From Takakia lepidozioides (taxonomy: Eukaryota > Plantae > Bryophyta): 64,000 nucleotides of DNA. How positions within the stretch are numbered: position 1 is the stretch's first letter; each line of letters starts with the position of its first letter. The stretch lies in the NCBI GenBank assembly GCA_030704615.1, contig CM060734.1:14756001-14820000 (forward strand), written 5' to 3'. The translations under genes and the position numbers were made by a program. Positions 1 through 64,000 of the stretch are shown here, piece by piece. The notes beneath the pieces are model-generated. The model was not told the origin of the DNA and ran no database searches. It saw only the letters and a program-made list of their open reading frames with translations.

Positions 1-297
1 TGTATTCTTGGCGTGCACACGGTGGGGAAGTCGGAACCCCCCGGTCAAAAGTCCATTGTGGTCAAGGTCCAAGATTCAGTCAACGCCGCGCGTGGCGACG
101 CCACGTGGCCACACCTTAAAAATTACCCTGCAGTCGGCGTCACGACTGACTGGAACGACTCCGACCACGTAATGACCGGAACGGCTGGGCTGTCCGATAG
201 GTCTTGTCCTTTCGGACTCGTAGTCGCCCAGTCATTTTTTGTCTGAAACGGGTTTCCAGTCGTTTTTTGAGTGTTATTTCGACGATTCCTTGTAGTG
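1..297. mobile_element. Right end of a CACTA (En/Spm) DNA transposon; rest lies left of the window
   Basis: Ends ...CCTTGTAGTG at 297 (reverse complement CACTACAAGG). Short CGAC/GTCG subterminal repeats precede it. The sequence immediately after (298-347) is LINE ORF1 DNA matching ~10226-10275. Confidence 0.75.
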
Positions 298-1904
298 TGT
301 TCCGCCATGCCATCTTTTCTTCCAGTCTCCAGAGATTGCTTCCTTCTCACTACAAGAGGAATTGGTTTTTGTCACAGCATAGGGGGGTCACACTTTGCAC
401 AATCCACGGATCATATGACACATGTGTGGACTAGAAAAAAGTGTGGCACAACCGGACCGGATGTGTCACACCTTGTCTGGCTTAAGTCACACCAAAATAG
501 TCAACGGTATGAAACCTAGGGTTGACCCCTATATATTTTCCGAGTTGGCACCCTGATAAAAAAAAACCAATGCCGCATGGCATGCCTTGATTCGTCCAGG
601 TTCTGAAATGTCTGACTCAGCGTCTTACTCCCAAAAGGGGATGCCTGACATGAGTTCCTGTGTGCGGTGTGCAGCCACTCTGGCGGACGTAGAGCATTGT
701 TCCAAGGGTTGCGGGGGCGTTCAACCAGGATGTAAGTATGATGAGAGGATGTGCTTGCATCATCTGCAGAAAGCTGCAAGAGTCTGGCATGTGTAGGTTT
801 GTCTTCGAGGTCTTTGAGTGGAAATTTTTCAACCGAATCACGCTTTCAAGAACTCTTGTATTTCGTGTGTGCAGTCTTGTACGTGTTTGATACCGGAGTG
901 CTAGGGTTTCTTGGTGGACAGCAGGTCATGCCGAGAGCGCCTATAGAGAGAGCGCCTATGGAGGGAATGGCACCTTTCAAGAGGAAGTGGAGAAATAAGG
1001 GTGCGACCCAGGGATATAGGAAGAAGATGAAGGTTCCGCAAGGAGGCCACGTTACAAGACCTTACGATCCTCCACGATTGCGGGACCTACAGCGCCAAAA
1101 CCGGTTGAAGACAAGGAAGTACTTTCCAAGAGGAGAAAGAGCGTCCTAAGAGCACCTTTCAATGACAGCCTCTTTCCTGATGAGAGTGCTGATGAGAGTG
1201 CGCCGATCCGGGGGTTTGGCGTCGCTTGTGTCTCCTGCTACTCCAGCTTTTCTTTCAACTCATGCATTTTCTGCTACACCTCATGATAGGGAGGGCCTTG
1301 TGGAGGAAGTGAAAGATTTCGGGGTTAATGGTTACGGCTCCATGACTGGTCTTATTCACCTTCGAATTAGATGACCTCCCCTTCATGAGACGTTGAAAGG
1401 AATCCTCGACAGCGTGTGGAAGTTCGCCTTGCAGAGCAGGAGAGTCACATAACATACTTGGAGGACGAGAATCTAACCTTGAAAGAGCGCATGTTCATGT
1501 TGCAACAGGAGCTTAATGAGCTGCAAAAAAGAGCAGATGGAGGCGGTGCACAGCGCTCATATTTTCCGAAATGGATTCAAGCCTAACGTTTTGCTGCACA
1601 ACACCCTTGTCAACGTGAGAAAAGACTCACCTTCCTCCCTGGTCGTTTTCAGAGACCACTCTACAATCTCCAGACTGCAAATTACATAAGTTGGGTTAGC
1701 ATCTATGTAAGTCTGGACATGTTCGTTGTTCATCATCGTGTAGAGCCCAATGGAACCCAAGACAACTTGCATGAATGTTGTTGAAAGCTCACTAGCACCC
1801 CTCGGCACCTTGTCAAAATGTTGATGATGTCGGATTTCCGAGCACAAACCTCGGAGCAGACCTCGGAGCACGGAGCAGACCTGGCATAAGTTTTTTAAAG
1901 CTCC

Positions 1905-4900
1905 TTCACGATGGTGGGACAACCGCGGAGTACGGAGCAGACCTGACATGAGTTTCTTAAAGATCCTTCACGATGGAGGGACAACCGCAATCGCAAGGTG
2001 TGGCTTTTTCTTAATGTACGAGGTGAAGAAGTTTGTCCATCCTGCAAATGTGGGCTCTTGGCTCCTGTTAGTACCATGATTTGGTATTCTTCCTGATGTT
2101 TACAAGGTTCTTGGGAGATTTAGCTTGGTCTTAGCAGGCCGTGTTCCAATCTCTGCCCGCTCAGCTGCACCGTGGTGGTTCTCATAGACCAATCCGACAT
2201 TACCTGACTACAGACACAAGCAGCACACACAAGAGGTCCTCTTGGGTTCATGGTCAGTCAAATCCTCCATGGGTTATGACACAAGGTGGACGACAATGTG
2301 GTGAGGGCACCTTCTTCTTCGACCTATTTCAGCCTGTTTTGCCCTCTCATCAGACTCGGCCCTGAATTTGCATATTGATTTCTGTAAGTTAGCTCGGTGG
2401 GTGGATCTGTGGTGGTTTGGAGTGACTTTGACAAGTTACAAAGAGAAGCAGATGCAATCCAGAATTGGAACTACTATAATAAGCAGGGTTGGGTGTTTCC
2501 TGGAAGAACTTAACGCCGTCAGTGTCAACTGCTAGCAGCAAGTATTCATGATTTGTACATAGGCAGGGATAGCTGAAGGACCAGGGATAGAGGTCCAGAT
2601 TCATCCAAGAGGGCCGGATTTCAAACACAAGATTCCCTGTGGATCAATAGCTACAAGAAATCTGCTAATGAGAAGAATATGGTCTGCTAATGAAAGCACC
2701 TTCTTCAACACACTTCACCCTGTTTTTCCCTCTTATCAGAATCGACCCTAAATTTTCATGTTGAATTCTGCAAGTTAGCTGGTTGAGTGAACCTGGGATA
2801 GTTTGGAGTGACTTTGACATGATACTGCCAATGTGACAACAGGAAAGATCCAAAAAGAGGTAACAGAGATGAGGAGAAGCTGTGGAATGAATACTTTTCT
2901 GACCCCAGTCAATGGTGGGACAACCGAGGCAAAAGGTGAATGCTGGTCACATTACCAGATGTCATTCTGAACACTGCCCCTACCCTGGTGGACATGTATG
3001 CCAAATGTGGGTGCATTGAGGATGCCAAGGGAGTGTCCAACACTATGGCTGAACGAGATGTGGTGTCATGGAGTGCGATGCTTGCAGGGTATGCACAACA
3101 GGGGTGCGGGATGGAGGCTCCAACCTATGAGCAAATGTTGGGGGAAGGGGTGTCGAAGGCCGCCGACATAACGTTTGTGTGTGTTTGCAGTGCGTCTGAC
3201 AGCCCTGGAAAAGTGTAAAGAGATGCCTGGTGACATCATCAAATCTGCAATTGTACCAGATGTCATCCTGAACACTGCTCTGGTGGACATGTATGCCAAA
3301 TGTGGGAGCATTGAGGATGCCAAGGGAGTGGTCAACACTATGGCTGAACGAGATGTGGTGTCGTGGAATGCGATGCTTGCAGGGTGTGCAGAGCAGGGGC
3401 GCAGGATGGGGCTTTGGAGACCTATGAGCAAATGATGGGGGAAGGCGTGAAGCTCGACCACATCATGTTTGTGTGCGTTTGCAGTGCGTGTGCAAGCCTG
3501 GCAGCCCTGGAAAGGGCAAAGAGGTGCATGGTTGCATCACCAAAGCTGGAATTGTACCAGATGTGATTCTGAACGACATGTATGCCAAATGTGGGAGCAT
3601 TGAGGATGCGGAGGGAGTGTTCAACACTATGGCTGAACAAGATGTGGTGTCGTGGAACGCGATGCTTGCATGATGTGCACAGCAGGGGCGCGGGATGGAG
3701 GCTTTGGAGACCTGAATCCTACATGGGTCATGACAGAAGTCAAGGACAATGTGGTGAGGGCACCTTCTTCTTCAACCTATTTCAGTCTGTTTTTTGCAGC
3801 AGCAGTGGCACAATCGATAACATCAGGCACTGCTAATGAATGAACCTTCTTCAACACATTTCCCCCTGTTTTTCCCTCTTATCATAATCGGCCCTAAATT
3901 TCCATTTTGGATTCTGCAAGTTAGCTGGTTGAGTGAATCCAGTTTGGAGTGACTTTGACATGATACTGGCAATGTGACAAGGATATGCATTGAACTCATT
4001 GGTAGTGAGATATTGGGATATCTGATGTGATTCTGAATGTTGCTGTAGTGGACATATATGCCAAGTTTGGGTACAACTACAAGGATACAAATGGCATGTT
4101 TGATAATATGGCTGAATGAGATGTGGTATTAGCCTAGCCCATAATTGCACTTAAGTAGAGTAGGCAATGAGTGAAGACGGGGTTCGTGGTAACATCGTCC
4201 AAGCTGGAATTGAACTGATGTCGTTCTGAACTATGCCCTTGTGGACTTGTATGCCAAATGTGGGTGCATGGAGGAGGATGATGATCCCAGGATATGCACA
4301 ACAGCAGCGCGGGATGGAGGCCCTTTGGAGACCTATGAGCAACTGGTGTGGGAAGGGGTACTGCAGCGCAACCACATCGTCCTGCAAGCTGGAATTGTAC
4401 TAGATGTCGATCTGAACTATGCCCTTGTGCACTTGTATGCCAAACGTGTGTGCATGGAGGATGATGATCCCATGATATGCCCAACAGCCCTGCAAAAGGG
4501 CAAAGAGGTTCGTGGTGACATCATCCAAGCTGGAATTGTACTAGATGTTGTTCTGAACTATGCCTCGTGGACTTGTATGCTAAGTGTGGATGCATGGACT
4601 AGTGTGATAAGTTGAGTTGGTGTTTCCTAGAACAAATCTAGGCTGTCATTGTCAGCTACTAGCAGCAAGGCATTAAGGATGTATGCATGATTTGTGCAGA
4701 GGCATGGATAGCTGAAGGAGCAGGGATAGAGTGTGGGTCCAGATTCATCCAAGGGGGCCGGATTTCAAGCTCCAGATTACCTATGATTCCCTGTGGAAGG
4801 ATAGCTACAAGAAACCTGCAAGGGTAGATGGTCAACTGGAAGCCGCAGCAGCAGCGGCACAATTGATAAAATCAGGCACTGCTAATGAAGGCACCTTCTT

Positions 4901-5352
4901 CAACACATTTCACCCTGTTTTCCCCTCTTATCAGAATCGGCCCTATAATATTTTACACGTTGAATTTTGCAAGTTGAGTGAACCTTTGGTACTGCCAAAG
5001 TGACAACAGAAAAGTATCCAAAACCACGCAACGTGGATGAGGAGAAGCTGTGGAATGAATACTTTTCTGACCCCAGTCAATGGTGGGACAACCGAGGCAA
5101 AAAGGTGAATGCATGTTAGATTCCAGAGAGCAGCAGACGCAATTCAGCATAGGAACTAGTGTGATAAGCTGAGTTGGGTGTTTCCTAGAACAGATCTAGG
5201 CTGTCATTGTCAGCTGCTAGCAGCAAGGCAAGGATGAATGTATGATATGTGCATAGGCATGGATAGCTGAAGGAGCAGGGATAGAGCGTGGGTGCAGATT
5301 CATCAAGAGGGCCAGATTTCAAGCACAAGATTACCTATGATTCCTTGTGGCA
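1905..5352 (+). pseudogene. Repeated fragments of an OSB-type PDF-motif (organellar ssDNA-binding) gene
   Basis: LWNEYFSDPSQWWDNRGK at ~2880-2935 and ~5048-5105; WWDNR at ~1913; IHPRGPDFKHK / PDFKLQITYDSLW / PDFKHKITYDSLW at ~2600, ~4743, ~5300; WVHGQSNPPWV at ~2243. An AAG|GTGAAT donor (~5106) and a GCAG|ATTCAT acceptor (~5298) would splice WWDNRGKK to the PDFKHK half. Confidence 0.7.
2940..4600 (+). pseudogene. Frameshifted PLS-class pentatricopeptide repeat (PPR) fragments
   Basis: Repeated TALVDMYAKCGSIEDA...MAERDVVSWNAMLAG, ITFVCVCSAC and GKEVHGCITKAGIVPDV motifs in shifting frames (ORFs 2940, 3175, 3363, 3473, 4241); many indels; no E/DYW domain seen. Confidence 0.9.
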
Positions 5353-5914
5353 ATAGCTTTATGGTAGTGTGCAGTGGACTACGCTTTGAACCCTAGTTTT
5401 CATATTGTGTTTGTCCTAGCACTTGCGTGATGGCTGCTAAGGTGCCCCTCTTCCACAGTACTGGACAGCCCTTCAGTTTTTGTTTTTGTGCTTGTCCTTT
5501 AGGACATTGGTAGAACTGCTGCTCAGTTCCTGGCATAGCGGTCTTGGAGTTTTGTGTTGGAGCATCTGAAGTGCCGAAGTTATAGCTCGGTTTTTTGTTG
5601 TTCAGCTTGCCAGGTTCGGAATATGTAGAGTAGTGCAGCATGTCACGGGTCCGGTGAGTAGTTTTGACGCAGCTGCAACGTCTCCAAATGCTGGAAATGT
5701 ATCTTCATGCAGGCGGACCATATGGCAGACCTTTATATGAACATTTCAATGAAGCGTCATTTCGGAAACCGTTTGGTAGCAAGTAGATGTATGCGCAATG
5801 ATGCATGCCTTAGCCATGCTGCTGCTTGTTTGTGTGCAGGGTCTGTATACTGATATACTGATTTTCTGTAGTATGTGTAGTGTGTACGTATGTATGGAAT
5901 TTTAGAATTTTAGA

Positions 5915-6190
5915 ACACGTGTCATTGCGTTCTTACTCCACGTGGCTCCCGCAACCATGTTAAACTTCTCCACGTGTCATCCCCCAATATGCCACGTGCC
6001 CCCCTGGGCCATGTCCAAAATTGCCACGTGTCACTGCTACATTGTTCCACGTCGCGGCGACAGGCGCGATCCGAGGCTGCCACGTGCCGTCTCCTCCCCG
6101 TGGCGCGTAGCGTGTCCACGTGGCACGCCCTGTGCGCATGTCCACGTGGTATGACACGATGGCATGCCCAGGTGGCCAGCCACGGCCACC
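5915..6190. repeat. Dense CCACGTG (G-box/ABRE-like) cluster in the CACTA right subterminal region
   Basis: About 8 CACGTG hexamers plus near-matches, mostly as CCACGTGG/GCCACGTGTC, in about 270 bp. Confidence 0.75.
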
Positions 6191-6368
6191 ATTGTCCATG
6201 TCAGCTGTGGATAAAGTGTGGCATGGTCGTTTCCACACAGCCACCGTTTGCAACACCTGTCCGAAACAACTAGTCTGTTTACACACTGGGGGAAAGTGTG
6301 GACCCCGTCTGATATAACAGTAAAAAGAGTGAATTAGGCCCTGGAAAAAACCAATTTGTGTTGTAGTG

Positions 6369-8400
6369 TCTTTTGGAAGTTTGGCCCCTATGACGTGCGT
6401 CTGTATCTGCTCCATGGGTTTCCTCATCCACAAGACCAGGGGCAGCCTCCTTTAGCGTAGAATCTTCTCTATCATTTAGGGAAGGAGGATAATTGGAAGT
6501 GTTGGAGACATTTTGCGTGCTGAACTTTGGGAAGTTAGCTCTGATATGCCCCTCTCTGTTACAGGCAAAGCAAATCGTGGAGATCAGCTCTTTTTTGATA
6601 ATGATGAAACCCTGTAAGACTTTATTTACAACATGTACAATGGGTGAACGTGCATATGATAGAGACGCTGACGAAGAAATCGTCAAGAGTGGGGAATTTG
6701 ATCGACGAACAAATTGGAGCCGACTTAGGCATGAGCACTATCAATTTTGGAATTCCATTGTCCTTCGCAAGATCAAAATGCGCTGAGTCAGTGTCAATAC
6801 TTTTGGTATTGTCTTGTATGGGTTCAAACACATTCAAAGCGCCAATGAAAGTACCAAAACTGTTCCCGATTTCAGGAAGAGATGTGAGGTACGTTGCAGG
6901 GAGGAAGGGTATTGCGATTACCCTGGGCTTCCACATTACACCCTGTTTGTGACCCCAGTCTTGGGTCCAAGGAAACAAGAAGACTTTTGCTGATGATAGC
7001 TGGGTGTTGAATCTCAAAGTCGAGTCCGCTTCTGCAGGTGAGGAGAATAGAGCTAGGTAGAAGCCTCTACCCATGGAGTGACAAAAATGTTGAACCAGCC
7101 CTCCGTCTGCTCCCAAGTGCTCGACTATCCATCTGTGGACCCAGAGCCTCGGTCTCAGTTTGTCAGGAAAATAGAGGAGGATTCCTCGCTGGGACAGCTT
7201 TTGAGCTTGCGACTTGAGTTTCTCTTTGTCAAGAGACAGCACTGGCTGTTCGGGAGCCTGGGGGGGGATTGATTCTTCCCAGAGTCCTTCATCCGGCAGA
7301 GGCGACTGTGTGATTGCCAAGGAGGCCGGACCTTTGCCTAAGATGGAGTCTCCCGAGCCATTCGAGGTGGAGTAGTTTTGAATGATCCATTTCTTCTTTC
7401 CACCCAGCGGTTGCAAGCGCCGAGCCAGTACGCATTGCGGAGGATTCCCTTCTTACTTGTGGTTCCTCGAGCATTCATGTTGGAAACCTCAAGAAAATAC
7501 CTGTGGCAAGCAAGGCCCACCCTTCTCACCACTCACCGTCCCCCAACAATCTGTAATGAGAGCTCAATACCAGCTAAGTAGCAAATGCAGGGCAGGCCGG
7601 ACAACAAATCACATCTACAAGACGAAGAAACGGCAGACAAAGATAAACTGGCTGCTTCTGAGAATTAGAGAATGTCAGGAACAGCAGGAAGAAGATGCAA
7701 TTGGATAGGGAGGAGAAATAATTGAACAGCTTGCGAAGCTGAGAAGGGGAGCCGATCAGCGGGGGGAGGTAGGAGCATGCCACGAAGAGATGCTCAAAAG
7801 CAGATGGAGGCAGGGGTTACTGAATACTTCCCTGACCAGAACACCCGCAATGGAGGGGAGGCACATTATGTGAGAGTCCGAAGATAACCATGCCAACATT
7901 GCTCTCATCAACCCCGCATGCTTTCACGATTAGCGAGGTGGGGGGATTGCACCAATGAGCTGGGGGCTCCAGATAGCGAGATACTGCTCATTACATTGCC
8001 AGGGAAAGGCGGCTCTGCAGGCAGAGAAGGCGGCACTGCAGGCATAGAATGCAGCTTGTTGTCTGAGGCATGGGGAGCGCGCAGCAGCGCCTCAAAGACG
8101 GCTCATAAATGGAGGAGTGGAGTGGGAGATTGATGTGGTGGGAAGGCAGGTGTGGGGGGAAGGAAGTAAGCAGTGAGTAGTAGTAGGAATGAAGCAAAAA
8201 TCTGTTAGATCGACAGACAGAGGTGTGGATTAGGGTCAGGCCATAGAGTCGGCCCAGCTGTCTGTAGGAGTTACTGAAAGCTTCACTTGGCTTCAATACA
8301 CTCATGATCAGCTGAGTGGGTCCAGGACGGACGCGTGGGGGAGAAGATTCTAAGTCCCTCGTCTCTCTCCCTCTCACCGCGAAATGCTTCCGTCCCTCCC
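6369..8400 (-). mobile_element. L1-type LINE 5' region (5'UTR + ORF1), copy A; continues at 298-347 beyond the CACTA insertion
   Basis: ORF 6622-7416 has a DUF4283/RRM-like pattern (MGRGFYLALFSS...VFLFPW...IGNSFGTFI). ORF 6279-6686 has a degenerate CCHC knuckle CFACNREGHIRANF. Confidence 0.75.
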
Positions 8401-8773
8401 ACCTTTTCAATTTTAAAATCATATTTTTGAGATCTCCAAAATCGCAAGGCCTCAGCCCCGGTTCTTAACCTTAAGTGCCCACTAGGCCTGTTTTGGGCCT
8501 CTCTTTTTTGTTTTTTGGATTTAGATTTGAGTCAATGGTCCCCAATTTTTGGCCTGCAGATGCCATCCACTTGGCGGACAGGAATCCAATGAACGATTGA
8601 TCAGATTTTTTGGTTAGGGTTTTGATTTTTGGTGCCCAAAACATAAACTTCCTAAACAAACGCATAAACTACGCCCCTCTCATCCTAGCAAACATAAACA
8701 TCCTAAACAAACGGCTAGTCGCGTAATGGCTCCATCCTAATTACAAAACGATCAAGCAAGTTGATGACTAATT

Positions 8774-10327
8774 TGGGAGGGACGGAGCGCGATGTCGCGC
8801 TCCGCATTTTGCGGTGAGAGGGAGAGAGACGAGGGACTTAGAATTTTCCCCAAGCTCTCCCCCACGCGTCCGTCCTTGACCCACTCAGCTGATCTTGAGT
8901 GTATTGAAGCCGAGTGAAGCTTTCAATAACTCCTACAGACAGTTGGGCCGACTCTATGGCCTGACCCTAATCCACACCTTTGTCTGTCGATCTAACAGAT
9001 TTTTGCTTCATTCCTACTACTACTCCCTGCTTCCTTCCTTCCCCTCACATCTGGCTTCCCACCACTTCTATCCTCATCAATCTCCCACTCCACTCCTCCA
9101 TTTATGTGTCGTCTCGGAGGCGCTGTTGCGCGCTCCCCACGCCTCAGACAACAAGCTGCATTCTATGCCTGCAGTGCCGCCTTTCCCTGGCAATGTAATG
9201 AGCAGTATCTCGCCATTTGGAGCCCCTAGCTCATTGCTGCAATCCCCCCACCTCGCTAATCATGAAAGCATGTGGGGTTGATGAGAGCAATGTCGGCATG
9301 GTTATCTTCAGACTCTCACATAATGTGCCTCCCCTCCATTGCAGGCATTCTGGTCAGGGAAGGTGGGCCTTGCTTGCCACATTTTCTTGAGGTTTCCAAC
9401 ATGAATGCTCGCGGAGGAACCACAAGTAAGAAGGGAATCCGTGGTGGCTCCGCAATGCAAACTAGCTCGGCGCTTGCAACCTCTGGGTGGAAAGAAGAAA
9501 TGGATCATTCAAAACTATTCCACCTCAAATGGCTCGGGAGACTCCATCTTAGGCAAGGGTACGGCCTTCTTGGTAATCACACAGTCGCCTCTGCCGGATG
9601 AAGGACTCTAGGAAGACTCAATCCCCCCCCCCCCCAAGGCTCCTGAACAGCCAGTGCTGTCTCTCGACAAAGAGAAACTCAAGTCGCAAGCTCAAAAGTT
9701 GTCCCAGTGAGGAATCCTCCTCTATTTTCCTAACAAACTGAGACCGAGGCTCTGGGTCCGCAGATGGATAGTCGAGCACTGAGGAGCAGACAGAGGGCTG
9801 GCTCAACATTTTTGTCTCTCCATGGGTAGAGGATTTTACCTAGCTTTATTTTCCTCACCTGCAGAAGCGGACTCGGCTTTGAGATTCAACACCCAGCTAT
9901 CATCAGCAAAAGTCTTATTGTTTCCTTGGACCCAAGATTGGGGTCACAAACAGGGTGTAATGTGGAAGCCCAGGGTAATCGCAATACCCTTCCTCCCTGC
10001 AACGTACCTCACATCTTTTCCTGAAATCCGCTTTGTCTCTGGCGTAAGCAGACCCCGGAGCCCATCCCGTAAGAGGTCTGTTGGTGAAAGAGTGCATTTC
10101 CAGGAATGAAATAGCCAAACTGGTGCTATCCAGAAGCTGCAGTTCTTCTTCCGAAAAGGAGAAGGAAGCCCAGGCCTCCTTGATTGTGACTAGAACGAGA
10201 TCGTATCGTCGATTTGGATGAATCCGTTACGCCATGCCATCTTTCTTTCAGTCTCCAGAGATCGCTTCTTTTTTTTGGAAGTTTGGCCCCTCTGAAGTGC
10301 GTCTGTATCTGCTCCATGGGTTTCCTC
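8774..10327 (+). mobile_element. L1-type LINE 5' region, copy B (inverted relative to copy A); its last ~300 bp (10028-10327) are flipped
   Basis: 8805-10027 is the reverse complement of ~8390-6868 with internal deletions (same peptides SVLKPSEAF, QPLGGKKKWIIQNY, MGRGFYLALFSS). 10028-10327 is a downstream ORF1 part on the minus strand (EQIQTHFRGAKLPK). Confidence 0.8.
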
Positions 10328-10358
10328 CAGGGATGCTAAATAGTGAGCGGTGAGCGGT
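10328..10358. mobile_element. Possible hAT-like terminus
   Basis: CAGGGATGCTAAATAGTGAGCGGTGAGCGG starts exactly where LINE similarity stops and resembles the Ac TIR CAGGGATGAAA. No partner end found. Confidence 0.35.
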
Positions 10359-11098
10359 GAAGTTCCAGCATCCGGGTGTTATTTCATATTTTGCAGTGAA
10401 TGCACGTGAGGTAGAGGGTTACACTCGCTGGTGGAATGGGGGGACAATACGTGACATGATGAACCTTGACAGAAAATGGGGCAACGATTGGGACAACAGG
10501 GTGATTTTGGAAAAAAAAAAAAAAACGGAAGCAGAGTTCCAGGAATGCGATCGCTTGCTTCATTTCCGGAAAGTACGCAGTAAACTTGCATGGGCGCTGG
10601 TGTGCATCATGGATGTTGTCCATAAGAATGGTGTCATGCACAACGACTTGTCCCCCAACAACATCTTGTTGCATTTTCCAGATGGCACCAAGGAGATCAA
10701 GATTGGGGTGTGTGATTGGAGCTTAGCCACCCCATTGGACATACGCAAAGCCTCGCCGTACCAGTTTGAAAACCAAGATAAGCTGGACCGGGAACTCGCA
10801 AAAAGATGGTGGGTGGAAAAAGATATTGCATCGGTTTTTAATGCGAATGCCCTCCCCCCCAGGATATGACGTCGGAGGCCTTTGTCGTTGGGAAGATAGC
10901 GGTACGAAAAATGGTGACGCTCATTATGATCAAAGTATGTTCGAGGACCAATTTACGGAATGTTGTTGGGATTCAATGCTACAAAGGTTGTACGACAACA
11001 CCCAAAAAAAAAAAGTCACATTAGCACAGGTAGTATGTCGGTTCATGGGCAAGCCATTCAATAGGCCTGAGCCCAAAGACGTATATAGGACAGAGTAG
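10357..11098 (+). pseudogene. Intronless, N-truncated protein kinase-like ORF, frameshifted near the C-run at ~10852-10860
   Basis: HPGVI (subdomain IV-like), catalytic loop HNDLSPNNILLH, IGVCDWSLA (DFG position). No Gly-loop or VAIK. C-lobe apparently continues in the frame of ORF 10766-11098. Confidence 0.75.
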
Positions 11099-11261
11099 AC
11101 CATAGTCTCATAGATATGAGATTTGCAGCGGTACAATGGTTCATTTGTAAAGACAGAACTCAATTTTGATCGTGCATGTAATAAAAAAAAATCCCATTAT
11201 AAATATTACATTGCATATGCTCGACCCTGGCATCTGTCATCGCAACATAAATGGTTTGTGT

Positions 11262-11656
11262 ATTGTCTCACTGTTTATATTTGTAATGTTCCAATGTTTC
11301 TGATAGGAATATGAGAAAACGATGTATTAGTTCCGTACGAGTTAAACAACTAACGTCCCACATCTCATTCAGATGTGCGACACTACCATGAGAGGCATGA
11401 GTCTGTAAATAACATATGCACATGCGACCTCCGAAGTCCGAACGTTCGATACTAGGTCCAGCGAATGGTTTACTAGAACGTCCGGAGGTCGCATATACAC
11501 CTGTTACTTATAGACTCATGCCTCTTATGGTAGTGTCGCACATGAGAATGAGATATGGAACGTAAGTTGTTTAACTCCTACGGAACCAATACATCGTTTT
11601 TCTCAAAATCTTATCAGAAACGTTGGAACATTGGAACATACAAACAGTGACGTAGT
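11262..11656. repeat. Long foldback inverted repeat (~170 bp arms, ~50 bp loop)
   Basis: Left arm ...GAGAAAACGATGTATTAGTTCCGTA...GCGACACTACCATGAGAGGCATGAGTCT...GCGACCTCCG pairs with right arm CGGAGGTCGC...AGACTCATGCCTCTTATGGTAGTGTCGC...TACGGAACCAATACATCGTTTTTCTC. Confidence 0.9.
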
Positions 11657-11887
11657 ACACGCCCGGTTTTATTGAAATGACAACTGTGAGGTTTGAGCGT
11701 ATGCAATTTATTATTTACAACGGAACTTTATTTACTGGGGGGACCGGTACTGCTGCTGGAGCGCAAGTTGCAATTGATGGTGCGAGTTATCTATTGATTG
11801 GAGCTGTCACAACCAATGTCAACAATCATATTTACGATAAGGTGTTTGATGTTATTGTTGTTCCTCTAGTTGAATTCTGTAGTACTC

Positions 11888-12102
11888 TTTTTGCTAGTCC
11901 CATGCCAACAACATCAGGTCCTCTGAGACTGTCATGTTCAAACGAACGTATCAGCCACCCCGGCCAGCCACGGCCCACCATAAATAGAATGAATTGGAGA
12001 TTTGGTGCTCAGTTCCTGGTTTCATGTCCATGGTGGCTGATACAGAATTCGGAATATGGCAGTCCCAGTGGACCTGATGTTGTTGGCATGGGAATAGCAA
12101 AA
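11888..12102. repeat. Inverted repeat (~70 bp arms)
   Basis: TTTTGCTAGTCCCATGCCAACAACATCAGGTCC...GTATCAGCCACC pairs with GGTGGCTGATAC...GGACCTGATGTTGTTGGCATGGGAATAGCAAAA. Confidence 0.85.
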
Positions 12103-12267
12103 CGATTCCTAAAAAAATCAACTTCATGAACATCGGCAGTATGAAACATCTTGCAGTACATATGATTCTTGATATTGTTTGCAAGGATTATTTGTGTTTG
12201 TACGGATTATTTGTGTTTGTGCCTTCAAGTGGCGAACATTTCCGCCATAGTGCCGAAGAGGCGCATT

Positions 12268-12357
12268 GGCCACATTAAACGGTTGATGTGATACCATTTC
12301 ACAAATGTATCACATCGCATTTGTGAAAATGTATCACATGAACCGTTCCATGTGGCC
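12268..12357. repeat. Short hairpin (~40 bp arms)
   Basis: GGCCACAT..AACGGTT.ATGTGATAC.ATTTCACAAATG pairs with CATTTGTGAAAATGTATCACATGAACCGTT..ATGTGGCC. Confidence 0.8.
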
Positions 12358-12379
12358 TACGGGAGTCATGGACTAGTAC

Positions 12380-13415
12380 GAGATCAATGTGGCCTACGGG
12401 GAGGCATGATTGGCAGACGAGGACGCGTTGCCTTCAGCCTCTCACCAACAAACATGAGATCATTTCAGAAGCGCTTCAAGTGACGAACGAAATGGTTCAT
12501 CTGACATCATCCAAATGTTGAACATGCTAAGGTCTTCTGTAATGTGTTCTGCTTCGTAATGCGGTGCTTCTCTAGATCTTCTTTTTCCAATTTGATGACA
12601 TTCTCGATCTGGAAGACATCCAGATGTGTATAGAAATCCTTAAAAAATAAAATAACCATCAAAATCTGAAGCTGCGGTCCGGGAATGAGGCTTCAAATTT
12701 TGATGGTTATTTGGTTTTTTTAGGATTTATATACACATGTGGATCTGTTCCAGATCGAGAATGGCACCAGAAAAAGGACATGGAGAAGCGCCGCATTACG
12801 AAGCAGGAGACACTACAAAAAGAGCTTCAAAAGGCAGGGCACCCATGAAGGTGCTTGATCAATGGGCGATCGAATCATTCACCTCCATCTCGAATGGTTG
12901 ATGATCCAAATGGTTTCTGTTTGCTTCAACTTTGCCACTATGTTCAACATACCATGCAACAGGTCCCGATATGAGATCAATGTGGCCTAAGGGGAGACAT
13001 GGTTGAGAGACGAGGACGCATTAGCTTCAACCAACAAACATGTGATCATTTCAGAAGCGCTTCAAGTGACGAACGAAATGGTTCTTCATCCAAATGTTCA
13101 ACATGCTGAGGTCTTCTCTAATGTCTCTTGCTTCGTAATGAGGTGCTTCTCAGCTCTTATTTTTCCAATGTTGATGTTCTCCATCTGGAATAGATCCACA
13201 CATGTGTATAGAAATACTTAAAAAACCAAATGACCATCAAAACTTGAAGCTGTGGATGAGGCTTATAAAAGTTTACATGGTCATTTGGTTATTTAAAGAG
13301 GCCGGGTCACATCGTGGATCTGTTCCAGGTGGAGTACATCGACAGATTGGATAAAGTGGATATGAAAAAACACCACATTATGAAGTAGGAGACACTACAA
13401 AAAGAGCTTCAAAAG
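12380..13415. repeat. Tandem duplication (~590 bp period); each unit contains a ~130 bp-arm hairpin (12543-12813 and ~13120-13394)
   Basis: GAGATCAATGTGGCCTA at ~12380 and ~12973. GCTTCGTAATGCGG...ATAACCATCAAAATCTGAAGC pairs with GCTTCAAATTTTGATGGTTAT...CCGCATTACGAAGC. Confidence 0.8.
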
Positions 13416-14960
13416 GGATACCATGTAACAGGTTCCGGTCTAATATGAGATAAAACGAAATTCATTCAATGGGCGATCGAATGGTTGACCATCCAATGAT
13501 TTTCGTTTGCTTTCAAACTTTGTCACTATGTTCAACATACCATATATCAGGTCTCGGACTAATATGAGATGAAACGAAATTCATTCGATGGCTGAACGGA
13601 TGGTTGCCCATCGAAATGAGTTTGATTCGTTTTGAGACTTGGCCAGTATGTTGCATGTACCATCTAAGAGGTCCCAAAGTACTATGAGATGAAACGAAAT
13701 TCGTTCAATGGGCCAACGGATGGTTGCCCATCCAAATGATTTTCGTTCGCTTCGAGACTTGGCCAACATGTTCAATGTACCATCTGATAGGTCGCAGAGT
13801 AATTTGAGATCCACCGAAATTCGTTCAATGGGCCAATGAGGCATTCACCTGTCATCCAATTTTGTTCACTGCGAAAAAGAAATCGTGCAATGCGTGCACG
13901 GTTATTGCACCCATTGAACGGATGTGGTTCAAGCCCAACTTTTGCCCGCATGTGCTTGGACATGTGCAGAGACACAACAGAATAACAAATCATTTGCCTC
14001 CCCATTGGCGTGCTCATCCCTCAACCGATTCGAGAATTTAATTAAATTTAAATGAATTTGAAGCAAATAATTAGGTTTACACTGCCTTTGATTGGGGGTT
14101 TCTGCTACGTATTGATTTTATTTTTGGCTCAATTTTGTTCTGTTGCTTCAAATCTTCCACCGCTACTCCCCTGCAAAACTTTGGACCAAATAAAAATGAA
14201 AAAAAAATAAAAAATATTCTCTTCGCTCACTATTGCAGAGCTCTCTATGAAGAGTGCATAGAGTAGAACACAAATCAAGTTTGCAATGAAAAACAGGGAA
14301 GAAAACTGTGGTTTTGGGTCCAAATGAATTTTGTTCACTCCCAAATTTGGCATGCACATTGCATATATTGTCATTACACATACAGTTCAAAAATGGAATG
14401 AAAAAAAAATCATGTGCACACGAAACGTAGTCCAACAGATCCCAAAGTAATAGCAGATCCAACAGAATTCATTCAACGGGTGAACGGATGGTTGCCTATC
14501 CAAATCATTTTTGTTTGCTTTCAAACTTTGCCAGTGCGTTCGGTACACTCTCTCGCAAGTCCCGGACTAGTATGAAATCAATCGAAATTCATTTGATGGC
14601 TCAACGGATGGTTGCCCATCGTAATGATTTTGGTTCGCTTTGAGACTTGGCCAGTATGTTGCATGTACCATCTAAGAGGTCCCAGAGTAATATGAGATCA
14701 AACGAAATTTGTTCCATGGGCCAACGGATGGTTGCCCATCCAAATGATTTTCGTTCGCTCCGAGACTTGGCCAGCAAGTTCAATATACCATATGAGAGGT
14801 CTCTTAGTAATATGAGATCAATCGAAATTCGATCCATGGGCCAACGGATGGTTGCCCATCCAAATGGTTTTTGTTTGCTTTCCCACTTGGGCAGTATGTT
14901 CTGTGGACCGTCTTACAGGTCCCGGACTAATACGAGGTCAATAGTTCCCCATCCACATGA
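13415..14960. repeat. 120-bp tandem repeat in two blocks of ~4 units separated by ~570 bp of unrelated DNA
   Basis: Unit start AATATGAGATNAAACGAAATTC at 13442, 13561, 13681, 13801 and ~14449, 14569, 14689, 14809, 14929; core GGATGGTTGCCCATCCAAATGATTTTCG. Confidence 0.9.
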
Positions 14961-15337
14961 ATTATTTTGTGCTTCGAGAACTTAGTGGGTATGTTGTTCA
15001 TTGGTTGACATCAAATTTTCCTTGTTATTGAACTTTTTAAGTTGATTGCATATACCCACATACACGTCATTTCCAAATATGAGACCATTGTAAATTTTTA
15101 TACAAGGTGAACCACTTATTCCCCATCACATGAGTGAGAATGTGAAGAAAACGCTACTCATGCAATTGAAATTGGTAGATGCTGCACATGCATATTAACA
15201 AAATTGGTGCATATACAAAATTAGCGGAGTCTTATCAGTGTGTTGCAAAAATTCAAGGTACAACAAAAATCCACATTGTCTACAGTCTATGTACTACGTT
15301 GCTAGTGATTGAAATCCTGGTCGTGACTGTCTTCATT

Positions 15338-17656
15338 TCATGGTGATGAGGGGGGCAAGGGACGTGATGTTGTGGCCTGATTTGCACTGCCAATATGGAG
15401 GGCATGGGACCGTGATCTTGTGGTCAATGAGGGGCCCAATGGGATTTGCTCAATGGTGGCGAGCATCCGCCTACTTTCCGGTGAAAGTTGACTCTCTTCC
15501 AGACTCTCACGACATGGCGGAGGTCGATCTTCGGCAAGAGCTCGGGCCGCATGCAAATCGGCAATGAGGCCGTCCACATTCGACAACAGAGCCCCCGAAA
15601 CACAAAGAAAACGGTCTGTCCATAGTCGCTTCCATTCCTCTACAACTGCCTTGATGCTACCCTTGAATCTTTCCAACACCCTCTTGCGGGCCCGGTCCCT
15701 AATCATTGTGTCGTCTCGACGATAAGCCGCCTCGTATGCCTCATTCATTCGACGTTGACATATTATAACATCTTCCACTTCTGACAACAACAAATGTCTT
15801 CCCATCAGTTCTCGGTTATACAATTCGTTTTTTTCTGACACCCATGGAACTTATGGCAACCGGAAAAACCTCGCCCTTCTCTGACTCCAATGCCCTCCCA
15901 AATTGCGGCAAAACTGCTCTCTCTCCCACCAATCGGCAATGCCTCCCGCATGTACCGTTATCTCCCAGTTAGATATGACCCAGAAATATTGGGGTGATCT
16001 AATGTATTGCGGGTTTGCGGCATGTATGACATGCATTTCTCTGTTTGCATCCCACAACAAGTTTTTGCCCCAATGCACACAATTCAGAAATGTATGTGGT
16101 CGACCATCCAATGAGAGGTTCTGTCGATTGTATTCAAAACCTATCGGCATCCTGTCCTCCAAGCCTACCAGCTCATAGAAACGACGATGGATTGATGTAC
16201 GACATTTTAGACAAGCGCTCATCCGCAAGGATTGCGGGATAAGACATGCGAGATATAACATATGTCCATATGATCCAAATACATAACATCCCTCTGGGCC
16301 GTATGGATTCCTACACATCGAACAAACTGTGTCATCTGATATCCATGACGGCAAAACGCCTCGTGGTATCTCCTCCTTATCGGCCGCGTTGATATGGCTG
16401 CTCATCCTTCTTGTGGTGTCCCACTCCTCCTCTATCTCCAATTTCCAGTTTATGTTTTTATTCGATTCCGAAATTTTGTGCTCACATCGCTCTAACATAG
16501 AATCCACATCTGCCCAGTTGGTATACCCGGCAAACATGCTTGATGCATTGCGGAGATCGTTATACCTTTGCATGTTGTTATAAATGCTATCCACGTTGCG
16601 GTTTGATATACATGCGACACGTTGCAAGGCTGAAAGTGCCCGCTTTGCCTGTGCTTCTCTAGAGGCCAGGTGGGTCGCCCATTGTACCCAATTATCCCAA
16701 TCGCTTCGAATCTCCAATGCTTTCGACAAGCGCCATGCAATTGCCATGGCAATGTCGCGCTCCTTTGTAACGCAATCCACATCAGACATCAGATTCATTT
16801 CGGATTGAATGACGACCCTTGAGCATTCCCCAGTTCCACTACTGGTTCTTTTTCTTTTCTCATTCTCTCATCGACAATTCGCTGTTCTTTAACCATGGTT
16901 TCATCGGCCGCAGGGTCAATGACATCCGTAATTTCGTGAATGATGCGGTCAATACTGCGATTGGGCATTGCAAACTCCGCGTCTATGTCCACGACGTTCG
17001 TTCGAACCTCATTGTGCACAACAATGCCTTCATTGTTTGGAGACATGTCTTGAAATCTAGCTTCCAACTTGGCTATACGCAGTGTTTGTCATCCCAGTCA
17101 GTCCTGCAGAGTCATGATTCGCTGGTCTCTTTCCGCCAGTTGTTCCTCTAACATTGCAGCCGGATGTGTTCCAAACGTGTCCGAGATGTACTCCAAATCA
17201 TATTGCATCGTTGCGTTCCTCCTATTAGCAGATTGTCAATTCACTAGACGCAATAATATGACCTCCACGTATAACATGACTGCCAAGGTGTACGGGTTTT
17301 GGCCCTTTAAGAGAGGTTGACCCCACAATGTGCAATGCACCTCATTTGCCCTATGCTGGAAATGCAAGTTTGTGCAAGACCTGGACTCAACGTAATTGTT
17401 TCGGGTTTGCATGTCATGCCTATCTATAGGCCATAATCGATTGATGTGGTACCATTTCACGAATTTTTTGCATCTCGCCATCGGCCACTTGAACTCTTCC
17501 GGAAAATCCTCCCAGCCCTCTTCTGTTAGTATGCTAGGGTCATCATATACTTCCCCAATTCAAGCCTTGCTTTGACCATTTGATTTTATTAGGGGGCGAT
17601 CCATGTTCATTGGGATCATTTCTTCCATGACGCTCATCGTCCTGACCTTCTGCCAT
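15338..17656 (-). pseudogene. Intronless disrupted gene (~770 codons) with a coiled-coil region and a RING-type zinc finger
   Basis: Consecutive minus-strand ORFs 17236-17481, 16795-17067, 15851-16798, 15338-15841. RING-like CSMC-x11-(Y)GHMLYLAC-x10-CLKC at ~16200-16325. Confidence 0.6.
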
Positions 17657-17934
17657 TCTGCAACAATCGGTTTACACTAAACGAGGTTTACTAAGACGTA
17701 ACCTTAAACCCTTAACCGGAAACGAGTTTGAGTAGATGTCAAAATAGTTCCTAAAAGCTAATTTTGTAGAATGAAATGATCCTGGAAGCCAGAGGAGAGC
17801 CTATGGGAGCATTCTGCAACGAACTCACAGAAATCGCGGCAAAAAATACCCCCCACCCAGCCAATGGGCTCATTCTCCACATGACTACGTGTCGTGGAAT
17901 AATTACATGTCACGCACACAAAAAAATTAAAATA

Positions 17935-18390
17935 AAAACGACCGCCACTAATGGTGGTCGCTGCATTTATAAAAAAAATAAAAAAAACAAAGCCTCCCTT
18001 GGAGCCTCCTTTGGCTTATATGCCCCCTCTGCCTCATTCCTCGGCCACGCGCAGGGCACACCTCGTAAAAATGACCACCGCCTTGGCGGTCGCTCCATTT
18101 AAAAAACAAAAGAAAACGACAGCCACAAATAGTCGATCCATTTTCCAAAATTAAAAAAATAAGCGACCGGCAGTAATGGCGATCGCTGCATTTACAAAAA
18201 ATATAAGAATTAAAGTGACCACCAGCAATGGCGGTCGCGACATTTGCAAAAAATATAAAATATAAGCGACTGCCAGTAATGGCGGTTGCTGCATTTACTC
18301 AAAAAAAAAAACCCCACCGCCAGTAATGGCGGTCGCTGCATTTACAAAAAATAAAAAATAAAAACGACAACCAGTAATGCCGGTTGCTGC
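17935..18390. repeat. Array of palindromic GCGACCGCC-N5-7-GGCGGTCGC units with A-rich spacers (left hAT subterminal array)
   Basis: About 8 units; the last five are ~50 bp apart (18161, 18214, 18265, 18312, 18363). Confidence 0.85.
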
Positions 18391-18950
18391 ATTAAAATAA
18401 AAATAATACAGAGTTAGAAGCATTGACACAATTGTTTTTCATTACACAAGCAAATCACCGAATACAAACATGAGCAAGTGACGATGCCTTTGGCCGACAT
18501 TTTGGATGGTTATACACATGGTCAACATCTTTTATTTCCCAACACATACACAACAACAATACAAATACTCATAGTGACAAAGATCACACTGGTTTACTTC
18601 ACTACAGAAATGTAAACATGTCCACTAAAGTATGCTATTGCATGCCTATAGCAGTTTTGCTTCAATTCCTTCTACTACTTTGATGGCGGGACGAGGAAGA
18701 TCCTAATCTTGATACTCCGATGGGCTGAAAATCCGAGTCACCCTCGACTTCACCACCACTGCCATGATCGGTGCTGGAATCGTCCTCCCTATCCGACCTC
18801 CCATGTCCAGGCCTTTGAATCTGCAAGCGACCTCGAACCACATTTAGTTCTCTCTGAGGTCGACTCCCACTCCGGTCTTGAATACCATCCACAGTATCTG
18901 ACCTGTTTGTGGGCCGGTCGCCTACAAAAGGCTGAACTATTCTCTGTCGT

Positions 18951-21083
18951 TTATGGACTTGGGACACATTCGAAGGTGGTTTCGAATGAGGTACCGGAGG
19001 AGGTGTGCCTGAGATGGACCGACATTAGATGGTCCAATATGTGAGGAACCACGTACGCATTGTCGGGAGCATCATCGGACCCATCTCCACTATCGGAGGC
19101 AGATGACTCCCTCTGAGATGATTCTTTTTGATACTCAGTATCGTCATTCATCGAATCTACCTCAGAAGCAGAGTCTTCGGAATGCAAATTCCTCTCATAC
19201 CATGCTGCAGCATCATCCGTTGTCATCTCACGTAGCAGTCGAATTGGTATATACATACACCAATTTGTTAGCCCTTACGGGATTCAACCTGTTGCGAATC
19301 TTGTTGTGAACAAATGAGTAACTACTCTAATTGCGTTCGCAAGATGAGGCAGAGCACACTTGGGCAAGAATACACTTCGCAATGGGAGCCAATGTTCTTG
19401 CTCCAGCTCTAATCAAATCCCCCCATTAATGTGACAACATATTGAGCTCTTTTGGATCCGGCATGTCCTCAAAAGGGTCGCGACGATCTGAGAAGCATTG
19501 GTACTCGGATATAGCTCTCTCTGCCATGTTCAAAGGAGCCAGTCGCATAAGCACTCGCACGAGGGCGGCCTTGGCATCAGCGTCGTCTTGGAACATGGTA
19601 TTGTCGAGCAAGAATGGATTGAGCAAAGCCCCCGCATAATGCAAGTCCGTTCGAACCATCGACCGACGGTCGTAAAATGCATCTTCAGCACTGTCCGCAA
19701 GTTCAGGTTCCAAAGAGAATGGATGATACCTCAGGGATTGGACATGGTTCTCAAGATTTTGCATTAGTAACCATGTTTTGCCCATTACTGGTTGCTTTCC
19801 ATCAAACTCCCGCAAAACGATTAACACTGACTCTACCATATAAACAAAGTTTTCACATTTCTTCCAGAAATCATCATTGCGAATGTTGTTCCGAACTTTT
19901 TGATTTTTGCCCAATGACTTGGCTTTTCTGGAGTCCCGCAATGTCTGTGTGTACGCATCCCATTGAAGATCGATAATGGTGTGCTCCAGACTGCTCTTCA
20001 CCGTCACCAACCGATCCACCATCAAGAAGTTAGTGACAAAACGAGTTTTCTCCTGGATTCCGGAGGCTGTATTTGCAGGGTTCATGTCTCCTATATATTG
20101 CCAAAGGGATGTGGTGTGTGCGACATGAATAGCACAACCTTGATAGTACATATTGGGATAACGTGCCAATAGCATGTCTGTAGTGTTTATCATGTTAGCG
20201 GCATTGTCTGTGTATATTTGCACGATTCTATCACTTCCGACCTGTTCGATGAAGTCCGTCAATAGCTGGCGTTGATAACGTCCATCTTTCTTCTCGCCGC
20301 TAGTGTCCATCGATCCCAATAATTGTTCCCCATCTGGACATACAAGCATGACATTGAACAATGGTCTGTTTGTAACAGAACTCCAATCATTGGCACATAA
20401 TAGTGCTTCCATATTTTCTGATACACTCGCCCGTCTTATCATTGATCTTTTGGGTAAGCTCGGTCATGGCGCCTTCTAGCAATCTTGTGCGGAGATTGTG
20501 ATAAGAAGGAGACACGTACGTGGATTTGGACTCCGAGGTTGCTCTAACGGCATAAATAAATGTCGGAAGCCTTGCCACATTAAATGGTATGTTGGCCTCG
20601 AAGAAAAACTGCGCCCATTTTTTTATCCAGCTGCCTTTTCGTAGGAAAGTTAAGGCCTTCCTGCATGGATTGCTACCGTAATCCTCTACTCTGTTGAAGT
20701 GTAGGGGTACAAAGAGGTGTTGAAGCAGGTGTTGCTCCGGCACAACCCACTTGTCCAATGACACCTGAAGCCTCACAAAAGTCACATTGGGTACTAATCG
20801 AGGCATATTGACGGGAAGATGAAGTGTTCTGCTAAGAGGTCGTGTCCAGATCCAAAGACTTTGGAATATTGCCTCCACACTAGGCAAAGTGATTTTTTAC
20901 CCGCATAGATGTTTTAGGGCATAAACCCACCCCATTGCTCTTCACACCTCTATAGCCAAGGTGAGCGAGCAGCCGATCCTTACGATAAGCAAGTTGCAAT
21001 CCACATAGGTTGCACCCAACAGTTTCAGTGGCACTAATAGTGTTCGGGATTACCGTATACCAAGGGCTCTATTCCTCCCTCAT
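18951..21083 (-). pseudogene. hAT-superfamily transposase (BED finger, DUF659 core, hATC dimerisation domain), disrupted
   Basis: CNLC...LLAHLG...LCP (BED); WAQFFFEANIPFNVA; PSYHNLRTRLL; DWSSVTNRPLFN; VQIYTDNAANM; TRF; LHYAGALLNP; SASSCERN*SSYSFVHNKIRNRL. Several stops and frameshifts. Confidence 0.92.
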
Positions 21084-21504
21084 CTTCACCTAATATCCAC
21101 TCCCCTAGGCCCTAGTGATGTAAGCAACAAAAAACAGTCACCTATAAATGAACCTGTGAATGTAGGGTGCAATGCGATAGCCTCACACTTCTTCACCTTT
21201 CACCAACCCAAGTGAGTCGATGCACGTTGTAGTGTTGAGCTTATACATAATCTGCTGAAGTGACTTTGATGGAAGCCACAACGGCAAAAGGTGCGCATCC
21301 TCTTCTTGGGCTACACTCTCGTTCAATGGAAGAGAACATCTAAAGCAACCTCAAGTGTTTGCGCCAAAAGAAGTGAGGAGCTTGGTGACCCTGCTCCCTT
21401 ATATATGCTCCAGGAATGATGAAAGTGAAATGAAAGTGAAATGACAAAATGACGAACCAACATCGTCTACCCGAAAAAGGCGGTACAACCATATTTGTTA
21501 TAAT

Positions 21505-22321
21505 TTTAAAATTAAGCGACCGCTAATACTGCGGTTGCTACTTTTATTTTTTATGAAACACAAGCGACCGCCACTATTGCGGTCGCTTTTGTTTCCTTTC
21601 ATTTTGTGCAATATTGCTGTCGCTTCTATTTTGTATATTTTTAAATTTAAGCGATCGCCCGTATGGCGGTCGCTATTGTTTTTTATTTCAAAATATAATG
21701 CGACCGCCGGTATAGCGGTCGCTTGATTTGTTTATATATTTTAAATAAAGCGACTGCCAATATGGTGGTCGCTTTTATTCTTCATATTTTAAAAACAACG
21801 CGACTGCCAGTACAGTGGTCGCTTTTATTCTCAATATCTTAAAAAAAACACGACCATCAGTACGGTGGTCGCTTTTAATCTTTATATTTTGAAGTTTAAG
21901 CGACTACCAGTGTTGCGGTTGCTTTTATTTTATATATTTTTAAATTTATGCGACCGCCAGTTTGGCGGTCGTAAATATATATTTTATTTTAAAATAAGCG
22001 ACCACCGGTGTGGCGGTCGCTTTTATTTTCATATGTTGCTTGTTTTTTTAATTTTTTTTTGAAATTAAGCGACCGCCATATGGCGGTCGCTTGTTTTATA
22101 TATATCTGCAAAATTGTGCGACCGCCATTACGGCGGTCGCTTGTTTTCTTTTTTGAATTAGGCGACTGCCAATGCGACCGCCAATCTGGTTTTTTTAAAA
22201 ATAAAAATTAAAGTGACCGCCAATCGCTCTTACTTTTTTTATTTCGAAAAATAAAGCGACCGCCAGAATTGGTGGTCGATTTCATTTTGTTAATTTTCAA
22301 AATGTATTTGTCACCGCCACC
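21505..22321. repeat. Array of the same palindromic units with T-rich spacers (right hAT subterminal array, inverted relative to the left)
   Basis: About 16 units, with a near-exact 50-bp period at 21649, 21699, 21749, 21799, 21849, 21899, 21949, 21997, 22047. Confidence 0.9.
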
Positions 22322-23639
22322 GTGTCGACGACGTGGCTGCTTAAGTTCTTCGAAGAGTTGAGAATGAACTACCAAGGGGTGAGGACAGAGAAGTTGCGGA
22401 GCTTGCAAGAGTTCCAGAGGAAGCCTATTGAGAGCTTGAGGGAGGCCTACACTCGCATGAGGCATTTGATAAATGTAACCCAAGGAGTTATAGAACGAGA
22501 CGAAGATTATTATACCATTGGGGAGAGCTACACGGACAGCACCACTACCTAGTACTGCCAAGGCTACGACAATTAGTGTGCTACTGGGGGCGGCCAAATC
22601 TGTGTGTCAGGCTCCATTGTTCTCGGCGACTATGATTGCGACGCCGGGGGTAAGACCAGCTGCAGTGTTTAGACTGGAAGCGACACTGTGTGAGAGTAGA
22701 GAGGTCACTTCATCTTCTGCGGAGTTAGTGGAAGGTGTAGTGGCGGAGGGATCCTCGGAGTTGAGGGTCAAGACTGCCACGGCTGCGCCATGGCAAGCTG
22801 CAACTGTCAGGTTGGTGGAGCTGCCAGCTAGGCCAGCCATTGAACGCGCCATGGTGACACCTGGGGTTGTCTTGTTAGACAACCAGGATGACATTTTCTG
22901 TTTGAGTGGATCGGCAGGCAAGATGTACCGGCCACTTCGGGTTTTGTTGGACTCGGGAGCTCAGCCACTGATGCTGGGCAGAGCTGCTATTGCAGGTTTG
23001 GGCCTCACGGAGGCGGACATGGAGCCTTGTCCTTTCCAGATACAAACATCTCTGGGAGGATCAGAGCATGCTCGGGGCATGAGACGGTGTGAGTTGGCTA
23101 TCAGACTATAGCCGGATCACCCTACAGATGGCTCAGTATTGAGAGCCAATGCCATTATAACAGACGCTGTCTCTTACGATGTCTTGGTTGGTGGGGCAGT
23201 GTTGTACCCCATGGGCTTCACCCTAGATTTTTGGGAGGAGTCAACCTCCTATAGGCCTGGATGGCAGTTAGGGGAGGGCCGGCGTATGCAGCTCCCTGTG
23301 ATATTCATTGGAGGAGTTGCGGTTGCCCAGCGAGGCAAGATGCCGACACTAGCAGCCTTCACAAGTGCAGTGACTTGGCTTGGAGAGTTGGATGTGCCAC
23401 CTCCAACAGAGCATGATGACATGCATGGTATGGCAGAGTCATCTGCCATGGTTGCTCACACGTCATTGTGAGGCACAAACAAGGATTTGCAGCGAGATGC
23501 TGACCGACGGGTGCAACAGACCTGGGTAGAGGCTTTTGTACCGTCAGGAGAGGAAGAGAGTGCGGGGATTGTACCAGGACCACCTCAGTTGTCTCCGTTG
23601 GATACCACACCTATTGTGTGGCAGTATCCGGATAAAGAT

Positions 23640-24570
23640 ATTTCTTTTCTGGACTTGTTTGGCGGGATCAGCACCGGATTGGCTGTTATGTTACAGGCAG
23701 GTGTACGGGTTCAAGAGATACCTATATGTGGAGATGGATGAGACTGCACGACGCGTCTCACTACGCCATGTTGCTCAGCTGGTGCAGCAGTACCCTGATA
23801 TTTGCCGGTGTCTGCAGTTCGTGGATATCAGCAGGCCTTGCCAGCAGACATTTCTTTGCTGGGGACGTAGGATTTGAAGCGGATTGGCTCCATTCATTTG
23901 GTAGTGGCAGGTTGGCCCTGCCAAGGGCATTCATCAGCCGGGCATGACAATGGATTGCGAGACTTGAGGTCGGGTCTGTTTTTGGGAGATGGTGCGAGTT
24001 TTGCGCCACTTACAGCTTCATCAAGCTGTATCTCCAGCATACATCTTGGGAGAATGTGCCACTGATGGGCGATTCTCGGCCAGGGTGATGGCCAGTGTGC
24101 ATCAAGTCCAGTCGTGGCTTGGGTCAGCAATGTTGCTGGATGCAGCTGCAGTGGGGTCACGGGCTTATCGTCCACGGCTATGGTGGACTAATTTGATGCC
24201 ACCCGCACTGCTCAAGCGTGCATTTGATGGGGTGTAGCGGCCAGCACACTTGACAGTGGATAATATCTTGGACACGAGGAGGCAGTCTCAGCGTGTGAGA
24301 CTCGATGACCGTTTGCCTTTGGCAGTGGTCAACAATGTGGGTCAACCACGAGCAACACTATCTACACTGCTCAGCTTCCCAGGATCGCATGCTTTCTGGG
24401 ATAGTAGACCTGACCTCTTGTGGGATGCTCAGTTGCAGCAGTTAGTGGAGCCCAATGCTGATGAGTGAAAGTGGGCGATAGGTTTTACCACTGGTACCAC
24501 AGCAGTGTCGTCTCTTCCTGAGGCATCACGTCGTCAGGTGTTGGGGCAAACAATGGATTTCAATTGCTTG
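23640..24570 (+). pseudogene. DNMT3-like C5 cytosine DNA methyltransferase domain inside the gypsy polyprotein
   Basis: Motifs in canonical order across frameshifts: I FLDLFGGIS (~23646), II YLYVEMD, III DISLL, IV VVAGWPCQG (catalytic Cys 23919-23921), RSGLF, VI IL-ENV (~24050), VIII RAYRPRLWWTN, IX EPNADE*, X RRQVLGQTMD. Confidence 0.9.
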
Positions 24571-27500
24571 ACCTGGATCATTAGCTTGAGTATGGCTGAG
24601 CAGCGCAGACTGCGGTCATCTATAGTCACCACACTTCCCTTGACGGTCTCTCTGCCTACCGAGACGGTACAGACAGCGAGTGGGGGTGAGCAGGTGAGGA
24701 CCACGGGGTGCAGACATCTATGACATATGTGGGAGGTGCTCGAGGTTTAGAGGGAGTCGGCAGCCAAGGCGGCGGTGATGGATGAGATTGGGGATTCTTC
24801 TTGAGTTGATGAGGTCCTCAAGGATGAGATGATGAGGTAGGATGAGGCATTGTAATTGACAGAGCAGGTAGTGGTCACTGCTCAAGAGGTTGCAGCATAG
24901 CAACCACATGACACGTCTCCTACCTCTAAGTCGGCTGGACTTAAGGTTGCAGTTACGGAGGACAATTGGGAGCCTGACATTGGACCCATTGTCACCGGAA
25001 GAGAGAGACGAGGCATATGGCGGTTCCTGAGGGCTTACTGGAATTGTTTTGCTTTCAGTTTGAAGGACTTGGGAGCACTTAAGGGTCAGGAAATTCGTAT
25101 TGAGTTGGCCACTAACACGTCAATCTTTCGGAGACCCTATAGATACAGTGACATGGATAGGTCTTTGATTCAAATAAGGACTCAAGACCTTTGGGAGGCT
25201 GGTTTGGTGGAGCTCTCTGGTAGAGAGTATGCTTCAGCCACAGTGATGCCAGCCAAGAAAGATGTCTATGACAATTGGATGGAGAGACGTATGTGCGGTG
25301 ATTACCGGTCTGTAAATCGTCAGACCAAGTCCGATAAGTATGCCATGCCCACACCAGAGGAGATCTTTGATGCCATTGGGCATGCCAAGGTCTTTAGCAC
25401 TTTGGATTTACGATCCGGATATCACCAGTTGCCGATCAAGGAGGTGGACAAGCAGAAGACGACATTTTGGGGGATCATTGAGCATGGCAAGGATTGCCTA
25501 TATCACTGGCGGTTCTTACCATTCGGGCTTAAGAATGCTCCTGCAGAGTTCCAGATAGTCATGTACAGGATTCTAGCAGGGGTGGAGTTTGCTCGGTGCT
25601 ACATAGATGACATCATCATCTTTAGTGCTACAGTGGAGGAACATGAGAGACACCTTCAGGTGGTATTTGAGCAATTGAGGACGCACAGATTGAAGTTATA
25701 TCCGGGGAAGTGCAAGTTTTTCCACAACCAGATTGAGTATCTGGGTCACATGATATATCCTGGAGGATTGGGGACCTATAACATACTAATGTAGAGGCCA
25801 TTGCACAGATTCCACGCCCCACGGATGTGGGCCGAGTTCGAGCTTTCATGGGGTTGACAAACTATTTTGGACGGTTTGTCAAGGGATTTAGTGCTATTGC
25901 AAAGGCTCTAACCAAGCTTACCAAGGTGGACTAGGAGTGGGAGTGGGAAGATGAGTAAAAACGAGTTTTTCAAGAGCTCAAGGTGAGGTTGACCTCGACG
26001 TCTATCTTGAGACAACCTTTCAGGGGGTGCCACTTTCAGCTGCATATGGATTAGAGCATACTGGGGCTTGGAGCGGTGCTCACACAGGTGGATGATGAAG
26101 GAAGAGAGTTGTGGCTTAAACTAGCCACTCGAACAATGCTGCAGACGCTAAGTATCGCTCATATGAGGGAGAGTGTTTAGCTGCAGTGTGGGCCGTGGCA
26201 CACTTCAAGTGCTATCTATACGACAATCTCTTCACCCTTGTCACGGATCACCAGCCACTCAGGTGGTTGATGGAGTCAGACAAGCTACGGGGAAGCTTGC
26301 ACGGTGGGCACTCATACTCCAGGAGTATGACTTTCAGGTGGTGTATCGACTAGGTTTGGTCAATTGGGATGCGGATGGATTGAATCACAATCCATGCATG
26401 AGCCAGCAGGATGATACTGGAGCTCGGTGGTATGGTGAGACGGATGAGGAGATGGTGCCGGGATGACACACATCTGCATTTTTGTGTATCTTGGCAACAT
26501 GAGGCCAGATTGGACTTACGACAGGGATGACCGTAGACGGAGTGCAGTCTGAGGACCCTGAGGCTAGTGATGAGCCAGATGGTGCCAGAGATATACATGA
26601 GGATTCGGCTTTGTTGGACTACCTCTGCACGGGAGACACGACAACCACTGTGACTGCCAAGGAGAGGGATCAGATCCTACAACGAGCCAAGAGATTCAAG
26701 TGGGATGGGACACACCTGCTCCAAGTGTGGGAGGATGGTCGGGTGAGGATCGTGCCTCACCCAATACAGCATGCACGGTTAGTGCAGCATGCCCATGAGG
26801 AGTTGGGGGATTTTGGAGTGCGACGCACTCATAATCTACTGCAGGGGCAGTATTGGTGGCGTGACATGCACACAGAGGTGCAACAGTTCATGGCTAGGTG
26901 CATGGTGTGTGATAGGGTGCGTGCTTCATTCAACGCCCCTACACCACAACTACATCATCTTCCGATGATGAGATTAGGCTACAAGTGAAATCTTGACTTT
27001 GTAGGATCGTTGCCACCGACAATGCACCAGCACATAGATGTGTTGGTGATGGTGGAGCACTTTTCCAAGTGGATTGAGTTGGTTCCATTGCCTAACAAGG
27101 CAAGTGAGGGGGCTAAGTATGCATTCTTGGATTGTGTGCTTAGCCGATTCAGTGCTCCAGCTGAGGTACTCACGGACCAAGGGAGAGAGTTCTTGGGGGA
27201 GTTTCAGGCTTTGTGTGATAAACCCTTGATAGACCACCGCACCACTTCTCGGGATCATCCTGAGGCCGATGGCTTGGCAGAGAGAGTTGTGTAGACGGTA
27301 AAGAGGGGTTTACGCAAGTATGGCTTGCAGAAGAGACACCTAGGAGATTGGGATCTTCAGGTACCTTGGTTAGCCATGGGCTATAGGTTCAGCAAGCAAG
27401 CTTTACTTATCTCCATCTCACCATATTTCCTTCTCTTTGGCCGAGAGCCGGATTTGCTTGCAGCCATTCGTATGGACACTGCTCAAGTCCTTAACCTTGA

Positions 27501-27876
27501 CGATCCGGACGTGTGGGTACGTGCAGAGTTATTCAAGAAAGTTATGCCCATGGCTTTTGAGAACCTTGCCATTGCACAACACCGTGATACGTTGAGGTAT
27601 GCCACTATACGTAGTGAAAGATATCATCTTGGGGTTCGGAGGTTTAGCCCTGGTGACTATGTTTATTTGTAGCAGACTGCTCTTACGACCTTGGTTGTTA
27701 ATGCAAAATGTGTTATTTTGAGGGTTCGAGAGGTGCTGCCCTCAAGAGTCCTGATCTTGGAGGGTCGGGATGACATGACTTGGAAGGACCATGTGTGTAA
27801 TTGTCTGCCATGTCATCTTCCCGATGTCGATGGCATGATTGACCCAAACTTGGCAGTGGTACCTGCAGGTTTGAGG

Positions 27877-28020
27877 TGCATGTTGTGTGGGTCTGCCAAA
27901 TGGGCATCCGTTATGCTGGTGTGTGATCGATGCTAAAGAGGTTGGCACATGGGATGCTTAACACCACCTCTTGAGAAGGTTCGTGATAGGGATTGGTTAT
28001 GTCCACACTGCTTGGGATAG
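27877..28020 (+). pseudogene. PHD finger at the integrase C-terminus
   Basis: CMLC...MLVCDRC*RGWHMGCLTPPL...DWLCPHC is a C4-H-C3 pattern with the typical W; one internal TAA at 27934-27936. Confidence 0.88.
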
Positions 28021-30018
28021 TGACAAGTGGATATGACTAGTGGCAGCTAACAAGATATGGGAGGCCAAGCTCATATGAGTCAATACACGAGATCCCAGAC
28101 TCAAGTTCACAGGTTGCAAGACGGCGACTAACGATGGGGCTACGCTTGTACCCAGCCTCTTGATCTATCGAGTTTGAGTGTAGTAGGGATAGTGGTGGAG
28201 GACTTAGTGATGCTATAGCCACTATCACATCTTGTGGCTACCTAGACTTAGAGGGACCTAAGCACCAGCTCGGGGGGCGATTGTGGTGGACTAGTGGCTG
28301 GACTAGTGGTGGACTAGTGGTTGCCTAGTGGTGGACTAATGGCAGCCCAATGACTAACTAGTGGCTGCCTAGTGATTGCATAGTGGCACACACTAATGAC
28401 AGCCTAGTGATGGACTAGTGATAGACTAGTGTGTGATGTGCATATGTATTGTGTGGTTTTGAACAACGATGTAGTTGTGTAGCGATATGTATGCGCACGA
28501 CATCACGTCTGGGTTCACGGCGTTGATGATGGGGGACTGCCGAAATAAAAGAAGCCATCGCCAAATTATGAAGCAGCGAGGGGGAGATTCGGAGAGCAGG
28601 GCTTCATGGAAGAGATCGCCAAGGGGATGAAGATGGTGAAAAAGAGCGGAAGGTTGTGAAAGGGGGTGTGGAGGGGGGTGGAGAGGCGGGGGGGAGTGGG
28701 GTTGTAGGCTTGATGAGGCCATTAGTGCGAATTAATGGGGGACAACTTGGGAGACATGAGTAACACCAAGCCAGGGCCAAAGAAAGGAGATGGTTCAATT
28801 CGAAGTACAGGGGAGCCATGGCGGGTGAATAAGCAGGAGACAAGAAATCAAAGAGCGTCGACGGATGCCACTGGACCCATGAAGAATCTGAGCAGGGGAG
28901 AAAAACGAGGAGCCGTCACACCGCAACAGCCCTAAAGAAATGCCAGACAATGCAATTGCAATGAAGGATTGCAATGAAAGGCTGCAGAGAGAAGAGGCAC
29001 GGAAGCCCTAAAGAAGAAGGAGACAGAGGGGGGAAGATGAGAGGAAGTCGAACGTTTGTTGAGGTAAGTAAGCAGAGGGGTGGGAAAGCCCGAGCTGTTG
29101 AGCAGGACGACGAAAACCATCAGTCCCTACTGTGCAAGCTCAAAACGGTTAAGTCCCTGCAGGGGCTCCATCTCACCATTTCCTTCGCACGTGTTGTTTC
29201 CAAAATACCCCTTTCTTTTAAGGAAAAAAAAAAAAAAAAACACGTGCTCATGGCAGCGAAGGACAATAGTGGAAAGTATATTCTCTAGGTGCGACGTATG
29301 CATACGGTATATTCTCTAGATGACACGTATGAATACGGGATGGAGTAGGGGGAAGGTAGCTAGGTAGCTTTGTCGCGATGGTGTATTGGGAAGAAACGTT
29401 GTGGTGCCTGGCGGGTGCTCGTCTCGCATCGGGAAAGCAAGTAAAATTAGGCAGGATTACTGATATGCTTTGGCATCTATGCACAGTGTTGTGCTAGATC
29501 CTGTGCTGTATTTTAGGGTGCACAATGAAGGTTTTGGGGATGGATTATACACGGAGTAGAGTGTCACCAATTTCATTCGATCCGCCTTTGATTGTCAATC
29601 TTGCAAGGCTTGCGTCTGTGAGGAACTTGTTTGAGCATTCGATGTGCTTCGTTGTCTGAATAGCTGCGTTTCCCAGCGTGTATTGGTTGGAATGCCTAGG
29701 TCGGAAAATGAGACCCTAGAGCACTCGTGGCAGCAGAGTCGGAAATATAGCTGTAGCTAATCTTTGAATAGCAATCACAGGTTTTTGGGCTTCCTGCGTA
29801 GTGTTAACTTCAATCATTCTCCCATGAGGACGTTACACCGCATAGCTTGGCAGAATTGCGGTTGCGGTCTGTTCATTTCCAGGCCTGCTTGGTAGAAATC
29901 ATGTTATGTACGTGCATGGTTCTGGTAGCTTGCATTGATCGAGAAGATCTTAAGGAGCGGAAAATGTGGAACGCGGGGCAGGCAGATGTTTAGGCTTCGA
30001 CTGGGGGTAGGCATTAAA

Positions 30019-33000
30019 ATGTATACTGTGGGAAGATTAAGCAACTACATCTCACAGGGTGTTTACACCGTTGCGGGCCCATTTCATCCCTTTGGGGGTG
30101 CGGTTGATATTATCGTTGTGGAACAGGAGGATGGCACCTTCAAGAGCTCACCTTGGTATGTTAAGTTTGGAAAATTCCAGGGCGTGCTTAAGCAAAGAGA
30201 GAACGTGGTGGACGTGGCAGTGAATGATGTAGATGTCAATTGTCATATGTATTTGGATTCCAAGGGCGAAGCCTACTTTCTGAAGGATGCAGAGTCTGAC
30301 AATGAAGAGTCAATTTATTCGCCAACCAGTGCAGTAATATCTGGAGATGAAGTATCTGTTGATCCGATGGTGCTCGAAGCGGCGAAAGAGGGGGATGGGA
30401 CTAATGACAAGGTGATAGAAGATGATGGCGAGAAAGATGACAGTAGCGATGAAAAAGAAGGAGATTTGGAGTTGAGGTTTGAGGGCAGGAAAGCGTCTTA
30501 TTTGTTAGTCCAGCAGGTATTCCTCCTGCTTTTTGCTGTATTCAACTTACATTTTATGAGCAAATAGGTCAGGGTGGAGTGCAGATTTATGATCATCACC
30601 GTCGATTCTACCCCTTTTTTCATTCCTTTTCTCTTAGGAACTGGGTGCAAAACAAAGTGGTGACATCAATAATCAATTCCTTGTTACGGTTATTGGCTAG
30701 TGTTAAGTCGGGGTTAAGTTGCATGCTGTGGCGGTTCTGAACCTGACGCACATTATTTTCCGGGACTATGACTCCAAGGATATGGCGCTACAGAGAGGTG
30801 TCAATGACAACATCTGAAAACAAACACACAGTAAAAAGATAATCCACATGGGATGACACTTGTATAGCTAGAGAGAGCAACCTCTGTTGATTGATTGGAA
30901 GTGCCTACTTAAGGAGTTATGAAGTGGTCGGTGTTGACTGGCAACTAACTTTACAGATATTGAATAGTGAAGTCTACTTTTGAGACCGCATTGCGGAACT
31001 TTGTTTCCATATTCTCTACAGTGACCAATGAAGTATGCAATTTTGAAAGTATTTCTGCATTGGAAAGAATGTACTCATAAGACGTTGTTGGCCGTAGCCT
31101 TGTGGTCATTGACCCCGCGCCCAGTTTGAGCGGAAACCAAAGGGACAGAACCTACCTCTGTCAGGGGCTGACATTGGTAGTAAGACTTACCTTTATACAA
31201 AGAATTGATTCGGGTTTTCCCGATATCCTCTAGAAATCCCTTCACACAAGCATCAATCTGCTGTGTGTGATTTGCCCAAAAACTAGGCCTCAGAAGGGCC
31301 TGGGCTTTTGGCTCAGCCTCGAGACTTTCAAAGTTGGTAAACAGAGGTACAGGCACAATTCTCTTGATAGATTGGAGGAGAGCTTCTCTCTGTGAGAGTA
31401 CCGCGGACAGTGAATCAGAAAAATGAATATTCTTCGGGTTGCCCACACAACGGGCAATTGCACTCTCCCTTTCCTCTCTGCTTCTGTTTACTGTTCAAAG
31501 GTAGGCTTCCTGCCCTGAGTTTAAATTTCAGTCTGGTGCCGAGAGTGGGTAGACCTTGAGGGTCATCCATGATATCCTCCCCCATGTCACAGACTGGAAA
31601 CAGGTTCAGGGAAGTTTTCTGCCTAACTTCATTTGCATCAGACAATTTACTGGTAACAGACATGGCTTTGGACACTACAGTCTCTAAGTCAGATTTATCC
31701 AGCAAGGTCAAGACTGCGGGTCCAGATTCAGATCCTTGAGAATCTCTTCTACTCTCTTCTGCCAGGACTTAGCCTGTTTGACAGGGCGGTCCTGTTTCCA
31801 AGATATAGAGTCGATTAACTTAGGGTATCTGGTGTTGGACGTGTTGCAACTGACCCCACCATCTGACCTTGAATTCATCTCGTTGGGAGCTTAAGGAAGG
31901 CATGCCAAACTCACCCCAAACAGCCACATTGGCTGTTTTGGAGCATGCTGACATGCACTCCTTAAGCATTGGAAAGAAAGAGGAAAAGAAACCAATTGAA
32001 GCAGAGAAATATACTCATTGATAGTTTCCTGCACACTCTGTGTAATTTAAGGCATAATCTGCACTTTTTACCAAGCTTTGTCAAGGCCAATTGTGGGTTG
32101 AAGCAACAACGATATAAAATCCAGTCTGAAAATTGCAATAGCACTTGCAAACAACCAATCACACTAGGTTACATGGGATTGACTGTTGCTTCAAAAGCTG
32201 TCATGAACTACATGCAGTCTATTATGGTTTGATTTCTTGTGAAGGGAGAGAAAGCGGGTTGGTTGATATTCGACTGTCAGTCAAGTATGCACTTTCAAAG
32301 TGTCTCTTGCTTGATCTAGGGCATGCCCTTCGTAGTGTATGCCCTCCTTGTATGGTGCCTCAAAGCCCCAGATTATGTTCCTGCGGTGACTTTCAATCAG
32401 CCCTTCTATTCCCTCGGGAAAAGACTTAGGGACAAGGAATGAAGTTGCTTTCTAGCAGCAGGCTATATGCAATAACCAGAAGAAGAGGACTATGTTTTAT
32501 ATTGGCAGTGTAAATTCAGAATCTCGTGTGCGATTGGTTTGAGCAATAAAATTTTTCTGTAAGCTCATTTTGGGAGTCCAACTAAATAAGAGTTTTGACT
32601 GTTCTCTAATGTAAGCTCGGAACAATCTTGCAGGCTGCTGCTGAAGGTTCTGAGACAAGACTGCCCGGTGGCAAAGAGAACTGTGAACCTGGCACCACAG
32701 TCACCAGAAGTGAGCATGATGTGGAGGCTGTTGGGGAGGACTCTGATGAATTGCTCTCATCCCTTGCTGCTGTGAAGTTTGCTCAGGCACCCTTGGTGGA
32801 GGTGAAAGGCAGAGAGGGCGGGTCAGCAATTCATGCACTTCTCAATCATGCAGTGGGGCTTGATGATCCAAATGATTCAGGGCCTGCTGGTACTCTTGTG
32901 GCAAATGCTGCCTTGGCCTCAATTGCGAAAGCTGCCTCGACTGCTGCTTCCCTGCAAGCAGATGGGCGTCTCCAATCTCCTGTAGGAATGGTGGTTAAGT

Positions 33001-36000
33001 TACCTTCTATTGAAAGATTGGAGTCAGTCCAAGCTGATGCCAACAATAACAAAATAAATGTTATTCCAAGTAATGAGAATGCTGTCTTTCAGATAGATGG
33101 CTCAGATTCTCTGGATACACAATTGGCTGAAGGTGGTATGGACAAGAAGCCTAACATCCAATCAGGGCAGCTTCCAGAGAGTCTTGTGGACCTAAAACAC
33201 AGGGAGAGGAACTCTGATTTGGTTTATGAGAGTGGGGCATCTTCGCCTGAAAATTCAACCCTGATGATTGCTAGTGCAGATGGGGTGGTCATCCTCGAGA
33301 CACCCAGACAAAGGATTTTACCTCCATTTTTATTAGCAGAAGAGGAACTGCAAGAATATCAACCGCAGGTAGGTAGTCTATTGTCAAATGACAAACAGGA
33401 AGTGGAGGAACATCTGAAGGAAAATGCTTCAGTGTCGAAGGAAGAAAGGTGCAAGTCCCTTGAAGGTGCTATTGCTGGACATAATCCTGAAAATACAGAG
33501 GTTTTGGAATGTGGATTTAAGACTGGGATAGATTCTGCTGGTGATGTGAGGGTGAAGCGCAAGTTAAATAATGTGAATGATGCAATCATATCTAGTCGGA
33601 ATGCATCAGATGGTAAAATTGGCACAGGGCATGGAACTGGTGGGCTGGCAGATGTGGCTCAGCAAACAGATGGAATGGCTGGGGAGGAGTCTCCCAAGTC
33701 GAAGGGTTACTTCTTTCAGTTGGACCCCATGGTAGATGGTTATGATAGGGATGAATCACTTGGGAAGTTGACAACATCTGAGAGGGAGCAGAAGTATTCA
33801 GGAAAGGATGGTATGGTTGGCATAGTTTCGAAGGGGAGTCGTATTCCGGCATTCAAGGCCAGTGTTGAACCGATTTTGGAGAAGTGGCAGACAGCCATTA
33901 AAAAAGATGGGGAGCAGGAACCGCCAGAGAAGAAGCCAAGAACCTTGGAGGAAACAGAGGGTTTGGTGGAAGGCAAGGAGAGGCTAGATGCTTGTGCACG
34001 GCGGCAGGCAAGACTGTCTGCAGTTGAAGTGATTTCAAGCCCAAGGCTGAAGGCTGCAGTTGAGCGAGAGCTGGCATGGCGCGATGTGGTAGAGAAAGCA
34101 GCTGCTGCATTGAAGATTGCACCTCTTGCTGCCAAAAGTCACCAGCCTAATCATTCAGACAAAAAGACAGAATCTGGTGCATCAAAGACCTCACCCAAAA
34201 GATTAGAGGATCCTGATAGTTTGTCAAATAATTTAACTGGTCTCGAAACCTTAGATGGGACCTTGGATTCTTCAAATGCTTCACAGAGAAAGTCTGATTC
34301 GGAGCAAGCAGAAAAGAGGTCATGGAACTGGTGGGGCTGGAGAGGCAGTGCTCCCGCTCCCTCCAAGCCAAACTCTGAACAAGGTGATAAGACGGAATTG
34401 AAGGATGCCACAGAAGCAGCTGGCCTTGTGAAGGAGCTTAAAGGGACGGACCTCGATGCAGATGAGGCCAAAGCAATGTCTGTGAATGGACGTGAGCTGG
34501 ATAACCTTGGCTCAGGGATATGTAATGAAAGTGTGAAGGAGGAGGCTGACACAAGGTTGAAGGAAGTGGAGAGAGATGCAGAAGAGGCTGGCATTGTTGA
34601 AGATATTGGTTTGACACATCAAGAAGCATCTCGAAATGAGAGTGGTGCAGGGAGTGCTGTGTTAATGGACTATAGCAAGATCGAGCATGGGTCAATGGAG
34701 AAAAAAGCAAATGGGGATGAGAAGGATATTGACAAAGAGCAATTTCCAGCCGCCTTAAGGGTTGAAGCCCCATTGGTTGAGAAAGGTGGGAAATTGGAAA
34801 GTGGGAGCTCATTGGAAAGTGCTGAAAGTTCTAAAACTGAAAGTATAAATGACCTAGCATCTGCAGGTCGAAGGTCTCAATGGCAGTTGGAAGAGATGGG
34901 AGCTGTGGAAGACAGACAGTCAGATGTCCCCATGACATCAGCAACTTCAAATATGGAGGACATTAGATTGATAGAGGGTGTAGAAGGAATGGAAGAAACT
35001 ACTGGTGATAAGAGGGGCGATCAGGTAGGTGGGGATTTAAGCCAGGAATCTTGCTCTAATTCGGAACAACTAGGAGGGTGTAGTAGGCAAGCTATTGCAG
35101 AGGCCAGTGTTGTTGATAGCTCATCAGCAGTGCCCCTTTTGGAGCAGTCTGGGGATGAACCACCTGCAAGTTTGTTGGTGGAGGACAGTAGCTGTAGGGA
35201 CATTGTGAGTGGTGCAATGGAGCTTGGTTGTGGGGGTGATGCAGCAGGTGATAAATGGACCATTGACATCACAAACGAAAAGCGAATGAAGGAATCGGTG
35301 GGTGATAAATTCCAAGGTCCAAGTAGGAGGTACGAAAGCGGTTTAGATAGTGATGTTGGATGTGTGCATTTGGCCCCCAGTCTTGCTAAAAAAGTGAAGG
35401 AGTTGCCAAGTATGGATTTCAGGGATGAATCCGAAGTAACATGTATTGCAACAGAAGGGGACAAAGATGCAGCTTCAGGAGCTAGAATACATCCTCAACA
35501 TGCTGGAAGTAGTGGTGGTGAGCTCCTTTCTTCAGTTCCGTGTCGGGTGGTCTCACCAGTGGGCTGCAGGAAGGGGGTTTCCTTTGCTGGTTCTCTTAAC
35601 CATATGTCCTCGCAAGATGGATTGGAAGAAGAGGGTTTTTGCAATGACAGCTTTTCTCTTTCGAAGTCTCCTGTGACAGGGGTAGCAAAAGATCTCAACA
35701 GTAAGATCGTAACTGTGGGCCCGGAGATTGTAAGAACAAGTGTAGGTCGTGTTGTGACATCTCCCATGGATGCTGAAGACGAGTTGTGCTCAAAAACAGA
35801 GAGTGCACTGGTACGATCGACCACCTTAGCAACCAGTCCTGACAAAGATGGTATTTCTGAAGGGTTGTATGGTGAAGAGAAGCATGAATTGAAGAGAGAG
35901 GATCTTGCAGAGGAAGGCGATAAACAAGGAGGTTCTCCAAAGAATTCAATGCATTTGGCGTTCCCTGACAGCGATGAGGTTGTAGTAGATGGAGCACTCA

Positions 36001-39000
36001 GTCAGAGCAAGGGAGTGGAGGGTGTAGGGATAGGTCAAGAGACCAGTGGGCATTTGGACACTAGGAGATGCAGAAGTGAGGTTGATGAGGTCAGGGAGAT
36101 GGACATGGAACAGGAAGGAAACAAGGTAGAGGATGAGGTTGGGCGTTCCCTATCCTATGATACACGGGCAGCAAGTCAAAAAAGTATTTACTTTGATGCA
36201 ATGACAAGTGAGGAGGATGAAGGGGAAGGGCAAGCAAATTCTTCAGGTGATGACAACGATGATCTGAGTCCGAACTGGGGTAAGAGTAGTCCGATTGGTA
36301 TTCCAGGGGCACACTCAAGTTCAAACACCCTGTTCACAGTGGTCAGGGATGAGGGCACCCTCTGGCCTCTCTCAGAATCATTGCCAGATGTAAGGTACCC
36401 ATCTGCAGGTGGGCAAATGTCTAATGTTCAGACTAGTTTGAGTCGCTCAGTGGGTTCAGAGCCACTGTCACATAGGCAAGCAGATGCAGTTGGAAGGGGC
36501 TCATCCTCTGAGAGAGTCTTGAGGAGTCCTCTGGAGGGCCCAAATGGGCAGAGAGAGGGCTTGAGTCGATCTGAGGTTGAGAAGGGTGTTGAAATTACAG
36601 GAGCTTCAGGGAGATCAGGGTATGAATCAGACGGGGAGGCTCCAGATGGAGGAGAGGCTACAACAGCTGAAACTGGTATCTTTCTCTTGCTCTCTCTTCC
36701 TCCACCCCGACATAAAAAGTTTCTTCTGTCTCTCTGCTAGGGCTTCCTGTGACATAATACTTTCTTCTTCTCCTCTCGCTGCTAGAGGATCTTTGAAAAT
36801 GTCGCTAAAGGCTTCCTTGCACCAACAAGTGACGGGCTTCATGAGAAGTTTTCCAGACAGCCAAGGCATCAGTGGGTTGGTTTACTGGTAATGTTTGCTT
36901 TCTCTGTAGTCATACCTTCCTGTAAGAGCTTCCTTGCATATGGGTTTTTAAAATGGTATGCCTGCCATCAGTAAGTCAGCTCCCAAGATCATCGTCCATG
37001 CAGGACCCGGTGGCTTTGGGAGGCCTTTCCTGCTCACCAATTCGAGGCTAAGTTTTTCAGATGTGTTTGCTAATGAACAGTGATACCTGCAGGATTTGAA
37101 CTTTCTCTATGTAGGCATCTTCTGAAGTAGCGAATGGGAAGGGAGGAGGCATCCAAAGTGTTTGCCACAACAAAGATATCTTATGATGAGTTTCGTAGTG
37201 CTGGGGCATCTATCGTCACAAACGATAAATTAGTGGTTCGAGTTGGGGGGCACTACTATCCATGGAGTGCAGCAGCTCCATTGGTGCTCGGGATACTTGC
37301 TTTTGGGCAGGTTGTCATGAAGGAAATAGAGGGCGCCATCCCTGTGGAGCACCCTGACCCCTCTGCCAACAGTAAAGCAGGAGCTGGCACCTTGGTTCCC
37401 ACAGCTAGTGGGGGATGGAAGTTGTGGCCCTTCCCTCTACGTCGACCTAAAACCCCCGAACAGAGGATTATCAATCCGACTGTTTCCAGGGAGGCATTAT
37501 TGGTTGCAGTTGGGGAAGCCATGGAAAGCCCTTTTGTGAATGACTTGCTCTTACAGAACGGCTACTACAAGCGCCCATGGAAGCACAAAGTGCGAACAAT
37601 AATTCCTAGTTCAAAAATGTTGTCCACAATGAAGCTTAAGGAGGGCAGTAACCAAATCACATTCACCTTTTTCACCCGAATGCTGGGCCGGCAGCAGGTT
37701 TGTGGCATAACATGCCTAATACCATACCCTGTCTGCGATTGCGTTCCATAATTGTGCTGGGGTTGGATGGGAGTTAAGGAAGTGGTATGCTGAAGTTTTT
37801 CTGCAATGTGTCAAGCGCAGTTGTGGCACTTATTTCGATGCTTTTGGATCCAGGTTGATGCTCAAATCTATCTTTGGAAGTGGAACACACGCATAGTCAT
37901 CTCCGATGTCGATGGTACTATCACAAAGTAAGTTCTGTCATTCATCATTTCTTCCAATGCAAAACACTTTGTTCAATGGGCAATTTACTCTTCATGCCCA
38001 TGTAGAGAAAGTCATTGCTGTTTGTTTGTTTTACCATACTCCTCCCCAAATATGATATTCTATTCAAAGACAGCTGAGCCCTGAATTGATGTGTTTAGCT
38101 CTGTAAGAAATGCAGTTTTGATACTGGTTGCCATCTAGTCATAGTTCTTGCCAATATTTGCTAGCCAACTTGAGTTAGAGTTAGGTGACCTTCCTGGGAA
38201 TGGAAGGTTGTGACATGGCGTGTTTGTCGCATTTGTCTTGTCCTTAGGCTTTCCTCCCCAGACTTCCTCAATGTCACCTCCATGTTCTGGCTGCCTGCTG
38301 GTGGTGTGGTCAGGCAAGGTCTGATGACCGCTGAGGTTTGAGTTATGACTGCTGTGGGGGGCATCTTTCTGAAGATTTTTGTACGGGTGTGCTGCTCAAT
38401 GGTCCACATGTCTTTACAACTAATTAAAAGCTAACAAAATTTACAAGCTAGAGTTGTTTTAGGATTTTCGTCTTTGTACATGTTCACAGCATCCCACGGT
38501 TTGCTGGTTCACATGAAAAGAATGGGGAGTACACTACTGTTTTTGGCATGTGTGAACAGATTCCGGCGGGTTTATTTGCTGATTCATGCTTGAGTTGCAG
38601 ATCAGATGTGTTGGGCCAGGTGATGCCATTGGTGGGCAAGGATTGGACACAGTCTGGAGTTGCCCGCCTGTTCTCTGCTATCAAGGTGCATCATCCTCCT
38701 AGAGATGGTCCTTGGAAGATTTGTGAAAGTTGCCGTCCTCACTGAGGGCTCATTCGAGTGAGGGCAAGTGTGGGGGAAAAAGTCAGGGGATGAATTCATA
38801 CAAGTGTGCTGCTAAATGAAGCGATATGGTTTTGTTCTCCACTAACAAACTCTTTGAAGGGCAATCACATGGTGCTGTCACTTAGTCTGCTCTACAATGC
38901 ATGTTTGGAAAACATCCTTACCTTCCTGAGGCACCAAGATGCAAGAGCTGCTTGTGATTGTGCCACAGGAAAATGGGTATGAGCTGATGTTCTTGAGTGC

Positions 39001-41391
39001 ACGCGCAATCTCCCAGGCATATCTCACCCGCCAATTTCTGCTCAATCTCAAGCAGGTGCACTGCTGCCCTTGACTAACAGCAGTCAGGATTCTGCTATGT
39101 GGTCTCTCTGAGAATGGCCTCTATGTTCTTAGTGCATCCATGCTATTCTTATACCTGCTTGAGAGATGGCTCGGTTGGCAATATGTAGCTGGTTTGTGGA
39201 CACAACCTTGGAACACTTGCAAGGACAACCAGCAATTTTCTAGAAGTGAAAACTATGTGGCACAGAATGTACACTGCTTGTAACAATGGAGTACTGTCAG
39301 TGGCGGACCAATACACAGGGTGTACAGATTAAGAGTGTTGTCTCCTTTCTGAAATTGCATGGAAATTGTTTGTTTGCAGGACGGTGAGGCACTTCCGGAT
39401 GGGCCAGTAGTCATCTCTCCAGATGGACTCTTTCCCTCTCTCTATCGTGAGGGTGTGTCTCTGTTTCCTCTTGCTTATTCATACATGCTACTCATCCACC
39501 TGTGATAATTGAGCCTTACATTCCTTTCTCCTTATGTTGCTCACCGTCAACCCATACACACCTTGATTGCCTATTGTTCTGCATATATAAAAGCTAATGG
39601 CATGGTCTGTCATCCTGTAAATTTCCATGTATTATTGGGGACTGCATTTACCTCCATTATTGGTCGGTCTCTGGGCTCTAAGACAGCCCGTATGTCATTT
39701 TATGTTCTTTGGTTAATATATCCTCAGTTTGAAAGAAGATCCCGAACTGTTTCCATGGTTTAAAAATATGTTCTCAATAGTTCCAACATTGTTGGTCTTT
39801 TTTAGTCAAAGAAGATTGCTGTGGTGGTACCAATTTTGCTTGAAACACTACCACATGCCTCAGCATGTTTCCCGCGACACTTATGTTCATCCTTGATTTG
39901 CACCAATAATTATCTAGCATAAATTGCCTCACCAACCTACAGATCTGCTCACAGTTTTTTGCGGTGATGCAGTTATACGCCGGGCTCCCCATGAGTTCAA
40001 AATTGCATGTCTTCAGGTAATGGCTCTTACATAGCAAGCTCACATACGTTAATGAGCTGGATAATTGTGAAGTGGTTGCTGTACCTGCCAGGTTGGGTTG
40101 AGGAGTCCGTTGCATGATAACCATATTCTGTACCACCTACAGTCAAGCAATTCATACCTCGGACCTCTTGTATTATGTTAGATAGCAAAATGTTTTAATG
40201 GCATGTGCAGTGGTATGCAGTGCGTCTGCAGAGCTATCTTTGTCCACAGACTCAGACCATCCTGAGAGGCATGAACTGGTTTACATCTTGCAGGACATCA
40301 GGTCTCTGTTTCCAGAAGATTGCAACCCATTCTATGCGGGCTTTGGGAACCGTGACACAGATGAGATCAGCTATCTCAAAATTGGGATTCCGAAGGGAAA
40401 AATCTTCATCATCAACCCCAAGGTGAAAACTTCCTTACATTAGTGTCTTCGTCCTGGGATAATTGGCTATCCTGCACAATGATTCCTAGCTTCCGACCTT
40501 GTTCGATGGTATTATATGTTTATGTTTAAATGACTTAATGTGAGAAAGTCTTGGGAGGTGGTTCTATCTCCAGTCTAACTCCTGGACTGAATCTTTGTAT
40601 CATGCTAGACTTCACTAGGCCTCCTAGCCTGAAGAATTTTCAAAGCTATGGATGCCCCTCCACTATTCCTGTGTCTTTCTATTTATTTCACTCTAACTTG
40701 TGGTGGAATGTAGGGAGAAGTGGCAGTGAACAACCGGGTGGATGTGAAGACATATACGTCACTACATAAGTTGGTGGATGATATGTTTCCAGCCATGATC
40801 CATACTGAACAGGTGATTCACAACACTTGCTTTAGTCCAGCTTATCACCCAGCCACTCACTTATCTTACTTCTGTCATAACATTGCTTACCTCTTTTCTG
40901 TGCCCCTAACTCTTTAAGCTTTGATGACAGCTTTGAGTTGAAGTTTTCCTGTAGATGACTTGTGTATGTATTATGGCTAGAATATCTCGAAGTGAGTTGA
41001 AGTTGGATGCCAAATCTTGCCTTAAATGACTTAAATCTGGCTACGCATCAAAGATTCCATATGAAGGGCTTTTTCCTTAGGAACCAACGCACTGGACTTC
41101 GCTATTGACCAAGTTCCAGAAGAGTCCACAGTGGGCTTTGCTCCAGCAATGGTGTTGGAATTGTTGTTATCGTAGCGAGACGTCTCTGGCTCTTGATGGG
41201 TGGTGCTACAATCATGGCAGGAGGACTACAACTCGTGGAACTTCTGGAAGCTGCCAGTCCCTGAGATTGAGAACGACTTGATAGAGAAAAGGTTTGTGGC
41301 GGCCCTTTCCTTGATGCGAATTTACTTTTTGGCATCTTATTGCAGTGTTTGTGTTGGGAAGATTGTACTCATAAGACGTTGTTTGCCGTAG
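30019..41391 (+). CDS. PAH1: Lipin / Mg-dependent phosphatidate phosphatase (PAH1/PAH2-like), 11 exons, 1968 codons, one in-frame TAG
   Basis: Exons 30019-30516, 32634-36675, 37093-37697, 37854-37927, 38601-38685, 38969-39055, 39380-39452, 39973-40016, 40294-40422, 40714-40812, 41221-41391; all GT-AG and phase-compatible (5907 nt). [44 protein letters not shown] motif [46 protein letters not shown] at 37128-37130. PAH1 vs PAH2 orthology cannot be resolved. Confidence 0.93.
31070..31965 (-). mobile_element. 5'-truncated LINE (family X, copy 1) in lipin intron 1
   Basis: Post-RT region and [11 protein letters not shown] zinc-finger tail; 13-bp TSD GCATTGGAAAGAA (31057-31069, 31966-31978). Confidence 0.9.
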
Positions 41392-42367
41392 CCTTGTGGC
41401 CATTGACCCCGCGCCCAGTTTGAGCGGGAACAAAAGGGACAACCTACCTCTGTCAGGGCTGACGTTGGTAGTAAGACTTACCTCCATATAAAGAATTAAT
41501 CCGGGTTTTCCAGATATCCTCTAGAAATCCCTTCACACAAGCATCAATCTGCTGTGTGTGATTTGCCCAAAAACTAGGCCTCAGGAGGGCCTGGGCTTTT
41601 GGCTCAGCCTCGAGACTTTCAAAGTTGGTAAACAGGGGTACAGGCACAATTCCCTTAATAGATTTGAAGAGAGCGTCTCTTTGGTGAGAGAACCCCGGAC
41701 AGTGTATCAGAAAATGAATACTGTCTTCAGATTGCCCACACAACGGGCAATTGCACTCTCCCTTTCCTCTCTGCTTTCTGTTTGCTGTTCAAAGGTAGGC
41801 TTCCTGCCCTGAGTTTAAATTTCAGTCTAGTGCCGAGAGTGGGTAGACCCTTGAGGTCATCCAAGATGTCCTCCCCCATGTCACAGACTGGAAACAAGTT
41901 CAGGGAAGTTTTCTGCCTAACTTCATTTTCATCAGACAATCTCATGGCAACAGACATGGCTGAGGACACTACAGCCTCTAAGTCAGATTTATCCAGCAGG
42001 GTCAAGACTTGCGGATCCAGGTCCAGGTCCTTGAGGATCTCTTCTACTCTCTTCTGCCAGGACTTAGCCTGTTTGACAGGGCGGTCCTGTTTCCAAGATA
42101 TAGAGTCGATTAATTTAGGATATCTGGTGTTGGGCATATGTTGCAGCTGACCCCACCATCTGACCTTGAATTCATCTCGTCAGGAGCTTAAGGACGGAAT
42201 GCCAAACTCACCCCGAACAGCCACATTGGCTGTTTTGGAGCATGCTGACATACACTCCTTAAGCACCCCCACTTGAATGGATTCTAGAGACTTAGCCTGG
42301 TTGGAGTTATCAACCCATATAGCAGATCCGTACTCCAAGGCAGGTCTAATAACGCGACAAAGCATGG
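41363..42367 (-). mobile_element. 5'-truncated LINE (family X, copy 2) at the lipin 3' end
   Basis: IRPALEYGSAIW...AVRGEFG (non-LTR RT C-terminal region) through CPLCGQSEDSIHFLIHCP; 13-bp TSD TGTGTTGGGAAGA (41350-41362, 42368-42380). Confidence 0.9.
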
Positions 42368-42443
42368 TGTGTTGGGAAGAGAAGAAATGGGAAGGGCTCA
42401 CAGAGGGTTTTGCAAGGAAGCGAGCCACATAGGTCGGGGACTA

Positions 42444-43019
42444 GGAATCATTAGATCCAAAAAGAACCTAATGGGCTTATCAGACTAGAACGTGTAACAC
42501 ACTGCATCTGGATGATAGCCCAACTGGTACAATAGATTCCCAGTTTTGAGGCAATCGAAGGTTAATGAATGCAGGTTGAGCAGTAGACACACATGGTCGC
42601 AGTTTGCCGAGATGATGTGTATTACTCCGATGGGATGAGATGCTCAGAGGGTGTTAGATAATATCCCATTGCTTGCCTTTACACCCTGCAGATATGAACC
42701 TTCAAAGTTTATAATACCCTGGGTAGAAAGGGAATCATTAGATCCAACAAGAACCTAATGGGCTTATCAGACTAGAACGTGTAACACACTGCATCTAGAT
42801 GATAGCCCAACTGGTACAACAGATTCCCAGTTTTGAGGCAATCGAGGGTTAATGAAAGCAGGTTGAGCAGTAGACACACATGGTCGCAGTTTGCTGAGAT
42901 GATGTGTATTACTCCCATGGGATGAGATGCTCAGAGGGTGTAGAGAATATCTTGTTGCTTGCCTTTACACCCTGCAGATATGAACCTTCAAAGTTTATAG
43001 TACCTTGGGTAGAAAGGGA
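42444..43019. repeat. Tandem duplication, 287-bp period, 2 copies
   Basis: GGAATCATTAGATCCAA at 42444 and 42731; near-identical units. Confidence 0.9.
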
Positions 43020-44879
43020 TATGGTGATTTGTGTTTACTTAATGCATAGTGCAAGCTTGGAAAACTCTATCCTTACATGGTGTGTTCAGCCATCTGCCTT
43101 TCTCGATCTGGAGAGCCTCTGAAAGTCCCTAGGGTCTGAATGATACACAGAAAGGGGAGCTTATGGAACCACAAACAACTTCAAGGGTTAGGTTGTCAAA
43201 CTCAAAACACAGACACGGAGGGAGAAAAGAGAAGGATCTTGTATTACTGAGGCACCCAGTAGCAACATGCATGGGATCAGTGAATCATATATCAGGCTAA
43301 GAAGGTAGGTTTATAGTATGGAAAGAGGGTGGAGTGTTGGTAAAATTGGTGACTCAGGGCTGGTATGTGTGGTTCTTGTTTGCAGTGTTGGCGGTGCAAG
43401 CTCCAAAAAGGGGTAAACATCATGCAGGAGGCATCTGGGGGAAGTGCAAACTGCTCCCTTAGACTCGGTTTCACCACACAGCACTGAGAGAGGCGAAATG
43501 GACCTCCCCATAGGCTGGAAACATGTACAGCAGGTATGACCACTTCCGTACGTTGGTCTGATCCAGGACTTGTAGAAATTTGTAGAGTAAATTGGGGTCA
43601 TCTATACATTGATTGTGGAGGAAAGCAGCAAGGTGGGGAAGTGGATATTGTCTGGCACTCCTTTCCCCTTAGAGAAGTCTGGGAGATGATTCATTGGATT
43701 GATTCTCACTTAGAGACCATACAATTTGATTAAACTGTCCACTGTGGTTTGTTGAATGGTGGCAGTTGCTGTGTGGGTTCTCCTTGGGCTATTTTTGTGG
43801 GGTTTTTCCCTTGCACAGGCTGGTTTTAGTAATTCACGATTTTTATGATTGATGGAGAAGCTTAATAAGTAGTTAGTGTACCACTAAGAAGCTGAGATTT
43901 GATGTTGCTCTTTAGACAAACTTTCAAATGGAACTCACTAGCTAGAGAGGCGAGGAAGTTGATAAGATGTGAAAATGGTTCATGTCAGCACCAGGGTATG
44001 TCCACTTTTAAATACCAGACTGGTCCTGGTATGAAGGGTCCCACCCTGGTAGTACAGATTACAACTAGCTGCACTAACATACACTCATGCCTAGCTCCAT
44101 CCACCATGAACTTACGCCTCGGCAAACAAATGTCCAAGCTATGTGCCTCTCACGGTCGCTATATTGGCCTCATTTAATGACAGATTTACCCAGTTATGGC
44201 ACAGATTCTCTACCTCAAACCCACCTAGTCAGCTCACGCCAGCTAGGCAAGACTTTGCTACAGAAGCCTGCTGGCTTGCGAACCGCTGTCTGACCGAAAA
44301 ACCCCCCCGCCCCAAAAAAAAACCTCGCTCACCGGTGGGGGGGTTACTCTGGGAGGTAATTTGTTTTCTCCTTCAAGTTTCACTGCCCTCAAACTAACAC
44401 AAGCCCGCCGTAAACTGGTATGGGGACCATGCTATGCCTGTGTATACCCAGACTGGGTATGGGTTGGGTGAAACCCTAAAGATATACTCCCCCCAGTATG
44501 TGTATCACCAGAGTCCATTGGTTCATTCATATTCATTCATATCCGACTAGTATGTTCTTCGATGCATGTACTCATACCTGTAATCCATACCTTGGTTCAA
44601 CCAGGTATACCGGTCCAACACTCGTCAACACATACTTAAAACACCCTGGGCATGATAGACAATCCTTTCATCTTCATTGGAACCTAGCAGAAAACCTATC
44701 TTAGTCAGGGTTTTGACAACTTTGGAGATGCATAACTAGGCTCAATTTTAATTTGTGGATGAATGGTGGTGGGTAGCCTGGGTGTGCACTGATTTTCAAT
44801 TGTGCGGCACTAAAATAATTTTGTGATAATCATTAATTATTAAATCCACGACCGTGGAAATAAAAACATTATAATGCTT

Positions 44880-47762
44880 TTGTGGAACCCCTACCCTCAA
44901 ACGCCTAATATGCCCCATACTGAACCTGATAGTAACCTTTACATAGCATTAGCCCCCTCATCTGATATACCAGCCCCCCCCCACCAACTCCCAACTGAAT
45001 AACACAGCAGCCCACTCATCCCCCACACAACTTAAAACGACACCAATGCCTAGATCATCGAAGCTATAGTAGGGGTCAAAACCCAAACGTCAATGGACGC
45101 ATTTGGCGCCACCTGCATAGATACATACTACCACTGCAAATGGGCTGGGAATTCCTAGGAAGATAACACATGGCAGATTGAGGATGACCTATTTGGCTCC
45201 CGTGACGATTGTGACCCAGACCATAACCTGACCCTTCTCACCACCTTTCATAAACACACCAACACCGACTATCTAACACATATTCATCATCAACACACCA
45301 CCCCCACACAACCCACGGACAACCGCTACGTTCACAAACCGCTCTTCGCCCCCAACGTACATATTTGCATAACAGAATGCAATCCCGACAAAGATGTCAA
45401 GCATAACCAACCAATTATTCACATGGGCCCCCGCCTCTCCAATATATACGCTCCACACGGTCGCTTCATGGGGATCATCCCCAATAACCGACTCGCATGG
45501 TTATGGGATAAATACTCTGATACAAACACACACTTACACTCCCTCCAACCCCCGAAACAAGACTTTGTTACCGAAATATATTGGTTTGTTGACCGATACC
45601 TCAAGGACACCCTTCCCAAGAAACCACGATCCCTCGCCAGACTCGAAACGGCATGCGCACATCATACACTACCACAGGATATTCTTGCCTTACTTATCAA
45701 CACCTTCAGCTCACCCACTTGTATTATTCCAGCCCACTGACATGTTTGATGGAACTGAACACATTTTCCAGACCACACCATCGAGACTGTATTTTTGGAG
45801 CCACGGGTAGTGCTACTCAGCACATCTGGGAAGGCAGGGGCTTTGCCCACCCCCTAGCCCCCTTTCTCACGAAGCCCTCCACTGGGCACGATTTGCAGCT
45901 CACTCTTCCCCTCCACCCCCACAATCCTCATCCTCACACAGCAAAACACACCCAGTACCTCTCATCCTTTATTACGCCTTCCGGAAGGGGTCAACCTACT
46001 AGCCACAATCGATCCAAACCAACTTAAGTATGCTCATACCCCTCCTCTCCCCAAATACCTTAGACGGAAAAAACCTACCCTAACCCTGATCCTATATGTT
46101 CAGTACCCCCTACATATAGCCATACCGACACCCTTCTGTCACCAGCTCAAGCAGCTATTAACCATAACTCATATAAAATGAAGGCCACCATCTACTACCC
46201 AGATACACCCCTCCACACCCGCGCAACCACCACACCCTTCCGGATCAAAACAAACAAAGCCTGGGACATGGCGCAACCGCGCCCCTCCCAAGTAACACAA
46301 ACAACACCCCCTCCCCCCCTTCCTTTAATATATCAACAAAACACCACCCTCAAATATCCCCCAGCAAACTCACATTACACTGATGGATCCCTTACCAACC
46401 ATACTGCATGATATGGAATTTATCATGCCGGCAGCGGTAAGGGGGTTGCCCTCCGGCTCCCTGACCCTGCCACCATTCTACGATCGAAACTTATGGCCAT
46501 CCACGATGTTCTCTCCCTGCTCGTCGCCTTCCCCCCCCCCCATACTATATCTTCACCGACAGCCTCACCTCCCTATATCTTATTCGTAACCACGTCTCCC
46601 GCCCCTCTTCCCAACATCATCACCCCGACCGTAATCTTATTGCCGCCATTGTTCAAAAAGCCACCTCTATAAACCATCCAGTACATCTGCTCAAAGTCCG
46701 CTCACACACCGGTATCCATGGCAATTAGGAAGCAGACTCACTTGCTCAACTTGGTGCTTCCCAACCTTCTGACCACTTTGACCAAAGAAGCAAACAAACA
46801 AGCTGCCGCGTCCATTAGCCATACCAAAGTACACATACAAAAATGGACTCAATCCGCTATACTACACCATAAACTTTCCAACCACTTTTGGCTAACCAAA
46901 GTCACCACTGATGCACAAATCCGACAAACACTCAAATTCAGGTACGCCCAATACATGGGCCACCAACGCAAACACATCTTTTGGCCGCAAGGGACACCTG
47001 GCCGCATCTCCTCAGCCAATGTACGCACCCGATCATACATGGCCTGCATATCACGAGACATAACCAGGCAGTTTGGCACCTCCATAAGCTTTTTCCAAAG
47101 CGTGCTGAAACTCGATGGTTTTTTCTCATGAACGCTGGTACCTATCAAGGCCGGCCACCCGACCACACTGTACCACCATGGCTGCTACCATGCATATGTA
47201 CTCAACCACCATGCTCCTACCGAGCTAGGCTTTGCCCATACATACTCCTAGCCTACCCATCAACACTTTGCCTCCCACTTCCCCATCCCCACAACTCACC
47301 ATCCATTTTATTGAATTCACATTCTGCCATGATCACTACCCAAACGACTCGATCTTAGAAAAACGGAAAAAATATACCCCGTTCATCCTCGCGATCCGAA
47401 GACGGGGCTGGAAAATCGGCCCGCTAACCGTCATTACCGCCGGTACCCGAGGTGACATTCATAACGCCAGTATTAATAACATACACGATAATTTCCCAAT
47501 TCCCATCATACCCATTCACAAATGCTTCAAAGAAATTCATCTCACGGCACTCCGCTCACTCACAACTATTATTACCAACAAACGCTAGCTGGAATCCGGC
47601 ACCTCAACCGTCCCCTAGGTCCCCCAGGGTACCACTATCTCCCCCATTTTCAAAGGTCATCAGGTGTCCCACATGACACCCCCCTCGTTATGTTATGTAG
47701 GGCCCACCCCCGAATGGGGGCAGTAGCCACAAGGCGAAGTGGTTCTTAGAAGTGGTTCTTAG
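44880..47762 (+). mobile_element. 5'-truncated Dualen/RandI-like non-LTR retrotransposon (chromo-like, PCIF1-like, RNase H and RLE domains), decayed
   Basis: C/A-rich sense strand. RNase H: HYTDGS (~46372), YIFTDSLTSL, KVRSHTGIHGN*EADSLA. RLE: HLLSQC...RHNQAV, IHFIEFTFCHD...EKRKKY...AGTRG. 3' end GAAGTGGTTCTTA x2. RT not present in the fragment. Confidence 0.8.
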
Positions 47763-48474
47763 TTACGCCGGCTTCGGCCGGAGTCCTCTCTCTCTGCTTT
47801 TGTGGACCTGGAATTTGAGCTCCTACATAAAACTTCCACAAAATTATGTTTTGGCTCATAATGTTCCCAAGCTTGAGACCCACAAATTCCAATGTAGTGG
47901 TGCAGGGACTACCACGATGGCAAATTGTTGGTCTATCTTGCTTTCTCTTCTCCGGGCTATTTGGTATGGGTTTACATACAAATTAGCAATACTGTCAGGC
48001 AAGAATAATACTATCTGTAGGCCACTGCAGCTCTTTATATACCTCAGCTAGTATGGAGCGCTCTCTCTCTCCAGATTGTTACATGCAATTAGCCTCGTGA
48101 TGCTTCTTGGCCAAAAGACACTTCAAGGATGTTAATCCAGCTTCGTCTGCAAAGTGTGTAGTGGTGTAAAGCACTGGTTCTTGATTGCACTAGTTATTCA
48201 CTGTTTGCTATGTAGAGTTTGTGTCATGTATGTCTCCTTTTTAGTGAACTTGCAACCACTACATTTAACATGTGAGATAGATAGTGCCTGCACTCACCCG
48301 AAATCCAGGTGCAGGTGAAGACTTTTTAGAAAAGCTGGATCTCTCCGAGACTTTAGTGACAAGATAGGGGAATATTTAGAAATGCTACATGATCTATCGA
48401 TCATATCCTGTTCAATCTGATTATTATGGATTCCATCTGTCCAGAGAAGATCGGTTTTAAAATATAGTACTTAC

Positions 48475-49445
48475 AGTTGGGGCCTGGGAGCATTCTCCGT
48501 CATTTTTACATGTCCACCAATTTTGACCACGTCCATTAAAAGTTCCGCTGCCCTGTATGGTGAAATCCTGAAGTTTGGTGAACAGTAGCCAGTATGCGAC
48601 GTTCACGTCATCCCAAGCACTTACGTCTTCAGGTGCTAGTATGACCATATCCACCTTGCGATCAGTTACAGAATATGAGAGTCTTGATGTAGAAAGACTC
48701 TAACTAGTACAAGCACAAATCCGCAAGAATCTCATTTCGTGATCCTTTTCGGCATTTCAATGAACTCCGCCCAGGTGCTGCAAGTACCTACAGGAAATTC
48801 GACTTATACCATAATCCGAGGAAGTCAACGTCAAATTCAGGCGGGTCCAAATCTTCAGGAAATTTTGGCCGATCAGTCGAAGAGGAGAGCCAAATGCTTG
48901 GGAGCCTACACCTCGGAGATTGGATGTGCAACACTGCCGTGAAGCCTGGACATATCCTAATCATCAGCATACAACTAATGGAGGTACTGAATTAAGTGTA
49001 GAGCGCGCTTGCATACCTGGACAAGTAAGTTCGACTGGCAAGGACCAGAAAAGGTGGTGGCAGACACTAAATAGTGTGACCAGATGGCACCTTAACTATC
49101 GCATTCTCAACCTTGCATGCAGACGCCCATGCTGATAGAAATGCCTGCATCCACACTTTCAAGCTGTCACTTAAATTCACAACATTAGAGGTTCAAGAAG
49201 TCGTTTCGACTGTAATGCTTGGAAATTCTAACTGTAGCTCATAATAAAATTTCTTGCTAAAATTTGTTTGTCAGTGTGTGTTGGGTTCCAGTCGAGCATC
49301 GCTAGTCAGGAATGGAGCAGGAATGCGAAGTACAAGGTATAACATGGCATGGCTATAGCAATGAAGGCCAATTGAAAGGTGTCATCGGTTACGCCATCAC
49401 CAACTGCTCCTGCTGAGAGCACACTGTACGTTGTGGCACCCACGT
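48475..49445 (-). pseudogene. Polygalacturonase (GH28) gene remnant
   Basis: YSVLSAGAVGDGVTDDT (~49379-49430) and an AG/GT-bounded exon 48475-48654 encoding ILAPEDVSAW...WLLFTKLQDFTIQGSGTFNGRGQNWWTC...APT. Catalytic exons (NTD/DD/GHG/RIKT) not found. Confidence 0.7.
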
Positions 49446-51747
49446 CTAGGCCAGGGCCTTGAACACGAGGACCACCACCCTGGTCGCGTCCTGGTTCCAA
49501 GAGCGCACCAACTGGGTCGCTGGCCGCGTAAGAAAATACAGTTGTATCTTGATGAAAAATCTGCTCAAAAATCCTGGCCGTGGCATCCATGAGATACGCT
49601 CCTGACCCCCCTTGTCCTCGCAATGTTATTGCAGCAAGGCTACTATGAAGCAAAATGCTCATAACTAGAAGCCTCAGAGTTGAGCAGTTGACGAAGAGCG
49701 TTCCAAGCCTAGCTGTTTGGCTTGCCAGATTCATAAAATTCTTCAAACTGGATATCTCTGCATGTGTTTTGGTCGACGTCATACTCTTGTTAACATCCTG
49801 CACTAGAACCCCAGATAAGTATTGCCAGCCAAGACAGAGAAGAAGAACTTGACTCGACTCCTGGTACGTCCGATGGAGTGAATGTCGCAACTCGTATTTG
49901 AAAGAGTCGCAGGGATGGGCATCATATATAAGGATAATTTGGAAAACAAGAGCAACTGGACCAGGGCCGGGATTACAATCGAGAGAGCCTGCAAGCGCCA
50001 TATCTGCTGCAAAATTGTTTCTTTCCGACACGGTACTTACGGATCGTTACGGATGCAGACATATGCTAGCTCCTGAGAGACTTCAACTTCGAGGTCAACT
50101 GGCATGGAACCTTAATAAGAGGACAGTTCCAGTCCGCTTCTTCCTTTTCGTTCTTACAATGTGCACTAGTGTCTATTGAATCTTCTTTTTCCATTTTTCT
50201 CGGAGACTTCTCGGATCCACGAGCGAAGTGGCGAGGATTCCAGAAGAAAGAGAGATGAAATTGTCACAAATCTACGAAAAATGCAGATGAATCCATGACA
50301 ATTCCATGCCTGAATCCACTAAGTTGCGGACGCCTTTCCCTCTGCCGCCACACGCCCACCTTAGCTCTGGTCATTTTTTCAGAGGTATATTCAGTATGCC
50401 GCCGCGTCAAAGTGGGCAGCCCACGACGGCAGAATTCCAGCACAAAGAACGGTGAGCGGGCACTAGGCGAGTTATCTGTCCGTGGCGAGTCGACCACGCT
50501 TCATTTTCAAGCCGGTCTCTGTCTCGTCTCTCTAAACCGAACTCGGGACTTCACAGGATAGTCCCGAGTGAACAGGTGTTAATTTTTGTTTCAGGGACAG
50601 CAAGAATATGAGCATTACGGATATTTGGGCAAATCTCTGTGGCCGTTCTGATTTCTTAAAGGAGCTTGCCAATGTGGTCTGACAAGATATGACAGCTGCA
50701 GCAACTAAGTTTTCACATTTCATATGATTGATGCTGTATTGCTCAGATGGGCGATCGGTCGCGCCTCTACACATGCTTTCAGGGCTGGCAACGTGTGATT
50801 AATCCGTCCACAAGCACAGGTCGAGTTGTTCGACAGGCTGGCAACTAAGTGCCGATCAGCGTGGCAGGCTTCCAGAAGCACTCTTCCCTGCACGTTACTG
50901 AGGCATTTGGTGAATTGGTTAGAACGTAGGTAATCCTTATGAGGGTTTCGAAAGAGACACCGACTCCTCCGGAGCTCAAAGTCCTTCTTCGTCTTGTCAT
51001 TAATTCCAGCACGTCACTAAAACTCTGACTCCTCAATTCACTCAGTCCTGCACAGCCATTCTGAGATTCTTCTTGCCTCTCAATTGTATTGTCTGCATAC
51101 ATGTATTGAGCTTTGAAGACGGCCTTTGGGACATACCAAGATGGAGCTACGTTAGAGTCCCAATTAGAGTCCTTCATTAGAGTACATGAGTCCATCATCA
51201 CCACATACCTTTGGCATGATACCACCAGGGTCACCCCCAAAAGTGAGAGCTCATATATCATAAAGTGGCACATGCTGCTTCGAGATGATTCCATGGCATA
51301 AAATCTAGCTGGTTTAGCAGGAGCCACAAGACGTGTATATCAACTCGTCCTCCCACCAAAACAAAAACATCTGGAAGAAAATTTTCAGACGCTTGGACAG
51401 TACTCCTGGAAGCGAAACATACATACTACAGAGAACATAGTTTCTCAATTGACAGACTCCAGACACTCAAAAAGGATGGAGTAAACAAACAGCTTCACGC
51501 AGATATGGCAAGAAACCAAAACAAAGTTCAATGGAGCTTCAAAGGTAGCGCTGTCGTGTAGATCTTGAAGGAAGGTACTAAATGACAGATCTTGTAGTGC
51601 AACCTTATGTACTGTTCCATACGTTCTGTATTGTATAGTTTTGTTTTATGATTAGTGGACAGTTACAGTTTGACTGTGTGCAGAACTTGGGTTGACCTAG
51701 TCCACAGCTGTTGTATATCAGAGAAAAGCAAGGCAGTAAGGAGGAGC

Positions 51748-52123
51748 TGTGAAGCCTCAAAACGAGCCTGAAGCATATACTCCCTTCCTCTCAAGAAACA
51801 AGTTTTCACAACAAAGGGGCAAGCGGAAAGAGCAGGCAATGCGCAAGAGGAGGATAAGCACGAGGATCTGACACACATGAGCTCTCATCCAAAGCTTGTA
51901 CACCAAAATCACATATACACTAACACCCGAATACACCGCCCTGACCTTGTGTCAGGCCGCCGTCTTTATACAAAAGCCCTAGCTTTAGTTGTTTGCCACG
52001 TGGCGAGGCGTCACAAGCTAACGGTTTAACAGCTTTATATGCCAAAAAATTATACTATGGATGTGTATCGCCGTTTTGGATGAAACGGGCCATTTTCAGG
52101 CTAAGCAAATATGGGGCTTTACA
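51748..52123 (-). repeat. 3' terminal repeat of element Y (TGTAAAGCC...GGCTTCACA)
   Basis: Reverse complement of 62068-62526 apart from a ~90 bp deletion; on the minus strand it is preceded by GTGGGGGGT-AGGCTTCACA-GA. Confidence 0.85.
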
Positions 52124-54640
52124 TCTGTGAAGCCTACCCCCCACAAAAAGCCCTGAGCTCTGCGAAGGAAAACAAATAATGGGGAAAAATCACCCTCCAC
52201 TACTAGGTGAAAAACCTACCAAGGAAAAACCTGGCACCTGCAAGTTGGGCCGAGGACAAAACCCTTGGCTAGGAAAACCCTGCAGGGAGTACAGATGGTG
52301 ATATACCATGAAACTTTAAAATGTTTCTAAGTCCTAGAGAGATCAAGTCCTAGGACCCCAAGAGTTACCATCCGCAAACTAATACTAAGCCGCTGAAGAC
52401 AAGAGGATCAAGTTGAAGTAGATCGGCAAAGAAGACATTACCCCACCGTGCGCCCCTCCAAATTAATATATGTAAGATCAAAAACTAGCTCGGAATGCAC
52501 CAAGTCCGTCAAGGAGACAGGTTTGTCCCGCATTCAGTATTGGAGCCTTGTGGAAGAAGGAGAGCACGTCGCCCACGTAAAATCTGATAGATCAAGTATG
52601 GATCGTCGATCTTGAGCTTAGATTTGCATGCATGCTTGCCATGCTTTAATCGAACGCACACGGTCTGTCCCACCTGAAACAGGTTAGAATACTTGACACG
52701 CTTGTTAAAATTACGGGCCTGGGTTAGCAGCCTTACCAATGTTCGTTTTGGCATCATGGATAGACATCGCATGCCGAGCATGAAGATCCTCGACAAAGGT
52801 AGCAAGATCAACGGGATCAGCAACAGTAGAGATAAGAGGGGTAGAATGCAAAAGAAAAACACATTTGCGACCATACAACAACTCAAAAGGAGTCTTCTTG
52901 GTGCTAGCATGCATGGCGGTGCGATAAGCAAAGAGAATAGGGGGAAGAAAGGTATCCCACTCCCTGGTAAGTGCGCCATTCTTCTCCAACATTCGGCAAA
53001 GAGTTTGGTTGAAGCGTTCCGTAAGGCCATTAGTTTGGGGATGGTATGGGGCTGTGGTGGAATGCAATTAACACCGAAATTGAAGCAAATCACTGTGAGG
53101 AGCTGGTTACAAAACTCCTTGCCCTGATCTGTTAGTATCTCCCGAGGACACCCATACCGCATAAGGATCTCATTGAAGAAGAACTGAGCTACAACATCAC
53201 TAGCCTTGGAACGCAAAGGCCGGACTTCTACCCACTTAGTCAAGTAGTCGATAGCAACACAAAGGTAGCTTCGGCCCTTTGATGTGAGTGCGAGGGGTCC
53301 TACTAAGTCAATGCCAACACGAGCAAAAGCATGGATGACAGGCAAAGGCTGTAGCTCATACAAGATCCGGGCCCTAGGGAGAGCAATGTTAGCACGACAA
53401 CCTTCACACTTAGGAAAGGCCAGCTAGCGAACGCCCTGATTGGCATCGCTGGAATAGCACAGCATGTAGCTGATCATCCATGACTGCACTCTAAGCCGCC
53501 GGGATGAGCAGCCGCGGCCTTGGGCTTGGCATCCATGAAGCTTCGGGAATCCAGACAGAGCAAGAAAGAAGCTTGAGCAGGTCGTGAGAACTGGAACCAT
53601 AAACTGCCAACGCCAGCCACTCCCACACTCTCTCGTCCTTAATCCAAAAGCCCACCCGTGTCGTGCCATTCTCCTCCCACGTCCGGGACAGTACTGAGGA
53701 ATTGGGAAAACTATCCAGGTGATCTGCAACGCGAGGGCAAAGTACACGTTGCTCTTCAAAGCAGGTGCCTGGCAAAATCACGATGTCGGACGACTGTACA
53801 TGCAAACTATTTCCCACGAGACCATCCACCAAGTCCACCGTCGTGGGTTTGTAACGACACACCCGGGAGTGAAATCGAAGAGCTCGTAACAACAAGGCTC
53901 TAGAGCCTTCGAGCAACAATGAAATCCAAGAGCATGCCGTCTGTTCAGTTGTCTGCCACAGGCCCAACTAACGGCGGACGGATAATGGTAAGTGGAGCCT
54001 GAGCGCTTCCCAGGCCACCTGCCGATGATGAAGAAAACAAGCCTTGAATACTTCTGGCCGCAAGCGCAGGGAGTTCCTGACAGCCACGACGGCTCGGGTC
54101 TGGCATAACGCACTCTCTCTCCCAAAATCAGAACAAAACCCAGGTCGCACAAAAATCGCTTCGTGATGACTGTTCAGACGACGAGCATCCTCTCGAACAG
54201 ATGCTTCAAACTTTTCAAACCACTGCACATCCTCCGGAAGCAAATCTCCTAGAGACTCATCATACTCCTGAGAGCGCTCAACATCCCTCTCAAAACTCTC
54301 TCTCTCGTTCTCTCGGACACTCGTAATCAGGACTTGGATCATAGAAATTATCAAAATTATAGTACTCTGGATCGCAACTATCTAGAGAGCTGGGAGACCT
54401 CTCATCTCTCGGTGACCAGGCCTCGGTCTCATTCACATTAACATCATATCTAGGGCTAGATGAATTCAAATGCACAACAAGACCAGGACCATCAGTGTTG
54501 GGTTCAGGAAGGGGTGACACTGGTGAGGCAACAATGTCAGGCAGCGCACGTCAAGAGGGGTTAGTGGCAGCAAGATCAATTGCTACTGTCAAGGCAGGGT
54601 CAGTCTCAAACCAAATCAACTTGCACCGACAGGCTTTCTC
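52124..54640 (-). mobile_element. Internal 3' part of element Y: unknown ORF plus gypsy/Ginger-type DDE integrase; no RT seen
   Basis: RVGIDLVGPL, AIDYLTKWVE, ILTDQGKEF, YHPQTNGLTERFNQTL, TPFELLYGR, DPY (52509-53420, frameshifted). Upstream ORFs 53491-54520 have no recognised motif. Confidence 0.85.
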
Positions 54641-57600
54641 TGTCGCACACCTCACTTCGGTAAGCTCCCCTTTAAGTCATAGTTACTCACTTTGATGCGC
54701 GCGCCTGACTCCCAACCTGGCCGCCGGGCCAACTTGGAGCTTCGGCTGCTCACCGGGGCATAGCGGTCCCCCTTCGATCTCCCGAAAGACCCTCCACCAA
54801 TTTGGGCCTAGCGGGAATTCCCTTTGGTAGATGGCAGTCCGGAACAGCTCCCCACTCTTTGGTCGCTTTCGGCTCGCTCGCTTACTCACTAGTTTTTGGT
54901 CACCAACGGGCTTGCACCGTTCTCGGGGTTACTACTCCCTATATATACTTCTGTAGCTGTCCGCGGGTTTCACACAAACCACCACGAAGACCCTCGACTC
55001 CCGGTGGTGAGTCGTGGTGAGTCTTGGCCCACTCACCACGGCCCCATTGGGCGTGATGAGTCCCAAGACCCCACGACTCCCACCACGAGGTCTCCACCCA
55101 TGGTGAGTCCTATGCCACCCCCACTAAGTCCCGCTAAGCTACCACCACCCCTTGTGGAGCCACCCCCACCGCAACCCGGTGTGCGGGGCTCCACCTAGTA
55201 AGCGCCTCCGCCTCCTTGAGTGCCTTGGGCACTCAAGGGTGCTTCAGCCCCCGTACCTATCGTTGCTACTGCCCCCATCACAGGGGCAGCCCCTTCTGTG
55301 TCCCGACCCCTTACCCTCAAGGCAAAGGGCTGCGACACACATCCCTACCAACAGGGAGTCAATGTCCTCATCGACTTGTCCATTTTGTAGAAACGAACAT
55401 CCAAGTTGTGGCGTCCCACATCAAGGAGTTTGTTTCCGCACCATGGCGTCCCCATGGCAAAGAACCAAACCCCACACTTGACTCTACTCTCCACTAGCTA
55501 GTTCGGCCGACTTCCTCCAAGTCCCGGCCAAGGGTGGAGCCTCTCAAGCTCCTCCCAGTGCACTCTTCTTGGCCTACTTCAAGGCCAAGGAACGATCCTC
55601 CCCGAGGATCGAATCGCCTTACTGCAACAACATTGCTTGCGACCGCTCATGATGCCGCTTTGGGCATCACCTTGAGCAAGGGTTCACCTCGAACCCTCTT
55701 TGACTAGGAAGATAACCTTGAACCAACCGTGCGCCCCAATCACTACAATTGGGTCCGCCTTGGAATGCTGGCCTGAGGTACAGGAACACGCCGAAGCCGC
55801 ACTACGACTTCGTCCCGAGGCTACACGATTATAGTACGTGAACGGAAGCACGTAGCTTCCGCGTTAGCCCGCACTACAAGGCAACCCCCTCGGTAGCGTA
55901 GTTATAGTACACGCACGCGCCAGGTGCGCACTAGCACGTGAACTCCCAAGGAAGGCGCATGTTTCCTTGCCCCTTGGATGGGAGTCACCCGATTTCGGCA
56001 CTGCGCAACACACGATTAACCCAATTTACCTCTCCCACTTTTGTAAGCTAGCATGCATTCTACACACTAGCCAACCATACCATGCATCACCATTCCAAAC
56101 AAAATAGAAAGCACAACATTTGGAAACCATTTCATTTAAAGCAAATTTTGTACAATACAAGTTTTTGCAATCGGATTCCTTAGCTAGCTAAGCTGGGCTA
56201 AGCATGCATTTCCTCCCCCACGCTCCAAGGTTGATGTCCCCATCAACTCTTCTTCCGCTTTTGAGGTCGCCCTTCGAACGCTGCAACCGCCTCGGATGCG
56301 TTTCCCATTTCTGAGGCACGCACCCAAGATGCCTCCACATGATGATAGCCCTTCCATTTGACGAGATACTCCGTTTCTCGTTCTTGAACCTCCTCGACTT
56401 AAGCACTGTCTCCACCTCGTACTCAGGTTCATTTTCATGATCCAACAGCACAGGTGGCGGACGCAACACTTGCTGTCGATTCGGACGCGCTTCATCTTTG
56501 AAGTAAGGCTTCAAAAGGGAGACGTGGAATACTGGATGCACCTTGCTGTTTGCCGGCAACTCCAATTCATACACATCCTCATTCATAACCTTCCGGATGC
56601 GAAAGGGTCCCGCATACGGAGGTACGAACTTCGGACTCACTTCCGGAGGTAGTCGGAAATTCTTGATGTTCAACCAGACCTCCGTGCCTGCCTCAAACTT
56701 CACTTCCCTCCGCTTCCGATTTGCTTGCCTTTCATACCGTTTCCTAGCTTTGGCAATGTTGTACTTTGCGAGCTTCAACAAACGCTCGCGTTCTTCCAGT
56801 ACCGCCGCTACTGCCGGTTCCTCAACATCCTGGGCGGCCCAACTTGTCGGCACCAGAGGTGCTTTTCTATAGACCAATACGAAAAGGGAAACTCCCGTTG
56901 CGGAGTGTTCTGTGTTGTTATAACAGAACTCTACCGCGTCTAAGTGTTCCACCCAGTCTGATTGGTCTACCGACACGTAATTCCGCAAGATCTGTTTCAC
57001 TACGGAAATCACTCTTTCCGTTTGGCCGTCGGTCGTAGGTCGGAAGGCGGTGCTCATCTTCAGCCTCGTCCCCATCTTCTTCCAAAGTGTCTTCCAAAAT
57101 TTACTCGTAAACTTTGGATCGCGGTCCGAGACAATATCCTTCGGGACTCCATGATGCTTTAAGACGTGGGCGAAGTAAAGTCGCTTTGTTTCCTGCGCCG
57201 TTGCCGTCTCCTTGGTGGGGATGAAATGGCCCATTTTACTGAACCTATCCACCACCACCATGATTGCATCGAATCCTTTTGACAGCGGCATAGCAGTCAT
57301 GAAATCCATCGAGACGATTCCCAAGTCCCCTCTGGAATCGGCAAGGGTTGTAACAGCCCCGCTTGCTTTTTGTACTCGCTCCGGTTTTGTTGGCATGTGG
57401 TGCATGTCTTGACATACTCCTCTGCCTCCTCCTCAGTTTGGGCCAGAAATACTCTTTCTTCAAGAGTGCCGCAGTGCGCTTGGCTCCGCCGTGGCCCGCA
57501 AGCGGGCTATCATGGCATTCTCTCAAGAGACTATCTCTGATCCCTCCCTTCGGCACGTAGAGACGCTTTTGCTTATACCGGAGCAGTCCATTTTGCAAAT

Positions 57601-58808
57601 GGAACTGTGATTTAACCCCCATCCTCAAGTCCTGCATCACGGACTTCGCCAGCTCATCCTTCCGGCAAGCCTTCCGGATCTTCCTTTGGAGCGCCGTCTC
57701 GCCCCTGTACACCAACATGAGCTGTTGCTTTCTACTTAAAGCATCGGCCACCACATTGTCCCGTCCCGGTTTGTACCGGATATCCACGTCGAACTCCGCC
57801 AAAGTATCTTGCCACCTAAGTTGTTTTGGGGACAACTTGGGCTGCGTGGCAAAATACTTCACCGTAACATTGTCCGTGAACACCTTCACTGGGTTGGAAC
57901 CAACATAGTGGCGCCAAAGCTCAAGACAATGCACCACCGCCTTCATCTCTTTTTTGTGCGTCGGCCACCGTCGCTCCACTTCATTCAGTTTCTTACTTTC
58001 ATAAGCCACTGGACGTCCATCTTGCATAAGTACACCCCAATCGCGAAGTCCGACGCATCTGTATGAATCTCGAACGGACGATCGAACTCCGGGATTTTCA
58101 AGACTGGAGCTTCCACCATCCGCTGCTTCAATTCAGCAAAAGCTTGGCCACAAAGGGTGTTCCATACCCAGACTTTGGATTTACATAGAAGGTCCGACAG
58201 CGGCCCCGCGATCTTGGCGAAATTTCTCACATACTCCCGGTAATAGGAGGCGAGTCCAAGGAAGGATCGCACTCCCGGGACCGAAGTTGGAGGCTCCCAG
58301 TCCAAGATCGCCCTCATCTTTCTGTCATCCATTTTGATCCCATCCTGTGTAATCACATGCCCCAGGAACTCCACTTTCGTGACCCCGAATTCGCACTTTG
58401 AAGCTTTGGCGTACAGCTTCCCTTCCCGCAATTTTTGGAACACCCTTTTGAGGTGCTCCAGGTGCTCCTCCTTTGTTTTTGAGTACACCAAGATGTCGTC
58501 GATGTACACGATCACAAAATTATCCAACCACTCCTGAAAAAGGCTGTTCATCAGCGTGCTAAAGGTCGCGGGTGCATTGGTGAGCCCAAAAGGCATCACC
58601 AAGAACTCATATGAACCATACCTTGTCCTGCACACAGTCTTCTCCTCATCTCCTTCCGCCACCCGAATTTGATGATAGCCGGAGCACAAGTCGATCCGGC
58701 TGAAATACTTCGCTCCTGCCAACCGGTCGAAAAGGTCGTCGATCTTTGGCAAAGGGTACCGGTTTTTGATAGTCACCTTATTCAAAGCCCTGTAATCGAC
58801 ACACATGG
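54641..58808 (-). mobile_element. 3' half of a chromoviral Ty3/gypsy element (RT, RNase H, IN, chromodomain, 3'LTR 54641-55337)
   Basis: [64 protein letters not shown], chromodomain EYEVETVL...YLVKWKGY. LTR with TGTCG...CGACA ends, matching 62789-63514. Confidence 0.93.
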
Positions 58809-59270
58809 GAAATGGCCACAAAGGAGATCATATGCCATCGCAGGCTTCTCCAAAGCATTATATGCCCCCAGCCTCACCCCACCCCTCTCTACAGTGACAA
58901 CCAATCAGCCATACGGTTGGTACACAATCCGGAATTTCACCGGAGGACGAAGCACATAGATGTGGGAGAGCATCAGGAAGAGGGCCATATCGACATTCGT
59001 TATGTGCCTACAGTCAATCAAGTTGCTGATGTGCTTACCAAGCCACTAGCAACTAACAGATTTCAGCAAATGTGCAGTCTACTTGGACTACAGCCAGCAG
59101 CTTGAGATTTTTTGAAAGCTACACGAGTGTGTTACCGTTGAGTGGGAGTGTTGAATGGCATGTTTTCTGCAATGCCAACACACTAGATCTGCTCTCTAGA
59201 TCAGTTCTCTAGATCAATGCCGGCTTTGTAGGAAGTCACTGCTGCACCACCGCACCTTCTAGCGGTGACT
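58809..59270 (+). mobile_element. Ty1/copia 3' remnant (RNase H, PPT, start of LTR)
   Basis: [10 protein letters not shown]...LYSDNQSAI...NPEFHRRTKHIDV...QVADVLTKPL...LLGL, then TTGAGTGGGAG followed by TGTTGAA (~59149). Confidence 0.9.
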
Positions 59271-59271
59271 T

Positions 59272-60658
59272 AACTCAGGGCAAGAAGCCTACCTTTGAAC
59301 AGTAAACAGAAGCAGAGAGGAAAGGGAGAGTGCAATTGCCCGTTGTGTGGGCAACCCGAAGACAATATTCATTTTCTGATTCACTGTCCGGGGTACTCTC
59401 GCTAGAGAGAAGCTCTCCTCCAATCTATCAAGAGAATTGTGCCTGTACCTCTGTTTACCAACTTTGAAAGTCTCGAGGCTGAGCCAAAAGCCCAGGCCCT
59501 TCTGAGGCCTAGTTTTTGGGCAAATCACACACAGCAGATTGATGCTTGTGTGAAGGGATTTCTAGAGGATATCTGGAAAACCCGTATTAATTCTATTTAT
59601 AAAGGTAAGTCTTACTACCAATGTCAGCCCCTGATAGAGGTAGGTTCTATCCCTTTGGTTTCCGCTCAAACTGGGCGCGGGGTCAATGGCCACAAGGCTA
59701 CGGCAAACAACGTCTTATGAGTACATTCTCTAGAATCCATTCAAGTGGGGTGCTTAAGGAGTGTATGTCAGCATGCTCCAAAACAACCAATGTGGCTGTT
59801 CGGGGTGAGTTTGGCATTCCGTCCTTAAGCTCCCGACGAGATGAATTCAAGATCAGATGGTGGGGTCAGCTGCAACATATGTCCAACACCAGATATCCTA
59901 AGTTAATCAACTCTATATCTTGGAAATAGGACCGCCCTGTCAAGCAGGCTAAGTTTTGGCAGAAGAGAGTAGAAGAGATTCTCAAGGACCTGGACCTGGA
60001 ACCGCAAGTCTTGACCCTGCTGGATAAATCTAACTTAGAGGCTGTAGTATCCAAAGCCATGTCTGTTGCCATGAGATTGTCTGATGAAAATGAAGTTAGG
60101 TAGAAAACTTCCCTGAACTTGTTTCCAGTCAGTGACATGGGGGAGGACATCTTGGATGACCTCAAGGGTCTACCCACTCTCGGCACCGGACTGAAATTTA
60201 AACTCAGGGCAGGAAGCCTACTTTTGAACAACAAACAGAAGCAGAGAGGAAAGGGAGAGTGCAATTGCCCGTTGTGTGGGCAACCTGAAGACAATATTCA
60301 TTTTCTGATACACTGTCCGGGGTTCTCTCACCAAAGAGACGCTCTCTTCAAATCTATCAAGGGAATTGTGCCTGTACCTCTGTTTACTAACTTTGAAAGT
60401 CTCAAGGCTGAGCCAAAAGCCCAGGCCCTCCTGAGGCCTAGTTTTTGGGCAAATCACACACAACAGATTGATGCTTGAGTGAAGGGATTTCTAGAGGATA
60501 TATGGAAAACCCGGATTAATTCTATATATGAAAGTAAGTCTTACTACCAACGTCAGCCCCTGACAGAGGTAGGTTATGTCCCTATTGTTTCCACTCAAAC
60601 TGGGCGCGGGGTCAATGGCCACAAGGCTACGGCAAACATCGTCTTATGAGTACAATCT
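59272..60658 (+). mobile_element. Two head-to-tail 5'-truncated LINE family X copies (59272-59730 and ~59727-60658)
   Basis: Same zinc-finger tail and 3' end CGCGGGGTCAATGGCCACAAGGCTACGGC...TTATGAGTACAWTCT as copies 1 and 2. Confidence 0.9.
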
Positions 60659-60876
60659 CTCTCTCTCTGAGGATCAGAAATGCTTAGCAGCTTACCTGCA
60701 CGAGGCCTTCACCCTTAGACAATCCCTCAAGCAATAGTTTTATTTTTTTCTCTGGTATTGTTTCCTCTCTCATGTTTTTTTTTTGCCCCATTTTGTTCGA
60801 GAAACTCTATGAGCTTTCCGCAGACGTTATAAAGTACCATTTCATTTCATTTCATTTCTCTCTCTCTATCTCCCGT

Positions 60877-61133
60877 TCTCGAGGCTGAGCCAAAGCCCAA
60901 GCCCTTTTGGGCCAAGTTAAAGGGCAAATCACACACATCAGATGGATGCTTGTGTAAAGGGATTTCTAGAGGATATCTGGAAAACTCGGATCAATGGTCT
61001 GTTCCAAGGAAAAGTCATACTACTGGCGTCAGCCCCTGACAAAGATAGTTTCTGTCCCTTTGTGTTCCGCTCAAACTGGGCGCGGGGTCAATGGCCACAA
61101 GGCTACGGCAAACAACGTCTTATGAATATATTC
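60877..61133 (+). mobile_element. Short, more diverged LINE family X copy 5
   Basis: [17 protein letters not shown] and the same 3' terminus. Confidence 0.8.
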
Positions 61134-61959
61134 TCTCCTCCCAATCCATGACAGATTTTCATGATGAGGGCCAGAGATGCCTGGTAGCACACCTGCATGT
61201 CTCTCAAATTTAAATGACTTCTCCATATTAAAGACTAGATTTTGGGCTTCTTTTTAGGCCCCACTTTTTTCCTTGTTTCTTGCTTTCTTTCTCCCACTTT
61301 TTGAGTTTCCGAGATGTTATAAAATTTATTACATTTCTTTCACAATCAGTATAGAATCTGGCTGACTTGGAATCTGTTCTGGCAGCTAGGCATTTCCTAA
61401 CAAGTGGAGGAGAAGCCAAGGCTTGGAAGGGCATCAGCGACCCCGCTAATGCAGGAAAGGATCATGGGCTTGTGTTCTATTATGATGGTCAGGGCTTTGC
61501 AGCTGTTTCCATCACACCCACCTGGTTCCACCTTCTAGGACATGTATGGAGCGGCCTGCATATGGTGGATTTATCTAAGAATTAGAGCTTCCAGCTAAAT
61601 GAAATCATGCTCCCATCCTCTCCAAATGTCATTCACCTAATTATTTCAATCATGAATCATTCATGCCCTGCCATTGTATAGTAGTGTAAGATAGAAGTGC
61701 ATCTGTGTAGACAGACTGTCCATCGACAGCAAAGCAGAATACAGACAGAAGTGGTAGCCTGAGACTCATTGAGTTGTTGAGTTGGCCTCAGAAAGCTACC
61801 TTGAAGCTTTAGACATTAATCGATGGAATGTGACTTCACAACTCCATTCTTTACATGTAAGTGTGAAGAAACTGCTACATAAGTGTACTTGAAAATGGAA
61901 GATTCTGTTCCAACTGCGGGAAGGCAGTGTTCTATTGGGTGCTTTGTGGTTGTCTGCAG

Positions 61960-62067
61960 GCTGTGCTTGCCAGTCAGGTTAAGTCAGGTGAAGGGTTGAG
62001 TCTGCAGCAATATCTTGCCACTTCCCTTGTGAATGAAGAGGGAGAAGATCATGTGGTTACAGAGGTC
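61960..62067 (+). pseudogene. Exon of an unidentified host gene interrupted by element Y; continues on the minus strand from 51747
   Basis: TCTGCAG acceptor then AVLASQVKSGEGLSLQQYLATSLVNEEGEDHVVTEV. Joined through the GGTC/GCTC duplication it continues in frame as LLTALLFSDIQQLWTRSTQVLHTVK. Confidence 0.45.
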
Positions 62068-62783
62068 TGTAAAGCCCCATATTTGCTTAGCCTGAAAATG
62101 GCCCGTTTCATCCAAAACGGCGATACACATCCATAGTATAACTTTTCGGCATATAAAGTCGTTAAACCATTACAATTATATCTAGGTTAGGGTTAGTTTT
62201 GGCTTGTGGCCACATCCTGGCCCTTTATCAGATCTAGGGTTACTAAGCGGCGCCGTGGGTTTTGGCTTGTGACGCCTCGCCACGCGGCGAGCAACTAAAG
62301 CTAGGGCTTTTGTATAAAGACGGTGCCTTGACACAAGGTCAGGGCGGTGTATTCGGGTGTTAGTGTATATGTGATTTTGGTGTACAAGCTTTGGATGAGA
62401 GCTCATGTGTGTCAGATCCTCGTGCTTGATCCTCCTCTCGTGCATTGCCTGCTCTTTCCGCTTGCCCCTTTGTTGTGAAAACTTGTTTCTTGAGAGGAAA
62501 GGAGTATATGCTTCAGGCTCGTTTTGTGGTGGAGAGAAGCCGGGTAGTGTCTAGGTGTTTTAGCATCCACTGCCCGCTTTGACAACATTGTTAGGTTGTT
62601 GAGGGATCTGCGCGCTAATCTTTTTATCGTTGCTCTCTAAATTTCAATCTTGTCTGATGGCCTCCAGCCACCTTGCGATGTTTTCTCCTGCTGTTTCGTA
62701 TTTTCTTTCTCATCCTGCTCATTGTGCTGTGTTGCAGGACGATGGCCTCAGTGCGTAGTACTAGCTGTGTAGCACGCAGAGAG
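62068..62783 (+). mobile_element. 5' terminal repeat (62068-62526), PBS-like site and leader of element Y
   Basis: Starts TGTAAAGCC. Similarity to the 3' copy stops at CGTTTTG (62526), followed directly by TGGTGGAGA (complementary to a tRNA-Ala-type 3' end CUCCACCA). Confidence 0.8.
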
Positions 62784-62788
62784 GGAGA

Positions 62789-64000
62789 ATGTCGTGGCCC
62801 TTTGCCTTGAGGGCAGGGGGTCGGGACACAGAAGGGGCTGCCCCTGTGGTGGGGGCAGTAGCAGCGATAGGTACGGGGGCTGAAGCACCCTTGAGTGCCC
62901 AAGGCACTCAAGGAGGCGGAGGCGCTCACTAGGTGGAGCCCCGCACACCGGGTTGCGGTGGGGGTGGCTCCACAAGGGGTGGTGGTAGCTTAGCGGGACT
63001 TAGTGGGGGTGGCATAGGACTCACCATGGGGTGGAGACCTCGTGGTGGGAGTCGTGGGGAGTCTTGGGACTCATCTCGGCCCAATGGGGCCGTGGTGAGT
63101 GGGCCAAGACTCACCGCAACTCACCACCGAGAGTCGAGGGTCTTCGTGGTGGTTCACCATAAAATGGCATGGTTGTTTGTGAAACCCCCGCGGACAGCTA
63201 CAAAAGTATATATAGGGAGTAGTAACCCCGAGAACGGTGCAAGCCCGTTGGTGACCAAAAACTAGTGAGTAAGCGAGCGAGCCGGAAAGCGACCAAAGAG
63301 TGGGGAGCTGTTCCGGACTGCCATCTACCAAAGGGAATTCCCGCTAGGCCCAAATTGGTGGAGGGTCTTTCGAGAGATCGAAGGGGGACCGTTATGCCCC
63401 GGTGAGCAGCCGAAGCTCCAAGTTGGCCCGGCGGCCAGGTTGGGAGTCAGGCGCGCGCATCAAAGCGAGTAACAATGACTTGAAGGGGAGCTTACCGAAG
63501 TGAGGTGCGCGACACTTGGTATCAGAGCTTAGAGTTCAGTACGCGATCGTCCTTGGGATTGGCCTCATCATGGGGTCGGGCAAGCCAAAGCGAAAGCGGA
63601 ACGGCCCAAAAGATGATGATCCTGGTGAGCCCGATGGGGGCGACGTGTCACCGAGACGGCCGTTTGAGGAAGCGATGCATGTTTCCGAAAATGAGGCCGC
63701 TCAAGAGCGGGAGGAATCTGAGGAGTCGGAGCCCGAGGAATCCCTGAGAGCTCCGACCGACCAACAGATGCATCCCATGCCGGCAGCCTTTTGGGAAGGG
63801 TTGTTGGCGCAATTTGGCGGGACGTTGAAAGACGTGTTGAAGGCGGCTAATGCCACTTCCACTAAGACAAAGTTTAAGGTGAAGCCTAAGGAACCCGGCA
63901 CCTTCGAGGGCGTCCAAAATCGGAAGGCACTCAACACCTGGCTCTTGGAGCTAGAGCAGTACTTCCGGGCGGCCAAGTTGAGTGACGAGGATCGGGTGGA
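62789..64000 (+). mobile_element. 5' half of the chromoviral gypsy element: 5'LTR 62789-63514, tRNA-iMet PBS, start of gag
   Basis: TGTCG...CGACA LTR; PBS TGGTATCAGAGC at 63517-63528; gag KPKEPGTFEG...LNTWLLELEQYFRAAKLSDEDRV runs off the window end. Confidence 0.92.

Follow-up and report, generated by a model that had tools for sequence, protein, structure and literature searches.

A Gypsy-DNMT3 retrotransposon family in a moss, with a predicted readthrough stop behind its methyltransferase and a candidate integration junction inside its LTR

The closest described relative of the element reported here is KnitGypsy-Dnmt3 of the alga Klebsormidium nitens, published in 2018 (de Mendoza et al., PMC5890265), and the kind is therefore already known. 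As far as the available text of that paper goes, the two share their Gypsy domains, an intronless and unpermuted DNMT3-like domain under purifying selection, and a repeat layout of the form A-coding-B-A-B. They differ in host, ours being a land plant, and in that the KnitGypsy-Dnmt3 methyltransferase lies in the open reading frame of the reverse transcriptase (RT), whereas in our element a conserved TAG-CARYYA splits the two. The same portion of text mentions no PHD finger, readthrough, self-priming, LTR-internal junction, single-B copies or target duplications, although its Fig. 4c may show a PHD; it reports that the Klebsormidium DNMT domain was inactive in yeast, a result its authors deem inconclusive. 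SymbioDIRS-Dnmt3, treated there as well, has a retro-borne cytosine methyltransferase that methylates CG in yeast, and its repeats are laid out in the same way. DIRS elements, as described there, rely on a tyrosine recombinase, whereas our element has an rve integrase and a protease, and a domain search of the intact relative L012 found no tyrosine recombinase. EpiLTRs likewise pair methyltransferases with a chromatin reader, but in the accessible part of that preprint (bioRxiv 10.64898/2026.05.21.726589) their DNMTs are DNMT4-related and accompanied by DAM and a chromodomain. The host enzymes PpDNMT3a and PpDNMT3b share the unpermuted DNMT3-type catalytic domain; plant DNMT3 carries a C-terminal DUF3444 according to the available texts (PMC6453930, PMC8566409), whereas a domain search of L012 ORF1 found none.

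The window, by which we mean the whole stretch of 64,000 nt of Takakia lepidozioides DNA that was analysed, contains a dead, 5'-truncated Ty3/Gypsy copy whose family identity is, in our judgement, nearly certain. Its features are as follows.

22343-28502, plus strand: truncated, decayed Ty3/Gypsy copy with gag remnant, protease, DNMT3-like methyltransferase, RT, RNase H, integrase and PHD finger
22343..22495, plus strand: gag remnant, 76% identity to residues 168-218 of the intact ORF1 P0179; weak Retrotrans_gag match
22854..23267, plus strand: aspartic protease, 55% identical to that of Marchantia P0002; weak Asp_protease_2 match
23631..24588, plus strand: DNMT3-like C5 cytosine methyltransferase with motifs I-X, its reading frame disrupted by frameshifts and stop codons
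23658-23666, plus strand: FGG (motif I)
23731, plus strand: motif II Glu
23910-23924, plus strand: GWPCQ (motif IV)
24050-24058, plus strand: ENV (motif VI)
24169-24192, plus strand: RPRLWWTN (motif VIII)
24448, plus strand: EPNADE
24544-24558, plus strand: GQTMD
24898..24906, plus strand: in-frame TAG (24898-24900), then CAACCA (CARYYA); predicted readthrough site and end of ORF1
25042..25782, plus strand: reverse transcriptase, RVT_1 E 2.9e-30; 69% identity to P0035
26004..26385, plus strand: RNase H, frameshifted, RT_RNaseH E 1.3e-14
26770..27489, plus strand: integrase, its H2C2 zinc finger matching Integrase_H2C2 (E 4.4e-12) and its DDE core matching rve (E 4.3e-11)
27877..28014, plus strand: PHD finger closing the integrase, interrupted by one stop, PF00628 E 1.5e-10
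28272..28280, plus strand: G-rich polypurine tract adjoining repeat B; the same motif precedes B1 in relatives
28281..28502, plus strand: repeat B, first LTR part, ending CACGACA at the element's 3' end

The protease motif DSGA stands at 22950-22961 (plus strand), and ORF2 ends at 28018-28020. The domain order Gag-PR-RT-RNase H-integrase is that of Ty3/Gypsy elements and, with the Pfam matches to RT, RNase H, integrase zinc finger and rve, bears out the Gypsy identity proposed in an earlier, sequence-only reading. That reading also rightly called the copy dead: about five frameshifts and three in-frame stops break up the DNMT, and most of gag is lost, the 5' end and about 320 gag codons being absent from the copy and not found elsewhere in the 64,000-nt window. 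The limits it had given, 22322 and 28432, have to be moved. The coding remnant begins at about 22343, and the 3' end lies at 28502, where 67 contigs have loose ends, where relatives have the same terminus, and just beyond which (after about 28520) depth falls to unique level from that of a family highly repeated in the host moss genome. An 11-bp tandem array lies within repeat B. The CG observed/expected ratio is 0.50 for the element, 0.59 for the window, 0.81 for another Gypsy and 0.29 for a lipin exon; by this measure CG depletion does not set the element apart from its surroundings. For a neighbouring hAT-like element, no terminal inverted repeat was found in the stretches compared.

In three-frame translation the methyltransferase motifs named by the earlier reading all lie on the plus strand, in order, in the interval from protease to RT, although in the window copy they are scattered over three frames. 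A check against the Pfam DNA_methylase model bore fruit for one 72-codon piece at motif IV (26.4 bits, cut-off 22) and failed for two other pieces; a profile of the family scores 370 bits against the same region. The domain is intronless and unpermuted. A structure model of the relative P0007 (pLDDT 92.4) is nearest to DNMT3B (Z 28.9, rmsd 2.6, 279 aligned), followed by DNMT3A (Z 27.7, rmsd 2.6, 270 aligned) and M.MpeI (Z 25.6), and profile comparison gives E values of 2e-25 for DNMT3A, 1e-12 for tobacco-type DRM and 2e-8 for HhaI. On these comparisons the element's enzyme is DNMT3-like, its nearest solved structures being DNMT3A and DNMT3B and not DNMT1, DRM, DNMT2 or a bacterial enzyme. Of 132 domains compared, 117 have the catalytic Cys and 124 an ENV-type motif, and intact relatives keep the catalytic motifs.

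Relatives were fetched by their RT, and a locus was counted as informative if it had at least 600 nt upstream, the unrelated L082 being set aside. The DNMT lies upstream of RT in 57 of 60 informative loci (48 of 50 distinct ones), and a PHD is present in 39 of the 41 relatives with enough downstream sequence. Between the intact elements L012 and L081 the DNMT has a dN/dS of about 0.07, with dS near saturation (dN/dS values: DNMT 0.138/1.93, protease 0.135/1.40, RT 0.040/1.14, PHD 0.133/2.3), which indicates that purifying selection acts on the DNMT; young decayed copies (DNMT 0.23-0.72, RT 0.17-0.69) are uninformative. Presence across the family and this low ratio uphold the earlier claim that the DNMT is part of the element and no passive cargo. 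DNMT and RT trees give the same strongly supported groups, with a Spearman correlation of 0.50 between patristic distances and with deep branches unsettled in both. The window RT groups with P0083 and P0088 of K. nitens (SH-aLRT 98, five outgroup rows), both records being without DNMT. As the odd repeat layout and, probably, the RT lineage are shared with the Klebsormidium element, the DNMT was probably not newly acquired here.

The family has relatives in Marchantia, Calypogeia, Riccia, Sphagnum, Coleochaete and Closterium; none was found in IMG/VR searched with DNMT and RT alignments. Bryophytes have many copies of the Gypsy-DNMT3 lineage, and Marchantia has intact ones: unbroken Gag-protease-DNMT gene models are on record for Marchantia polymorpha.

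The earlier reading had placed the DNMT in the polyprotein. The enzyme is indeed element-encoded, but it is not simply a part of Pol, since a conserved amber codon, which that reading missed, separates it from RT. In the host family no variant reaches a frequency of at least 15% at the TAG site and 24877-24907 is invariant, while the linker's five additional stops occur in the window copy only. In L012 as in L081, a single TAG divides what is otherwise one continuous frame into two ORFs (1369/1355 and 1047 codons). The stop is followed by CAACCA in the window copy, by CAACTA in L001, by CAGTTA in L012 and by CAATCA in L081. All four read CARYYA, a pattern that follows only 1 of 226 stop triplets in the window element, 1 of 252 in L012 and 1 of 138 in L001. 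CARYYA fits four of five families, the fifth being the largest related one, 27 Sphagnum-like loci of which 23 have CAACCC, an imperfect match. UAG-CAR-YYA is the type I readthrough signal of tobamoviruses (PMC3542737, available text), which like our site combines an amber codon with CARYYA and has no conserved downstream structure; a search 3' of the stop in five copies found no conserved RNA structure (z-scores -0.63, 0.05, -0.15, -0.81 and -3.41). Unlike in tobamoviruses, the predicted readthrough would operate in a retrotransposon, holding RT-integrase back behind an enzyme destined for the particle. Tj1 of Schizosaccharomyces japonicus requires an in-frame stop for low Pol (available parts of PMC6317226, PMC4600332), and readthrough into env has been reported for SIRE1 (cited in PMC2194720, in the text available). 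In Tf1/sushi/Tcn1 elements, as PMC6317226 and PMC4600332 have it, the stop follows Gag and the LTRs are ordinary and paired, whereas in our family the stop follows Gag-protease-DNMT. The amber codon is thus probably read through at a low rate to give RT-RNase H-integrase-PHD, and the DNMT, which closes ORF1 (Gag-PR-DNMT), is hence likely made at Gag levels. The conserved amber also means that the writer and the reader probably sit on separate mature proteins. In a second moss family, of 35 loci, the stop at the DNMT-RT boundary is missing and DNMT and RT share one ORF, as they do in P0054, P0084 and P0092, the window's clade being TAG-split; ratio control would therefore be dispensable for some members.

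The integrase ends in a PHD finger where that of plant Tcn1, in the published descriptions available, ends in a chromodomain. As the earlier reading had proposed, PF00628 matches (E 1.5e-10, the internal stop read as X), and no chromodomain was found in the window piece or in L012 ORF2. The solved PHDs nearest to a relative's finger are those of CHD4, PHF12, PHF21A, KAT6A, ATXR5 and KDM5; the PHDs of CHD4, BHC80, KDM5 (PHD1) and UHRF1 we take to be readers of unmethylated H3K4. The aromatic-cage position holds Gly, and Trp is absent. The element's PHD in these respects resembles unmethylated-H3K4 readers and not H3K4me3 readers. Readers of the former class have an acidic residue before the first Cys, which most near-clade PHDs lack, and we lean only slightly toward the prediction that this PHD reads unmethylated H3K4.

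The repeats are arranged unusually. Genomic copies of relatives are A-coding-B-A-B (as in L010, L011 and L042) or A-coding-B, two full co-linear terminal LTRs being absent; loose ends in the host family also show the B/A junction. In relatives repeat B starts at the G tract. No tRNA-type primer site was found after repeat A. The 12 nt that follow A have their best partner 30-36 nt past the TATA box in 14 of 16 loci, in a scan run without shuffle control, with the RNA start site inferred and second-best scores close (8.6-11.0), and compensatory changes between families preserve this pairing. Such a primer site, complementary to the RNA 5' end, is that of Tf1/sushi/Tcn1 elements including Tj1 (available text of PMC6317226, PMC4600332). 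These positions suggest that the true LTR is B+A, from the purine tract to the predicted self-priming site, with the TG..CA attachment junction internal to it. A CA-NN-TG junction is present in 19 loci, and 4-bp target duplications are perfect in six of the seven units with both ends, all in relatives, the window copy keeping its 3' end only. The two permutations with their duplications are as expected for circle-junction integration, which would probably proceed via the attachment junction internal to the LTR; single-B copies could alternatively come from later recombination or assembly collapse. Circle junctions of IS3/IS911 are symmetric two-end junctions cut by a DDE enzyme. The two-LTR circle junction of retroviruses is likewise symmetric, with two ends and a DDE enzyme, and the circle-junction model (Panganiban and Temin 1984) was rejected for retroviruses (PMC11054761, available text), which have a 4-base junction spacer and a linear precursor, whereas our family has a 2-base spacer and a junction inside the LTR. 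A symmetric two-LTR circle predicts A-B-A-coding-B copies; contrary to this, none of 16 distinct 5' ends is of that form, and 13 of 29 3' ends are B-A(-B).

Taken together, these features suggest a joint model, to which we give a probability of roughly 0.6: Gag-PR-DNMT is made, the amber codon is read through, cDNA is methylated in the particle and the LTR-internal junction is cut. Readthrough would set the ratio: as much DNMT as Gag would enter the particle, with RT/integrase at a few percent. The RNA 5' end would pair with the sequence directly after the LTR and prime itself as in Tf1, the plus strand would begin at the G tract, and the product would be B.A-coding-B.A. Its ends would be joined, and integrase would cut the palindromic CA-NN-TG between B and A with a stagger, leaving processed ends with 2-base overhangs. 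Insertion would then yield either A-coding-B-A-B, which could replicate again, or A-coding-B, with 4-bp duplications, and both forms are seen. In the two weakest steps, the packaged DNMT would pre-methylate the cDNA, which would arrive marked like host DNA, and the PHD would guide integrase toward nucleosomes without H3K4 methylation. Whether cDNA is the DNMT's substrate seems to us evenly poised. More tentatively, there may be a streptophyte-wide lineage that combines circle integration via an LTR-internal junction with a DNMT3 brought to Gag level by amber readthrough that methylates its own cDNA and possibly settles which of the two junctions integrase can cut.

Several other readings bear on parts of this model. 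That the DNMT is carried passively, was inserted just once or sits on a contaminant algal contig has next to no probability left, the broken window copy and the three relatives (two insertions) without DNMT being what might suggest it. Those three are internal deletions in which gag and protease are missing as well, selection on the DNMT is strong, the DNMT and RT trees agree in their supported groups, and the adjacent lipin groups with mosses (98/97), which confirms the land-plant host; these facts refute cargo, one-off insertion and contamination alike. Expression of ORF2 by splicing or downstream re-initiation, with the TAG as an ordinary ORF1 stop or splice acceptor, is unlikely. The Sphagnum-like family does have an ATG two codons past the stop, the Marchantia gene models P0004 and P0016 fuse ORF1 to RT, and the in-frame stop of Tca2 failed as a portable readthrough signal (PMC2194720, available text); but the window family, L001, L012 and L081 have no such ATG, the joined Marchantia models are predictions, and the frame is continuous across a stop followed by four different hexamers that all read CARYYA.

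As to the repeats, templating in DIRS style from the internal B|A, giving a linear cDNA with TG/CA ends and no circle, with single-B copies arising by B1-B2 recombination, is a possible though less probable account. It explains the exclusive A-coding-B-A-B form and an A2|B2 join that is identical in all near-family copies seen, and L070, where A-B stands alone between the two copies of a 4-bp duplication, makes recombination of the B1-B2 type possible. However, B2 would be beyond reach of a normal strong-stop jump, and a far family has three variants of the join. Since the predicted primer site marks the end of A and the purine tract the start of B, A2|B2 would be exactly the end-to-end join of ordinary linear LTR cDNA. 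It is doubtful that the DNMT shields the internal (3' LTR) junction from the element's own integrase, in the manner of restriction-modification, so that A-B-A is kept and the copy stays replication-competent. The junction does contain CG and CWG sites, only the 5' junction was ever found opened, and the Symbiodinium DIRS-Dnmt3 and Klebsormidium elements both combine DNMT with A..B-A-B; yet DIRS-type elements without cytosine methyltransferase also have split repeats (available text of PMC5890265), and chromodomain LTR elements carry methyltransferases too (available text of bioRxiv 10.64898/2026.05.21.726589).

In a literature search that covered subscription journals thinly, we found no report of a Gypsy-DNMT3 in land plants, of an integrase of this kind with a PHD, or of the readthrough predicted here; nor did we find in print an LTR-internal TG..CA junction with A-coding-B-A-B and A-coding-B permutations, or a PHD of the unmethylated-H3K4 class on such an element. 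What cytosine methyltransferases do for the retrotransposons that carry them has been a standing question since 2018, in part because the known hosts are hard to handle, and the intact Gag-protease-DNMT models in Marchantia polymorpha make that role testable in a model plant. The position of the stop predicts that the DNMT is a bulk component of the particle, and the repeat layout predicts a DDE integrase whose substrate is an internal or circle junction. Many copies have no paired LTRs, so that LTR-finding pipelines likely overlook them, and ORF1 gene models may be misread as host methyltransferase genes.

Three-frame translation of 22200-28500 recovers, on the plus strand, a gag remnant, a DSGA protease, cytosine-methyltransferase motifs I to X, reverse transcriptase (RT), RNase H, integrase and a PHD finger; the sequence-only reading had correctly placed the methyltransferase (DNMT) motifs in order between protease and RT. 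Pfam matches RT, RNase H, integrase and the PHD finger (E 1.5e-10), and the motif IV piece of the methyltransferase matches at 26.4 bits (cut-off 22); the two further pieces of the enzyme that were searched gave no Pfam match. About five frameshifts and three stops interrupt the DNMT, more breaks follow further 3', and the 5' end with about 320 gag codons is missing; the copy is dead, as had been claimed. Its 3' end, earlier put at 28432, lies at 28502.

Features in the window
24898-24900, plus strand, in-frame TAG after the DNMT, the same stop as in two intact relatives, L012 and L081
28502, plus strand, 3' end of the element
30019-41319, plus strand, host lipin (PAH) gene, 1.5 kb downstream of the element

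Against the rest of the family in host DNA run X1, the window copy has A for G at 183 positions and T for C at 163 (reverse directions, 62 and 59), a pattern of cytosine deamination. Its truncated 5' side adjoins a hAT-like DNA transposon remnant (18132-22340; DUF659 on the minus strand, 19426-20896), flanked by two arrays of repeats of about 50 bp.

Algal contamination had been named as a danger to the claim of a land-plant host. The best named matches of the lipin are from Sphagnum (86%), no alga occurs among the 120 of 1222 matches listed, and in a tree of 17 rows, none algal, this lipin groups with Sphagnum and Physcomitrium (98/97), yet outside Sphagnum. The host is a moss. The lipin gene contains a very long open stretch (32610-36740, 1376 codons). 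Elsewhere in the window are a second Gypsy element (RT, RNase H, integrase, SH3_Tf2-1; 56188-58827, minus strand) and a further integrase (52509-53423, minus strand), neither region matching DNMT or PHD queries, together with decayed repeats of VDMYAKCG-type PPR motifs (2314-5311), a long inverted duplication (6868-8344 and 8856-10028, 92-95% complementary) and two tandem arrays with a 120-bp unit (12890-14924).

Summed contig depth in run X1, which is not a copy number, is about 80,000-360,000 over the whole element including the DNMT, against about 40 in unique flank, and the family is therefore highly repeated in the host. A search with the C-terminal half of the DNMT gave 34 proteins, the closest of which share 55-66% identity; the named sources are Marchantia polymorpha, Calypogeia fissa, Riccia sorocarpa, Sphagnum jensenii and S. 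fallax. With RT as query there were 73, and the range widened to Closterium, Klebsormidium nitens and Coleochaete scutata. A profile search returned 326 clusters at E below 1e-30. To guard against bias, loci were fetched by RT alone; the best 80 of 485 confirmed loci were taken, plus two more, and presence was counted in the 61 that have 600 nt or more upstream of RT, after an unrelated Gypsy (L082) had been set aside. The DNMT is present in 57 of these 60 loci (48 of 50 distinct insertions), as expected of a family component rather than a one-off insertion, and the PHD finger in 39 of the 41 RT-fetched loci with enough downstream sequence. The three DNMT-less loci also lack gag and protease; L025/L026 and L066 are internally deleted, with both ends and RT-integrase retained and gag, protease and DNMT gone.

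The intact copies and the dN/dS comparison proposed at the outset are supplied by L012 and L081, between which the DNMT has dN 0.138 and dS 1.93, comparable to protease and PHD. L081 (1-9285) is filed under a cyanobacterial metagenome-assembled genome and is most likely mis-binned plant DNA. DNMT and RT trees recover the same strongly supported groups, with deep branches unsettled. Of the 150 representatives listed, 34 (including P0211, P0221, P0227 and P0296) have a second domain order, RT-RNase H-DNMT-integrase-PHD, and form their own clade in both trees; in P0224 a Tudor domain follows the PHD.

The enzyme's DNMT3-like identity held up. The model of a relative's domain, P0007, is nearest to DNMT3A/B by Foldseek (E 6e-20) and scores Z 28.9 and 27.7 against DNMT3B and DNMT3A in VIA-align, with M.MpeI next at 25.6; profile searches concur. 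Motif IV reads EC rather than PC in 64 of 132 stored DNMT domains. A relative's PHD, among the best 60 of 85 matches, is nearest to the fingers of CHD4, PHF12, PHF21A, KAT6A, ATXR5, KDM5, DPF3 and UHRF1, which read unmethylated H3 tails, and has Gly at the position of the K4me3 cage Trp. The PHD may plausibly steer insertion away from active promoters.

In Marchantia and Calypogeia the ORF1 proteins comprise Gag, protease and DNMT, in that order, and stop about 85-100 residues past the DNMT, and the nearest RT proteins begin just upstream of RT, because an in-frame TAG splits the ORFs in the DNA: in both L012 and L081 a lone TAG divides two ORFs that share a frame. The view of the DNMT as part of the polyprotein needs correction, since the conserved TAG divides it from RT-integrase-PHD. 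In the host family no variant at 15% or more occurs across 24877-24907, and five other linker stops are private to the window copy. The hexamer after the stop is CAACCA in the window, CAACTA in L001, CAGTTA in L012 and CAATCA in L081, all fitting CARYYA, which in tobamoviruses is the signal for type I readthrough (PMC3542737); such a hexamer follows only 1 of 226, 1 of 252 and 1 of 138 stop triplets in the window element, L012 and L001. We infer from these sequences that the amber stop would be read through at CARYYA. Against this, 27 Sphagnum-like loci keep the stop (21 TAG, 6 TAA) with CAACCC in 23 and an ATG nearby, and across the 35 loci of a second moss family, whose RT is about 42% identical, no stop is conserved.

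De Mendoza et al. (PMC5890265) recorded a DIRS-like repeat layout for the Klebsormidium element but, in the text consulted, offer no explanation for it. Here the LTR comprises two pieces, B followed by A, and L010, L011 and L042 have the layout A-coding-B-A-B. Elements terminate in TGTCA(T/C)G and CA(C/T)GACA, with perfect 4-bp duplications in six of seven units with both ends visible; L070 holds a solo A-B unit (16855-17355) with a 4-bp duplication. A G tract marks the start of B, and in 14 of 16 loci the stretch just after A is complementary to a site lying 30-36 nt beyond the TATA box, in a scan without shuffle control; the paired sequences differ among four families. Such pairing resembles Tf1-type self-priming (PMC4600332, PMC6317226). 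Given these two marks, the expected cDNA is B.A-coding-B.A, which ordinary reverse transcription would produce with ends other than the attachment ends. The copies found in genomes are circular permutations of this product. The internal B|A junction consists of the right end, two bases and the left end in 19 loci, and is found also in other host copies; a staggered cut there would produce ends in CA carrying 2-base overhangs, as is reported for retroviral intermediates (PMC11054761). A difficulty for a circle is that A-B-A-coding-B is found at 0 of 16 5' ends, though equally expected from a symmetric one. With duplicates merged, including by shared flank, and L048, L051 and L067 excluded as rearranged or unclear, distinct 3' ends comprise 13 with B-A(-B) and 16, the window among them, with a single B, a count that short-read collapse may inflate.

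The element is real, and is a land-plant variant of the Gypsy-DNMT3 kind first described in K. nitens, where the single domain assayed proved inactive in yeast (PMC5890265). A 2019 opinion paper (PMC6338049) held that land plants, tracheophytes for example, lack such transposons; a 2026 preprint writes of "streptophytes (Gypsy-DNMT3)", and its supplementary figure 2D may include bryophyte elements (bioRxiv 10.64898/2026.05.21.726589). The main text of a plant LTR survey contains neither "PHD" nor "methyltransferase", and our literature search turned up no account of such elements in bryophytes, of the site of readthrough or of the junction inside the LTR. The land-plant range, a stop that would place the enzyme with Gag and a candidate attachment junction within the LTR are well supported by sequence comparison; the methyltransferase substrate and integrase use of the junction we infer. 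If the readthrough reading is right, the DNMT would be made at the level of Gag, which would point to a role within the particle.

What the first reader, a model, noticed from the sequence alone, without database searches (positions are those of the whole stretch)
45050..45960. PCIF1/CAPAM-like adenine-methyltransferase fold and chromo-like domain inside a Dualen-like LINE
Seen across frameshifts upstream of RNase H: TLPQDILALLINTF / QLTHLYYSSPLTC...RDCIFGATGS...WEGRGFAHPL / EALHWARFAA...TILIL. This parallels the PCIF1-family pattern LP..VF..L...F...ECFASPLN...D..FGS.G...GSFEANPPF...L.F.V in order and spacing, but the catalytic NPPF appears as HPL. At ~45055-45145, IIEAIVGVK...YYHCKW resembles a chromodomain. 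Established: PCIF1 makes cap-adjacent m6Am; Dualen/RandI LINEs combine RNase H and RLE. Inference: a LINE lineage that carries a (possibly inactive) RNA/DNA adenine methylase and a chromatin reader. This would be a second, independent writer-plus-reader retroelement in the window.
Basis: inference. Interest (0 to 1): 0.75.

Follow-up and report, generated by a model that had tools for sequence, protein, structure and literature searches.

The report
Dualen LINE with chromodomain and PCIF1-fold
A family of plant jumping genes carries, inside its copying protein, a chromodomain and a conserved copy of the fold of the mRNA cap methylase PCIF1, which in most lineages is likely a non-catalytic RNA-binding module; I did not find this combination described for any LINE in the papers searched.

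Summary
Window 44887-47794 is a broken, 5'-truncated LINE copy with a 12-bp target-site duplication, and many diverged sister copies exist in the same organism. The chromodomain passes Pfam's cut-off (26.6 bits) and is closest to Chp1/HP1 chromodomains. The window's own methylase fragments give no Pfam hit. Intact relatives hit PF12237 (11 of 14 locus ORFs, all above cut-off), and a confident model (pLDDT 86) matches PCIF1/CAPAM (Foldseek E 2e-8; Z 14). Overlapping relatives give APE - RT - chromo - PCIF1-like - RNase H - CCHC - RLE, the Dualen layout with a two-domain insert. The PCIF1-like domain is under purifying selection (median dN/dS 0.17).

One correction: 'HPL' is a frameshift inside motif IV. 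Two sister contigs read HPPY, which fits [DNSH]PP[YFW], and sisters show two of three chromo cage aromatics. Across the wider family only 1 of 81 rows fits the catalytic motif, and SAM-site residues are changed. A non-catalytic RNA-binding role is therefore likeliest; activity in this sub-family is not excluded. The closest precedent is the inactive PCIF1-clade domain of DIRS1 retrotransposons. New variant of a known kind.

The parts
44875..44886 (+). 5' copy of the 12-bp target-site duplication
   Evidence: exact 12-mer found only here and at 47795 in the window
44887..47794 (+). 5'-truncated, frameshifted Dualen-type LINE copy (3' part of the ORF plus 3' UTR; no RT or APE in this copy)
   Evidence: TSD and tblastn of P0204/P0276 from 44895 to 47606; P0234 (APE+RT) gives no hit in the window; repeat depth and loose ends
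45051..45200 (+). chromodomain; stops at 45051-53 and 45156-58 in this copy
   Evidence: PF00385 26.6 bits; PDB chromodomains; most sister-copy depth has no stop at 45156-58 and reads W-x-G-Y (table 3)
45201..45371 (+). helix and linker after the chromodomain
   Evidence: aligned to the family profile; helix 38-68 in the model of relative L001
45372..45664 (+). conserved ECNP...WLW...RY segment; most of it matches the PCIF1 region just before the methylase core (inferred: C-terminal part of the helical domain)
   Evidence: model residues 104-333 align to zebrafish CAPAM 422-651; W135 108/108, W137 102/107
45665..46136 (+). PCIF1-like Rossmann methyltransferase core, split by three frameshifts (near 45706, 45855, 45910); motif IV starts at 45848
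   Evidence: relatives hit PF12237; fold match
46375..46755 (+). RNase H, frameshifted, with stops
   Evidence: PF00075 E 5.7e-6; tblastn
46960..47030 (+). CCHC zinc finger; its CxxC half is missing in this copy
   Evidence: sister contigs carry about 50 extra letters at 46986-46995 (tables 5, 5c, 7); intact in P0204
47200..47588 (+). restriction-like endonuclease (RLE), degenerate
   Evidence: 35% identity over 110 aa to the P0204 C-terminus, E 2e-23; KPDI / IEFTYC / KxxKY in P0204
47589..47794 (+). 3' UTR ending in a (CT)n tail
   Evidence: 105 contigs of run X1 leave the element at 47795 with further CT repeats and unlike flanks (table 7)
47795..47806 (+). 3' copy of the target-site duplication

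Best explanation
This is a dead, 5'-truncated copy of a Dualen-type LINE whose polyprotein carries, between reverse transcriptase and RNase H, a chromodomain and a conserved PCIF1-fold domain that in most lineages is likely a non-catalytic module for binding the element's own RNA, while the chromodomain likely tethers the particle to chromatin. Shown: the domains, their order, the fold, retention under purifying selection, and the degenerate catalytic motif in nearly all relatives. Inferred steps: (1) an ancestral Dualen captured the C-terminal part of a PCIF1 gene, without the WW domain and with only part of the helical domain, from a host or giant-virus source; (2) the cleft was kept for RNA or 5'-end binding, helping cis assembly or protection of the template RNA, while methyl transfer decayed; (3) the chromodomain biases insertion towards methyl-H3 chromatin in lineages that keep the cage; (4) APE/RLE nicking and target-primed reverse transcription from the (CT)n 3' end gave this truncated copy with its 12-bp duplication.
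For: Fold: Foldseek top 6 hits are all CAPAM, E 1.9e-8 to 1.4e-6, next hit 7.9e-3; VIA Z 14.0, rmsd 4.3 over 205 residues, next Z 8.3. Sequence: PF12237 in 11 of 14 locus ORFs, all above cut-off; 46 of 50 profile hits carry it, 19 of them together with RNase H. Architecture: P0234 (APE+RT) is 89% identical over 353 aa to P0224 (thumb to PCIF1-like); P0239 and P0285 join RT and PCIF1-like; P0204 joins PCIF1-like, RNase H, CCHC and RLE. Selection: dN/dS median 0.17 over 34 finite of 36 pairs; identity 0.47 in the core against 0.52 in RNase H and 0.33-0.35 in linkers. Loss of catalysis: 1 of 81 rows fits [DNSH]PP[YFW], and an aromatic fourth residue occurs in 2 of 48 clusters; motif I E is S in 89/101 and N is T in 90/98 (compared). 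A Trp after the strand that follows motif IV, the likely counterpart of cap-contacting W588, is kept in 60/62. DIRS1 elements carry likely inactive PCIF1-clade domains.
Against: No binding or activity was measured. CAPAM holds the cap between the helical and methylase domains, and only 422-651 of zebrafish CAPAM is matched, so the cap pocket is incomplete; the E558 position is E in only 34/81. The first motif residue is strongly kept as H (85/91), an allowed catalytic residue, and this copy's sisters read HPPY (2 contigs). No single full-length ORF was seen. APE was shown in a lineage only 54% identical to the window's sub-clade (P0234 against P0285). No RT tree with named Dualen elements could be built.
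Confidence: 0.6

Rival explanations
1. The domain is an active N6-adenine methyltransferase, at least in the window's sub-family. It would mark the element's RNA (m6Am/m6A) or new cDNA (6mA), with H replacing N as the hydrogen-bond acceptor.
For: The general motif is [DNSH]PP[YFW]. Two sister contigs read HPPY and P0008 in the same clade does too. A cellular PCIF1 of Monosiga has HPPF. F-S-S-P, D-x-x-F-G-S-x-G and the whole Rossmann fold are kept. Some retrotransposon C5 methylases are active.
Against: The closest relatives in the tree read HPPN, HPPD, HITN, YPTD and FPTD, so the aromatic is not held even inside this clade. Motif I E and N are replaced family-wide. HPPY for this family rests on 2 contigs, agreement 0.87, from one run.
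Confidence: 0.2
2. The domain is a structural spacer or protein-interaction module (RT to RNase H connector, or a mimic or decoy of host PCIF1) with no RNA or SAM ligand.
For: It sits between thumb and RNase H. Its most invariant residues (WLW, RY) look structural. Iyer et al. propose mimicry for the DIRS1 domain.
Against: Cleft-lining positions (H-P of motif IV, FGSxG, the W588-like Trp) are kept at 90% or more. The WW domain that binds RNA polymerase II is absent: no WW hit.
Confidence: 0.17
3. A neutral captured host fragment, or a chance resemblance.
For: The window's own frames give no PF12237 hit.
Against: The domain is present in frame across dozens of diverged lineages, dN/dS is 0.17, and the fold match is Z 14.
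Confidence: 0.03

Closest known systems
Dualen/RandI LINEs (Kojima and Fujiwara 2005, not read; as described in PMC9977147 and PMC5029228, passages read), including cryptophyte Dualen-1_GCr
   Same: APE and RLE in one family, with RT, RNase H and CCHC finger; short-repeat 3' tail (RandI tails in PMC3747384, table passages); target-site duplication. Dualen-1_GCr also carries a methyltransferase accessory domain.
   Different: The passages read name no chromodomain or PCIF1-like domain. The Dualen-1_GCr methylase is a SET domain, an unrelated fold. The hosts named are green algae and cryptophytes, whereas this window looks like a land plant (inferred). The tail here is (CT)n.
DIRS1-type retrotransposon methyltransferase domain (group 2, clade 1 with PCIF1; Iyer et al. 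2016, PMC4738411)
   Same: PCIF1-clade domain embedded in a retroelement polyprotein near RNase H, likely inactive.
   Different: DIRS are tyrosine-recombinase elements. Their domain is listed under Pfam 'Dam' in the supplement passages seen, while this one hits only PF12237, keeps PCIF1-specific features (WL..RY helix, FGSxG) and lies before RNase H. An independent capture is inferred, not tested by a tree.
PCIF1/CAPAM cap-specific adenosine N6-methyltransferase (PF12237; PDB 6IRV-6IS0), and PCIF1-like proteins of giant viruses
   Same: Fold (Z 14, 205 residues) and motif order. The nearest Atlas clusters are PCIF1-family, mostly Nucleocytoviricota among labelled members.
   Different: No WW domain, most of the helical domain absent, NPPF replaced by HPxx, motif I E and N changed, fused inside a LINE ORF.
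SymbioLINE-Dnmt and KnitGypsy-Dnmt3 (de Mendoza et al. 2018, PMC5890265, passages read); chromodomain-bearing Ty3/Gypsy (PMC12477816, passages read)
   Same: Retroelements that captured a nucleic-acid methylase or a chromatin reader.
   Different: Those carry C5 cytosine methylases (in a separate upstream ORF for the LINE) or integrase-fused chromodomains in LTR elements. None pairs a chromodomain with an N6A-type fold in a LINE.

Membership tests
Dualen/RandI LINE | APE and RLE endonucleases in the same element | tested here: met
   Met at family level by overlap, not in one ORF. APE motifs in P0234 (Exo_endo_phos_2 E 9e-4, below cut-off; SWNCG, QE, GDFN, D, SDH present); 89% overlap with PCIF1-bearing P0224; RLE in P0204, L009 and the window
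Dualen/RandI LINE | non-LTR RT, RNase H and CCHC finger in order | tested here: met
   RVT_1 E 1e-28 (P0234), RNase_H E 3e-15 (P0204), CxxC..H...C in P0204
Dualen/RandI LINE | RT groups with described Dualen elements | not testable with these tools
   no named Dualen protein among the 120 of 210 hits listed
Dualen/RandI LINE | TPRT hallmarks: 5' truncation, simple-repeat tail, TSD | tested here: met
Dualen/RandI LINE | APE in the window's own sub-family | tested here: inconclusive
   the window copy is truncated; the longest clade member P0285 begins inside RT
PCIF1/CAPAM (PF12237) | PCIF1-type Rossmann fold and profile match | tested here: met
   met in relatives; the window's fragments alone do not hit
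PCIF1/CAPAM (PF12237) | catalytic NPPF, or generally [DNSH]PP[YFW] | tested here: not met
   NPPF in 0 of 84 rows; general motif in 1 of 81 rows, plus 2 sister contigs of the window's family
PCIF1/CAPAM (PF12237) | WW domain and complete helical domain | tested here: not met
   no WW hit; only chain 422-651 aligned
PCIF1/CAPAM (PF12237) | SAM-dependent m6Am formation | not testable with these tools
   needs an assay
Chromodomain (PF00385) | profile match above cut-off | tested here: met
   window 26.6 bits against 25.1; P0001 36.6 bits; most other lineages below cut-off
Chromodomain (PF00385) | three-residue aromatic cage for methyl-lysine | tested here: inconclusive
   Second and third positions are present in sister copies and in P0001; the first position is a stop in this copy and no sister reading was shown. 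Family-wide: first F/Y 49 of 61, third aromatic 1 of 68. Cage positions are recalled from HP1.
DIRS1 methyltransferase-bearing retrotransposon | tyrosine recombinase and DIRS-type terminal repeats | tested here: not met
   no recombinase hit in the Pfam scans; LINE-type RLE, tail and TSD instead

The most novel reading that the evidence does not exclude
The window's sub-family is a LINE that carries a working HPPY-type adenine methylase taken from PCIF1 or a giant virus, plus a caged chromodomain. It writes m6A(m) or 6mA on its own RNA or cDNA and reads methylated H3 to choose its target, while sister lineages have turned the same domain into a pseudo-enzyme.
Probability: 0.15. Interest if true: 0.85.

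Novelty: new variant of a known kind. Interest (0 to 1): 0.6.

Why it matters
It would be a second retroelement class, after DIRS1, to capture and keep a PCIF1-clade domain. That convergence suggests an unrecognised step in retrotransposition (RNA end or cap handling, or self-marking) worth holding a 200-residue domain under selection. It also puts a chromodomain into a LINE ORF and extends Dualen elements to what looks like a land-plant genome. Natural HPPY, HPPN and HPHN variants give a ready series for testing when a PCIF1 fold is an enzyme and when it is a binder. These proteins are also mislabelled in databases ('ribonuclease HI'; one is assigned to an archaeal MAG).

Tried and rejected
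No whole genome is held, so copies were studied through public runs. A word search with 45159-45737 among longer proteins found 0 of 451 candidates; the Atlas gave only scores of 0.80 or less for the same piece. The window's frames give no PF12237 hit. Viral contigs: 0 of 66 pattern matches confirmed. The methylase-profile search returned no cellular PCIF1, DIRS or named algal Dualen (50 hits of 4841 candidates), so no tree of origin was built and the donor is open. Two WD40 proteins among the 91 hits (P0066, P0071) are false positives and were dropped. No RNA holder was listed and two possible RNA runs laid 0 contigs; this says nothing on expression. 3' end: fold z -0.30 and no Rfam match near a gathering score. 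Literature searches: 'Dualen+PCIF1' 0 papers; 'Dualen+chromodomain' 1, irrelevant; 'Dualen+retrotransposon+methyltransferase' 3; 'PCIF1+retrotransposon+chromo' 14, of which only Iyer 2016 looked relevant from the listing; searches listed nothing on this architecture. The original Dualen paper could not be obtained, and Repbase and subscription papers were not searchable, so prior description is not excluded. Earlier scan notes: nothing on this element. No complex prediction was run.

Full report
Observation. With the in-frame stop read as X, 45054-45260 matches Pfam Chromo at 26.6 bits (cut-off 25.1) and PDB chromodomains (best E 3.3e-4). RNase H follows (PF00075 E 5.7e-6). The methylase-like frames on their own hit nothing in Pfam, so that claim had to be tested on relatives.

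The element and its setting. An exact 12-mer at 44875-44886 and 47795-47806, found nowhere else in the window, brackets a 2.9-kb insert that ends in a short (CT)n run. In run X1, 309 contigs lie on 45030-45920, 165 of them under 90% identical. In the same run 105 contigs leave the element at 47795 with more CT repeats and unlike flanks. This is a multi-copy, 5'-truncated LINE insertion. Depth in these tables is not a copy number. The window holds a lipin gene, PPR repeats and a GH28 fragment, from which I infer a land plant; no genome or name was available.

The family. phmmer with 45054-45737 found 91 proteins at E<=0.001, of which two WD40 proteins are false positives. The best, P0001 (41%), has Chromo and PCIF1_WW in one ORF. 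13 of 30 scanned (chosen mainly for length from the 91) hit PF12237, four above cut-off. Sixteen metagenome loci were recovered; 11 of 14 ORFs scanned from them hit PF12237, all above cut-off. L005 runs from a likely RT thumb through the chromo-like and PCIF1-like parts to RNase H and the CCHC finger, and L009 continues through the RLE. Searching with the L005 thumb gave 210 hits, 120 listed. P0234 has APE and RT with their motifs; P0239 and P0285 join RT and the PCIF1-like domain; P0204 joins thumb, PCIF1-like, RNase H, CCHC and RLE. P0234 is 89% identical over 353 residues to PCIF1-bearing P0224. The layout is APE - RT - Cys-rich linker - chromo - PCIF1-like - RNase H - CCHC - RLE. APE plus RLE is what defines Dualen (PMC9977147, PMC5029228; passages). 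This is an overlap chain, not one ORF, and APE was not seen in the window's own clade.

The fold. A family profile finds only PCIF1 among PDB sequences (E 5.8e-4). A model of relative L001 with 124 rows has pLDDT 85.7. Its six best Foldseek hits are CAPAM structures (E 1.9e-8 to 1.4e-6, next 7.9e-3). VIA-align gives Z 14.0, rmsd 4.3 over 205 residues to zebrafish CAPAM 422-651, the next hit being 8.3. The Atlas puts the domain of P0204 next to PCIF1 clusters (0.93, 204 of 256 features) whose labelled members are mostly giant viruses; this is a lead on origin only. The window links to this domain by 63% identity of 45707-45853 to P0001 and by 295 bits for an X-at-break read-through against a profile that excluded window rows.

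Is it kept on purpose? Among nine loci, dN/dS for the domain has a median of 0.17 (34 finite of 36 pairs; maximum 0.55, for pairs with the distant L009, with dS near saturation). The downstream linker gives about 0.4-1.0 (6 pairs). Mean identity among seven long proteins is 0.47 for the core (10 pairs), 0.52 for RNase H (3 pairs) and 0.33-0.35 for linkers. The chromo segment, at 0.37, is barely above the linkers.

Is it an enzyme? The catalytic motif of this clan is [DNSH]PP[YFW] (PMC4738411, passages), and N553-F556 in human PCIF1 (PMC8287941, PMC13290413, passages). In alignment A5 the first position is H in 85 of 91 rows; NPPF occurs in 0 of 84; HPHN is commonest (39 of 84). Only P0008 (HPPY) of 81 rows fits the general motif; in 48 clusters at 80% identity, 43 start with H, 7 have PP and 2 end in an aromatic. 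The E and N of PCIF1's ECFASPLN, kept throughout the supplement rows I saw (part 21), are S (89/101) and T (90/98). One cellular PCIF1 has HPPF. But the window's clade (11 rows, support 100/94; the window is a long branch) also holds HPPN, HPPD, HITN, HQHN, YPTN, YPTD, FPKD, FPMD and FPTD (67 rows, those covering the motif with at least 140 residues). I therefore favour a pseudo-enzyme, with about 0.2 for activity somewhere in the family. A Trp in the position of cap-contacting W588 is kept in 60 of 62 rows, the E558 position in only 34 of 81 (the correspondence is my reading of the alignments). Most of the helical domain that forms half of the cap pocket is absent. RNA binding is an inference.

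Is it a reader? Most sister-copy depth has T at 45150 and no stop at 45156-58, giving W-x-G-Y (table 3), and loose ends show W-x-G-F. P0001 is canonical. In other lineages the first cage position is F/Y in 49 of 61 and the third is aromatic in 1 of 68. A methyl-lysine reader is plausible for this sub-family and doubtful elsewhere. Cage numbering is recalled from HP1.

Comparison with what is known. Iyer et al. place likely inactive PCIF1-clade domains in DIRS1 polyproteins. Their PCIF1 list shows no RT or RNase H fusion in supplement parts 22-23 of 68; the list continues beyond what I read. Cryptophyte Dualen-1_GCr carries a SET methylase. SymbioLINE-Dnmt carries a C5 methylase in a separate ORF. 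Chromodomains are described for Ty3/Gypsy. Ten literature searches listed no LINE with a PCIF1-like domain or a chromodomain. Papers were seen as passages only, apart from the three supplement parts named.

Verdict. Real, family-wide and conserved; a new variant of Dualen LINE that parallels DIRS1. It works like a PCIF1-fold module but fails membership as a CAPAM enzyme. Interest 0.6.

Noticed in passing
window 23640-24470 (+), within Ty3/Gypsy debris 22.5-28 kb: Broken C5 cytosine methylase (FxGxG and PCQ motifs; PF00145 E 2.2e-5) between protease and RT of a Ty3/Gypsy element, with a CxxC stretch near 27.9 kb.
   Followed up: partly
window 44113-44413 (+): A 301-bp insert in another repeat (contigs skip 44113-44413) that encodes a diverged fragment of the same PCIF1-adjacent segment (tblastn 44179-44391, E 1e-5).
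   Followed up: partly
window 47675-47794 (+): The last 120 bases have about ten to twenty times the summed contig depth of the element body, hinting at very short copies or a partner SINE. The sequence has a C(UUCG)G hairpin and an AGUA/GAA pattern like a bulged-G motif (recalled), but the fold z-score is -0.30 and Rfam gives nothing.
   Followed up: partly
L005:640-730 and equivalent in P0204, P0224, P0234: Conserved Cys/His cluster between RT thumb and chromodomain, a possible extra zinc finger; outside the truncated window copy.
   Followed up: no
window 56188-58827 (-): Chromovirus-type Ty3/Gypsy with a C-terminal chromodomain motif near 56370.
   Followed up: no
window 29929-41290 (+): Lipin gene with a 1376-codon open stretch at 32610-36740 and LINE-like fragments in or beside it; 31056-31968, 41456-42654 and 59272-61138 are copies of one repeat.
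   Followed up: no
window 2300-4950 (+): Tandemly duplicated, frameshifted PPR repeats.
   Followed up: no
window 6868-10028: Long near-perfect inverted repeat (arms 93-95% complementary) around 8345-8855, and a hAT-like DUF659 ORF at 19426-20463 flanked by 50-bp tandem repeats.
   Followed up: no
P0244: A family member is filed in NCBI as an RNase H protein of an archaeal MAG, likely eukaryotic contamination of the bin.
   Followed up: no
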